Assembly: GCA_001766815.1 (NCBI GenBank)
Contig: LYOS01000008.1
Coordinates: 1 to 32,000, forward strand
Length of the DNA stretch: 32,000 nt
Reading direction: 5' to 3'
Source: Candidatus Syntropharchaeum caldarium
Lineage (GTDB): Archaea > Halobacteriota > Syntropharchaeia > Syntropharchaeales > Syntropharchaeaceae
Shown here: piece after piece, positions 1 through 32,000 of the stretch
Layout of the letters: every line of letters starts with the position of its first letter
Position numbering within the stretch: the first letter of the stretch is position 1
Program-made: the position numbers and the translations under genes
Notes under the pieces: generated by a model
What the model saw: the letters and a program-made list of their open reading frames with translations, nothing else
What the model was told of the DNA's origin: nothing
The model's database searches: none

Positions 1-116
1 ATGTGGCCGCCTGGTGTCTCTTTCTCCTCGATCAACGTGACCGACGTCCCCCTGTCTGCTAAAGAGAGGGCAGCCATGATTCCAGCTATCCCACCACCGA
101 TTACAGCGACGGTCAT
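1..116 (-). CDS. N-terminal fragment of an HdrA-like FAD-dependent oxidoreductase; the gene continues beyond the window edge
   Basis: A minus-strand ATG at 116-114 opens MTVAVIGGGIAGIMAALSLADRGTSVTLIEEKETPGGH. This is a GxGxxG dinucleotide-binding N-terminus in the form I associate with heterodisulfide reductase subunit A. It starts 5 nt after the metF stop, so it is probably co-transcribed. Only 38 codons are visible. Confidence 0.5.
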   Translation of the reverse strand, partial: MTVAVIGGGIAGIMAALSLADRGTSVTLIEEKETPGGH

Positions 117-121
117 TTAGA

Positions 122-1057
122 TCACTTCTCAGCGCCTTCAATGATCGGTGCGATCACATCAGGGTAACCAACCGCCATTATGTGGCAGCCAGCACAGTTC
201 TTTTTCTTTCTTATCTCCTTCACAAAATTGACGAAGTAGTCGATATTGAATTCATCGATCTTTTTCTTGCGTTCAGCCTTGTCAGAGATCGCCTTGAATT
301 CCTTGAATGTCTTCAAAAACTCGGGTGGCACGGTAACACCTGATACGAACTTATCAAAGAACTCTGCCTGACCATAAGAACGGGGTGGGAAGATGCCGAT
401 AAATGTCGGTATACCGATGTGCTCAATTGATTCCAGATATGTAAGCGCGATATCCACATCAAATACAACCTGGGTCTGGATGAAATCAGCACCAACCTCC
501 GCCTTCCGCTCCATCTTCAGGACCTCAATCTCAAGCGGCTCCTGGTTCGGGTTTCCAGCAACTCCAATGTTGATCTCAGGCCTTGGTCCCTGCACCTCGT
601 TTCCAGAGAGGTCAGTTCCCTCATATACCATGTGATGGATCAGATCAACGAGCTGGGCCGAGTCAAGATCAAATACAGGCTTTGCGTCCGGGGTGTTTCC
701 CATGTGTGTGTGATCGCCTGTCAGGGCGAGGATATTCTTGAGACCAAAGGCAGCAGCGGCAAGGATATCTGATGCAAGTGCCAGTCTGTTCTTGTCAGCA
801 GTCCTTAGCTGATATACCATCTCAAGCCCCGAGTCACGCTGGATGATGAAGCTTGCAGCAAGGCTCGACATTGCGCTGAAGCTCTGGGGGTTATCGGTCA
901 CATTTGCGGCTGTGATCTTTCCGATCCCCTTCAGGGTCTTTGCCCATTCAACAACATCCCCTATCTCTGTGCTCAGGTTATGTGGCTCAAGCTCACCGGT
1001 ATATACAAATTCACCAGCCTTGATCTTCTTCATCAACTCTGAGAATGCCTCCCCCAT
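122..1057 (-). CDS. metF: Methylenetetrahydrofolate reductase family protein (MetF-type)
   Basis: 311-aa ORF with MTHFR-family blocks: NVTDNP, LRTADKNR, ILALTGDH, FIQTQVVFD. It lies 2 nt downstream of a MetV-type gene. Confidence 0.85.
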   Translation of the reverse strand: MGEAFSELMKKIKAGEFVYTGELEPHNLSTEIGDVVEWAKTLKGIGKITAANVTDNPQSFSAMSSLAASFIIQRDSGLEMVYQLRTADKNRLALASDILAAAAFGLKNILALTGDHTHMGNTPDAKPVFDLDSAQLVDLIHHMVYEGTDLSGNEVQGPRPEINIGVAGNPNQEPLEIEVLKMERKAEVGADFIQTQVVFDVDIALTYLESIEHIGIPTFIGIFPPRSYGQAEFFDKFVSGVTVPPEFLKTFKEFKAISDKAERKKKIDEFNIDYFVNFVKEIRKKKNCAGCHIMAVGYPDVIAPIIEGAEK

Positions 1058-1059
1058 CT

Positions 1060-1719
1060 CTATAACCTCCTCGGATTCATAGCAAGTGTCCGCTTCTTCG
1101 GTGGTCTATATTTCCTGAAAAGATCAAGTCGGTTAAGCTCTTTTGCTCGATGATAGATCAGATACCATGCACAGTCATTCTTTACCATCTCACCATTGAC
1201 CTCCATCGGAAGCTCGCACTTACCCTCAACACATCCTCCACAGGGTCCATTGAGAAGCCCTTTCGCGCATCGAGCCACCGGACAGATACCCCCCGTCTCT
1301 TCGAGAATACACTCACCACATGCAAGACACATCTCATACATCGGGCCCTGTCTGATCTCTTCAGAACCGATGAACATGGTATCCTGTGCCGGACGTGTCC
1401 AGATCTCAGGATAAACTTTGTTAAGTATCTGGACACCAACACCGCACGCAAGCGAGACCATACCATCGTAATCATTCAGTTGAACCCGGAGGTTTCCAAC
1501 CGATTCATCACAGCACTGTTTCACGATGGTTGTAAAACCAGTCTCAATCGGTTTGCCCTCCATCTTTGCCTTCATCTCAATAAGCTTTGCAAGTGTCTCC
1601 GCTTCTTTCAAGCCTCTTGGAGGCTGTGTGCAGCCATCACATCCCACAAAGAGGACTCTTTTGCAGTCTGCTATCGATGCATAGATTTCCTCTAAGGGTT
1701 TTTCCTTGGTTATTATCAT
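1060..1719 (-). CDS. metV: MTHFR C-terminal-domain / zinc-ribbon protein (MetV-type small subunit)
   Basis: Cys-rich hallmark CLACGECILEETGGICPVARCAKGLLNGPCGGCVEGKCE, plus VGCDGCTQPP. I prefer the ATG at 1719 (MIITKEKPLEE) over the ORF-track start at 1803, because the first 28 codons look non-coding. Confidence 0.8.
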   Translation of the reverse strand: MIITKEKPLEEIYASIADCKRVLFVGCDGCTQPPRGLKEAETLAKLIEMKAKMEGKPIETGFTTIVKQCCDESVGNLRVQLNDYDGMVSLACGVGVQILNKVYPEIWTRPAQDTMFIGSEEIRQGPMYEMCLACGECILEETGGICPVARCAKGLLNGPCGGCVEGKCELPMEVNGEMVKNDCAWYLIYHRAKELNRLDLFRKYRPPKKRTLAMNPRRL

Positions 1720-1868
1720 CCTGAATCGCCTCTCAATTATTGTATGATATGACCTTAAGCATATGCTGAATATATTGGTTGATATGATCCTCGATTTATA
1801 CACTATTTAAATTATTCGTTTTTATTTCAAGTGAAAAATATTTACAGAATAAATTGTTACAAATCGCA
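1720..1868. promoter_or_regulatory. AT-rich divergent intergenic/promoter region between metV and the mcrB-like gene
   Basis: 149 nt between divergent start codons. It holds several TATA-like boxes: TTTATACA ~1795, TATTTAAAT ~1804, AAAATATTTA ~1835. It also holds a perfect 10-bp palindrome AGCATATGCT (1758-1767) and the direct repeat TGATATGA (1745-1752 and 1780-1787). No transcription start can be assigned from sequence alone. Confidence 0.5.
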
Positions 1869-3254
1869 ATGTTTTTATATGCACAGGTTAAAACAGGCAA
1901 AGAGGTGACTTACTTGGTTAATAACGATGTTATAGACATTTACGCCGATGATGGGAAGGTTCTGGAAGAAAACATCCCACTGGAGGCTTTAAATCCATAC
2001 AAAAATCAGGCAATCCTCGATATACTTCAGACGATCAGGCGAACAGCACTGGTTGATATCTCGGCACTTGAAACAACGCTCAAGAAGGGGGAGGTTGGCG
2101 GTACGATGAATGTTGGAAGTGAGTGCCATATTCCTGGACGAGAGCTGGACCTACCACTTATGGATCGGATCGAAGAGATCAGAGAAAAAGTTAAAAAAAT
2201 GCTTGAGTTAACTCCAAACGATGATACACTGGTTGAAGTCGTTGATTCACTGATGGTAATCCAGATCCCGTCACGTTCATTTGCGATTGCAACCGACTCA
2301 TCCCAGGTTTATTTTAAACCTGCAATTGCGCTTATAGGTGCTATCTGTGACATCTTCGAGCTTGGTCCTTTTGACGGGCCTGAGATGGTGAAGGCTGCGG
2401 TTTTGGGGCGATATCCGCAGATGATCTCACCCAATGGAGTTATGTCCGCCATTTTATCATTCCCTACAACGATTGAAGGTGCGGGAAATGCGTATCGCAG
2501 CATAAAAGTGAACGACATTGTTGCGCTTGCCAATAAACGAACGTTTGATGCTGCGGCGCTGGGTTCAGTCTTTGAGCATGGTGCAGCCTTTGAGTCGGGC
2601 AACGCGATGGGAGCATACAGGCGGTACCACCTTCTTGGTATGGCATACCAGGGTTTCAACGCCGACAATATGGTCTGGGAGCTCCTGCGAGATCATGGGA
2701 AAGGAGGGCGAATCACCGATATTATCGACGATCTCGTTGAACGTGCCCTGAGGGATAGGGTTATTGAGGTTGAAGAGAAACTGCCATCGGGGTATACTCT
2801 CTATTCAACCCGCGATGCTGCACGCTGGAATGGTTATGCAGCAGCAGGACTGATGGCAGCAGCGATACACAATGCAGGTGTGATGCGATCTGGACAGGGC
2901 GCCCCATCAGCGATGCTCTTTTACAACGAACTGCTCACGTCCCAGACCGGGCTACCCGGGGTCGACTTCGGGAGGGCGCTTTCCACTTCAGTAGTATACA
3001 CATTCCTGACTCATAATACCTACGGTGGCGGTGAGCCAGGCATATTCTCTGCTGAACATCCTGCAACTCGCGGTTCTCGCGGTTTTATTATTCCCTGTGC
3101 AGCAGCTGCAATGTGTCTTGATGCTGGAACGATGATGTTCCCGGCAGAAGCAACTTCAGGAAAGATGTTCAAGCTCAGAGAGATCTTACCTGTTTTCAAA
3201 GACCCCGTAAAAAAAATTGCAGCAGCTGCAGCAGCAGTCTCAGGTGAGGTGTGA
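1869..3254 (+). CDS. mcrB: Methyl-coenzyme M reductase beta-subunit homolog (divergent; MCR/ACR family)
   Basis: Collinear with recalled canonical McrB:
- DIYADDGKVLEENIPLEALNPYKN (cf. [24 protein letters not shown])
- MVKAAVLGRYPQ
- YHLLGMAYQGFNADN
- WNGYAAAGLMAA
- TYGGGEPGIF
- GFIIPCAAAAMCLDAGT
- PAEATSG
The start is uncertain. The ATG at 1869 is given. TTG at 1914, preceded by GAGGTGA (1902-1908), would give an N-terminus of canonical length. The ORF track opens at TTG 1854. Confidence 0.9.
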   Translation: MFLYAQVKTGKEVTYLVNNDVIDIYADDGKVLEENIPLEALNPYKNQAILDILQTIRRTALVDISALETTLKKGEVGGTMNVGSECHIPGRELDLPLMDRIEEIREKVKKMLELTPNDDTLVEVVDSLMVIQIPSRSFAIATDSSQVYFKPAIALIGAICDIFELGPFDGPEMVKAAVLGRYPQMISPNGVMSAILSFPTTIEGAGNAYRSIKVNDIVALANKRTFDAAALGSVFEHGAAFESGNAMGAYRRYHLLGMAYQGFNADNMVWELLRDHGKGGRITDIIDDLVERALRDRVIEVEEKLPSGYTLYSTRDAARWNGYAAAGLMAAAIHNAGVMRSGQGAPSAMLFYNELLTSQTGLPGVDFGRALSTSVVYTFLTHNTYGGGEPGIFSAEHPATRGSRGFIIPCAAAAMCLDAGTMMFPAEATSGKMFKLREILPVFKDPVKKIAAAAAAVSGEV

Positions 3255-3257
3255 GAA

Positions 3258-4925
3258 ATGGATGAGAAGATACTTGACGACTTCAAGCGAATATTCAAGG
3301 AGGAAGATCCAACCAAAAGGGAGACCCAGTTCTATAACTTTGGCGGGAGAACGCAATCAAAGGCCAAGCGTGAATTCATCGAATCAGCAAAGCGCATCGC
3401 AGAAACGCGTGGTATTCCGGGTTATCAGGGAGATCGGGAGGATTTTGGTGTCCCGCTTGGATCGAGATATCTTGAGCCATATCATATCGCAGGAACAGAT
3501 ACGTTCTGTGAAATGGACGACATCCATCAGATCAACAATGCAGCAATCCAGCAGATGGGGGATGACATCAAGCGAACTGCGATAAACGGGCTTGACCTGC
3601 CGCACAGGGTGCTCCAGCAGAAGGTTGGTATAGCGGTCACACCTGAGACGATAAACCGCTACCTTGAAGCTGTAAATCACTCAATTGTTGGCGGGGCACT
3701 CGCACAGGAACATATGGCAGAGATAAATCCCAACATGAGCAAGGATGGTTATGCAAAGATTATAACAGGCGATGACGAGCTCGTGGACAGAATCGATAGT
3801 CGATTTGTGATTGATATCAACAAGGAATACCCCAAAGAAATGGCAGAGAAGCTTAAAAGCAAGATCGGTAATCATCTCTATCAGGTCGCAAGGATACCCA
3901 CAATTGGGGTCAGGATCGCTGATGGTTCAGTTGTCCATCGCTGGAATGGAAATCAGAGCGCACTCGCATTTGTTTCAACATACAACCTCGGAGGCGGCTC
4001 GATACTCGCTGAATTTTCACTCACCGTGAAGCACATGGCATACATGCTCATCGGAACGCCCACATGGCCCCGTAGAGGTCCAAGAGGTGCGAACGAACCG
4101 ATTGGAATACCAAATGGATATATCGGTGACTTCTGTCAGGCAGATGCGGTGAACGACGACCCTGTTCATTACTGTATGGAGGCCATGGCAGTAAGCGGCG
4201 CTATCTATGGTCTGTACTGGTTTAGTAGCTATGTGGTTGGTGGGATCGGCGGTCCAAATACCTTTGCGTCACCCTTCACAAGCGAGCTCCTGACTGATTT
4301 TACATACCATATCTCAGACTGGGTGAAGGAGAAGTACGGCGGATATGTTGCCTGTAAACCATCTTTTGATGTGATAAGGGAGGTTACAGAAGAGGTGAAC
4401 TTCTATGCAATGGAGCAGTACGATAAGTACCCCCTTCTCCTTGAGCACCACTGGGGAGGCGTCATCAGAATCCTGAACCTCAATGCTGCATCTGCTATTG
4501 GGGTCGGGTTTGCAACAGGCAACTCAACAGCAGCCAGTATCGCGAACTATTACTCAGGCGGATTCCTGCAGAAGGAGGCATGGGGAAGGAATAATGTTGG
4601 AGTGGGTGATGCTGCAGAACAGCTCAATATCCCAAACAGCGTTTCTATACGACCAGAAGAGGGCGTAATTCCGGAACTGAAGAGTCCAAACATCCCCGAA
4701 GATTCATATTCAGCATCGCACTTTGTCTCGCTTCCTGCAGCATCTTTCTCGGCACATCGTGCGAGGGGGGATGCATGGTGCTTGAGTCCACTTGTGAAGG
4801 TTGCGTTTGCAGACCCCTCACTCACCTTCGACTTCAAGCATGTGCGTGAAGAGATCGCAAAGGGTGCACGTCGTGAGTTTGTACCATCTGGAATGCGCGA
4901 TCCAATTACACCGGAGGGGCGATAA
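3258..4925 (+). CDS. mcrA: Methyl-coenzyme M reductase alpha-subunit homolog, highly divergent (candidate alkyl-CoM reductase alpha)
   Basis: 555 aa. The N-terminal half tracks canonical McrA: FYNFGG, RGIPGY, NNAAIQQMGDDIKRT, VTPETINRYLEAVNH, AQEHM, FVIDINKEYP, ARIPTI. C-terminal landmarks are retained: PRGANEP, SSYVVGGIG, DFTYH, FATGN, SIRPEEG, ARGDAWCLSPLVKVAFAD. Hallmark motifs are replaced (see findings). The ATG lies 3 nt after the mcrB stop, with GGTGAGGTG upstream. Confidence 0.9.
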   Translation: MDEKILDDFKRIFKEEDPTKRETQFYNFGGRTQSKAKREFIESAKRIAETRGIPGYQGDREDFGVPLGSRYLEPYHIAGTDTFCEMDDIHQINNAAIQQMGDDIKRTAINGLDLPHRVLQQKVGIAVTPETINRYLEAVNHSIVGGALAQEHMAEINPNMSKDGYAKIITGDDELVDRIDSRFVIDINKEYPKEMAEKLKSKIGNHLYQVARIPTIGVRIADGSVVHRWNGNQSALAFVSTYNLGGGSILAEFSLTVKHMAYMLIGTPTWPRRGPRGANEPIGIPNGYIGDFCQADAVNDDPVHYCMEAMAVSGAIYGLYWFSSYVVGGIGGPNTFASPFTSELLTDFTYHISDWVKEKYGGYVACKPSFDVIREVTEEVNFYAMEQYDKYPLLLEHHWGGVIRILNLNAASAIGVGFATGNSTAASIANYYSGGFLQKEAWGRNNVGVGDAAEQLNIPNSVSIRPEEGVIPELKSPNIPEDSYSASHFVSLPAASFSAHRARGDAWCLSPLVKVAFADPSLTFDFKHVREEIAKGARREFVPSGMRDPITPEGR

Positions 4926-4927
4926 GA

Positions 4928-5704
4928 ATGGATGAAAAGAAAGCAAACAGGTATCCGGGTAATGATCCTGTTGGAGCACGGAGAAGGGAACTGCTCAGTC
5001 CAGAATCGAAGTTCAAACGTCTCAGAGAGATCTCTGATAATGATTTAGTCCTGCTGCTTGGGCACAGAAACCCCGGTGAGGAGTACGGCTCAGCACACCC
5101 GCCACTTGATGAACTGGAACAAAAAGATGACCCGATAGCAGATCTCATTGAACCGTCGGCTGGAGCGAGAGCAGGTGACCGGATCAAGTACCTTCAGATG
5201 ACAGATTCTGTCTACTACTCACCTTCAGCACCCACCTTCAGGGGCAGGATGTATCACGTCAGATACCCGGGGATCGATACAATTGTCTATTCTGGAAGAC
5301 AGCTCATGGAAACCCGGGAGCGAGATCTTGAGCTCTATACACGGGAGTTGATGGAGACCGAATTATTTGACGCTGCAAGGACATCGATGCGCGCAATAAC
5401 CGTGCACGGATCATCATTGCGACTTGATGAGAACGGGCTGATGTTTGATGCAAGGCGAAGAACAAGGTATGATCCCGAGACAGGTGAAGTGAGTTATGTG
5501 AAGAACCAGATGGCAATACCGATGGATCGAGCTGTAAATCTTGGAAAGCCGATGGACGAGGAAGAACTGATCTCAATCTCGGTAAGGTATGGTGGGGCAA
5601 GTATACCTTACAGAGATGCAAAAGAGCTCTGGAAGCTCACAGGCAAGATTCTTGAGCAGCATGTTGTGGGTGGCTTCAATCCCACAAAAATTGAGAGACG
5701 ATAG
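4928..5704 (+). CDS. mcrG: Methyl-coenzyme M reductase gamma-subunit homolog
   Basis: 258 aa with canonical McrG blocks: KLREISDNDLVLLLGHRNPGEEYGSAHPPL, GARAGDRIKYLQMTDS, SGRQLMETRERDLE, VHGSSLRLDENGLMFD. The ATG lies 2 nt after the alpha stop, with GGAGGGG upstream. Confidence 0.9.
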   Translation: MDEKKANRYPGNDPVGARRRELLSPESKFKRLREISDNDLVLLLGHRNPGEEYGSAHPPLDELEQKDDPIADLIEPSAGARAGDRIKYLQMTDSVYYSPSAPTFRGRMYHVRYPGIDTIVYSGRQLMETRERDLELYTRELMETELFDAARTSMRAITVHGSSLRLDENGLMFDARRRTRYDPETGEVSYVKNQMAIPMDRAVNLGKPMDEEELISISVRYGGASIPYRDAKELWKLTGKILEQHVVGGFNPTKIERR

Positions 5705-5717
5705 GTGAGAGGAATTT

Positions 5718-6035
5718 TTACTCCTCAACCTCTTCTTCATTTTTGCTTGAATATCTTAAGTACCAGTCTAAAAACTCTGTATAGATGACGACAGATAAGA
5801 ACCCCGCCCATAGGGCGAGGAGTATGTGAATATTGCATATCGAGACCACTCCATTCATCGGTGAAAAGAGCTCAAATGCAAAGAATTCAGCCATCTTTTC
5901 GGGTGTTATGATGGTACCAATAAGTGGTATAAGGATCATTAGCGCAGTACCAAGCCGTGAAGAGAGGTATATGATTACAAGCGCTATTATAGCCGTATAG
6001 ACGATGAAGAACAGTAACGAGAAGATCAGATTCAT
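5718..6035 (-). CDS. Small integral membrane protein (about 3 TM helices), paralog of the N-terminal domain of the upstream gene
   Basis: The 105-aa ORF aligns along its length with residues 1-100 of ORF 6036-7112: LIPLIGTIITPEKMAEFFAFELF / LVPLIGVMIAPEEMAGFLSYELF, and NIHILLALWAGFLSVVIYTEFLDWY / NIHILLAFWAAFLSIVIYTEFLGWY. Its start codon directly abuts the upstream gene's stop. I recognise no family. Confidence 0.6.
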   Translation of the reverse strand: MNLIFSLLFFIVYTAIIALVIIYLSSRLGTALMILIPLIGTIITPEKMAEFFAFELFSPMNGVVSICNIHILLALWAGFLSVVIYTEFLDWYLRYSSKNEEEVEE

Positions 6036-7112
6036 TCAGACAACACCCCACGTCTTATTTCTTTCGATGTAATGTGAGCAAAGATCCAGAATATCGTTTT
6101 TTAGATCCATCGCCCTATCTCTCCCAATGAGCAGACTTGCAGAGCGACCTGCACACTCGGCAAGTTTCTCCAGATCGGTGAGGGCGAGTGAGTCAGGTGT
6201 TATGTCAAGATGGTCTTTGAGCTGGCTTTCAAGGAAGTTTTCCCCTTCGTTCATGTATTTTGCAATGATTGCAAGCAGATCCTGGTATATATCAATCATC
6301 TGGCAGAGTTGATCCAGTGCTGGATCACCCGGTGTGGATGCAGTGGACGGTAGTTCATTTTTCCATTCATGCCACTCCTCTACAATCTTTTTCATCTCCT
6401 CGAGGCCATCCAGGTTGGTACCGCCGGGTATGCTAAGCGCAAAATCCGATTGCTCTTCGGTTTCAATCTCTTTCTCCTCGTTCTTCCTTATTGTAAAGCT
6501 TGTTTTAGCCACCGGTCCTGAACTGAAGCCTGGTGGCGATGTGAAGAGACACAGCTCGCCTCTTCCAGCAACTTCGGGTCTTATAACCGCGATCTCATGC
6601 TCGATATCGCACCTGATCCATTCATCACCGATGGTATCAACAGGCACATCATCTATCTTCGCTTCAATACGAACAAGTACCGCCTTGAACAGTCCAGATT
6701 TGATGATGATCCTGCAGATGAGTGGTTCTCCAACTTCAAGCGAATCATTGTCCACTTCAATACGCGCCTCAAAATTCTCATCTTCAGGAAACTCTATATC
6801 ACTCGATCCAGATCCAGAGGCGGAAATGTGCGCCATATACCAGCCCAAAAACTCGGTATAGATGACAATAGATAAAAATGCAGCCCAGAACGCAAGAAGT
6901 ATGTGAATGTTACGCATCGAGATCGCGCCATCCATGATTGCAAAAAGTTCATATGAGAGGAATCCCGCCATCTCTTCGGGTGCGATCATAACTCCGATGA
7001 GTGGTACCAGCAACATGAAAAGAATGCCTGCAAATGATGAGACATAGATGATGATAAACCCAATAAAAAGAAGATACAGGATCAGGAGAAATAGCGAGAG
7101 TAGAAGATCCAT
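6036..7112 (-). CDS. Membrane protein: N-terminal 3-TM domain plus an acidic soluble C-terminal region, function unknown
   Basis: 358-aa ORF. It has a hydrophobic N-terminus (paralogous to 5718-6035), an SGSGSS linker, a beta-rich segment, then a helical acidic segment. Its start lies 1 nt from the stop of the upstream surface-protein gene. Confidence 0.6.
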   Translation of the reverse strand: MDLLLSLFLLILYLLFIGFIIIYVSSFAGILFMLLVPLIGVMIAPEEMAGFLSYELFAIMDGAISMRNIHILLAFWAAFLSIVIYTEFLGWYMAHISASGSGSSDIEFPEDENFEARIEVDNDSLEVGEPLICRIIIKSGLFKAVLVRIEAKIDDVPVDTIGDEWIRCDIEHEIAVIRPEVAGRGELCLFTSPPGFSSGPVAKTSFTIRKNEEKEIETEEQSDFALSIPGGTNLDGLEEMKKIVEEWHEWKNELPSTASTPGDPALDQLCQMIDIYQDLLAIIAKYMNEGENFLESQLKDHLDITPDSLALTDLEKLAECAGRSASLLIGRDRAMDLKNDILDLCSHYIERNKTWGVV

Positions 7113-7113
7113 C

Positions 7114-8316
7114 TCAATCCCTCCCTCTTCGTTTTATTATGAGAGCGATCACACCAAGCACCCCTCCTATTGTCAGTCCCAGTATGATGAACGATCCAGT
7201 GAGAAACGCACCCATCACACGTCTTGTGAGTGTGACAGCAGGTGTTACATCGGCAACATCGGGTGTCTTGCTGGTTGTGGCAGAGGATTCAGGTTCATTC
7301 GCTATCGTCGGCGTCGAGGTCTCGTTCGGCTCGGGGGGAGCGGTCTCTTCTCTCAGCGTGAGTGTGAGTGGTGATACTAATGTGAAGTTGGCCGAGGCGG
7401 TTGTATTCGTGAAGTGTACCACGGCTGTATAGTTTATGAAGGTGACCTGCCCTCTTCCATCGTGGATGGTTGCTGCAGGAAGATTGAACTCTGCCTTTCC
7501 ATCCTGATCAGTTGATGCATTCCCTATCTGCTCACCATCAGCATATATCAAAACTTCTATGCCTGCCATGGGTGTATCTGCGGGGTTTGTGACCCGTGCT
7601 GTGAATGTGTTGTAGGGTGTGAGTGGCAAATTGCTGTGCAGGGTGAAGGCAGACCAGTCAAGATAGACGTCCCGCATCTTAATCAGCGCATCACTCGTCT
7701 CAAAGAGGTCTCCGACTGTAACGTTTCCAAGCAGCGTTGTCTTACCGATACTAAGGTACTCAGCACTCAAGAACTCAATCTCTCGAGAATCGATCGTTGA
7801 CCCTTCAATACGGGTGAAAATAGATTTAAGATATGTATGTGCCCCCTCGATCGTTGAATTCTGGAGTTCGATCAGCCTCCCTTCTCCTGAGATATTGATG
7901 GATGAGATTGTCGATGATACAGACCTTATCTCAGATGCATGAAGTGCAATCTCCTCTGCTATGAGATCTGAGTTATCAAAAGTAACCGCCCGCACCGAAT
8001 CCCCCCTGATCACAGAGGTATTCATTCTCGAAGCGTTCAAAAATAGTGTGGAGTTATCTCCCATCAAAACCTCTGTGCTATCGCCTTTCCAGCGCAATAT
8101 GCTTGTATTATCCAGTATGAGTGTCGCATCAGGTTCAATCACTATGCTTTTGCCTATAAAAAGTGTTTCCTCTTTTATCGTCATAGTTTTACCTTCTTCG
8201 ACTGTGAGCGTCTGGATACCTTTCCCAAGCGCCGACTCACTTAAACATATAACGCAAATTAGCATAATCAAGAATAATAAGTATAGATAATGAGACATTT
8301 TTTCACTAATACGCAT
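7114..8316 (-). CDS. Secreted/anchored cell-surface protein (beta-helix-like repeats, Ig-like domain, Thr/Pro linker, C-terminal TM anchor)
   Basis: Domains in order:
- N-terminal signal-like hydrophobic segment (YLYLLFLIMLICVICLSESALG)
- repetitive N/S/T-rich strands typical of parallel beta-helix proteins
- a segment resembling CarboxypepD_reg/Ig folds (VTNPADTPMAGIEVLIYADGEQIGNASTDQDGKAEF)
- a T/P/E-rich linker
- a C-terminal helix followed by KRRGRD
The protein carries many N-x-S/T sequons. Confidence 0.6.
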   Translation of the reverse strand: MRISEKMSHYLYLLFLIMLICVICLSESALGKGIQTLTVEEGKTMTIKEETLFIGKSIVIEPDATLILDNTSILRWKGDSTEVLMGDNSTLFLNASRMNTSVIRGDSVRAVTFDNSDLIAEEIALHASEIRSVSSTISSINISGEGRLIELQNSTIEGAHTYLKSIFTRIEGSTIDSREIEFLSAEYLSIGKTTLLGNVTVGDLFETSDALIKMRDVYLDWSAFTLHSNLPLTPYNTFTARVTNPADTPMAGIEVLIYADGEQIGNASTDQDGKAEFNLPAATIHDGRGQVTFINYTAVVHFTNTTASANFTLVSPLTLTLREETAPPEPNETSTPTIANEPESSATTSKTPDVADVTPAVTLTRRVMGAFLTGSFIILGLTIGGVLGVIALIIKRRGRD

Positions 8317-8353
8317 AAAATATTATTGTATTTATATCTATTAAGATTTGTGG

Positions 8354-9124
8354 TTAGCGAATACGAATGAACTTACAATCCGCCCCATAAATCACTTTTT
8401 CATAAATTTCAAGAATTTGAGGCACTTCAAGTTCATCGGGGCGCATATCAAGTAATTTTTCGAGACCTGTGCCAACAGGATCAATTCCCGCCATCCTGAG
8501 CGTCTTTTTTACATGTTTTCTGCGGTTTGAGAATAGCCATCTTACAAAATCTAAAAAGAGGGCTTTATCCTTGATATTATACTTGTTGTGGGGTGTGAGT
8601 CGGATGATGGCTGAATGAACAGCTGGCACAGGATAGAATGCACTCTTTGGAACCTTTTCAAGCACATCAATATCTGAAAACGCCTGAACAGAGACTGCAA
8701 TCCTCCCATACCTCTTTTCTCCTGGTTTTGCTCTCATTCGCTGAATAAACTCTGACTGATAGATCAAAATTCCAAGTTTAAACTCTGATCTGAGGAGTTT
8801 TAGCGTAATATTGGATGAAATTGAATAGGGCAGATTTGATATGACCTTATCAAATTCAGGAAGCTCGATCTTAAGCGCATTTGCGTTTATAATGAATGCA
8901 CCTGGACATCTCGCCTTAATCATTCTTGATAGCTCAGGATCAATCTCGATCGCGTACACCGTATCCGACCGTTCAATAAGGCGAGCTGTAAGATTTCCAG
9001 TTCCCGCACCGATCTCAAGTACCCGATCCTTTCTCGCAACTTCACCGTACTCAACGATCCGATCCAGAATCGCATCATCAAGAAGGGTATGCTGTCCCAG
9101 CTTAGATCTCCTCGTCCTGGACAT
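8354..9124 (-). CDS. rsmA: 16S rRNA (adenine-N6,N6)-dimethyltransferase RsmA/KsgA (archaeal Dim1 type)
   Basis: LGQHTLLD, the SAM-binding VLEIGAGTGNLT, and the NLPYSISS motif. I prefer the start at MSRTRRSKLGQH (9124) over the ORF-track start at 9187. Confidence 0.85.
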   Translation of the reverse strand: MSRTRRSKLGQHTLLDDAILDRIVEYGEVARKDRVLEIGAGTGNLTARLIERSDTVYAIEIDPELSRMIKARCPGAFIINANALKIELPEFDKVISNLPYSISSNITLKLLRSEFKLGILIYQSEFIQRMRAKPGEKRYGRIAVSVQAFSDIDVLEKVPKSAFYPVPAVHSAIIRLTPHNKYNIKDKALFLDFVRWLFSNRRKHVKKTLRMAGIDPVGTGLEKLLDMRPDELEVPQILEIYEKVIYGADCKFIRIR

Positions 9125-10598
9125 AGCTCCTTCTAAGCCTGATCGCAAGTTCTGCTTTTGCAAGTTCAACTCCAAGATAACCTGCATGATCGATCATCGA
9201 GATTTTGCCTGTTTTAGCAAGATATGCGATAATTTCCTTCGCCTTCAGACCCCGTATAATCTCAACTCTCCCATCTGGCATGTTGTGCTCAAGATATATC
9301 ATTCCTTTCTGCACCGCTATCCTGAAGTAGCCGAGTGGATCTGATTTCCACTCCTGCTTTTCTGTAACTGTTACCACATCATCCAGCTCTTCGATCAGGA
9401 CACCCTCGCGTTTACGCTTCTCTTTTGCAACAAAGAGGTCGATTCCAAGATCTTTTGGTGGAGACTGTCTTTTTGATGCGAGCTGCATCATCATCGATGC
9501 TTTGACAAGTTCATTTACGCTTCCCATGGTTTTTCTACTTGCCTCTGGTGCAAAGAGTATTCCAATGCCGAGTTCCATTCCTATTCCTGCAAGAACAGCA
9601 TTTATCCCGACAGAATCTGCATCAATAAGTTCTGTTACATTCCCAACCCCAAAAAATAGCGGTGTTGATTTATCGATCTCTCTGAAACGGTAGTAGTCAT
9701 GGATCGAGCGCGCGATGCCCTCTCCAACCGGTGAAAGGATCGGATCTGCAACTATCTTATCAATTCCAAGCGATCGTGCTATATCAATTACCTCAAAAAG
9801 TTCATCAACGCCACTTCTTGATATTACAACCGCAGATATCTCTGCTTTTGCGATATCTTCTCCGACTGCTTCGATATTCTCTCTGTCAAGGCTCAGGATA
9901 AGATCAGCGCCCGAACTGATTCCTGCCTCAATGAGCGCTGGCTCCATTGTATCAAGACTTACAGGAAGCTCTGTCACGGATTTTGCAACCGCAAGGATGC
10001 GTTTTACATCGTCCACTTCTGCATCAAGTGTGACACCAAGATCGATGATATCGGCGCCCTCTGATTCAAAGTATCTGATCTCCTGCTCAAGTTCCTCATC
10101 TCGGAGTAACGTTGCATCCACGATCTCGGCCATCACCTTCATCGAGGTATTTCCTCCGATCTTAACACCCCTTATCATGAATTCAGGTACACCCGTAGCT
10201 TCAAGCTCGAGAAGCTCTTTCTTTATTGTTTCAAAGTCTCTTTCAGATGACCTGCGCGCTGGAACAGAGTCTGAAAGTTCAATTTCATCAATATTCGCGA
10301 GCAGATCTGGTAAATCATGGGCGTATCTTGTACCAAGTCTTATTTTAACTCCAAACTCTCTCTCCAGCTCACTAAAATTGGATGTGACGTTTCCAGGGAG
10401 CAGTATCAAATCGTAATCTGAGAGATCAATCTTTTTAAGCAGTCTGTAAAGTATTTGGGGTGTCAGGAGCGCTGCAACATCCACATCTGCAACCGCTACC
10501 TCAGCCAGATCTCCAACATAGTTCCTGACAATCTCGGTTGCTCGTCTTCCTGTTATGACAAGGGTTTTCATGACATCATGTCGTTGCTGATCGCTCAT
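9102..10598 (-). CDS. Dihydropteroate synthase-like protein (archaeal pterin-binding family linked to tetrahydromethanopterin biosynthesis)
   Basis: 498 aa. The central region has pterin-binding TIM-barrel-like blocks: GADIIDLG, DTMEPALIEAG, ADLILS, DPILSP, GVGNVTEL. There are extra N- and C-terminal domains, as in the long archaeal DHPS-like proteins. GGAAGG lies upstream of the ATG at 10598. Confidence 0.6.
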   Translation of the reverse strand: MSDQQRHDVMKTLVITGRRATEIVRNYVGDLAEVAVADVDVAALLTPQILYRLLKKIDLSDYDLILLPGNVTSNFSELEREFGVKIRLGTRYAHDLPDLLANIDEIELSDSVPARRSSERDFETIKKELLELEATGVPEFMIRGVKIGGNTSMKVMAEIVDATLLRDEELEQEIRYFESEGADIIDLGVTLDAEVDDVKRILAVAKSVTELPVSLDTMEPALIEAGISSGADLILSLDRENIEAVGEDIAKAEISAVVISRSGVDELFEVIDIARSLGIDKIVADPILSPVGEGIARSIHDYYRFREIDKSTPLFFGVGNVTELIDADSVGINAVLAGIGMELGIGILFAPEASRKTMGSVNELVKASMMMQLASKRQSPPKDLGIDLFVAKEKRKREGVLIEELDDVVTVTEKQEWKSDPLGYFRIAVQKGMIYLEHNMPDGRVEIIRGLKAKEIIAYLAKTGKISMIDHAGYLGVELAKAELAIRLRRSYVQDEEI

Positions 10599-11037
10599 CG
10601 ACCTTCCATCTTGACAGGAAATAATCCATCAATCTTTTGTTTTTATACAACTCCCTTATGTACTCATCTATCGCATGCTGAAAGTCATCGAAATACCGGG
10701 AGACATAAAAATTTATAAAACCATCAGATCTGAACTCAATCCCGCAATCAGTGGGTGCAGGCTCTCTCATCCATACTTTTGCCAGTCCTTTGATGAAATA
10801 TTCGTGTACCAGCCCACATCTCACCCGTTCATATACATCATCGCCATGTTCATCCAGCAACCTGATATATTCTTCACCCAGCTTTTTCAAGCCATGATTG
10901 TAGTTCTTTTTTGCCTGTCCTTCCCTGATCTTGCACCGATACAGCCCACCAAGAAACTCTGTGTAAGCAGAGAGCGCCAGCGCAACCAGATAATTCGCCT
11001 CTCCGTCAATCGCAGCATTAATATCCTTGACCATCAA
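10576..11037 (-). CDS. Hypothetical protein
   Basis: 153-aa ORF of protein-like composition in a gap not covered by other genes. I recognise no family. A TATA-like TTTTTATACC lies about 50 nt upstream on the minus strand. Confidence 0.45.
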   Translation of the reverse strand: MMVKDINAAIDGEANYLVALALSAYTEFLGGLYRCKIREGQAKKNYNHGLKKLGEEYIRLLDEHGDDVYERVRCGLVHEYFIKGLAKVWMREPAPTDCGIEFRSDGFINFYVSRYFDDFQHAIDEYIRELYKNKRLMDYFLSRWKVDERSATT

Positions 11038-11108
11038 ATTCTTAAATTTGCGGATCTTCTCTTCTAACTCTGAGATTCTACCACCCGTGCATCAGGGTAT
11101 AAAAACAA

Positions 11109-12305
11109 TTAAAACGTCGTAATCTTCCCTTCTGATACAAGTTCTGTGATCTCTGTAACTCGCTCAAGCCAATCATCGATGATCCTGGTTATCGCAGGCG
11201 CAATATCATCAACACTCACCCCATTCTTCGGGATGATCTGGGCGTTTGCAACCAGTGGATTATCGATCGGCTGACCAATCTGTGAGAGAATTCTGACTGA
11301 TATCTCCTGAAGGTCTGCGATCTTCTCTATAGCCTCATTTGCGATCTGGGTTGTGAGCAGGTTGTAGATCTTTCCAACGTGGTTCACCGGGTTCTTACCT
11401 GATGTTGCCTCGAGACTCATCGATCTGTTTGGTGTGATGAGTCCATTCGCACGATTTCCTCTCCCAACTGAACCATCATCCCCCATCTCTGCTGAGAGCC
11501 CTGTCACGGTGAGGTATATTGATCCATTCTCAATGTCATCCCCAACGTTTACAAATACCTCAATTTCACGATCTGTGTATGATGACGCAACATCCTTTGC
11601 AAAGGTGGCAATTTCATCCCGTATCGCGACGTAATGATCGATATCATCGACATATCTCGAGACAAAAGCATCTGCGATCGTGACAGTAATCTTATCCTTC
11701 ACTCTCAGTCCCATCACCTTTATATCCTCGCCTACCGCCTTCTCGCGCTTACTGAGATTATTCACCATCTCTCTTTCGATGTTGTAGACGATATTCTCAA
11801 CCTCAGAGAAAGGTGCATGCCCCACACCAAAGGAGGTGTCATTTGCAAGCGGTACCCTGTCTCTGGAGTCAAATATCTCAACAAGATCGTATGAACCTTC
11901 CCCGATCTTACAGTCGATCACCACATCCGTCTCAGGGTTGAGGTTATGGATACTCTCCTGAAGATATGATTTTGCAGCCCTCAATGCGATGACATCGACA
12001 GGCACCTCTTCGTCACCAGCCCATTTTGTCGCTCTTCCATTTAGAAGAATATAGCTAGGGGTGATGATCTCACCACCACCAAAGGCTGGTCTGGACCTGC
12101 CTGCAACAATCGCCACCTCATCGGTGTTGTGGTGGAGTATCATGCCATATCGCTTCTTGTACTCATTGCACAGCGCACGGCTTACAGCTTCTGCAATCCC
12201 ATCGCAGATCGAATCTGGGTGTCCAATACCTTTTCTCTCAACAAGCTCGATCTCCTGAAGTTCGATCGGAAGCTGATGTATCGCCTCAACCTGGATATTT
12301 CGCAT
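11109..12305 (-). CDS. mat: Archaeal-type S-adenosylmethionine synthetase
   Basis: 398 aa with the archaeal MAT signature [17 protein letters not shown] and ILHHNTDEV. Length and layout are typical of the MJ1208 family. Confidence 0.9.
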
Positions 12306-12327
12306 ATCATTTCTCCCATTCTATAAT

Positions 12328-12918
12328 TCAACTTCGATATTCGTCCTTAAGTGGCTTTGGAGGCAGTGGAAATATGCTTCTGAAAGTTTCTGGGTTTTTG
12401 ACCATCTCCTGGAGTTGATTTTTCGTCTCATCCACAAGCACATCCACATACATCATCTCCACAAAGTTTTGACAGGCATCTGCAAGCTCGATAAGACTCT
12501 TGACGTCCTGTTCCATCTGCTCGAATGAACAGGCGAATGGACACGAATTTCTGATTTTATTGATCACATCGAGAAATTGGCGCATCTCCTCCTTCCGATC
12601 AATCGAGTCAAACTGCTGCTGAAAGTGTGATTTAAGTTCTTCAGTATCAAGTTCATTTGCGATTGATATCGGTTTTATACCATCGAACGTTGCAAATATC
12701 AATGGTATGTTGAGGAGGTACTCAATATACGCAGTGTCGATGCTATCTCTTGCACCCATCGCGCACGCAATCCGCTGGTCCTCGACATCCTCATCATCCA
12801 TCTCCGTCATCTTCCTGCACATATTACAGTACTGCCAGAATCGGCTGATAGACTGGTAAAACGATATGACACCTTCGAGTGGTAGTTCTGCCTTAAGTTC
12901 CATATAAACAAAGATCAT
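12328..12918 (-). CDS. Hypothetical protein (acidic, helical)
   Basis: 196-aa ORF between the SAM synthetase and SAH hydrolase genes on the same strand. I recognise no family. The start could be the second ATG (MELKAEL, 12903). Confidence 0.45.
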   Translation of the reverse strand: MIFVYMELKAELPLEGVISFYQSISRFWQYCNMCRKMTEMDDEDVEDQRIACAMGARDSIDTAYIEYLLNIPLIFATFDGIKPISIANELDTEELKSHFQQQFDSIDRKEEMRQFLDVINKIRNSCPFACSFEQMEQDVKSLIELADACQNFVEMMYVDVLVDETKNQLQEMVKNPETFRSIFPLPPKPLKDEYRS

Positions 12919-12960
12919 TCTTTACCTTTAAAGGCTTTTGGATTGAGTGTGCGCTACCCT

Positions 12961-14211
12961 TCACGTTCCAAGTTCCCATGATGAGAGGTACCGCTCCTGT
13001 TCTTCTGTCAGCGTCTCAATCTCAATCCCCATCGATTTGAGCTTGAGGGCCGCAACACGCTCATCGATCTCCCTCGGTACGCCAGTGACTTTTCTTTCAC
13101 GCAGATCGGAGTTTATGATGTATTCAACCGCAAGTGCCTGATTCGCAAAACTCATATCCATCACACCGGGTGGATGACCGTACGCTGCCGCCAGATTGAT
13201 AAGTCTCCCTTCACTCAGGAGATATATCCGCCTGCCATCAGCAAGCGTGTACTCATCAACCTCTTCTTTGACGCGTTTCTTGCTGATTGCAAGCTTTTCG
13301 AGGTCATCAATTGCAATTTCGACATTGAAGTGCCCCGAATTTGCAAGAACTGCCTGGTCCTGCATCAACTCGAAATGCTCACCCCGTATGACCGATGTAT
13401 CACCTGTCACCGTGATGAAGATCTCACCCGTCTTTGCAGCATCATGCATCGGCATCACCTGGTAACCATCCATCACAGCTTCAAGGGCCTTTCTCGGGTT
13501 GACCTCAACCACGATCACATTTGCACCCAGTCCTCTGGCACGCATCGCAACACCCCTGCCGCACCAGCCATATCCGACAACCACCACTTTTCTGCCTGCA
13601 AACAGGAGATTTGTAGCATTCATAATCCCATGCAGTGTCGACTGACCCGTTCCATAACGATTATCAAACATCATCTTTGTTTCAGCATCATTCACCGCGA
13701 TTACCGGAAAAGCGAGTTTGCCAGACTTTTCAAGCGCTCTCAGACGGATCACCCCGGTGGTGGTCTCCTCGCACGCACCCTTTATCGAGTTCATGAGATC
13801 GGGGTAGTGCTCGTGTATATGTGCTATTGTATCTGCCCCATCATCAAGTACAACATCAGGCATGATATCAAGTGCCGCCTCAAGACACGCATAGTACTCG
13901 TCATCGTTTTCCCTGAATGCATAAACCCAGATACCACTTCTGGCGAGCGCTGCAGCAACATCATCCTGTGTGCTCAATGGATTCGATCCGGCAAGTGCGA
14001 TCTCTGCCCCCCCTGCTTTCAGTGTCTTGATGAGGTTTGCTGTCTCAACCGTGACATGCAGACACGCTGTGATCTTCACGCCATCGAGTGGCTTTGTCTC
14101 TTCAAACCGCGATTTTATGAGTTCAAGCACCGGCATGTGCCGCCTTGCCCATTCAATCCGCTCATCCCCAGTATCCGCAAGCTGCAGGTCTTTGACGATA
14201 GATTCTTTCAT
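12961..14211 (-). CDS. ahcY: Adenosylhomocysteinase (S-adenosyl- or S-inosyl-L-homocysteine hydrolase)
   Basis: [36 protein letters not shown], the NAD fold [12 protein letters not shown], and GHFNVEI. The ORF-track start at 14280 is a TTG. I prefer the ATG at 14211 (MKESIVKDL, with GAGGGA upstream), which gives a typical 416 aa. The ATG at 14238 is an alternative. Confidence 0.88.
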
Positions 14212-14314
14212 CGATATTCCCTCATCGTAATTCTCCATCTGCGTTAATAACCTTAACTCCTTCAAATTTCGATCATTCAAGCAATTTTAAATACCTGCCA
14301 GTTAAATCACGTCT

Positions 14315-15517
14315 ATGCCACTCATCGTCAACGCCGATCTGCACATACACTCACGTTTTGCAGCAGCCTCCTCGAAGAAGATGACGATCAAGACTTTGGC
14401 ACGCGAGGCACCAAAAAAGGGAATAAACCTGATTGGGAGTGGGGATTGCCTTCATGGGGGATGGCTTGCTGAAATAAAAGAGAATAAGGATCTTTTTGAC
14501 GGACTTTTCATCCCCACATGTGAGGTTGAGGATACTAACCGTGTACATCACCTTCTCATTCTCCCATCCCTCTCAAAGGCGGTTGAGCTTCGTGAGGTCT
14601 TTTCCAGGTACACATCCGAGATCGATGGTGATGGCAGACCAAAGATCAACCTGACTGGCTGTGAGATTGCCGAGGCTGCAAGAGATGCAGGGGCTTTGAT
14701 TGGACCTGCACACGCATTTACACCGTGGACCGCACTCTATGCTTACCATGACTCCCTTGAGGCGTGTTACGGTGATATGAAAAGCTACATCTCGTTCATC
14801 GAGCTTGGATTGAGCGCAGATTCATCTTACGCAGATCTTATCTCTGATCACCATGATCTGACCTTTCTCACAAACTCGGATGCCCATTCGCCCTGGCCAA
14901 TCAGGCTTGCACGAGAGTTCAACCGATTTGAGATGGAAGATATAACATTTGATGAGCTTAAGATGGCGATTTTACGAAAGAAGGGCAGAAAACCAATACT
15001 GAATGTAGGACTGCCGCCAGAAGAGGGTAAATACAATAGAACTGCCTGTACAAGGTGTTACAAAAAAATTGCACTCGTTGACGCGGTGGCTGCAAAATGG
15101 AGGTGCGATTGTGGGGGGCTGATCAAGAAGGGCGTATTTGACCGTGTACATGAGCTTGCAGATCTTGAAGAACCTGTCCATCCACCCCATCGTCCACCGT
15201 ATCTGCATCTGATACCTCTCGCAGAGATTATATCGCTTGCCATTGGTCGTGGTGTCGGTACAAAATCAGTTAAAAGTATATGGGAAAGCCTCATTTCGCA
15301 GTTTGGATCTGAAGTTGCAGTTCTCATCGATTCAAATCTCGATGAACTTCGGGGATTCGATTCAAAGGTTGTTTCTGCAATTTTTGCCTTCAGAGAAGGT
15401 CGGGTTATCATAGATCCAGGTGGTGGCGGAAAGTACGGATCCATCAAGCTTCCAGAGGAGAGTGATACAGTTCTTGCAAAAGGACAGCGATCACTTCTTG
15501 ACATATTTCCTGAGTGA
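14315..15517 (+). CDS. PHP-domain endonuclease Q (EndoQ / TIGR00375-like)
   Basis: The N-terminal ADLHIHSRF PHP motif, GSGDCLH, further His motifs (GPAHAFTPW, NSDAHS) and the zinc-finger CTRCYKK...WRCDCGG match the archaeal EndoQ layout at about 400 aa. Confidence 0.7.
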   Translation: MPLIVNADLHIHSRFAAASSKKMTIKTLAREAPKKGINLIGSGDCLHGGWLAEIKENKDLFDGLFIPTCEVEDTNRVHHLLILPSLSKAVELREVFSRYTSEIDGDGRPKINLTGCEIAEAARDAGALIGPAHAFTPWTALYAYHDSLEACYGDMKSYISFIELGLSADSSYADLISDHHDLTFLTNSDAHSPWPIRLAREFNRFEMEDITFDELKMAILRKKGRKPILNVGLPPEEGKYNRTACTRCYKKIALVDAVAAKWRCDCGGLIKKGVFDRVHELADLEEPVHPPHRPPYLHLIPLAEIISLAIGRGVGTKSVKSIWESLISQFGSEVAVLIDSNLDELRGFDSKVVSAIFAFREGRVIIDPGGGGKYGSIKLPEESDTVLAKGQRSLLDIFPE

Positions 15518-15551
15518 TCATTGGAAAACTTTATTGCATACTTCTGAGGAG

Positions 15552-17246
15552 ATGTTATTGATGGTCAGAATAACGGATACAACATTCAGGGATTCGCACC
15601 AGTCTTTGATCGCGACCCGCATGCGCACGGAGGATATGTTAGATCTCGCCGAGGATATGGATGCGGTCGGATTTTTCTCGATGGAAGTATGGGGTGGTGC
15701 GACATTTGACGTCTGCATAAGATATCTCAACGAAGATCCATGGGAACGGCTCAGGGCATTGAAGGGTGTGATAAAGAAGACCCCACTCCAGATGCTTTTA
15801 CGCGGTCAGAATCTCGTTGGATACAGGCATTATCCGGATGATATCGTTGTGAAGTTTGTTGAGAAGGCACATGAGAATGGTATCGATATATTCAGGATCT
15901 TTGATGCGCTCAACGACATTCGCAACATGGAAGTATCGATCAAAACGGCAAAGAAAGTTGGTGCTCATGTACAGGGTACGATCTCCTATACAATAAGTCC
16001 AGTTCACACGATCGAGACGTTTGTAGGGATGGCAAAGGATCTTCTTGATCTTGGTTCAGATTCAATCTGCATAAAAGATATGGCAGGGTTGATCTCACCT
16101 GCTGATGCATACTCTCTTGTAAAATCGCTTAAAAAAGAAGTTGGTATCCCAATAGACCTCCATTCTCACTGCACCTCTGGTATGGCACCGTTGAGTTATT
16201 ACAGTGCGTGTGAGGCCGGTGTTGACATCTTAGACTTAGCTTTCTCTCCGTTTGCAGGAGGAACATCTCAGCCACCGCTTGAGCCATTCATCGCAGCACT
16301 CCAGGGAACACCGTACGATACAGGGCTCGATCTCGAGTACTGTACGCAGCTCAAGGAACGGGTCCTCAAGGTGAGGGAAAAGTACGAGGGGCTGGTGAAC
16401 CCGATCTCAGAGCGTGTGGATACAAACGTCATCCTTTACCAGATCCCAGGTGGAATGTTATCAAATCTCGTATCGCAGCTTGAAGCGCAGAATGCACTTG
16501 ACAGGTATAAAGAAGTCCTCGAAGAAGTTCCGCGAGTCAGGGCAGAGCTTGGTTATCCTCCTCTTGTGACACCAACGAGCCAGATCGTTGGAATACAGGC
16601 GGTTCTCAATGTCTTACACGGGAGGTATAAGACTGTTACAAAAGAAGTGCGAGATTATGTGAATGGCTTCTATGGAAAGCCTCCCGGCGAGATCGATCCA
16701 GCGGTGCGAGAGATTGTATCAGATGAAGATCCGATCACGGTGAGACCTGCAGATCTGCTTGAGCCACATTATGAAGTTGCACGTGAGGAGCTTGAACGAA
16801 TGCACCTTCTAAGGAAGGAGGAAGACATACTGACTCATGCCTTATATCCTGCAATTGCCATCAAGTTCCTGAACAACGAGATCGAACCAGAACCGATCCC
16901 AAAGAAACATACAACAGAGACATTTGAAGCGGAATTTGGGGTTGAAGTCGATGGAGAGATCTATAATGTGAAGATACTCCCTGCAGGCATGCAGATCAAA
17001 AAGAAGGAGGCTGTACAAGCAAAACAGAATGTTGAAGGTGGCGTTCTCGCTCCGATGCAGGGGATGATCGTGAAGCTCAACGTTGGCACAGGTGCAGAGG
17101 TCAAAGAAGGAGATGTTGTATGCGTTCTCGAAGCAATGAAGATGCAGAACAACATTCATGCACCCAGGAGCGGAACCGTGAAGGAGATCCTTGTCAATGA
17201 AGGTGATACTGTGATGCAGGGAGATCTTCTGCTGATCATCGAGTAA
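15552..17246 (+). CDS. pycB: Pyruvate carboxylase subunit B / oxaloacetate decarboxylase alpha-type carboxyltransferase with C-terminal biotinyl domain
   Basis: ITDTTFRDSHQS, EVWGGATFD, LLRGQN, IKDMAG, and the C-terminal biotin attachment motif EAMKMQN. I prefer the start at ATG 15552 or 15561. The ORF-track start at 15420 overlaps the endoQ 3' end and looks non-coding. Confidence 0.88.
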   Translation: MLLMVRITDTTFRDSHQSLIATRMRTEDMLDLAEDMDAVGFFSMEVWGGATFDVCIRYLNEDPWERLRALKGVIKKTPLQMLLRGQNLVGYRHYPDDIVVKFVEKAHENGIDIFRIFDALNDIRNMEVSIKTAKKVGAHVQGTISYTISPVHTIETFVGMAKDLLDLGSDSICIKDMAGLISPADAYSLVKSLKKEVGIPIDLHSHCTSGMAPLSYYSACEAGVDILDLAFSPFAGGTSQPPLEPFIAALQGTPYDTGLDLEYCTQLKERVLKVREKYEGLVNPISERVDTNVILYQIPGGMLSNLVSQLEAQNALDRYKEVLEEVPRVRAELGYPPLVTPTSQIVGIQAVLNVLHGRYKTVTKEVRDYVNGFYGKPPGEIDPAVREIVSDEDPITVRPADLLEPHYEVAREELERMHLLRKEEDILTHALYPAIAIKFLNNEIEPEPIPKKHTTETFEAEFGVEVDGEIYNVKILPAGMQIKKKEAVQAKQNVEGGVLAPMQGMIVKLNVGTGAEVKEGDVVCVLEAMKMQNNIHAPRSGTVKEILVNEGDTVMQGDLLLIIE

Positions 17247-17331
17247 GCTCAAATAGCAGTGCATGGGACAATTGTATCAGCACGATCTCTCCGATAACTT
17301 TATTAATTTTTATGATCATCATTCATTATAG

Positions 17332-17799
17332 ATGAGAGAAAAATATGCTAAAAATACAGGATCTGATGAGATCGATGACTGGGAGCTTTGCGAGCTCATC
17401 TCTTCTTTAAAGAGTAAAAACAGATTCAAACGGTTGAACGCACTTTTTATCATCGAGAACTTAAATGATAAGCGGTTAATTGAGCCATTGATTGAACTCA
17501 CAAAGGAAAATGATCGAGCTACAAAGGAATATGCGCTCTATTTACTTGCAAAGATTGAGAATCACGTTTTATGTGGAGATAAGGTTATAAAAGCCTTCAT
17601 TGATGCTTTGAACGACGAAAACCCCTCTATACGAAGTTATGCTTCGCTGGTGCTCGGTGATTTCGGGGATTATGCTGCTGCAAAACCACTGATTCTGGCA
17701 TTGAAAGATGAGGATGAGGGTGTTCGGGAAGAGGTGATGAATGCTCTATCAAATATCCTGATCAGCATGGGCACGCGCAGGGTGGCTGGAAAAATATGA
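17332..17799 (+). CDS. HEAT-repeat (PBS-lyase-like) protein
   Basis: 155 aa with repeated ~30-aa helical units, e.g. ALNDENPSIRSYASLVLGDFGDYAAAKPLILALKDEDEGVREEVMNALSNI. Confidence 0.6.
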   Translation: MREKYAKNTGSDEIDDWELCELISSLKSKNRFKRLNALFIIENLNDKRLIEPLIELTKENDRATKEYALYLLAKIENHVLCGDKVIKAFIDALNDENPSIRSYASLVLGDFGDYAAAKPLILALKDEDEGVREEVMNALSNILISMGTRRVAGKI

Positions 17800-17801
17800 T
17801 T

Positions 17802-18242
17802 TCAATCTAATGTTTTTGATGTTGTCGTGAGTTTGACGTGTTTAACGCCTTTTAACGACATGATCTCTTCTGTTATCTGTTTGATCTCGCGTATGTTTCC
17901 GCGTGCAAGCAGTATCTCGATGCAGTTGTCATGATCAAGATGTACGTGGAGTGAGGTTCCAAGCAATCCAATTGAGTTGTGCTGGATATCAAGGAGTGTA
18001 TCAGTCAGCCCACGCTGATTGTGGTTGTAGGTGATTGTTATAACCGCAACTTTTTCACCCTCTTCTTCCCCCATCCATTCGTATTCTACGATATAATTTC
18101 TGATCGCATCTCGTATTCCTTCGGATCTCGACGAGTATCCCCTCTTCGTTATTATTTCATCAAAACGATTGAGGAGATTGTCTGGAAGCGAAACACCAAT
18201 ACGCATAAGTTCCTGGTCTATATTAAAACCCCCTTCCTTCAA
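17802..18242 (-). CDS. nikR: Nickel-responsive transcriptional regulator NikR
   Basis: An N-terminal ribbon-helix-helix (RIGVSLPDNLLNRFDEIITKRGYSSRSEGIRDAIRNYI) is followed by a C-terminal metal-binding domain with His-rich blocks (ITYNHN, LHVHLDHDNCIE). The start could also be ATG 18206. Confidence 0.85.
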   Translation of the reverse strand: MKEGGFNIDQELMRIGVSLPDNLLNRFDEIITKRGYSSRSEGIRDAIRNYIVEYEWMGEEEGEKVAVITITYNHNQRGLTDTLLDIQHNSIGLLGTSLHVHLDHDNCIEILLARGNIREIKQITEEIMSLKGVKHVKLTTTSKTLD

Positions 18243-18289
18243 AAATAAAAGAATTAGAAGGAATAACTTCCTTCTTTGCTATCTCCATA

Positions 18290-18808
18290 TCATTCTATTA
18301 CTTTTGCCTTGCCTGAATGTATTACTGAGACGTCACCAACGTGGCATACTGTACAATCCTTGCCCCTTGGTTCGTGGATTTTCACCAGGTTTCCTTCAAC
18401 AGACGTTGTTGCATCTGGGTATCCATGGCAGTTCTCGCAGACCGTATAAGTTCCAACTGGCTGGGGTATGGTTGGTGGTGTACCATGACAGGTCTTACAC
18501 GGGACTATTGATTCCGGATGAAGCCCGTGAACATCCCCTACGGCACCACCCGGATTTTTATGGCACTGTGTACACTTATCTCCACCGTGCTGGTGTGCAT
18601 CCAGGTCTGCTGCGTTCTTGTGGCACATCAGGCAGCTCATTTCAGGCGTCGTTACAGGTGCCTGTGTCACAATCGGTGTTGGTGTTGGCGTGGGTTGTGT
18701 TGCTATCGGCGTGGGAGTAGCTTCCTCTCCTCCTTCCAGACAGCCTGCAACCCCCACAACAACAAGGACCAACGCTAATGTCACAAACAGATATAATTTC
18801 TTAACCAT
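18290..18808 (-). CDS. Pentaheme c-type cytochrome, probable lipoprotein with Thr/Pro-rich stalk
   Basis: Five CxxCH motifs fall within about 115 residues: CLMCH, CTQCH, CKTCH, CENCH, CTVCH. Six additional His are available as distal ligands. The N-terminus is a signal peptide ending in the lipobox-like VAGC, followed by TPTPIATQPTPTPTPIVTQAPVTTP. AGGTGA precedes the ATG. Confidence 0.85.
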   Translation of the reverse strand: MVKKLYLFVTLALVLVVVGVAGCLEGGEEATPTPIATQPTPTPTPIVTQAPVTTPEMSCLMCHKNAADLDAHQHGGDKCTQCHKNPGGAVGDVHGLHPESIVPCKTCHGTPPTIPQPVGTYTVCENCHGYPDATTSVEGNLVKIHEPRGKDCTVCHVGDVSVIHSGKAKVIE

Positions 18809-18957
18809 CTATTTCACCTTCTCTGATAGTTATATAACCGAGCTTTTATCGATCTTTTAGCTAATAAAGCTTTCGATAACGAGCGGTTTCAATCGAATCG
18901 ATACAGGAACGATTTATGATCGATTGCATCATCATTTTGATTATGATCGAGACTCGA

Positions 18958-19028
18958 TGCGCTGACCGGGATTCGAACCCGGGCTGTGGGCTTGGAAGGC
19001 CCAAGTCATGCCTCTAGACCATCAGCGC
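18958..19028 (-). tRNA. tRNA-Gly (anticodon UCC)
   Basis: The minus-strand sequence GCGCTGATGGTCTAGAGGCATGACTTGGGCCTTCCAAGCCCACAGCCCGGGTTCGAATCCCGGTCAGCGC folds by hand as a cloverleaf:
- 7-bp acceptor stem GCGCTGA/TCAGCGC
- anticodon stem TGGGC/GCCCA
- anticodon loop CTTCCAA
- T arm CCGGG-TTCGAAT-CCCGG
No CCA is encoded. Confidence 0.9.
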
Positions 19029-19139
19029 ATATCAGGGTTAAATTTGATCGGTTCAGGATTTATTTAAGTTTTTGTCATCGATGGAGTTCATGCTACCATG
19101 CTGCAAAATCTATTTATGCTGTTGTATCAAGGAAAATCT

Positions 19140-19733
19140 ATGATAAGAGATCTGATAAAGAAGAACAGGAGCTATCGGCGGTTTTATGAAGATGAAACGA
19201 TAGAACCTGAGACGCTTATGGAACTCATCGATCTTGCAAGGCTCTCTGCATCAGCAGCAAATCTGCAACCTCTAAAGTACATCCTTTCTCACGATCCTGC
19301 TACAAATGCGCTGATATTTCCACGTCTTTCATGGGCCGGGTATCTGAAAGGTGCAGGCACACCACCCAGGGGCGAGCGACCGTCCGCGTACATTATTATC
19401 CTCGGTGATACCGAGATAAGCAAGACCTTCTGGTGTGATCACGGAATCGCGGCTCAGAGCATCCTTCTTGGTGCAACCGAGATGGGTCTTGGTGGCTGTA
19501 TGATTGGAGCAATAGATCGTGATGGGCTAAGAAGAGATCTCAATATCCCGTCACGCTACAAGATACTTCTCGCCATCGCGCTTGGCAAGCCAAAGGAAAC
19601 GGTAATAATCGAAACGGTTGGGAAGGATGGTGATATTAAATACTGGCGTGACACAGAGGGTCGCCACCACGTACCAAAGAGGAAACTGGATGAATTGATC
19701 CTGAACCTGTCTTACGATCGATCAGCTTTATAA
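19140..19733 (+). CDS. Nitroreductase-family flavoprotein
   Basis: RSYRRF, the SASAANLQP motif and GLGGCMIG are typical of the nitroreductase fold. I prefer the start at MIRDLIKK (19140) over 19098. Confidence 0.75.
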   Translation: MIRDLIKKNRSYRRFYEDETIEPETLMELIDLARLSASAANLQPLKYILSHDPATNALIFPRLSWAGYLKGAGTPPRGERPSAYIIILGDTEISKTFWCDHGIAAQSILLGATEMGLGGCMIGAIDRDGLRRDLNIPSRYKILLAIALGKPKETVIIETVGKDGDIKYWRDTEGRHHVPKRKLDELILNLSYDRSAL

Positions 19734-19781
19734 TGATCAGGGTCTATTTACAAGCGTGGATGGAGGAATGGGTGAATAAAA

Positions 19782-20432
19782 ATGGCAAAAAGTTTTCTGG
19801 ATCAGCTTGAAGAACTTGAGGACGATGTCATTGAGATGGGCAAGCTCTCGATAGATACGATAACCACAAGTGTAAAATCGCTGGTTGAGCAGGATGTGGA
19901 GCTTGCCAACCGCGTCCTCGAGATGGGGGTTGAGATCAACGCAATGGAGCTCTCAATCGAAAATAAGTGTATGAAACTTCTTGCACTCCAGCAACCACTG
20001 GCAAAGGATCTGAGGATGATTGGAACCTGCTTGAAGATTATAACCGATCTTGATCGGGTATCAGACCTCTCGGCAGATATCGCAGAAATTGCGATAAAAA
20101 CAGCAAATGAGCCGTTCATCAAACCGCTGATTGATATTCCACGTATGGCAGATTTTGTTACTTCGATGCTGAATGATAGCCTGACCGCCTTCAAGGAACG
20201 GGATGCGGAACTTGCAATGACGATGGGTAAGCGGGATGACACGGTTGATGCGCTCTATGATCAGATCCGCCGCGAGCTCATCACGTTCATGATCGAAGAT
20301 CCGAGAAAAATTGCAAACGCATCGCATCTCTCTTTTGTGGCACGATATCTTGAGCGGATCGGTGATCACGCCTGTAATATTGCAGCCAGAGTTGTTTACA
20401 TGGTTACAGGAAAACGGGTTAAAATCGAGTGA
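19782..20432 (+). CDS. phoU: Phosphate-uptake regulator PhoU
   Basis: 216 aa made of two PhoU repeats, with the conserved DLxRIxD/ERIGDH elements (ITDLDRVSDL; ARYLERIGDHACNIA). Confidence 0.85.
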   Translation: MAKSFLDQLEELEDDVIEMGKLSIDTITTSVKSLVEQDVELANRVLEMGVEINAMELSIENKCMKLLALQQPLAKDLRMIGTCLKIITDLDRVSDLSADIAEIAIKTANEPFIKPLIDIPRMADFVTSMLNDSLTAFKERDAELAMTMGKRDDTVDALYDQIRRELITFMIEDPRKIANASHLSFVARYLERIGDHACNIAARVVYMVTGKRVKIE

Positions 20433-20445
20433 CATTATTTAAGGG

Positions 20446-21261
20446 ATGGCGCAGGATTTTAGTTTGATGTTCAAGGATGAATTTCTTAAGCATACACGGG
20501 TTGCTATAACATACCGAGTCGAAAAGCCTGTGATGGATGAACCGATATTTATCGAGGGATTGAGTGGAATAGGTAATGTTGGATTGATCGCCGCAAGCCA
20601 TCTGGTACGAGATGCAGGAATGAAGAAACTTGCAGATGTTTACTCACCGTATTTTATCAATCCAGGTACGCCTATACCCGGTATCATGTACACCGACGGT
20701 GTGGCAGAACTTCCGAAGGACGAAATATATTACGATCTTGAGCGAAATCTAATCATAATTCTTGGGTTCTATCAGGGAAGCACACCAAACTCTTACTACC
20801 GACTTGCAGATAGCATACTCGATCTCTGTGATGACTTTGGGGTAAGGAGGATATTCACACTCGGAGGTTATGGCACAGGACAGTACCTGGAAAACCCTGC
20901 GGTTCACGGAGTTGCAACCAGCAAGGATCTTGTCGATCTCCTGAAAGCACATGGTGTACGTATTGATGAGGGCCAGAAAGGGCCAATCACCGGGATCTCA
21001 GGACTCCTTATTGGGCTTGGGAAGGAACGTGGGTTTGATGGTATATGTCTTCTTGGAGAGACATTTGGGGAGTATCCTGATCCAAAAGCTGCAAAGGCTG
21101 TTCTTGAGGCACTATGCAGTATAATCAATATAGAGGTGGATATGAGCGAGCTTGATAAAGAGGTCGAACTCCTTGAGCGTGAAATCCACAGAAGAGCGAT
21201 GTTGATACGGGATCAGATGGACGAAAAATCACGGAAGGAGGATCTGAGTTATATAGGTTGA
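20446..21261 (+). CDS. PAC2-family (proteasome assembly chaperone-like) protein
   Basis: PIFIEGLSGIGNVGLIAASHLV matches the N-terminal motif of archaeal PAC2/COG1938 proteins. The C-terminus is a coiled-coil-like acidic tail. Confidence 0.65.
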   Translation: MAQDFSLMFKDEFLKHTRVAITYRVEKPVMDEPIFIEGLSGIGNVGLIAASHLVRDAGMKKLADVYSPYFINPGTPIPGIMYTDGVAELPKDEIYYDLERNLIIILGFYQGSTPNSYYRLADSILDLCDDFGVRRIFTLGGYGTGQYLENPAVHGVATSKDLVDLLKAHGVRIDEGQKGPITGISGLLIGLGKERGFDGICLLGETFGEYPDPKAAKAVLEALCSIINIEVDMSELDKEVELLEREIHRRAMLIRDQMDEKSRKEDLSYIG

Positions 21262-21376
21262 GCCATCAGCAATTAAAATGGAGGGGAAATGAAATTTAAC
21301 CCCGAGGAACAATAAAGGTCTGTATGAGGTATTGAGGAAATGATGAAATGCACAGCCACCACGCATACCTGCAGGG

Positions 21377-21440
21377 GTATGCACAAAAATATGAGAAATT
21401 TGTGCATACTGGTCTGGGTATGCACAGGCATTGTGCATAC
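21377..21440. repeat. Two inverted repeats sharing the same arm sequence GTATGCACA/TGTGCATAC
   Basis: IR1 is GTATGCACAAA (21377-21387), an 11-nt spacer, then TTTGTGCATAC (21399-21409). IR2 is GTATGCACA (21418-21426), a 5-nt spacer, then TGTGCATAC (21432-21440). Degenerate copies lie at 21348-21354, 21361-21368 and 21451-21463. Confidence 0.8.
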
Positions 21441-21488
21441 TCTTCAGAAGACGCACAAAAAAATCAAAAGACATACCATTACCCAAAC

Positions 21489-21500
21489 TCTTATATGTAA
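21489..21500 (+). promoter_or_regulatory. Candidate TATA box for tRNA-Cys/cysS transcription
   Basis: TTATATGTAA at 21491-21500 is centred about 30 nt upstream of the mature tRNA 5' end (21528), a plausible distance for an archaeal promoter. Sequence-only inference. Confidence 0.35.
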
Positions 21501-21527
21501 CTATCGTTAATTCTATTATATATGAAT

Positions 21528-21599
21528 GCCGGGGTGACCGAGTGGCATAGGTGCACGGCTGCAGACCGTGATACCTGGGTTCGAATCCCAGCCCCGGCC
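21528..21599 (+). tRNA. tRNA-Cys (anticodon GCA)
   Basis: GCCGGGGTGACCGAGTGGCATAGGTGCACGGCTGCAGACCGTGATACCTGGGTTCGAATCCCAGCCCCGGC(C) folds by hand:
- acceptor stem GCCGGGG/CCCCGGC
- anticodon stem CACGG/CCGTG
- anticodon loop CTGCAGA
- T arm CTGGG-TTCGAAT-CCCAG. Confidence 0.9.
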
Positions 21600-21602
21600 T
21601 TT

Positions 21603-23015
21603 ATGCAGATATACAACACGATGACACAGACTAAAGAGGAATTCAGTCCGATCCATGAAAATCGGGTGAATCTCTTTGTATGTGGTCCAACCGTCTATGA
21701 TCATGCACACATCGGTCATGCACGAACATACATCGCCTTTGACGTTGTTGCAAGGTATTTAAGATTCAAGGGTTTTAGTGTATTCTATCTTCAAAATATC
21801 ACAGATCTGGATGATAAAATACTAAATAGAGCAGAAGAACTTGGAATAGATCCTTTAGAACTTGCAAGAAGGTTTGAAAAGGAGTATCATAAGGATATGG
21901 AGGCGCTTGGGGTAAGGAGTGTGAACTTTCATGCAAGGGCAACAGAACACATCGATGCGATAATAGATCAGATCGGGGTACTGATCGATAAGGGCTTTGC
22001 ATACGTGACCGATAACGGTGTTTACTTCGATGAGTCGAAGTTTGAAGACTTCGGAAAGTTATCACATCAGCGATTGGATGATCTCACCCATCACAGGATC
22101 GAGCCAGACCCTTTGAAACGAAACCCCGGTGACTTTGCACTCTGGAAAAAGCGAGAAGACCCACCTGCATGGGATTCACCATGGGGTAAGGGAAGACCAG
22201 GCTGGCATATCGAGGATACGGCGATCACGTCAGAATATTTTGGAGCGCAGTATGACATACATGGCGGTGCAAAGGATCTGATATTTCCACACCACGAAGC
22301 AGAGATCGCCCAGATGGAATCAGCCTCTGGTAAGAAACCGATGGTCAATTACTGGATGCACACAGGATTTTTGAATGTTAAAGAAGAGAAGATGTCGAAG
22401 TCGCTTGGAAACTTTATAACGATCAGGGAAATGCTCGAACGTTGCAGCCCCGCGGTATTCAGGTTATTTATACTCTCAACACACTACAGAAGTCCTATAG
22501 ATTATAGTGAAGAAGCTCTGGAACAGGCTGCAAGCAGTTTTGAGCGTATCCGCGGGGCGGTTGAGACAGTGCGTCTGCTTATGAGAGAAGTAGAGCAGGG
22601 ATCAACTCACGAGGATTCGGATTTTCGTGCAAAGGTTCTTGATGCCAGAAATAACTTTTTTAGGGCGATGGATGATGATTTCAACACCCCACTTGCGCTC
22701 TCAGTTGTCTTCGATCTTATACGGGATCTGAATCGATATACAATGGAGAATACACTCTCTATCCAGACGCTCGACGTACTGAACCGTTTCTTCACTGAAC
22801 TTGAAACGATATTCGGGTTTGAGTTTGGGGTAAGCAGGGGGGACGAGGAAATGGTTGATAAACTTCTAAATATCGTGATGTGCATAAGAGATGAACACAG
22901 AGCAAAGGGTGAATGGGAAAAATCTGACTGGATACGGGATGAGCTTAAAAATATCGGTGTTATTGTGGAGGACTCTGCCAATAAAAGTAGGTACAGGGTC
23001 ATAAGGAGAAATTAA
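21603..23015 (+). CDS. cysS: Cysteinyl-tRNA synthetase (class I)
   Basis: MQIYNTMTQTKEEFSPI...VCGPTVYDHAHIGHARTY carries the HIGH motif, and KMSKS is present (EKMSKSLGN). The ORF-track start at 21522 reads through the tRNA. The canonical N-terminus begins at ATG 21603, with ATG 21621 as an alternative. Confidence 0.9.
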   Translation: MQIYNTMTQTKEEFSPIHENRVNLFVCGPTVYDHAHIGHARTYIAFDVVARYLRFKGFSVFYLQNITDLDDKILNRAEELGIDPLELARRFEKEYHKDMEALGVRSVNFHARATEHIDAIIDQIGVLIDKGFAYVTDNGVYFDESKFEDFGKLSHQRLDDLTHHRIEPDPLKRNPGDFALWKKREDPPAWDSPWGKGRPGWHIEDTAITSEYFGAQYDIHGGAKDLIFPHHEAEIAQMESASGKKPMVNYWMHTGFLNVKEEKMSKSLGNFITIREMLERCSPAVFRLFILSTHYRSPIDYSEEALEQAASSFERIRGAVETVRLLMREVEQGSTHEDSDFRAKVLDARNNFFRAMDDDFNTPLALSVVFDLIRDLNRYTMENTLSIQTLDVLNRFFTELETIFGFEFGVSRGDEEMVDKLLNIVMCIRDEHRAKGEWEKSDWIRDELKNIGVIVEDSANKSRYRVIRRN

Positions 23016-23016
23016 G

Positions 23017-23886
23017 ATGGATCAGCATATAATTGAGACATTGGGGAAGACAAAGGTCTTTGTAGAGGATGGAAAGGTTGTGAAGGTTGAACACGCAGAG
23101 AAACGACTTGAATACTGCCCTGTGGTTGAGAAAGTATTTGGCATCCAGAACCTCATGGATGATTCCGCCAGGCTTGGGGTTGAGCGGCGTATCGAGCGAT
23201 GGGGGATGTGCACACCAGCGAGGAAGATCAAAGAGACGACCGAGTCCTTCGTGAGCTTTGGGGCATCCGAGATCCTGAGTAATGCGCTTAACGATGGACT
23301 GATTGATGCAGCGGTTACAGTCTGTGATGGTGCGGGCACGGTGATAACCGACCAAGGTGATGTGATGCAGGGAATAGGTGTTGCGATGTCCGGGCTCACC
23401 CTCACCTCACCGATAGTAGAGGTTATAAGAAACCTTGAAGGAGAAGGCGCGATTATTCTTGATCCTGAACGTGCCAGCATCGACCAGGTTGCCGGGTTGG
23501 AGCGTGCATTCAAAGACCACGATTGTGTTGGTGTCACACTCACATCTCCAGACGTTGCAAAGATGTGCAGAGATGTTGAGAAGGCAAATCCTGGTAAGAA
23601 AGCGGTTCTCTTCGGGGTGCACACAACCGGTCTGAGCCGGGATGATGCAAAGGCCTTGATAGATACTGTAGATCTCACAACAGGATGTGCTTCAAGACAT
23701 TTACGTTCTCAGATAGGAGAAATGGCTCTACTTCAGGTTGGACGTTCTGTCCCGATCTTTGCGATCACACAGACGGGCAAGGAGTTGATCTTAAACCGCA
23801 TGAAACACATCACGACACAGCTATTTGTTGAGACAAGAACGCTCCCTGAGTTAAAGGATGAAGATCAACCAAGTCCACTCTTCTAA
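23017..23886 (+). CDS. DUF2099-like protein, candidate methanogenesis marker protein 8
   Basis: 289 aa. The N-terminal pattern HIIETLGKTKVFVEDGKVVKV..EYCP and the central VTVCDGAGTV match my recollection of the Mmp8/DUF2099 family. This is unverified. The start lies 1 nt after the cysS stop. Confidence 0.5.
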   Translation: MDQHIIETLGKTKVFVEDGKVVKVEHAEKRLEYCPVVEKVFGIQNLMDDSARLGVERRIERWGMCTPARKIKETTESFVSFGASEILSNALNDGLIDAAVTVCDGAGTVITDQGDVMQGIGVAMSGLTLTSPIVEVIRNLEGEGAIILDPERASIDQVAGLERAFKDHDCVGVTLTSPDVAKMCRDVEKANPGKKAVLFGVHTTGLSRDDAKALIDTVDLTTGCASRHLRSQIGEMALLQVGRSVPIFAITQTGKELILNRMKHITTQLFVETRTLPELKDEDQPSPLF

Positions 23887-23898
23887 AGGGGACGACTT

Positions 23899-24243
23899 AT
23901 GCCAAGAGAACTGGATGATAAGGATGTTTCGCTCCTGAAACGGCTTGCTCCAGAACTGGACGAGATCGTGTGTGAACACTCAAGGGTGCCGTACAGGTCG
24001 ATACTCCCACCGCTTGCAAATCACTTCGCACGCGATCTTGCTGATTTTGAGAGGCGACTTGGGGGTTTGAACAATGATGAGCTTTCATATCTTGTAGATT
24101 TAGTTATGAGGGGTTTGGAGAGTTTATCGTGCATGAATCCAGATTATGCAGAGGTTTTTCTCAGATTGGTTGAGGATAAGATCTCGAAAGAAACTGCAAA
24201 ACGGGTGACTGCGAGATATATTGAGGGGATATGTGAGTTGTAA
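23899..24243 (+). CDS. Hypothetical small helical protein
   Basis: 114-aa ORF lying 12 nt downstream of the Mmp8-like gene on the same strand. I recognise no family. Confidence 0.45.
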   Translation: MPRELDDKDVSLLKRLAPELDEIVCEHSRVPYRSILPPLANHFARDLADFERRLGGLNNDELSYLVDLVMRGLESLSCMNPDYAEVFLRLVEDKISKETAKRVTARYIEGICEL

Positions 24244-24261
24244 GAAGACTACCCAATGTAT

Positions 24262-24594
24262 CTACCGAGATTCATCTCTTCTTCGCCTGTAATCTGCTAT
24301 TGCAGCGTGAAGCGCATCTGCTGCAAGGTTTGAACAGTGCATCTTGATCGGTGGGAGGCCATCAAGTTCATCAGCAACATCGTTCCTTGTGATCTCTAGC
24401 GCCTCATCAAGGCTCTTATTCTTTGCGAGTTCGGTTATCATCGAGCTTGTCGCAATCGCTGCAGCACACCCAAATGTCTTGAACTTTACATCCTTCAGGC
24501 GATCTCCCTCGACCTTAATGTAGATCGTCATCAGATCTCCGCATGTAGGATTTCCGACCTCACCAATACCGTCTGGATTCTCGATCTCTCCCAT
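24262..24594 (-). CDS. iscU: IscU/NifU-type Fe-S cluster scaffold; the 3' major part of a gene whose 5' end (to 24640) is in another frame
   Basis: GNPTCGDLM, FKTFGCAAAIATSS and MHCSNLAADAL supply the three scaffold Cys motifs. The expected N-terminus MYSQKVMEHFQNPK is encoded from ATG 24640 in a different frame. The two frames join at an A7 run (24596-24602). See findings. Confidence 0.85.
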   Translation of the reverse strand: MGEIENPDGIGEVGNPTCGDLMTIYIKVEGDRLKDVKFKTFGCAAAIATSSMITELAKNKSLDEALEITRNDVADELDGLPPIKMHCSNLAADALHAAIADYRRRRDESR

Positions 24595-24642
24595 ATTTTT
24601 TTGGGTTCTGGAAATGCTCCATCACCTTCTGACTGTACATCT

Positions 24643-25806
24643 TCACTTCCCCCACAATGGCGAGATCTCTCTGAGTCTCTCAACTGCTCGCGGCAGCACT
24701 TCCAGAAAATAGTCCACCTCTTCACGCGTATTGAATCTGCTAAGTGTTAATCTGAGTGAGCCATGTGCAGCCACCTCATCAAGCCCGATCGCCATGAGAA
24801 CATGTGATGCTGCAAGCTTCTTTGAGGAGCAGGCAGAACCTGTTGATGCCGCAATACCCTCAAGATCGAGGCTCATGAGGAGCGATTCCCCTTCGATTGC
24901 CGTAAACCTGAAATGCGCGTTGTTACATAGCCTATCTACCGGGTGCCCGTTCAGATACGCCGCCTCTATTCCTTCAAGCACACCCTTGATCAACCGATCT
25001 CTCAAACCCGACATGTAAGGAATATCTCTACTCATCCGCTCCAATGCAATCTGACACGCCTTCCCAAATCCGACGATCCCAGGAATATTCTCGGTACTGC
25101 TCCTCAATCCCTTCTCATGTCCGCCGCCATGTATTATCGGTGCGATAAGCGTACCTTTTCTGATAAAAAGCGCTCCAACGCCTTTTGGACCGTGGATCTT
25201 GTGCGAAGAGATCGAGAGTATATCGGCTTTCATCGTTTCCAGATCGATCGGAATCTTTCCCACTGACTGAACCGCATCAGTATGGAATGGGATGCCCTTA
25301 TCGCCTGCAATCTCACTGATTTTTTCAATTGGCTGGATTGTCCCGATCTCGTTGTTTGCATGCATGATCGTGATCAGAATCGTATCATTCCTTATTGCAT
25401 CCTCCACGTCCTGTGGGTTTACCCTTCCGTATCGATCAACACCAATGTATGTCAGATCAAATCCTTGCTTCTCGAGCGCCCTGCATGTCTCAAGCACCGC
25501 AGGATGTTCGATTGCACTTGTTATGATATGTCCGCTGCCTTTGCGGTATGCAATCCCCTTTATCGCCAGATTATCAGACTCTGTGCCACCTGCAGTGAAG
25601 ATGACTTCTCTGGGGTCTGCACCGATTAAATCTGCAACCTTTGACCTTGCATCCTCCATTGCACTCTTTGCCTCACGCCCAAACTGATGGAGGCTTGATG
25701 CGTTTCCATATTTTTTTGTAAAATACGGAAGCATCGCTTCTACAACATCAGGATCGACGCAGCTTGTTGCAGCGTTATCAAGATATATTCTGCGCAATTT
25801 CACCAT
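24643..25806 (-). CDS. iscS: Cysteine desulfurase (NifS/IscS, class V aminotransferase)
   Basis: [16 protein letters not shown], the PLP-lysine motif [10 protein letters not shown], and the active-site loop STGSACSS. I prefer the start at [10 protein letters not shown] (25806) over 25857. Confidence 0.9.
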
Positions 25807-26140
25807 CCTCTTCTCTATCAGGTATTCCCGCAACCACTGCATCATGCCCTGTTGCATCGACGACTATCTTTGATTCAATCGCAACAGGATCGACACAGGT
25901 GATGGCACGTGGAAGGGCAGATACCGGTGTCCAGTTTATGACCACTCCCTGGACACGTTCGTTCTTTAGCACAACGTCATCGAATTTTGTCATATTCAGT
26001 ACCTTGACTCCTGCAACACACACCCCATCCTGTACTTCTACTTCTATATATGGAACTCCTATCTCATCGAGGTCCTGGCTGAACCCTGATAGGATCGCCC
26101 TTGTAACATCTTTCTCAGATACTGGTGCAAATATTATATC
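25778..26140 (-). pseudogene. thi4: Degenerate remnant of thiazole synthase Thi4
   Basis: The open frame (no ATG; the ORF track starts at GTG 26023) reads ...[41 protein letters not shown]...[14 protein letters not shown]...[23 protein letters not shown]. This resembles the N-terminal and middle Thi4 blocks. It lacks the GxGxxG FAD/NAD-binding segment and the C-terminal third, and it runs into the iscS start. Confidence 0.5.
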
Positions 26141-26278
26141 TTACATACTTTACATAACTATAGTTAAGTTAACAATGGTGAACTATATAAAGTTTTGGAT
26201 TAACGGGCTTTACTGCCCTGTCTGGTATTTATCTCGCATTTGAAGCTCATGCGGTCTATCACAATTGATATGGCTTCG

Positions 26279-27880
26279 TCATCCGCTGTACCTGTTTGTT
26301 ATCGGCATCCTTCTGCCTGAGCCAAACGCAAGCGGCGTAATCTTGATTCCGAGTGCCATCTGCTGGCGCTTGTACTCATTGTGATCAACGCGAAAGATTA
26401 TATCAGCAACGATCTCATCATCAAACCCCTGTGAAACGATCTCTTCTCTGCTTCTCTGTTCCTCAATATATGCCCGAAGTATCGGATCAAGCACACTGTA
26501 TGGTGGAAGCGAATCAGCATCCTTCTGCCCCTCCCTTAGCTCTGCAGATGGTTCTTTTGTGATGATACCCTCTGGTATGATTTCACTCTCATTGATTTGG
26601 TTGATGTACCTTGCAAGCTCATATACTGTTGTTTTCAGGACATCTGATAACACAGCAAGCCCACCTGCCATGTCTCCGTAGAGCGTGCAATATCCCACAG
26701 CAAGCTCAGATTTATTCCCGGTTGAGAGGACGAAGTATCCGAATTTGTTCGAGAGTGCCATCAGGATATTTCCACGAATCCTTGCCTGTATATTCTCTTC
26801 TGTAGCATCCACCTCTCTGCCCTTAAATTCCTCTGAAAGCGTCTCAGTATATGCATCCACGATCTTTGCGATCGGGATGACCTTGAAATCTATATCAAGG
26901 TTACAGGCTAATTTTTCAGCATCATCGATACTCTGTCTTGATGTGATCGCACTTGGCATTGAGACGCCAATAACATTACGGGAACCAAGTGCATCCCTGG
27001 CAAGCGCGGCTGTGACAGCTGAATCTATCCCACCACTGAGTCCAATTACAACCTTGGAAAACCCATTCTTCTGTATATAATCCCTGACTCCAAGTACAAG
27101 CGCGCTGTAGATCTCTGAGATGCCCTCTTCCTCTTCTGGAGTTATCACCTCATGATCAAGATCTATTACAGGAAGATCCTCCTCGAAAGATTTACATTCT
27201 GCTATAAGTTTGCCCTCGCGGTTTACGATAGAACTTCTACCATCAAAGATCAGATCGTCCTGGCCACCCACAAGATTAAGATATAGCAGCCATACTTCAT
27301 TCTCCCGTGCCCGCTTTGAGATGAGTTCTCTCCGCACTTTTGTCTTTCCTGTATAAAAAGGGGAGGCTGAGATGTTTACAATTAAATCTGCTCCTTTCGC
27401 TGCTTGAACCTCATAAGGACCATGCTCAACCCAGATATCCTCACAGATATTCAATCCAAGTTTGATTTTGCCAAGATCGAAGATCTCAATTTTCGTTGCA
27501 GGCTCGAAGTATCGCTTCTCATCAAATACATCACAGCTTGGGAGGTGCATCTTGTGCTGTATTCCTATAAGTTCTCTCTCCTTGATGAGTGCAGCAGCAT
27601 TGTAAAGCTTCTTCTTGTCTGCATCAACAAAACCTGTGACAACAGCGATACCCTCACTCGCCGTGATAATCTGCTTAAGTGCATCTCTGTTATCTTTGAT
27701 GAATGAGGGCTTAAGAAGCAGATCCTTTGGCGGGTAGCCAGTTATTGCAAGTTCAGGGAAGACAACAAGATCTGCACCACGTTCTGCTGCCGCTTTGATG
27801 AATCGGATGATCTTACTGGTGTTTCCCGATATATCACCCACCGTTGGATTGATCTGTCCAAGTGCCACGCGAAAGTCCAT
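26279..27880 (-). CDS. nadE: Glutamine-dependent NAD+ synthetase (CN-hydrolase domain plus NadE domain)
   Basis: The N-terminal nitrilase-type domain has VVFPELAITGYPP and the catalytic LNICEDIW. The C-terminal domain has the PP-loop GLSGGIDSAV and NKSELAVGYCTLYGD. I prefer the start at MDFRVALGQ (27880). Confidence 0.9.
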   Translation of the reverse strand: MDFRVALGQINPTVGDISGNTSKIIRFIKAAAERGADLVVFPELAITGYPPKDLLLKPSFIKDNRDALKQIITASEGIAVVTGFVDADKKKLYNAAALIKERELIGIQHKMHLPSCDVFDEKRYFEPATKIEIFDLGKIKLGLNICEDIWVEHGPYEVQAAKGADLIVNISASPFYTGKTKVRRELISKRARENEVWLLYLNLVGGQDDLIFDGRSSIVNREGKLIAECKSFEEDLPVIDLDHEVITPEEEEGISEIYSALVLGVRDYIQKNGFSKVVIGLSGGIDSAVTAALARDALGSRNVIGVSMPSAITSRQSIDDAEKLACNLDIDFKVIPIAKIVDAYTETLSEEFKGREVDATEENIQARIRGNILMALSNKFGYFVLSTGNKSELAVGYCTLYGDMAGGLAVLSDVLKTTVYELARYINQINESEIIPEGIITKEPSAELREGQKDADSLPPYSVLDPILRAYIEEQRSREEIVSQGFDDEIVADIIFRVDHNEYKRQQMALGIKITPLAFGSGRRMPITNRYSG

Positions 27881-27932
27881 CGCTCGTGCCTCAATATACT
27901 TTCTACTACTTATCAATGATAAGAATAACCCA

Positions 27933-28703
27933 TCATATACCAATACTCAGGCGAACAAGAATATCGATCAGATCTCCCCAGATGACAGCAACAACAAACC
28001 CAGCCGTAATTGAAATCATTAAGGGGATTCCTGGTGTAACCCATACTTTTTTTTCTATCTTTCCAGATGCAGCATATTTTTCAAGCTCCCCGATCAGGTC
28101 GTCATCGATCTTAACTCCCCCCATTCTGTATCGTTTGCGGACACTTCCATCTTCCATCTCTTCATACCGATCGAGTAGCCTGAGGTGCCTGGAATCCCTA
28201 AGACCCTCAATATCCTTCCTGTATCCAAGAAAAAGCAGAAAGAGTCTATCAGGCATCTTTCTATCTCTTGCAAGGTCTACAAGGTTGATAAGGAGTACCC
28301 ACAGAACAGCAATGATAACACTCAGGAACGCACAATTTCCAAGCACACTCAGTGCAAATATACGATGGATCGGGATGCCTGCAAGTGGCAGATCATATCC
28401 AGAGAGTGTGATCGTCGGATACATGGGGACCATCAATCCAATCATGATAAATGCCTTCGCATCCGCACCACCAAAGACACCAAGGTAATAGATGAGGTAG
28501 ATAAAAAGGAAGACCACAGTGATCGAGAGCAGAGATGGTATGAGCGATTGAACCCCTCCTTTGAGCACGTCGATGATCAGGAAGGAAATTCCAAGCACGA
28601 TCATTGGGTACCAGAGCTTATTCGTAACTCGCCGTGTCTTAATGTCTGAATAACAGGCATATAAAAGGAACGGGAGACATAGAATAACTCGAATCAGCAT
28701 CAT
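27933..28703 (-). CDS. A24-family aspartic signal peptidase (prepilin/prearchaellin peptidase type)
   Basis: Polytopic membrane protein with the two catalytic-Asp contexts expected for the family: CYSDIKTRRVTN near the N-terminus, and GVFGGADAKAF. Confidence 0.7.
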   Translation of the reverse strand: MMLIRVILCLPFLLYACYSDIKTRRVTNKLWYPMIVLGISFLIIDVLKGGVQSLIPSLLSITVVFLFIYLIYYLGVFGGADAKAFIMIGLMVPMYPTITLSGYDLPLAGIPIHRIFALSVLGNCAFLSVIIAVLWVLLINLVDLARDRKMPDRLFLLFLGYRKDIEGLRDSRHLRLLDRYEEMEDGSVRKRYRMGGVKIDDDLIGELEKYAASGKIEKKVWVTPGIPLMISITAGFVVAVIWGDLIDILVRLSIGI

Positions 28704-28709
28704 GAGAGT

Positions 28710-29633
28710 TTATCGTTTTTTACCCGCCTTCTTGCCACGTTTTGACTTTCTTTCAAGCTCCTTCTTTGCTTCAACTCGCAGAGCATACCATTTGAGAATG
28801 CCTGTATTCAGGAGCCACGTATTCATAAGATCTGCCAGAAGACCGAATATGAGGACCACCGAGATGTCGCGCAGTATGGGAATCGCTGTATAGGAACTTA
28901 TGAGATACATCGATGTCGAGACGAGGAATAGAACCGTTATCGCAGATAAGGTTGTCCCCGTCATTGTAAACCCTGTTTTCATCGCTTTTATAATCTTCTC
29001 CTCCAGGCTCCCCTCTCGTTTGAGAAGACGTGTTGTTAAGAGAATGTCTGAGTCAACCGAGTAACCGATGAGCATGAGGAGAGCTGCAACCGTTCCAAGT
29101 GTGAGTTCTATCCCAAATATGTTCATACACGCCACAGCTATTACTATATCTGAAAATGCAGATAGGATTACGGCAAGTGCAGGTACTGCTGTTCTGAATA
29201 CGATAAAAACAACCACCGCCATGAGGATGAACGCAATTAACAGTGCCCAGAGTGCCTGATGCTGCTGTTCACGACTGAACTCTTCACCCATGTCCTCTAT
29301 CTGGGCATCAGGATAGTTTGAATTAATATAAGCTAAAAGCCTGTCTTTAGTATCTTCATCCATTGGACCGAATTGAACCATCTTGCGCCCTGAACTCGTG
29401 CGCACGTCGATCAGATTGTAGTCTGCAAACGCTACCTCAAGTTCTGCATCTGACTCATCGGTTGTCAGGTATGCGACCGTTCCACCTTTGAACGCAACGC
29501 CCATGGCTACGGGTTCGCCTGTTCGCAGGTAAGAAAAACCAAGTATCGAGAGTGCAATGAGTAAAATAATGATCGGTATTATAATCATTTTCTTTGGGGG
29601 TAATCGCGCATACACCTCAAGATCTATAGACAT
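28710..29633 (-). CDS. secF: Protein-export membrane protein SecF
   Basis: 307 aa: an N-terminal TM helix, an extracytoplasmic domain, then 5 TM helices with the SecD/F block LIGYSVDSDILLTTRLLKR. The tail is basic. Confidence 0.8.
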   Translation of the reverse strand: MSIDLEVYARLPPKKMIIIPIIILLIALSILGFSYLRTGEPVAMGVAFKGGTVAYLTTDESDAELEVAFADYNLIDVRTSSGRKMVQFGPMDEDTKDRLLAYINSNYPDAQIEDMGEEFSREQQHQALWALLIAFILMAVVVFIVFRTAVPALAVILSAFSDIVIAVACMNIFGIELTLGTVAALLMLIGYSVDSDILLTTRLLKREGSLEEKIIKAMKTGFTMTGTTLSAITVLFLVSTSMYLISSYTAIPILRDISVVLIFGLLADLMNTWLLNTGILKWYALRVEAKKELERKSKRGKKAGKKR

Positions 29634-29763
29634 TTTAACATCTCCCTGCTCTTACGACTCTAATTGCTTTATAGATAAAGAATCTGAATTGTAGATAAGT
29701 GTTTTGCAGATCTGGCGATAAACTATATAAACTCATGCAAACTAAAATGTCTCGCCCAATGAT

Positions 29764-29804
29764 TGATGAAGGATTTATCGTTCTTGGGTAAGTCCTGAAG
29801 GAGG
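29764..29804 (+). promoter_or_regulatory. Candidate K-turn (box C/D-like) hairpin in the rpl7ae 5' leader, overlapping the Shine-Dalgarno sequence
   Basis: UGAUGA (29764-29769) and CUGA (29795-29798) flank a 10-bp stem, AGGAUUUAUC (29770-29779) / GGUAAGUCCU (29787-29796), with a 7-nt loop. The closing GA...GA could form tandem sheared pairs. AGGAGG (29799-29804) follows directly, 8 nt before ATG 29813. Confidence 0.4.
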
Positions 29805-29812
29805 AATGATTA

Positions 29813-30181
29813 ATGGCAAAACCACTATTCGATATTGATTTACCAGCAGAGCTTGAAACCAAAGCGATGGAGCTTTTAGAGGTTGCAAGAGATACGGGAA
29901 AGATTAAGAAAGGGGCAAATGAGGTTACAAAGGTTGTTGAACGATCTGCAGCCAAGTTTGTAATGGTGAGCGAGGACACAGATCCTATCGAGATCGTTGC
30001 ACATATACCACTGCTCTGTAACGAGAAGAATATCACGTGCATACCTGTAAAGAAGAAGAAAGAACTTGGAGCGGCGTGCGGTCTTCACGTGGGAACAACA
30101 GCGGTTGCAATCATTAACCCAGGCAAAGCAGATGGCGTTCTAAAAGAACTTGTGGACGCAATAAAAGAACTCAACGGATAG
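29813..30181 (+). CDS. rpl7ae: 50S ribosomal protein L7Ae
   Basis: KKGANEVTKVVERSAAKFVMVSEDTDPIEIVAHIPLLC is the L7Ae/L30e signature. 122 aa. Confidence 0.95.
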   Translation: MAKPLFDIDLPAELETKAMELLEVARDTGKIKKGANEVTKVVERSAAKFVMVSEDTDPIEIVAHIPLLCNEKNITCIPVKKKKELGAACGLHVGTTAVAIINPGKADGVLKELVDAIKELNG

Positions 30182-30190
30182 GGATCGAAG

Positions 30191-30403
30191 ATGGCTGACG
30201 AAGATGGAGTTCCAGCAGAGGTTGTGGAGATCATCGGTAGAACAGGGATGCATGGTGAGGCGACGCAGGTAAAATGTCGTGTTCTTGAAGGGAGCAACAA
30301 AGGACGGGTGATTACCAGAAACTGTCTTGGACCTGTAAGGAAAGGCGATATACTTCAACTTCTTGAGACTGCGAGGGAAGCGAAGAAATTGATGACTCGA
30401 TAA
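30191..30403 (+). CDS. rps28e: 30S ribosomal protein S28e
   Basis: [46 protein letters not shown] is typical S28e. 70 aa. Confidence 0.95.
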
Positions 30404-30424
30404 GTCTCTCAAGGGGGTTTTAGG

Positions 30425-30607
30425 ATGGAAACCAAAAGATGTTCATTTTGTGGCAGTGAAATAGGTTATGGAAAAGGCTCAATCTTTGTAAAGGTTGATG
30501 GCACCATTCTGAACTTCTGTTCATCCAAGTGCAGGAACAACCACAATCTTGGGCGGATTCCACGGCGTGTTAGATGGACAGAGACATGGATTGAGAAGAA
30601 CAGGTGA
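30425..30607 (+). CDS. rpl24e: 50S ribosomal protein L24e
   Basis: CSFCGSEIGYGKGSIFVKVDGTILNFCSSKC is the zinc-ribbon L24e signature. 60 aa. Confidence 0.93.
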   Translation: METKRCSFCGSEIGYGKGSIFVKVDGTILNFCSSKCRNNHNLGRIPRRVRWTETWIEKNR

Positions 30608-30611
30608 GATT

Positions 30612-31070
30612 ATGGTATTTGAACAGACATTTATCATGATAAAACCAGATGGTGTCCAGCGAGGTTTCATTGGCAAGATCCTCAGCCGATTTGAGGAGAA
30701 AGGATTAAAATTTCTTGCCATGAAACTTATCACCATCGATGATGAAACTGCCAGGCGGCACTATGAGGAACATCTTGGAAAACCCTTCTATGATGGTCTT
30801 GTTGAGTATATCACATCAGGACCCGTTCTTGTTGCGGTTCTTGCAGGTGATGAGGCGATTTCAATTGTAAGAAAGCTCGTTGGCGCGACCGATCCAAAGG
30901 ATGCACTCTGTGGTACGATACGAGGCGATTTAGCCATTGATATTGGTCGAAATGTGATACATGCATCCGATTCGCCCGCATCTGCCACTCGTGAGATAGA
31001 ACTTTATTTTGATGAGGCCGAAATTCTGAGATACAGCAGAATAGATGAAGAATGGCTATATGAGGCGTGA
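30612..31070 (+). CDS. ndk: Nucleoside diphosphate kinase
   Basis: EQTFIMIKPDGVQRGFIGKILSRFE, RGDLA and the active-site NVIHASDS. I prefer the start at ATG 30612 over the ORF-track start at 30549, which overlaps rpl24e. Confidence 0.92.
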   Translation: MVFEQTFIMIKPDGVQRGFIGKILSRFEEKGLKFLAMKLITIDDETARRHYEEHLGKPFYDGLVEYITSGPVLVAVLAGDEAISIVRKLVGATDPKDALCGTIRGDLAIDIGRNVIHASDSPASATREIELYFDEAEILRYSRIDEEWLYEA

Positions 31071-31072
31071 AT

Positions 31073-31504
31073 ATGGCAGAAGAAACCGAAACAAGGCTTG
31101 TAATGATCTCATCCGACTCTACAATCACACCCGAGCAGATAAAAAAGCTTCTTTCTGAGATGAACCTCGGGATTACGATAAAAGATACCTGCTTTGGCGC
31201 TCTTATCGAAGGTGCAAAGCACGAGGTTGACGAGGCGATCGAGGCGATCAGAAAGCTTGATAAACACGGTATATTCACGAAGGTCAGGGGATTTCCGGTC
31301 GGAGATCCAAGGGTATGCAGAGCAACAAGAAGTGGGGGAGCAAGACCTGGATTTCATCAGCTTGAAGCAGAGTACAGATTGCTTCCAATGATACGGCACG
31401 CGCTTGACGAACTCGACGAATCGAAAGGAAGTATTTCCTGGAAGAAGAAGGAGAAGTTTCCAGCAGATAAGCTGAATGAGATGATAAGCTCCGTTGAGCT
31501 TTGA
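31073..31504 (+). CDS. Candidate methanogenesis marker protein 6 (DUF2102-like)
   Basis: The pattern CFGALIEG...IRKLD..GIFTKVRGFPVGDPRVCRATRSGGARPGFHQLE matches my recollection of the Mmp6 family. This is unverified. I prefer ATG 31073. The ORF-track start at 31067 is a GTG overlapping the ndk stop. Confidence 0.5.
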   Translation: MAEETETRLVMISSDSTITPEQIKKLLSEMNLGITIKDTCFGALIEGAKHEVDEAIEAIRKLDKHGIFTKVRGFPVGDPRVCRATRSGGARPGFHQLEAEYRLLPMIRHALDELDESKGSISWKKKEKFPADKLNEMISSVEL

Positions 31505-31514
31505 GGTATAGGAT

Positions 31515-31967
31515 GTGAAGGTCGCACTGGGTGGCACATTCGAACCGCTACATGATGGGCACAAAGCACTTCTTAAGAAGGTTGTTGAGCTTAGTGGAAA
31601 TGATGAGATCGTAATCGGGATCACATCAGATGACATGGCACGTGAGCGCTACAGAACAGTCCTGTCCTACACCGTTCGATCTGAGAATATCAAGCAGTAT
31701 ATGTTGCGAGAGTATGGTCGTGAGGTTCGCACTGTCGAGCTTTCTGATAAATTTGGGATCACACTCGACGAGGAGATCGACTGTATCGTGGTATCACCTG
31801 AGACCGCAAAGGTGGCAGAAGAGATCAACAAGCTTCGTTGTGCGCGGGGATGCAAAAAGATGAAGATCGTCGTTATCGATCATGTACGGGCAGAGGATGG
31901 TGGTATCATCTCATCGACCCGCATAAAGAAGGGGGAGATTGATAAACACGGGAGACTTCTTGAATGA
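31515..31967 (+). CDS. coaD: Archaeal phosphopantetheine adenylyltransferase (cytidylyltransferase family)
   Basis: VALGGTFEPLHDGHKALL carries the nucleotidyltransferase H/TxGH motif, and ISSTRIKKGEID the C-terminal ISSTRIR-like motif. It uses a GTG start with GAGGT 8 nt upstream. Confidence 0.8.
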   Translation: MKVALGGTFEPLHDGHKALLKKVVELSGNDEIVIGITSDDMARERYRTVLSYTVRSENIKQYMLREYGREVRTVELSDKFGITLDEEIDCIVVSPETAKVAEEINKLRCARGCKKMKIVVIDHVRAEDGGIISSTRIKKGEIDKHGRLLE

Positions 31968-32000
31968 GTACACCCATTGTCGATCCGATGAAGATACGCT
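31964..32000 (+). CDS. Start of an unidentified ORF running off the window
   Basis: ATG at 31964 overlaps the coaD stop (ATGA) and reads MSTPIVDPMKIR. It is too short to identify. Confidence 0.25.
   Translation, partial: MSTPIVDPMKIR

Follow-up and report, generated by a model that had tools for sequence, protein, structure and literature searches.

A metVF-hdrA-mvhD operon divergent from an acr operon in Candidatus Syntrophoarchaeum

Candidatus Syntrophoarchaeum is a genus of thermophilic archaea in which butane and propane are oxidised via alkyl-CoM. The methyl-/methylene-tetrahydromethanopterin (H4MPT) step of alkane or methane oxidisers without Mer, such as Syntrophoarchaeum and ANME-1, and the fate of the electrons from this step pose a bioenergetic question. 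Published work describes Syntrophoarchaeum as devoid of mer and supposes that MetF is used there (PMC10322722, PMC9012536); the replacement of Mer by MetF is a hypothesis that predates the present analysis. The described precedent is the MetFV-HdrABC-MvhD methylene-H4F reductase of Moorella thermoacetica (Mock et al. 2014, as reviewed in PMC5861303), the HdrA of which is a two-domain fusion (PMC9012536). MetFV-HdrA-MvhD clusters were reported in both Syntrophoarchaeum genomes by Chadwick et al. 2022 (PLoS Biol, PMC9012536).

The operon type analysed here resembles that of Moorella in that genes for MvhD and an HdrA of two modules accompany those for MetF and MetV, and in that MetF is of the small type, without a pyridine-nucleotide model match of its own. 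The two differ in other respects. The operon lacks hdrBC, and from its HdrA, here called HdrA*, both the inserted ferredoxin domain and the cluster cysteines of the N-terminal domain are missing; the host is an archaeon, the carrier is presumably H4MPT and the direction oxidative. The same gene order, acrGAB divergent from metV, metF, hdrA (870 aa) and mvhD, is found in Ca. S. butanivorans (LYOR01000007), which has the same pared-down tandem HdrA. It is, however, a separate species-level lineage: its acr DNA is 72-76% identical, and the flanks past acrG and mvhD differ. ANME-1 shares with the present locus the adjacent metV and, according to the literature, a host without mer. A sequence-only reading of this DNA had pointed to the proposed use of MetF in ANME-1 and Syntrophoarchaeum, which lack Mer. 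A broad uncultured-archaeal MetF family is common to both, but the ANME-1 proteins are not sisters of the present one; they are 48-50% identical and form a separate clade in a neighbour-joining tree. Nor do the surveyed ANME-1 loci have HdrA or MvhD beside metVF, in agreement with PMC9012536.

Gene content of the locus

The window, i.e., the whole stretch of 32,000 nt that was analysed, appears to begin inside this operon (Table 1). On the minus strand, positions 1-1719 carry metV, metF and the beginning of hdrA*; together with mvhD these would make up a four-gene operon, metV-metF-hdrA*-mvhD. It is transcribed away from one of the organism's acrBAG operons, which lies on the other side of the AT-rich spacer. 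We consider this account as a whole, comprising the organism, the continuation of the operon, the route via MetFV-HdrA*-MvhD and the promoters in the spacer core, to be quite probable.

Table 1. Features at positions 1-5704 of the window
Feature	Positions	Strand	Basis
5' end (38 codons) of tandem HdrA-like flavoprotein gene	1..116	minus	GxGxxG Rossmann start and identity to contig L001
metF, small MetF-type methylene-tetrahydropterin reductase, 311 aa	122..1057	minus	PF02219, 2.4e-31
metV, Cys-rich MetF partner subunit, 219 aa, ATG at 1719	1060..1719	minus	PF12225, 1.4e-27
Divergent intergenic region, 194 nt, AT-rich, 29% G+C	1720..1913	none	sequence and alignment
Conserved spacer core with TATA-like elements readable on both strands	1788..1850	none	cross-lineage conservation
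acrB/mcrB-like beta subunit, 446 aa from TTG 1914 (most likely start)	1914..3254	plus	PF02783 and PF02241
acrA/mcrA-like alpha subunit, 555 aa	3258..4925	plus	PF02745 and PF02249
acrG/mcrG-like gamma subunit, 258 aa	4928..5704	plus	PF02240, 5.7e-90

The minus-strand succession of metV, metF and the start of an FAD protein had been noticed before, as had the gaps of 2 nt (1058-1059) and 5 nt (117-121) between them; all of this matches the ORF listing and the sequence. The divergence of the metVF side from mcrB-A-G was confirmed by Pfam search and ORF coordinates. The start of metV is backed by the onset of conservation and by a Shine-Dalgarno-like GAGAGG. The operon is compact and its ribosome-binding sites are good. 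Genes for SAM synthetase, SAH hydrolase and a pterin-binding protein are located 7-12 kb off, within the window. An Rfam scan of positions 1-6000 yielded no RNA family.

MetF scores 109.6 bits against PF02219 (MTHFR, cut-off 24), its residues 10-307 matching positions 4-284 of the 287 of the model. With the NAD(P)H-dependent MetF equivalogs TIGR00676, TIGR00677 and PRK09432 it reaches 61.8, 65.2 and 27.2 bits, respectively, and thus stays below the cut-offs of 293.7, 310 and 382, which is consistent with the small acetogen/archaeal type of MetF that would require a partner. MetV carries the PF12225 domain (“MTHFR C-terminal”/DUF5981; 95.7 bits, cut-off 23) and is a Cys-rich protein in its own right, the gene of which directly precedes metF. 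Among the matches listed, most of the about 100 surveyed loci have a metV homologue immediately upstream of metF. A PDB search returned no solved relative of MetV. MetF is 90% identical to OFV65748.1 of Ca. S. butanivorans, and its 90%-identity cluster includes Syntrophoarchaeum sp. entries; MetV is 85% identical to that of S. butanivorans. The acr-linked MetF, here called type A, is highly conserved, with invariant columns in the catalytic region.

On the plus strand, the alpha, beta and gamma subunits all carry full-length Pfam MCR domains. The McrG-like protein scores above the equivalog cut-off (TIGR03259, 288 vs 172), the McrB-like and McrA-like proteins below theirs (TIGR03257, 441 vs 516; TIGR03256, 549 vs 768). 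The McrA-like protein is 80% identical to OFV65745.1 of S. butanivorans and 42-46% identical to named methanogen McrA sequences. Along with the MetF match, this assigns the window to a species of Candidatus Syntrophoarchaeum. The nearest Mcr-like relatives are Syntrophoarchaeum/Alkanophagales sequences, which are classed as Acr in the literature; together with the alpha and beta scores they rule out a canonical MCR.

HdrA* and the fate of the electrons

The 38 residues encoded at positions 1-116 match 18 Pfam and 149 NCBIfam families of FAD/NAD proteins and, taken alone, are not diagnostic of HdrA. A continuation is provided by contig L001, which is 99.4% identical to window positions 1-1257 and 100% identical over the metF-to-hdrA part. 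Its positions 1142-1257 equal the fragment in DNA (100% identity) and lead into an 853-aa HdrA-like protein, after which comes a 135-aa MvhD/FlpD (PF02662, 7.5e-45). L001 stems from a different sample and shows 7 SNPs in the 1257-nt overlap, so that the genes past position 1 are ascribed to the organism of the window, not read from it. The 853-aa protein matches NCBIfam HdrA2 (2e-152) and the PDB HdrA chains 8rvv/5odc (1e-79 to 1e-83), while it stays below the NCBIfam equivalog cut-offs (HdrA2, 509 of 1100 bits; HdrA, 404 of 1400 bits). These matches and the extension on L001 bear out the earlier view of the truncated frame as HdrA-like and rule out an unrelated FAD oxidoreductase. Of the genes looked for past position 1, mvhD is there on L001 and hdrBC is not: metF, metV, hdrA and mvhD are co-localised on L001, L006 (S. 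butanivorans), L096 (GoM_oil) and L099, none of which has hdrB or hdrC in the cluster. Of these five contigs, L098 alone has both, and it lacks mvhD there.

HdrA* combines two thioredoxin-reductase-like FAD modules of the HdrA type in a single chain. Its cysteine columns were compared with those of canonical and of ~1000-aa tandem HdrAs, and the protein was aligned to 8rvv/5odc. Unit 1 lacks the N-terminal domain and the inserted ferredoxin domain; it still has the Cys197-like cysteine as well as a CX11CX3CC cluster motif (C151/C163/C167/C168). Unit 2 retains the sequence of the N-terminal domain with none of its cluster cysteines, and it ends in a C-terminal 2x[4Fe-4S] ferredoxin domain with 8/8 cysteines. 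The inserted 2x[4Fe-4S] domain is missing from both units (0/8 cysteine columns, alignment gap), and residues 296-599 contain no cysteine at all. For HdrA* as a whole, two FAD and about three [4Fe-4S] clusters are predicted from the sequence. Cluster ligands are being lost progressively in the acr-linked HdrA*: of the four CX11CX3CC cysteines of unit 2, all of which are kept in S. butanivorans, three are gone in the lineage of the window.

The ~1000-aa tandem HdrAs are built differently. Their loci in Syntrophoarchaeia relatives, Heimdallarchaeota and others (L010, L013, L014, L025) likewise have the order metV-metF-tandem hdrA-mvhD, and the MetFs of L010, L013 and L014 are 79-80% identical to that of the window. 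The HdrAs, however, are only ~32-35% identical to HdrA* and, where the columns were checked (L010, L098b, P0259, P0303), keep the inserted 2x[4Fe-4S] domain of unit 1 and the N-terminal-domain cysteines of unit 2. In several of these loci an FrhB homologue follows, and none adjoins mcr; FrhB after mvhD was seen on L010, L013 and L062.

As to the reaction, MetF with its flavin would interconvert methyl- and methylene-H4MPT in the oxidative Wood-Ljungdahl branch, H4MPT being the presumed carrier. MetF would be unable to use pyridine nucleotides directly. Its electrons would pass to the iron-sulfur clusters of MetV, from there to the flavins of HdrA*, and on to the [2Fe-2S] cluster of MvhD and the C-terminal ferredoxin domain. 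The final partner would be encoded outside the operon and may be a ferredoxin, HdrBC of the kind encoded on L098, or an FrhB/F420 module like that of relatives. The basis for this route is twofold: the Moorella MetFV-HdrABC-MvhD complex as a precedent, and the literature statement that the genus has no mer. Its wiring must differ from that of the Mvh-Hdr structural model, since two elements are missing from HdrA*: the N-terminal-domain cluster, at which we take electrons from MvhD to enter that structure, and the inserted ferredoxin domain, through which they would leave towards ferredoxin. For the same reason HdrA* is a doubtful candidate for classical Hdr-type bifurcation; an electron relay, be it simple or modified, may be at least as likely, and the earlier designation of HdrA* as an “electron-bifurcation-type partner” goes beyond the sequence.

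The spacer and the neighbouring acr operon

The intergenic region had been given as AT-rich and 149 nt long. It is indeed AT-rich, compared with a G+C content of 46% for the window, but it comprises 194 nt (1720-1913), because mcrB most likely starts at TTG 1914 and not at ATG 1869. The ATG of the orthologues in S. butanivorans and L099 aligns with this TTG, a Shine-Dalgarno-like AGAGGTGA is situated 6 nt upstream of it, and Pfam MCR_beta_N starts at residue 5 counted from it.

The core of the spacer (TCGATTTATACACTATTTAAATTATTCGTTTTTATT...GAAAAATATTTACAGA) is 79% identical to that of S. butanivorans, and 20-nt windows in 1790-1829 reach up to 85-90%, as compared with 51-54% in the flanking spacer and 48-63% at third codon positions. 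It is also conserved in L099 and in L096 of GoM_oil. Most likely, the core is the promoter or control region of metV. The back-to-back promoters of both operons are probably contained in it, although it would primarily be that of metV. A sigma-70 promoter scan gave 9 sites against 7.3 expected, but the sigma-70 model is uninformative for an archaeon.

The divergent arrangement itself recurs in S. butanivorans and in a third Syntrophoarchaeum lineage (L099/L101). Of the four Syntrophoarchaeum lineages, three show the linkage to acr; among the matches listed, none of ~80 other metVF loci does. In the surveyed loci, metVF beside HdrA and MvhD is also found in Syntrophoarchaeia relatives, Heimdallarchaeota and some bacteria.

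Alternative readings and standing of the locus

Co-regulation of the metVF operon with acr, as the sequence-only reading had it, is possible. There is almost an even chance that the adjacency is simply an inherited gene order in one genus, with independent promoters, no co-regulation and a spacer element that serves metV only. Upstream of metV in Syntrophoarchaeum sp. GoM_oil the core is conserved to the same degree, and there a DUF6125 gene stands in place of acr; in the type-A relative L010 and in cluster B of S. butanivorans this place is occupied by a GvpD/KaiC-like ATPase gene. In the half of the spacer next to mcrB (1851-1913), conservation amounts to only ~51% outside the Shine-Dalgarno sequence, and mcr stands beside metVF in none of the ~80 other archaeal and bacterial loci among the matches listed. 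Yet the acrBAG-metVF block has been retained in three lineages, although their acr DNA differs by ~25% and everything beyond acrG differs in each, and the core with its TATA-like elements on both strands is the sole conserved candidate for an acr promoter. That the metVF/acr junction is an assembly chimera of two co-occurring strains is very improbable. The sequence is present in the runs SRR3669912, SRR3679449 and SRR4163279. Identity to L099/L101, which is 95-100% over window positions 1-1440, drops from 1441 to ~80% and then to 52-77%, as a chimera might do, and in run SRR3669912 the exact-match contigs L005 and L093 overlap by only 30 nt (1324-1353). But contig L002 from run SRR4163279 covers window positions 98-1730 at 98.9%, the whole transition included, and S. 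butanivorans and L099/L101 show the identical arrangement independently of the join; a chimera is thereby ruled out as the source of the gene order.

Other alternatives concern function. The genus has two metVF clusters. In the second, found in S. butanivorans (L094) and Syntrophoarchaeum sp. 12019_3 (L020), metVF is followed by four canonical hdrA and two mvhD genes, and in the first HdrA of L020 none of the 28 cysteine columns that canonical HdrAs share has been lost; this cluster could be the real substitute for Mer. The acr-linked cluster would then be auxiliary, e.g., a supplier of methyl groups for biosynthesis or a degenerating duplicate. We regard this as a possibility, if a doubtful one. 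The progressive loss of ligands in HdrA* and the methyl-cycle genes 7-12 kb away speak for it. Against it stand the conservation of type-A MetF, its occurrence in Alkanophaga, whose metF is reported to be expressed (PMC10322722), and the compactness of the operon with its good ribosome-binding sites; moreover, no genes of folate biosynthesis or C1 anabolism flank the operon, and the synteny of the methyl-cycle genes with it does not extend to other lineages. A genuine Moorella-type bifurcating enzyme, which would obtain HdrBC from elsewhere and couple methyl-H4MPT oxidation to heterodisulfide and ferredoxin chemistry, appears rather unlikely. HdrA-type FAD modules and MvhD beside MetFV are the Moorella set, hdrBC are often apart from metFV-mvhD in genomes (PMC6085437), and on L098 hdrA* is directly followed by a full-length tandem hdrA, hdrC (TIGR03290, 173 > 160) and hdrB (TIGR03288, 344; cut-off 345). 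However, the sequences of L098 and its sibling L099 (97% identical) separate exactly behind hdrA*, which may reflect a strain variant or an assembly join; the cluster sites missing from HdrA* argue against bifurcation, and in the Moorella enzyme itself bifurcation is undemonstrated and the second acceptor not known (PMC5861303). Quite improbable, finally, is a reading of the acr-linked MetFV-HdrA*-MvhD, with its reduced HdrA, as a distinct and Syntrophoarchaeum-specific enzyme: a non-canonical methyl-H4MPT oxidoreductase with an electron output unlike that of all characterised Hdr complexes, co-transcribed with one particular Acr from a shared control region and exchanged as a ~5.5 kb cassette between Syntrophoarchaeum species. 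The exchange is suggested by the metV(3')-metF-hdrA-mvhD block, which shows 97-99% identity in a comparison of lineages with a 25% difference in their acr genes; its breakpoints would lie near window position 1440 and after mvhD.

The metVF-hdrA-mvhD operon beside acr is real, ordinary for the genus and belongs to a cluster already reported. What is added here is the strongly reduced HdrA partner, the second, more canonical metVF-hdrA cluster and, in the loci surveyed, the confinement of the acr linkage to the genus. These call for caution, since the gene order is no proof of a bifurcating, co-regulated module of “first step plus Mer replacement”. The locus is nevertheless among the few in which a Mer-less oxidiser has MetFV in physical linkage with an Hdr-type flavoprotein, and it is a good target for expression studies and biochemistry.

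The operon, its spacer and neighbouring genes

The minus-strand genes metV and metF and the start of a third open reading frame are separated by gaps of 2 nt (1058-1059) and 5 nt (117-121), exactly as the sequence-only reading had them. By Pfam, the 311-aa protein is an MTHFR (PF02219, 2.4e-31), and the 219-aa protein matches the 'MTHFR C-terminal' domain of MetV with its C-terminal half (PF12225, 1.4e-27). The 38-aa fragment is a GxGxxG Rossmann start and nothing else. Its matches spread about evenly over 18 Pfam and 149 NCBIfam FAD/NAD families, and calling it HdrA-like from the window alone was therefore a guess. The guess proved right. An exact-protein look-up of MetF yielded five short contigs, among these L001 (4.8 kb, ENA ERZ27227318), which shares 99.4% identity with window 1-1257 and shows no difference across metF and the hdrA start. 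The complete protein, here called HdrA*, has HdrA2 as its top NCBIfam match (2e-152, under the cut-off) and HdrA chains as its top PDB matches (8rvv, 8rvu, 5odc; about 1e-79 to 1e-83), and is thus no unrelated FAD oxidoreductase. Of the partners sought past position 1, L001 contains mvhD and lacks hdrBC.

Features of the window and of related contigs
Feature	Position	Strand	Remarks
hdrA start, 38 codons	1-116	-	runs off the window
metF ORF, 311 aa	122-1057	-	ORF listing
metV ORF, 219 aa	1060-1719	-	ATG 1719
divergent spacer	1720-1913
conserved block in spacer	1788-1850
acrBAG	1914-5704	+	alkyl-coenzyme M reductase operon
two membrane proteins	5718-6035, 6036-7112	-	directly after acrG
methyl-cycle neighbourhood	9102-14280	-	4-9 kb past acrG
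NikR-type regulator	17802-18242	-	RHH and NikR_C domains
small c3/c7-type cytochrome	18290-18808	-
cysteinyl-tRNA synthetase ORF	21522-23015	+
tRNA-Cys(GCA)	21528-21599	+
DUF2099 and DUF2102 proteins	23017-23886, 31067-31504	+
HdrA*, 853 aa	L001, after metF		two FAD modules, C-terminal dicluster ferredoxin domain
MvhD/FlpD, 135 aa	L001, after the HdrA* gene		PF02662, 7.5e-45
97-aa ORF	L001	convergent	operon ends there
NikR-type gene, S. butanivorans	L006 18117-18545		about 0.5 kb upstream of second mcr set
second metVF cluster, S. butanivorans	L094 (LYOR01000002) 9309-19395
acr-linked metVF cluster, third lineage	L098 13566-18035

The divergent mcr-like genes are ordered B-A-G by Pfam. Their alpha and beta products score under the NCBI equivalog cut-offs for canonical MCR (549 vs 768 and 441 vs 516); gamma is above its own. 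TTG 1914 aligns with the ATG of the mcrB orthologues from S. butanivorans and a third Syntrophoarchaeum lineage (L099), a Shine-Dalgarno-like AGAGGTGA precedes this codon by 6 nt, and Pfam's beta-N domain sets in at residue 5 counted from there. The mcrB start is therefore most likely TTG 1914, and the spacer measures 194 nt instead of the 149 nt first read.

This spacer has 29% G+C, compared with 46% for the window. As a whole it is 61% identical to that of S. butanivorans, its central block, however, 79%, with 20-nt windows inside 1790-1829 reaching 85-90%. By comparison, the flanking genes are 48-63% identical at their third codon positions and the spacer outside the block 51-54%. The block holds CACTATTTAAATTATTCGTTTTTATT (including the palindrome ATTTAAAT) and GAAAAATATTT. 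These can be read as TATA-like elements on either strand and are located 70-130 nt ahead of metV and 65-125 nt ahead of mcrB. The mcrB-proximal part is unconserved except for the ribosome-binding site. Back-to-back promoters are plausible. In a four-way alignment the block is common to lineage L099 and Syntrophoarchaeum sp. GoM_oil, the latter without acr at that place, which implies that the element travels with metV. It is not specific to acr; it may serve the divergent gene too.

Other genes of the window deserve brief mention. The two membrane proteins past acrG are tandem paralogues, clearly alike over their N-terminal ~95 residues and without any Pfam match. The next gene encodes a 400-aa protein, secreted or anchored, that contains an Ig-like segment. 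In the methyl-cycle neighbourhood, SAM synthetase and SAH hydrolase accompany a pterin-binding/CdhD-like protein of 498 aa that carries DUF4346; the neighbourhood has no synteny in S. butanivorans. The NikR-type, nickel-responsive genes of both organisms may have a bearing on F430, the nickel cofactor. tRNA-Cys overlaps the beginning of the cysS ORF. As Pfam matches this ORF from residue 41 only, cysS itself must start farther downstream, and tRNA and synthetase gene are thus directly adjacent. The archaeal DUF2099 and DUF2102 families, functionally unassigned, count as methanogenesis markers; the host is not methane-making.

A reduced tandem HdrA

Five single-unit HdrAs, with 28 cysteine columns conserved among them, served as references for aligning each half of HdrA*. 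Unit 1 (residues 1-330) lacks the N-terminal domain; unit 2 retains its sequence (NRIIVAG.SHRKHEE, ANIREHAAWVH) with none of the five cluster cysteines. The inserted ferredoxin domain is absent from both. The first cysteine of the TLDCSxC segment is kept in unit 1 (C45) and lost in unit 2, and the C-terminal ferredoxin domain, absent from unit 1, has 8/8 cysteines in unit 2. The stretch between residues 296 and 599 is devoid of cysteine. The CX11CX3CC motif is intact in unit 1; unit 2 of the window lineage (L001 HdrA* 599-629) has lost three of its four cysteines, all of which S. butanivorans retains (609-624). This loss suggests that the reduction of HdrA* is ongoing.

A database search and the cysteine table sort tandem HdrAs into tiers. 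Proteins of ~1000 aa, whose unit 1 has an inserted ferredoxin and whose unit 2 has the N-domain cysteines, occur in the Syntrophoarchaeia relative L010, as L098b in the third lineage, in Halobacteriota and in Lokiarchaeota. They agree with the complementary two-domain type given for Moorella, whose HdrA is two fused HdrA domains (Chadwick et al., PMC9012536). Those of about 886-908 aa (Syntropharchaeia, Desulfobacteria) lack the inserted domain and mostly retain the N-domain cysteines. The tier of 853-872 aa has neither feature and is confined to the type-A (window-type) metVF clusters of Syntrophoarchaeum; the MetFV partner here is thus the most reduced of the series. By the Mvh-Hdr structure, the lost sites would be the cluster onto which MvhD delivers its electrons and the presumed ferredoxin-reducing domain. 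In that case, classical Hdr-type bifurcation cannot simply be assumed, and judged from these motifs the label is doubtful.

Distribution and a mosaic across metV

A MetF alignment, run against a single genome for each GTDB species, gave at least 80 loci; all fetched loci were searched by tblastn. Among the matches listed, metV directly precedes metF in most. HdrA and MvhD follow metVF directly in the close Syntrophoarchaeia relatives L010, L013 and L014, in an AMOR MAG (L062), in a Heimdallarchaeote (L025) and also in L020, a second cluster of Syntrophoarchaeum; a few other loci have divergent or upstream versions, and ANME-1 loci have metVF alone. An FrhB homologue comes after mvhD in L010, L013 and L062, in the last inside the cluster.

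Among these matches, an adjacent mcr was confined to Syntrophoarchaeum, where it accompanies metVF in the window, in S. butanivorans (L006-L009) and in the third lineage (L098-L101). S. butanivorans LYOR01000007 is organised like the window, with acrG-A-B and, divergently, metV, metF, hdrA (870 aa) and mvhD. The linkage is not genus-wide, since in GoM_oil the neighbour from which metV-metF-hdrA(862)-mvhD diverges is a DUF6125 gene. Genes past acrG differ per lineage; acrBAG plus metVF-hdrA-mvhD therefore behaves as a block.

The window MetF is 90% identical to OFV65748.1 and McrA 80% to OFV65745.1, both of Candidatus Syntrophoarchaeum butanivorans; the 90% MetF cluster also includes 'Ca. Syntrophoarchaeum sp. 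GoM_oil' and further Syntrophoarchaeum MAG entries. In a neighbour-joining tree the window MetF clusters together with type A of S. butanivorans, MAGs of tar-biofilm Halobacteriota, Alkanophaga and some Bathyarchaeia. MetFs from ANME-1 make up a clade apart (48-50% identity). The type-B paralogue of the second cluster is 53% identical. In S. butanivorans that cluster reads metV, metF, hdrA, hdrA, hdrA, mvhD, hdrA, mvhD, and a GvpD/KaiC-like ATPase gene lies divergently; the type-A relative L010 has the same neighbour. With its four HdrA genes and two mvhD, the type-B cluster begins with an HdrA having all conserved cysteine columns (examined in L020).

DNA identity of the window to L099/L101 is 100% in the hdrA start, 97% in metF and 95-98% in the 3' half of metV. 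From about 1441 onward it drops to ~80%, with 63% in the spacer and 73-76% in acrBAG (together 52-80% over 1441-5704, vs 95-100% over 1-1440). Identity to S. butanivorans is 72-84% throughout. L001 (1-4095) matches L099 at 97.8% to the end of mvhD and not past it. The two breaks suggest that a ~5.5-kb metV(3')-metF-hdrA-mvhD cassette was recently exchanged between two Syntrophoarchaeum lineages, the acr operons of which are as different as between separate species. Of course, a chimeric assembly could mimic such a mosaic, and in run SRR3669912 the two exact-match contigs overlap by 30 nt only (1324-1353). A contig from another run, however, spans window 98-1730 at 98.9%, and the acr/metVF gene order is seen independently in other genomes, which makes a join artefact less likely than an exchanged cassette. 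On L098, a metagenome contig, the cluster reads metV-metF-hdrA*(868)-hdrA(1005, full tandem)-hdrC-hdrB, without mvhD; this contig follows L099 at 97% identity as far as hdrA* extends and departs from it after that.

Proposed electron path and standing of the finding

Gene identities, operon structure, cofactor-binding motifs and distribution are demonstrated here. MetF/MetV would oxidise methyl-H4MPT (or reduce methylene-H4MPT), standing in for the missing Mer. Either of the two metVF clusters might carry the catabolic flux. From the iron-sulfur clusters of MetV, electrons might pass to the flavins of HdrA*, and from these on to MvhD and to the ferredoxin domain at the C-terminus. The end partner would be encoded outside the operon; it may be ferredoxin, an FrhB/F420 module or HdrBC. 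FrhB adjoins the clusters in L010, L013 and L062, HdrBC that on L098. The earlier interpretation is thus partly supported: HdrA-like protein and mvhD yes, hdrBC mostly no, bifurcation doubtful, and co-regulation with acr conceivable, the conserved spacer element not being acr-specific.

Syntrophoarchaeum and ANME-1 lack mer and encode metF, and Syntrophoarchaeum has four Acr sets (Zehnle et al. 2023, PMC10322722); the MetFV-HdrABC-MvhD complex of Moorella has been reviewed (PMC5861303). For the two Syntrophoarchaeum genomes, Chadwick et al. describe clusters of MetFV with HdrA and MvhD (PMC9012536). Together with Chadwick et al., these papers already contain the core of the finding, and the feature is known for the genus. 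On the acr adjacency of metVF no remark was found in the open literature. The sole new details are the reduced HdrA, the second metVF cluster and the recombination mosaic.

Follow-up and report, generated by a model that had tools for sequence, protein, structure and literature searches.

The three genes described here very probably form the acrBAG (mcrBAG) operon that encodes one of the four alkyl-coenzyme M reductases (ACRs) of Ca. Syntrophoarchaeum caldarius, a butane-oxidising archaeon. They lie in a 32,000-nucleotide stretch of contig LYOS01000008.1, which was analysed as a whole and is called the window below. Their alpha subunit matches GenBank OFV67100.1 from this organism at 100% identity, and the locus is one of the four mcr/acr sets that were described for it in 2016. 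The operon is real and was read correctly by a first-pass annotation made from the sequence alone, but it is already known and has been public since 2016. That annotation had proposed a divergent homolog of methyl-coenzyme M reductase (MCR) with a substrate other than methyl-CoM, in an alkane-oxidising archaeon that exports electrons. This proposal finds support, and the source organism belongs to Syntrophoarchaeum, a genus that had been offered as an example of a host of such enzymes. The implied novelty, including the alternative of a new MCR lineage, does not survive the comparison with public data: a published AcrA tree had already been built from an alignment that includes OFV67100.1, and the B-A-G arrangement, whose novelty the annotation had left undecided, was covered by Shao et al. 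2022, who reported the mcrBAG order and the absence of mcrD in alkane oxidisers.

Gene organization of the operon

The features of the operon and of its upstream context are as follows.

1902..1908, + strand: Shine-Dalgarno-like GAGGTGA of the beta gene, 5 nt upstream of TTG 1914, read from the sequence
1914..3254, + strand: acrB/mcrB, beta subunit, 446 aa when started at TTG 1914; Pfam MCR_beta_N and MCR_beta
3243..3251, + strand: Shine-Dalgarno-like GGTGAGGTG of the alpha gene, within the 3' end of the beta gene, read from the sequence
3258..4925, + strand: acrA/mcrA, alpha (catalytic) subunit, 555 aa; Pfam and identity to OFV67100.1
4913..4919, + strand: Shine-Dalgarno-like GGAGGGG of the gamma gene, within the 3' end of the alpha gene, read from the sequence
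4928..5704, + strand: acrG/mcrG, gamma subunit, 258 aa; Pfam MCR_gamma
1060..1803, - strand: metV-like gene (context), Pfam PF12225, divergently transcribed from the acr operon
122..1057, - strand: metF-like methylene-tetrahydrofolate reductase gene (context), Pfam MTHFR
1..116, - strand: first 38 codons of a gene for an HdrA-like FAD-binding protein (context), translation MTVAVIGGGIAGIMAALSLADRG..., cut by the window edge

The longest open reading frames of the operon, all on the + strand, span 1854..3254, 3258..4925 and 4928..5704. At the first junction, GGTGAGGTG (3243-3251) runs directly into the TGA stop codon (3252-3254), followed by gaa and ATG 3258, which leaves a gap of 3 nt. At the second, GGAGGGG (4913-4919) precedes the TAA stop codon (4923-4925), ga and ATG 4928, with a gap of 2 nt. 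The reading frames, the Pfam matches and these junctions confirm the earlier description of three coupled, full-length McrB, McrA and McrG homologs in the order B-A-G. The start of the beta gene had to be revised. It had been placed at 1854, while the database record calls the gene from ATG 1869 (461 aa), but TTG 1914 is most likely the true start, because GAGGTGA lies 5 nt upstream of it, because in the ortholog of the beta gene in the Syntrophoarchaeum sp. locus L002 a GAGGTGA likewise stands ahead of a start codon at the corresponding position, and because the Pfam match in the long reading frame from 1854 begins only at residue 25.

Family membership and fold

All three subunits belong to the MCR family by sequence profile, and alpha by fold as well. 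All five Pfam MCR domains were matched over the full length of the proteins: MCR_beta_N (147 bits) and MCR_beta (311 bits) in beta, MCR_alpha_N (323 bits) and MCR_alpha (105 bits) in alpha, and MCR_gamma (301 bits) in gamma. A predicted model of the alpha subunit aligned with solved MCR alpha chains at a TM score of 0.82; confidence in this monomer model was low precisely in the active-site loops. Among the NCBIfam profiles, gamma scored above the cut-off (TIGR03259, 288 bits against 172), whereas alpha (TIGR03256, 549 bits) and beta (TIGR03257, 441 bits) stayed below their equivalog cut-offs of 767.75 and 516.

The subthreshold alpha and beta scores bear on whether the operon could encode an MCR for methanogenesis or methanotrophy whose divergence merely reflects a deep lineage. 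The best matches among solved structures do point that way, since they are methanogen MCR II/III (46-47% identity, 544 bits, TM 0.82), and ethyl-CoM reductase (ECR) scores lower (381 bits, 36%). Methanogenesis marker proteins 6 and 8, both encoded in the window, fit a methane enzyme as well.

Active site of the alpha subunit

Residues are numbered as in M. marburgensis MCR. Those that hold the cofactor and coenzymes are in place, a further point in favour of a methane enzyme: alpha keeps Q147, R225, K256, H257, R270 and R271, beta keeps F361, H364 and Y367, and gamma keeps R120. The alignment shows that the axial ligand of F430 and the residues anchoring CoM and CoB are retained, while the bulky residues that would close a methane-sized pocket are replaced. 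In alpha we found M324V, F330G, Q332N, Y333T, Q400I, F443V, Y444G, G445V, Y446G, D450E, C452L, M480Y, N481S and V482A, together with a one-residue deletion in loop 239-246; beta has Leu for Phe362 and Thr for Ile366, and gamma has Tyr for Leu117. A single deletion in this loop was tied to an open cleft in the ACR models of Lemaire and Wagner 2022. Among the changed alpha positions, three (Q400, C452 and M480) are also variable in one or two of the canonical MCRs examined. F330, Q332, Y333, F443-(Y/F)444-G445-(Y/F)446, D450, N481 and V482 are kept in every one of them, the ANME-1 type included, and all are changed here, which argues against a methane MCR. The first-pass annotation had named conserved active-site residues as evidence against its proposal, and at these pocket and modification positions they are not conserved. 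The widened pocket may take a multi-carbon alkyl group, and, as judged from these residues, the evidence favours an alkyl-CoM reductase over a methane MCR. The thioglycine (G445) and Tyr333 are regarded as important in canonical MCR; since neither position is conserved in this alpha subunit, its chemistry could differ in detail.

Phylogeny and divergence

The alpha subunit is 39-46% identical to canonical McrA proteins, which share 55-65% among themselves. The earlier impression that the C-terminal half of alpha is much more divergent holds weakly (32-42% identity, against 45-50% for the N-terminal half); the strong difference lies in the active-site positions, most of which fall in the C-terminal half. 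In a neighbour-joining tree with bootstrap, alpha formed a clade with sequences from Syntrophoarchaeum, Alkanophaga, 'Halobacteriota' and Archaeoglobaceae (100%). It fell outside the canonical McrA clade, ANME-1 type included (100%), so a position inside the canonical methanogen/ANME clades, which would have spoken against an alkane enzyme, was not found. A sister grouping of its clade with the group d/Helarchaeota ACRs received 57% support only. The B-A-G order was found across the subclade of alpha, being common to relatives in Syntrophoarchaeum sp., Alkanophaga, Archaeoglobaceae and, as it appears, S. butanivorans. According to the literature, moreover, the host culture oxidises no methane and Syntrophoarchaeum genomes have no mtr. 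With the pocket substitutions, the tree and the profile scores, this makes a deep-branching methane MCR very improbable.

Genomic neighbourhood

MetF, MetV and HdrA had been reported next to the operon. Pfam bears out the first two, the metV-like gene probably starting at an internal Met near 1719, as judged from its translated N-terminus; HdrA is represented only by the 38 N-terminal codons (116..1, - strand) that leave the window. Chadwick et al. 2022 described MetFV-HdrA-MvhD clusters in both Syntrophoarchaeum genomes, and a MetF-like protein has been proposed in the literature to substitute for Mer in Syntrophoarchaeia. The multiheme cytochrome that had been noticed proves to be a secreted protein of 172 aa (18290..18808) that carries five CxxCH motifs. 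Pfam or NCBIfam searches of those ORFs in the window that are likely to be coding, do not overlap others in antisense and reach 105 aa or more returned neither a hydrogenase, as had been stated, nor MCR_C, MCR_D or an AtwA-like protein. The claimed absence of mcrC, mcrD and atwA thus holds for the window; for mcrC and mcrD it is not supported across the genome, as Boyd et al. 2019 reported homologs of both with closest relatives in Syntrophoarchaeum.

Proposed function, selection and expression

The three subunits would assemble into an alpha2-beta2-gamma2 nickel-F430 enzyme that, working in the oxidative direction, would convert a C3-C4 alkane and the CoM-S-S-CoB heterodisulfide into alkyl-S-CoM and HS-CoB, the presumed opening step of anaerobic propane and butane oxidation. 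The alkyl group would then pass through beta-oxidation and a Wood-Ljungdahl pathway run in reverse, with the adjoining MetF/MetV replacing Mer, and the electrons would leave the cell for a sulfate-reducing partner. In the Butane50 culture, according to the literature, butyl- and propyl-CoM are formed and BES inhibits; propane and butane make up the substrate range, and methane, ethane, pentane and hexane are not oxidised. Ca. S. caldarius represents only ~2% of the cells in the butane culture. We infer that the OFV67100.1 paralog, rather than the other three, may be put to catalytic use in vivo.

We also considered a silent or decaying paralog, derived from duplication or horizontal transfer and with no present catalytic role. 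Such an origin could account for the loss of Tyr333, Gly445, Gln400 and Cys452, which are regarded as important for catalysis or as post-translationally modified in canonical MCR, for the lack of mcrC, mcrD or atwA nearby, and for the low expression of the Alkanophaga homolog. Yet comparison with the L002 ortholog gives dN/dS values of 0.11 for B, 0.07 for A and 0.12 for G, and strong purifying selection of this kind on all three subunits argues against decay. So do the three intact, tightly coupled reading frames, each with its Shine-Dalgarno element, the retention of all cofactor- and coenzyme-binding residues, and the fact that at least four lineages have kept this residue pattern and gene order; the review literature, too, describes most of the four MCR homologs as abundant in both transcriptomes and proteomes. 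We therefore regard decay as very improbable.

A more serious possibility, though one to which we give clearly less than even weight, is an accessory ACR isoenzyme other than the main butane activator, specialised unlike the dominant group d enzyme, for instance for propane rather than butane, for 1- rather than 2-alkyl-CoM, or for a given alkane concentration (compare MCR I/MCR II). It is a refinement of the acrBAG alkyl-CoM reductase explanation and does not contradict it. Syntrophoarchaeum has four paralogs and Alkanophaga three, each a distinct clade conserved across genera; the purifying selection on all three subunits fits such a role, and position 330 is G, A or P in the B-A-G clade and F in group d. 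The paralog reported as top-expressed in S. butanivorans, OFV67021, is of group d, a different type from OFV67100.1. In Alkanophaga, acrA_2, the closest homolog there, is transcribed at ~0.4-3 times the genome mean, and acrA_3 at ~5-30 times, dominating on every substrate tested. A published hypothesis assigns the copies to different alkane lengths or conditions, and the authors of the Alkanophaga study call the roles of the weakly expressed Acrs unknown. However, a culture that uses propane and butane only leaves little room for four specialisations.

Comparison with known systems

Canonical MCR (for example M. marburgensis MCR I/II, PDB 3POT, 5A8R) has the same domain architecture and fold at 43-47% identity, and shares with the S. 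caldarius set Gln147, the CoB-binding Arg/Lys, the methyl-His257 and methyl-Arg271 positions, beta Tyr367 and gamma Arg120. OFV67100.1 has other residues at its pocket positions F330, Y333, F443, Y444, G445, Y446, N481 and V482 and at its modification sites Q400, D450 and C452, and the canonical operon order is B-D-C-G-A rather than B-A-G without mcrC or mcrD.

The ECR of Ca. Ethanoperedens thermophilum (PDB 7B1S) belongs to the same alpha2-beta2-gamma2 F430 family. Because it is the only ACR whose structure has been solved and is detectably homologous (TM 0.80 to the predicted alpha model), and because OFV67100.1 is itself a divergent MCR from a syntrophic ANME relative, an ethane-specific enzyme of the Ethanoperedens/Argoarchaeum type was weighed as well. 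ECR alpha, however, has 595 aa with ethanotroph-specific insertions, a Met axial ligand and dimethylated F430, whereas the 555-aa alpha studied here aligns with canonical MCR alpha over practically its whole length, has no large insertions and carries Gln as the ligand. Together with the identity of 36% and the lack of ethane oxidation by the culture, this effectively refutes an ethyl-CoM reductase of that type.

The group d ACR of S. butanivorans (OFV67021.1 with OFV66073.1 and OFV66072.1) comes from the same organism group and presumably catalyses the same reaction as the acrBAG enzyme. Both lack one residue in loop 239-246, carry Ile at 400 and show a remodelling of the 443-452 loop, but group d alpha is only 39-40% identical to OFV67100.1, is 623 aa long with an N-terminal extension, keeps Phe330, is encoded apart from beta and gamma, and forms a clade with Helarchaeota. 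Closer is Alkanophaga acrA_2 (A. liquidiphilum MDF2955404.1, A. volatiphilum MDF2957193.1), 58% identical in alpha and in the same well-supported subclade. Its operon (L003) is likewise B-A-G, and it carries Ile at 400 and small residues at both 330 and 333, with FGSG at 443-446 in place of VGVG; its host, unlike Syntrophoarchaeum, oxidises C5-C14 alkanes at 70 degrees C.

Closest are the sequences from the same genus. The ortholog OFV65745.1, from S. butanivorans in the same butane-oxidising enrichment, is 80% identical in alpha, shares G330, N332, T333, I400, S481 and A482, and is non-canonical at all other changed positions of those tabulated, the small deviations including I for V at 445 and D for E at 450. 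The L002 alpha is 81% identical and lies in a B-A-G operon, and because L002 is closely related, the OFV65745.1 locus would be expected to have the same order.

Structure of the operon and its surroundings

Pfam searches and direct reading of the sequence confirmed the three subunit genes of the acrBAG (mcrBAG) operon, in the beta-alpha-gamma (B-A-G) order and with the junctions claimed for them, and likewise the metF and metV genes beside them. The genes concerned are as follows.

Operon and adjoining genes
1..116, (-), HdrA-like fragment
122..1057, (-), metF
1060..1803, (-), metV
1854..3254, (+), beta ORF; Pfam MCR_beta_N and MCR_beta, full length
3258..4925, (+), alpha ORF, 555 aa; Pfam MCR_alpha_N and MCR_alpha, full length
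4928..5704, (+), gamma ORF; Pfam MCR_gamma, full length

E-values for the MCR domains of the three subunits ranged from 1e-30 to 1e-96, with all scores far over the gathering cut-offs. The junction between beta and alpha reads GGTGAGGTG-TGA-gaa-ATG, and that between alpha and gamma reads GGAGGGG...TAA-ga-ATG. Since a GAGGTGA element lies 5 nt upstream of a TTG at 1914, the same element precedes the start codon in the ortholog of another Syntrophoarchaeum sp. (locus L002), and the Pfam family match starts only at residue 25 of the long ORF, translation of beta most likely begins at TTG 1914. The "HdrA next door" of the first-pass annotation is present, but no more than its first 38 codons fall within the window, at its left edge (MTVAVIGGGIAGIMAALSLADRG...), on the minus strand 5 nt downstream of metF.

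A Pfam or NCBIfam scan of the likely coding ORFs of at least 105 aa, overlapping antisense ORFs aside, found no McrC, McrD or A2/AtwA-type ATPase and no hydrogenase in the window, so that the absences noted earlier hold among these ORFs. A possible second mcr set at 26279..29633, with ORFs of similar sizes (554, 256 and 307 aa), turned out to encode NAD synthase, an archaeal prepilin peptidase and SecF.

Other genes of the window
5718..6035, 6036..7112 and 7114..8316, (-), three genes convergent with acrG, without a confident family match
9102..10598, (-), dihydropteroate-synthase-like protein (TIGR00284; pterin-binding and DUF4346 domains)
11109..12305, (-), archaeal SAM synthetase
12961..14280, (-), S-adenosylhomocysteine hydrolase
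17802..18242, (-), NikR-type nickel-responsive regulator
18290..18808, (-), secreted cytochrome, 172 aa, five CxxCH motifs
18956..19029, (-), tRNA-Gly(TCC)
21522..23015, (+), longest cysteinyl-tRNA synthetase ORF
21528..21599, (+), tRNA-Cys(GCA)
23017..23886, (+), methanogenesis marker 8 (TIGR03275)
31067..31504, (+), methanogenesis marker 6 (TIGR03272)

The multiheme cytochrome reported previously can be specified as a secreted five-heme protein; the NikR-type regulator adjoins it on one side and tRNA-Gly follows on the other. Among the genes convergent with acrG, one encodes a 105-aa protein and another a 358-aa protein whose first ~100 residues form a hydrophobic N-terminal segment similar to that of the 105-aa protein; the third encodes 400 aa, with a membrane anchor at the C-terminus and a weak match to Ig-like/CarboxypepD_reg. 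All three also lie behind the operon in an independent Logan assembly (L001). The minus-strand cluster at 9102..14280 suggests a neighbourhood for the methyl cycle and for pterin biosynthesis. The tRNA-Cys gene overlaps the 5' end of the longest synthetase ORF. Because the family match of this ORF does not start before residue 41, cysS itself must begin downstream of the tRNA, and tRNA and cognate synthetase are adjacent. Both methanogenesis markers occur here in a non-methanogen; according to Boyd et al. 2019, TIGR03275 is one of the few orthologous clusters that Polytropus, Bathyarchaeota and Syntrophoarchaeum alone share.

Identity and closest relatives

The alpha subunit is 100% identical to OFV67100.1, which NCBI names methyl-CoM reductase alpha subunit of Candidatus Syntrophoarchaeum caldarius and which lies on a 41.6-kb contig. 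The same locus with the same neighbour genes was recovered in the Logan assembly of run SRR3669912.

Identity of the window's alpha to its closest relatives
S. butanivorans ortholog OFV65745.1: 80%
Alkanophaga liquidiphilum/volatiphilum proteins: 58%
S. butanivorans paralog OFV66176.1: 57%
"Halobacteriota" group: about 52%
Archaeoglobaceae sequences: about 51%

When 1.84 billion representative proteins were searched exhaustively with HMMER, alpha fell into the cluster that has the S. butanivorans ortholog as its representative, and no unknown close lineage came up. At 50% identity the McrA-type proteins of that collection reduce to about a dozen full-length clusters, so that its use as a source of tree taxa is limited.

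The alpha subunit lies outside the canonical MCR clade

We used the NCBIfam equivalogs TIGR03256 (alpha) and TIGR03257 (beta) as a test for canonical methane-forming or -oxidising MCR. Alpha scored 549.3 bits (cut-off 767.75) and beta 440.8 bits (cut-off 516.25), so that gamma, at 288.2 bits and a cut-off of 172.1, was the only subunit to pass. The AlphaFold2 model of alpha (pLDDT 72.8, pTM 0.78; pLDDT <50 in loops 268-281 and 440-469 of this monomer) matched all solved full-length MCR and ethyl-CoM reductase (ECR) alpha chains with Foldseek TM scores of 0.79-0.82, which identifies the MCR alpha fold. No solved structure is close to alpha: the best matches by phmmer and Foldseek were methanogen MCR II/III (544 bits, 46-47% identity, TM 0.82), and ANME-1 MCR scored lowest, below ECR (355 bits). 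Identity of alpha to canonical McrAs was 39-46%, compared with 55-65% among the canonical McrAs themselves.

A neighbour-joining tree was then computed from Kimura-corrected distances (50 alpha sequences, 545 columns, 300 bootstraps). If alpha were a canonical McrA it should branch inside the methanogen and ANME clades; this was not the case, as the canonical clade (methanogens and ANME-1 type) had 100% bootstrap support and excluded it. Alpha and OFV65745 were joined at 100%, the Syntrophoarchaeum/Alkanophaga core at 80% (98% once the database protein P0010 was included), and the whole clade, with the Archaeoglobaceae and "Halobacteriota" groups, at 100%. The clade of Helarchaeota and group d, another Syntrophoarchaeum alkyl-CoM reductase (ACR) type, also reached 100%; as sister to the window's clade it had just 57%, and at this level of support neighbour-joining does not resolve the deep branching among non-canonical clades. 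With Acr sequences of cultured alkane oxidisers (OFV65745/OFV66176 and Alkanophaga acrA_2) alpha forms a clade at 98-100% support. Domains, alpha fold and anchoring residues assign all three subunits to the MCR/ACR superfamily.

Cofactor anchors are retained and pocket residues replaced

For residue comparison, the M. marburgensis MCR I alpha chain was rebuilt with standard numbering from the PDB alignment and checked against known positions.

Active-site residues of the window's subunits (M. marburgensis numbering)
Alpha, kept: Q147 (axial ligand), R225, K256, H257, R270, R271
Alpha, changed: M324V, F330G, Q332N, Y333T, Q400I, F443V, Y444G, G445V, Y446G, D450E, C452L, M480Y, N481S, V482A; one-residue deletion in loop 239-246
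Beta, kept: F361, H364, Y367; changed: F362L, I366T
Gamma, kept: R120; changed: L117Y

The F430 axial ligand and the CoM- and CoB-anchoring residues are conserved across alpha, beta and gamma. The active site as a whole is not conserved, since positions of the methane pocket and modification sites are replaced. Among these, F330, Q332, Y333, F443, G445, D450, N481 and V482 are kept in all canonical sequences tabulated, including the ANME-1 type, and positions 444 and 446 show only conservative Tyr/Phe exchanges there; at each of Q400, C452 and M480, one or two canonical sequences deviate, with Ala or Val at 400 in ANME-1. Retained cofactor and coenzyme anchors combined with a change from bulky methane-pocket residues to small ones are as expected for a larger alkyl group, which this pattern would suggest as the substrate. 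The single deletion in loop 239-246 has been tied to an open cleft in ACR models (Lemaire and Wagner 2022). The C-terminal half of alpha had been described as much more divergent than the rest; by overall identity this is true only modestly, and the real difference lies in specific pocket positions.

All non-canonical sets examined, namely those of the B-A-G clade, of Helarchaeota and of the Syntrophoarchaeum B-G-A type, have Tyr in place of gamma Leu117, and canonical, Methanosuratincola and Nezhaarchaeota sequences do not; the exchange could compensate for the lost alpha Tyr333. Several database proteins (P0023, P0024, P0047, P0133, P0134 and P0136/P0098), labelled "Methanospirareceae", "Syntropharchaeia", "Methanosuratus" or nameless, are McrA-like without the canonical F330, Y333 and FYGYD-loop residues. 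They fall in separate clades and therefore represent further non-canonical MCR-like lineages, some in taxa usually deemed methane-cycling.

Gene order across related loci

We compared gene order across the 80 named genomic loci, in which the canonical orders were BDCGA (32 loci), BDGA (16) and BGA (11). The window's operon, B-A-G without C or D, is of none of these types.

Gene order at non-canonical loci
L002, Syntrophoarchaeum sp. ortholog: B-A-G
L003, Alkanophaga liquidiphilum: B-A-G
L004, S. butanivorans OFV66176 set: B-A-G
L006, Archaeoglobaceae MAG: B-A-G
L036 and L076, second Syntrophoarchaeum set: B-G-A
Helarchaeota: A...B-G

Its occurrence at L002, L003, L004 and L006 makes B-A-G a trait of the subclade. 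Since beta, gamma and alpha identities ranked the loci alike, the three subunits have been inherited together. In a Halobacteriota MAG from a tar biofilm (L007:4576-7629; alpha 52% identical) the operon is B-A and the gamma gene is absent within 5.5 kb downstream; another locus, L005, is B-A as well, but its contig stops just after alpha.

Role among the Syntrophoarchaeum paralogs

Compared with the L002 ortholog, dN/dS was 0.11 for beta, 0.07 for alpha and 0.12 for gamma, with dS near saturation. These low values, the three intact and coupled ORFs, and a residue signature conserved across genera argue against a decaying paralog. The closest Alkanophaga homolog by sequence is acrA_2, which is transcribed at ~0.4-3x the genome mean, compared with 5-30x for acrA_3; the authors of the Alkanophaga study called the functions of weakly expressed Acrs unknown. 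In S. butanivorans, the dominant enzyme is reported to be of the group d type.

Besides the window's operon and its S. butanivorans ortholog, the B-A-G clade includes OFV66176, Alkanophaga acrA_2 and the relatives from Archaeoglobaceae and "Halobacteriota". Phe330, Tyr333 and the thioglycine-loop motif are missing from the pocket of this clade. It is conceivable, if rather unlikely, that this clade forms a functionally distinct class of alkyl-CoM reductase, with another substrate or regiochemistry than the dominant group d. Propane as substrate, attack at a secondary carbon or the alkane-forming, reductive direction are examples of what such a pocket could serve, and it might use a differently modified F430. 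The analysis sharpens the question of why four paralogs are maintained under purifying selection in Syntrophoarchaeum. What this group does in the cell, and with which substrate, merits an experiment, though it is not a discovery of the present scan. The signature of the group (alpha 330 and 333 small, thioglycine motif lost, Tyr at gamma 117) recurs together with B-A-G order in Syntrophoarchaeum, Alkanophaga and Archaeoglobaceae relatives, and the group is therefore well delimited as a target for structural studies and heterologous expression.

Comparison with known systems

The step with which archaea start to oxidise propane, butane and longer alkanes anaerobically is catalysed by alkyl-CoM reductases, enzymes that matter for carbon cycling at hydrocarbon seeps and for possible biofuel chemistry. 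Reviews and later papers on Syntrophoarchaeum report four divergent MCR homologs in each genome, all four as operons in S. caldarius and most of them abundant in transcriptomes and proteomes; the enrichment is reported to form butyl- and propyl-CoM, to be inhibited by BES, and not to oxidise methane, ethane, pentane or hexane. OFV67100 is part of the mcrA alignment from which Zehnle et al. 2023 built their McrA/AcrA tree (Fig. 3a), beside the Alkanophaga acrA_2 sequences that those authors placed in the Acr branch. We found no full-text mention of OFV67100, OFV65745 or OFV66176, which were present only in the supplementary alignment. MetFV-HdrA-MvhD clusters occur in both Syntrophoarchaeum genomes (Chadwick et al. 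2022). One McrA of Archaeoglobi is most like an S. caldarius McrA (52%), and the mcrC and mcrD homologs of Archaeoglobi are most like those of Syntrophoarchaeum (Boyd et al. 2019); the accessory genes therefore lie elsewhere in the genome. For alkane oxidisers, Shao et al. 2022, who also expressed other divergent MCRs in Methanococcus maripaludis, described both mcrBAG order and missing mcrD. The locus adds no new lineage, an alternative left open in the first-pass annotation: sequence, Acr placement and B-A-G order without mcrC or mcrD are all published. The main proposal of that annotation, a probable ACR in an alkane-oxidising, electron-exporting archaeon, is supported.

The comparison with the Ethanoperedens ECR was made from phmmer and Foldseek scores and the literature, the residue table and tree being built without ECR; the database protein P0139, considered as a stand-in, belongs instead to another, strongly divergent type and matches canonical MCR best. 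ECR matched the window's alpha with 381 bits, 36% identity and a TM score of 0.80. According to the literature, the gas tunnel of ECR is built by insertions specific to ethanotrophs, which occur in all three subunits, and the axial ligand in Ethanoperedens is Met. In contrast, the window's alpha has 555 aa compared with 595 aa, aligns nearly end to end with canonical MCR alpha, and has Gln as axial ligand; judged by insertions and axial ligand, it lies outside the ECR subtype.

Follow-up and report, generated by a model that had tools for sequence, protein, structure and literature searches.

Gene content and organization of the locus

The window, that is, the whole stretch of 32,000 nucleotides that was analyzed, contains an intact three-gene operon (positions 1914 to 5704) with the gene order B-A-G, encoding homologues of the beta, alpha, and gamma subunits of methyl coenzyme M reductase (MCR). 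Two genes of the metF and metV types lie beside it in divergent orientation.

122 to 1057, minus strand: metF-like gene (Pfam MTHFR), divergent from the B-A-G operon
1060 to 1803, minus strand: metV-like gene (Pfam DUF5981), divergent from the B-A-G operon
1914 to 3254, plus strand: beta subunit homologue, 446 aa, likely start TTG at 1914 with GAGGTGA upstream
3258 to 4925, plus strand: alpha subunit (AcrA/McrA homologue), 555 aa, from the ATG at 3258 to the stop codon ending at 4925
4928 to 5704, plus strand: gamma subunit homologue, 258 aa (Pfam MCR_gamma, 5.7e-90), identical to OFV67101.1

The mechanical open reading frame (ORF) of the beta subunit starts at a TTG at position 1854, its alignment with PDB chains begins only at ORF residue 24 or 25, and orthologous beta subunits are 444 to 445 aa long. 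The beta subunit carries the Pfam domains MCR_beta_N and MCR_beta. Canonical mcrBDCGA-type operons include mcrC and mcrD, whereas neither gene is present in the window operon, and the scanned window ORFs yielded no McrC or McrD domain. A Pfam/NCBIfam scan of 29 window ORFs likewise detected no ycaO, tfuA, mamA (marker 10), mcmA, or mgmA. Methanogenesis markers 6 and 8 were the only such markers found in the window. The location of metFV beside the B-A-G operon is common to three Syntrophoarchaeum species (loci L002, L003, and L006); it provides context for the operon and might conceivably reflect a functional link.

Affiliation of the alpha subunit

The alpha subunit matches OFV67100.1 of Candidatus Syntrophoarchaeum caldarius at 100% identity; it is one of the four published MCR/alkyl-CoM reductase (ACR) paralogues of this organism. 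Gene and organism are therefore already known, and the protein is present as an acrA-clade sequence in the AcrA alignment/source data of Zehnle 2023. An earlier note on this DNA had framed it as an unusual MCR, a view that has to give way to that of a published ACR paralogue, most of the listed changes being shared by ACRs. OFV67100.1 was deposited under the name “methyl coenzyme M reductase subunit alpha.”

The Pfam domains MCR_alpha_N (1.8e-96) and MCR_alpha (4.4e-30), together with the McrA fold, place the protein within the superfamily. Searches of PDB chains with phmmer matched MCR II (E = 1e-162) and ethyl-CoM reductase (ECR; E = 1e-113), and the AlphaFold2 monomer (pTM 0.90) gave TM scores of 0.94 to 0.95 to solved MCR chains and 0.93 to ECR. 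Scores for the NCBIfam equivalogs TIGR03256/03257 fell below the cutoffs for alpha (549.3; cutoff, 767.75) and beta (440.8; cutoff, 516.25), and the gamma subunit scored above its equivalog cutoff (288 versus 172). In an NJ tree, which is a rough method, the alpha subunit grouped among MCR homologues of Syntrophoarchaeum, Alkanophaga, and Archaeoglobi, outside the canonical cluster. Orthologues occur with conserved synteny in at least three Syntrophoarchaeum species, and comparison with the 80%-identical S. butanivorans orthologue (dN/dS of ~0.07) indicates purifying selection.

Retained cofactor and coenzyme binding residues

In the following, residue pairs are given with Methanothermobacter marburgensis numbering first and the window residue second. 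Two segments of the alpha subunit retain residues of central importance in MCR:

3705 to 3707, plus strand: Gln150, equivalent of the axial nickel ligand Gln147, in GGALAQEHMAE; invariant in 42 of 42 aligned homologues
4029 to 4076, plus strand: CoB-anchoring/modification segment, Lys258-His259 through Arg272-Arg273, as placed by alignments

Within the second segment, Lys258-His259 corresponds to Lys256 and N-methyl-His257 and Arg272-Arg273 to Arg270 and 5-methyl-Arg271, and all four residues are kept. The equivalents of Arg225 and Gln230 are also kept in the alpha subunit. In the beta subunit, the equivalents of Phe361, His364, and Tyr367 are kept within FLTHNTY (the F-x-x-H-x-x-Y pattern is conserved in the PDB alignment), and Arg124 of the gamma subunit (in SGRQ; constant offset of 4 to 3pot_C) corresponds to gamma Arg120, which contacts the CoM sulfonate. 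The residues anchoring F430 and CoB, namely, the alpha anchors and the equivalents of beta Tyr367 and gamma Arg120, are thus all present. The axial nickel ligand, which is Met in certain ECR-type enzymes, is Gln here.

The motifs that the earlier note quoted from the window all occur in the translation, those that it gave for M. marburgensis match 3pot_A exactly, and its identification of the axial Gln is borne out. Its correspondences for two modified residues need correction. It had N-methyl-His replaced by Leu after aligning His262 (EVIHMGT), whereas His257 (AAKHAEV) is kept as His259 (TVKHMAY). The Arg that it reported as kept in the RGxNEP block is M. marburgensis R273, whereas the methylated Arg271 (the second Arg of VRRA) is R273 in the window protein.

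A remodelled substrate pocket

Three further segments of the alpha subunit are replaced:

4251 to 4262, plus strand: GPNT (residues 332 to 335) in place of FTQY (330 to 333), from phmmer and MAFFT
4452 to 4466, plus strand: WGGVI (residues 399 to 403) in place of FGGSQ (396 to 400), from alignments
4707 to 4715, plus strand: YSA (residues 484 to 486) in place of Met480-Asn481-Val482, adjoining the CoB thiol

F330G332 removes a Phe of the hydrophobic cage, and the change of Tyr333 to Thr335 removes the Tyr that contacts CoM. The active-site Tyr that the earlier note saw as kept in SSYVVGGIG is Tyr323; Tyr333 lies in GFTQY, which reads GGPNT here. The cage of canonical MCRs is accordingly changed in the alpha subunit, where Phe330, Tyr333, and Phe443 are Gly, Thr, and Val, and kept in the beta subunit at Phe361 and Tyr367. 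Further wall changes comprise M324V, S325V, N481S, and V482A. One residue is deleted in loop 239-246, a deletion that Lemaire & Wagner link to a cleft open to bulky alkanes.

The WGGVI segment comprises the changes F396W, S399V, and Q400I403, the 2-methyl-Gln400 position being Ile403, as the earlier note had read it. Ile, His, or Glu occurs at this position in MCR homologues (Lemaire & Wagner 2022). The MCR of ANME-1 (PDB 3SQG), likewise from the Syntropharchaeia, has Val in place of Gln400, which accommodates methylthio-F430. By analogy, the Ile of the window protein may make room for a modified F430. According to published descriptions, the ANME-1 enzyme has methane as its substrate, and both its hydrophobic cage and its thioglycine site are intact.

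Among positions conserved in canonical MCR, to which both counts are restricted, 16 of the 26 active-site positions named in the literature are changed, compared with 63 of 198 others (Fisher P = 0.004), giving 79 changes among 224 canonical-invariant residues overall. Judged from side-chain sizes, the small and aliphatic wall residues would widen the chamber to take an alkyl group of C3-C4 size or above; the earlier note had also proposed enlargement by exchange of aromatic residues for Gly or Val, and the exchanges seen (for Gly, Val, and Thr) fit an enzyme of a butane/propane oxidizer. Loss of Tyr333 and Asn481 could alter the positioning of the coenzymes or indicate a different substrate.

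These replacements bear on two other readings of the gene. A methanogen MCR II is the best PDB match, ahead of ECR, and the deposited name points the same way, but an ordinary methane-forming or methane-oxidizing MCR is highly improbable, as Phe330, Tyr333, Phe443, Tyr444, and Gly445, all strictly conserved in 61 canonical sequences, are replaced in the window protein, the equivalog scores fall short, the operon lacks mcrC and mcrD, and the organism does not use methane. The number of changed invariant residues, and the weak expression of the Alkanophaga relatives, might alternatively be taken as signs of a decaying, nonfunctional gene copy. An intact three-gene operon under purifying selection, with orthologues in conserved synteny and invariant cofactor-binding residues, leaves that reading scarcely any likelihood.

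The thioglycine loop

Thioglycine is described as a strictly conserved modification of MCR, and all solved MCRs, as well as ECR, contain it. In the window protein, the corresponding loop and position are as follows:

4590 to 4610, plus strand: thioglycine-loop equivalent NNVGVGD (residues 445 to 451), ungapped in phmmer, MAFFT, and profile HMM alignments
4602 to 4604, plus strand: Val449, occupying the Gly445 column in all computed alignments

Canonical MCRs have Gly445 within F-Y-G-Y/F-D, where the window protein has V-G-V-G-D. The changes in and around the loop are G442N, F443V447, Y444G448, G445V449, Y446G450, D450E454, and C452L456, and the alignments uphold the assignments of the earlier note: Val, without gaps, at the thioglycine position, Gly for both flanking tyrosines (Tyr444 and Tyr446), Glu for didehydro-Asp450, and Leu for S-methyl-Cys452. 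MAFFT L-INS-i alignments of two sets (46 to 124 homologues) left the loop ungapped with Val on the Gly445 column, and a profile HMM of 61 canonical McrA sequences placed it without an indel (posterior 9-*). The AcrA alignment of Zehnle 2023 has the identical register in this loop. An indel that would bring a Gly of the VGVG segment onto the thioglycine position, which the earlier note had named as a possible objection, appeared in none of the computed alignments (phmmer, MAFFT on two sets, and the canonical-only HMM). In this register, the Gly445 column is Val, and thioglycine therefore cannot exist in the window protein; position 445 would be an ordinary amide or else carry a thioamide on a residue other than glycine.

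A local register shift would instead put Gly448 or Gly450 in the place of thioglycine, thioamidated, with the modification moved by one residue and not lost. Gly is invariant at column 444 throughout the clade and frequent at 446, and the AlphaFold2 monomer has its lowest confidence in the loop (pLDDT of 61 to 71 for residues 441 to 470). Such a shift is nevertheless quite unlikely. The spacing between the KE..GR and S(I/L)R..EG anchors is of equal length and gap free in 46 of 46 diverse homologues, and the canonical profile HMM needs no indel. In addition, one NJ cluster contains both G-G-Q and G-S-Q, so that the 444 Gly and residue 445 form separate columns, and the A-G-Q of 596-aa ECR-type sequences puts Gly in the 445 column in the same register. 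We therefore retain the reading of Val449 at the position of Gly445.

The earlier note had also connected the missing thioglycine with the need for YcaO/TfuA-type modification. This does not follow, as the same genus has at least one AcrA, OFV67021.1, in which Gly445 is kept, and YcaO enzymes can thioamidate residues other than Gly. Among the papers covered by a literature search on thioglycine in Syntrophoarchaeum or alkyl-CoM reductases, none spells out a loss of Gly445 in ACRs.

Comparison with related enzymes

The M. marburgensis MCR I and II (3POT/5A0Y and 5A8R) share the anchoring residues with the window protein (43% identical along the entire length; TM 0.95) but have Gly445, Gln400, Asp450, and Cys452 and the alpha cage and coenzyme contacts that are replaced in it. 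The sole non-methane ACR with a solved structure is the ECR of Ca. Ethanoperedens thermophilum (PDB 7B1S), which is of the alpha2beta2gamma2 type and shares the fold (TM 0.93). Homologues of 596 aa (P0090 to P0095), called ECR type from length and PDB similarity alone, have in common with the window protein Gln in the axial column, loss of Y333, F396W, a residue other than Gln at Q400, a small residue at Y444, a residue other than Tyr at Y446, C452L, M480Y, and changes of N481 and V482. Unlike the window protein, ECR keeps Phe330, an aromatic residue at 443, and Gly445. It is also longer (595 to 597 aa) through ethane-specific insertions; the insertions, located in alpha, beta, and gamma and forming a gas tunnel, are specific to ethanotrophs (Lemaire & Wagner), and the alignment shows the 555-aa window protein to be devoid of these segments and thus outside the ECR type.

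OFV67021.1, the most expressed AcrA of Ca. S. butanivorans (623 aa), shares the changes at 333, 396, 400, 444, 446, and 480 to 482. It differs in being only ~39% identical, in falling on another NJ branch, and in keeping Phe330, Phe443, and Gly445, and it is encoded by a lone acrA apart from B and G, whereas the window gene lies inside a B-A-G operon. Lemaire & Wagner modelled the “most expressed” Syntrophoarchaeum ACR; we rejected its identity with the window protein, since the modelled one is OFV67021.1, which belongs to another 90% cluster.

The B-A-G Acr of Ca. Alkanophaga (P0008 cluster: MDF2955404.1 and MDF2957193.1) is 58% identical, belongs to the same clade and operon type, and likewise has lost F330 and Y333, with Gly at 444 and a non-Gly residue at 445. 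It differs in keeping Phe443 and Gly442, in having Ser at 445, and in the absence of metFV beside the operon (locus L001). The strongly expressed acrA of Alkanophaga is a lone gene (Zehnle 2023). The relative of the window protein, coming from a B-A-G operon, is therefore not that gene and is among the weakly expressed clusters.

Distribution of changes among ACR paralogues

Most of the substitutions are standard in ACRs, an alternative that the earlier note had allowed for: changes at Y333, F396W, Q400, Y444, Y446, C452, M480, N481, and V482 are common to other ACR-type sequences. F330G, G442N, F443V, and G445V are not and are specific to the clade. Within the clade, column 445 is occupied by V, I, Q, S, A, or G, column 444 is Gly throughout, and 446 is often Gly. 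The motif at 443 to 447 is FGGQD in P0009 and FGSQD in P0006 and P0007, members of one NJ cluster that differ in it only at 445. The lone, highly expressed acrA retains Gly445, which operon-encoded paralogues have lost. In Alkanophaga, the lone acrA adjoins ycaO. Around the Syntrophoarchaeum lone acrA (locus L005), the neighboring ORFs had no Pfam match and no ycaO was identified.

With 16 of 26 active-site positions changed versus 12 of 26 in ECR-type and main Syntrophoarchaeum ACR sequences, the window protein has, on residue identities, the most remodelled pocket among the compared ACRs. Together with the loss of Tyr333 and Asn481, the conserved metFV adjacency, and the listing of weakly expressed Alkanophaga Acrs without known function in Zehnle 2023, this might suggest a paralogue that has diverged to another reaction or substrate, such as an alkyl-CoM isomer, another thioether, or the process that turns butyl-CoM into butyryl-CoA. 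We consider such divergence unlikely, since the cofactor and coenzyme anchors and the beta and gamma contacts are all kept, no accessory gene in the window hints at new chemistry, and several ACRs for differing chain lengths or positions of attack are the simpler reading.

Proposed function and implications

The gene, part of a B-A-G operon of a butane/propane oxidizer, probably specifies the alpha chain of a functional ACR paralogue whose pocket is remodelled, and not a methane-type MCR. The enzyme would use nickel-F430/CoM/CoB chemistry as in MCR and ECR and would catalyze the reaction alkane + CoM-S-S-CoB <-> alkyl-S-CoM + HS-CoB. Formation of butyl- and propyl-CoM is documented for the Butane50 culture (Laso-Perez 2016, as given in later summaries; Lemaire & Wagner 2022). 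Against this reading stand the small share of Ca. S. caldarius in the butane culture, where it accounts for only ~2% of the cells, and the weak expression of the cluster of its Alkanophaga relative.

The absence of thioglycine could extend to a whole branch of ACR paralogues, including the window type of Syntrophoarchaeum (Val/Ile), its Syntrophoarchaeum/Alkanophaga sisters (Ser), and those of uncultured Halobacteriota MAGs and the OFV68676 type (Ala), although we regard this generalization as rather doubtful. If it holds, Ni-alkyl chemistry on larger alkanes may not require the thioamide; alternatively, thioamidated Val, Ile, Ser, or Ala, so far unseen, may exist, or these paralogues may catalyze a reaction other than primary alkane activation. 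ACRs with Val, Ile, Ser, Gln, or Ala at 445 offer natural test cases of whether the thioamide is needed for nickel-alkyl catalysis and also bear on whether methanogen-type YcaO acts on nonglycine residues of McrA.

With the gene itself already known, the Gly445 pattern adds a modest point that can be tested. It may also make it easier to divide the four Syntrophoarchaeum paralogues into main and accessory enzymes. The tryptic peptide carrying the thioglycine-loop equivalent of the window protein is NNVGVGDAAEQLNIPNSVSIRPEEGVIPELK (R-P uncleaved).

Identity and operon structure

The alpha subunit is encoded within an operon of gene order B-A-G that contains neither mcrC nor mcrD, and the alpha, beta and gamma proteins (3/3) have strong Pfam MCR-subunit matches:

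From 1854 (mechanical ORF; likely start TTG 1914), +: beta-subunit gene, Pfam MCR subunit domains
3258-4925, +: alpha-subunit gene, intact ORF of 555 aa
4928-5704, +: gamma-subunit gene, Pfam MCR subunit domains

The beta ORF from TTG 1854 encodes 466 aa, ~20 codons beyond orthologue length; homology begins only at residue 24-25, and the 466-aa form is absent from the protein collection compared. A ribosome-binding-like GAGGTGA lies upstream of TTG 1914, which is likely the true start.

OFV67100.1, deposited for “Candidatus Syntrophoarchaeum caldarius” under the name “methyl coenzyme M reductase subunit alpha”, matches the alpha protein at 100% identity, and OFV67101.1 is the gamma protein. 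OFV67100.1 is among the sequences of a published mcrA/acrA alignment (source data, Zehnle et al. 2023). Butyl- and propyl-CoM have been detected in the thermophilic butane-oxidising enrichment from which the organism originates, and four divergent MCR homologues are present in each Syntrophoarchaeum genome (Lemaire & Wagner 2022; Gendron & Allen 2022). The gene, the organism and the alkyl-CoM reductase (ACR) family are therefore already known.

Active-site residues

Residues are numbered by Methanothermobacter marburgensis McrA (3pot_A, 550 aa; recovered by PDB search), which gives the known modified residues H257, R271, Q400, G445, D450 and C452. The motifs given for this protein in an earlier note agree with 3pot_A, and those quoted from the window are found in the translation. 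The note's ungapped thioglycine-loop register, with Val at Gly445, was the same in phmmer, MAFFT (two sequence sets) and a profile HMM of 61 canonical (methane-type) McrA only, with posteriors of 9-* throughout the loop. The 13-residue reference loop corresponds to R-N-N-V-G-V-G-D-A-A-E-Q-L, confirming G442N, F443V, Y444G, G445V, Y446G, D450E and C452L; Val449 occupies column 445 (nt 4602-4604). Outside the loop, changes comprise Q400I, F396W, S399V, F330G, T331P, Q332N, Y333T, M324V, S325V, L320F, M480Y, N481S and V482A, and loop 239-246 is one residue shorter.

Two assignments in the note did not hold. Leu had been placed at the N-methyl-His position by reference to His262, but the modified His257 (AAKHAEV) is kept as His259 (TVKHMAY). 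The active-site Tyr was thought to be kept in SSYVVGGIG, but that residue is Tyr323, and the true Tyr333 (GFTQY) is lost (GGPNT in the window). Methylated Arg271 is retained as Arg273, as are the axial Gln (Gln150), Gln230, CoB-anchoring Arg225, Lys256 and Arg270, beta Phe361, His364 and Tyr367 (FLTHNTY) and gamma Arg120 (as Arg124). As every checkable anchoring residue is kept, the enzyme would use F430, CoM and CoB like MCR and ethyl-CoM reductase (ECR). Among positions ≥95% conserved in canonical McrA, changes affect 16 of 26 literature-named cofactor/coenzyme contacts, which we take to be those of Ermler 1997 and Grabarse 2001, versus 63 of 198 other positions (p = 0.004). A canonical methane MCR is highly improbable.

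The AlphaFold2 model (pLDDT 85.7, pTM 0.90) matches solved McrA chains with TM 0.94-0.95 (rmsd ~1.9 Å) and ECR with TM 0.93. Compared with the 80%-identical S. butanivorans orthologue, dN/dS is ~0.07 (dS is close to saturation), so that purifying selection on the gene is strong, and there is very little likelihood that it is a decaying copy. The best-supported reading of the sequence is that the alpha subunit is part of a functional ACR paralogue.

Column 445 in relatives

Residue at column 445 (thioglycine site)
Val: S. caldarius (window type)
Ile: S. butanivorans and a third Syntrophoarchaeum species
Gln: P0004, an orthologue
Ser: second Syntrophoarchaeum paralogue type (L009/P0006/P0007); “Ca. 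Alkanophaga” P0008
Ala: uncultured Halobacteriota MAGs, P0014-P0021
Gly: P0009-P0013 (including Archaeoglobi), P0023 type, ECR type, Bathyarchaeota-like types

In P0095 (596 aa, ECR-type, a label given to P0090-P0095 from length and PDB similarity alone) and P0097 (the main Syntrophoarchaeum ACR cluster, with OFV67021.1), 12 of the 26 contacts are already non-MCR. ACRs generically lack Tyr333, Gln400 and Tyr446, have F396W and a small residue in column 444, and are altered at 480-482; F330G, M324V and S325V are additional in the window clade, and G442N, F443V/A and non-Gly 445 are specific to the window type plus orthologues P0002-P0004. Unlike the window alpha, the S. butanivorans paralogue OFV67021.1, described as its most expressed (Lemaire & Wagner), retains Gly445, Phe330 and Phe443. 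In Alkanophaga, ycaO directly adjoins a lone, highly expressed acrA, and the function of two weakly expressed Acr clusters was left open (Zehnle et al. 2023); the Alkanophaga relative lies in a B-A-G operon and thus belongs to the latter.

A further S. caldarius paralogue outside the window, OFV68676.1 (P0132/P0244), has Ala445 in an otherwise canonical L-G-F-Y-A-S-D, and Met in the axial-ligand column. Remote MCR homologues have Ala (P0128/P0098, labelled “Ca. Methanosuratus”) or Ser (P0129, labelled Methanomassiliicoccales MAG) in column 445. P0141, P0150 and P0154 are odd McrA-like proteins with degenerate active-site motifs; one, of 740 aa, has an extended N-terminus resembling pentapeptide repeats, and two lack the N-terminal part and have long unrelated C-terminal tails.

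Implications for modification and substrate

Judged by its sequence, the alpha subunit cannot contain thioglycine. A one-residue structural shift, moving the thioamide to a flanking Gly, is quite unlikely. Column 444 is Gly throughout the relatives compared, and the occurrence of G-G-Q (P0009) and G-S-Q (P0006/P0007) within one cluster of a rough neighbour-joining tree argues against it. Val449 itself may carry a thioamide, since YcaO thioamidates Met82 of Escherichia coli uL16 and likewise its M82A variant. A modified F430 is also conceivable, as Gln400→Ile parallels the Gln→Val replacement that makes room for methylthio-F430 in ANME-1 (Lemaire & Wagner 2022).

Bulky aromatic/polar alpha residues have given way to Gly, Val, Thr, Ser and Ala, which suggests a wider substrate chamber in this putative ACR. 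Its loop 239-246 deletion is the one that has been associated with an open cleft that admits bulky alkanes (Lemaire & Wagner). Divergence of the paralogue in reaction or substrate is unlikely.

A review with a residue-level figure (Lemaire & Wagner 2022) noted both that coenzyme-binding residues have diverged in Syntrophoarchaeum homologues and that Ile occurs at position 400. Explicit mention of the thioglycine Gly being replaced in these paralogues was not found in the searchable literature, whose coverage is incomplete. The Gly445 pattern is apparently a small, uncommented point, directly testable by peptide mass spectrometry. A Pfam or NCBIfam scan of 29 ORFs from the 32-kb window revealed no ycaO, tfuA, mamA, mcmA or mgmA. 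Directly upstream of the Ser445-type mcrBAG of another Syntrophoarchaeum species is a gene for a radical SAM protein of 296 aa, possibly a modification enzyme (L004 7694-8584, +).

Neighbouring genes

122-1803, -: metF-like and metV-like (DUF5981) pair, divergent, upstream of mcrBAG
5718-6035 and 6036-7112, -: tandem ORF pair immediately downstream of mcrBAG
9102-14280, -: methyl-cycle/pterin cluster (dihydropteroate-synthase-like protein, TIGR00284; archaeal SAM synthetase; SAH hydrolase)
17802-18242, -: NikR-type nickel-responsive regulator
18290-18808, -: small c3/c7-type multihaem cytochrome, adjoining the regulator
23017-23886, +: methanogenesis marker 8 homologue (TIGR03275)
31067-31504, +: methanogenesis marker 6 homologue (TIGR03272)

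The metF/metV-like pair adjoins this mcrBAG divergently in three Syntrophoarchaeum species (also L002 4261-8554, L003 287-1884 and L006 805-2486). In S. butanivorans, genes for an HdrA-like flavoprotein (870 aa) and a FlpD/MvhD-like protein lie directly past it, a set that we take to resemble a MetFV-Hdr-Mvh type methylene-tetrahydrofolate/H4MPT reductase module. Neither tandem ORF has a Pfam match; their N-terminal ~100 aa are hydrophobic and paralogous to each other. Small ORFs 10576-11037 and 12328-12918 of the methyl-cycle/pterin cluster have no family match. In methanogens, marker 6 belongs to the machinery that activates MCR; markers 6 and 8 occur here in a non-methanogen.
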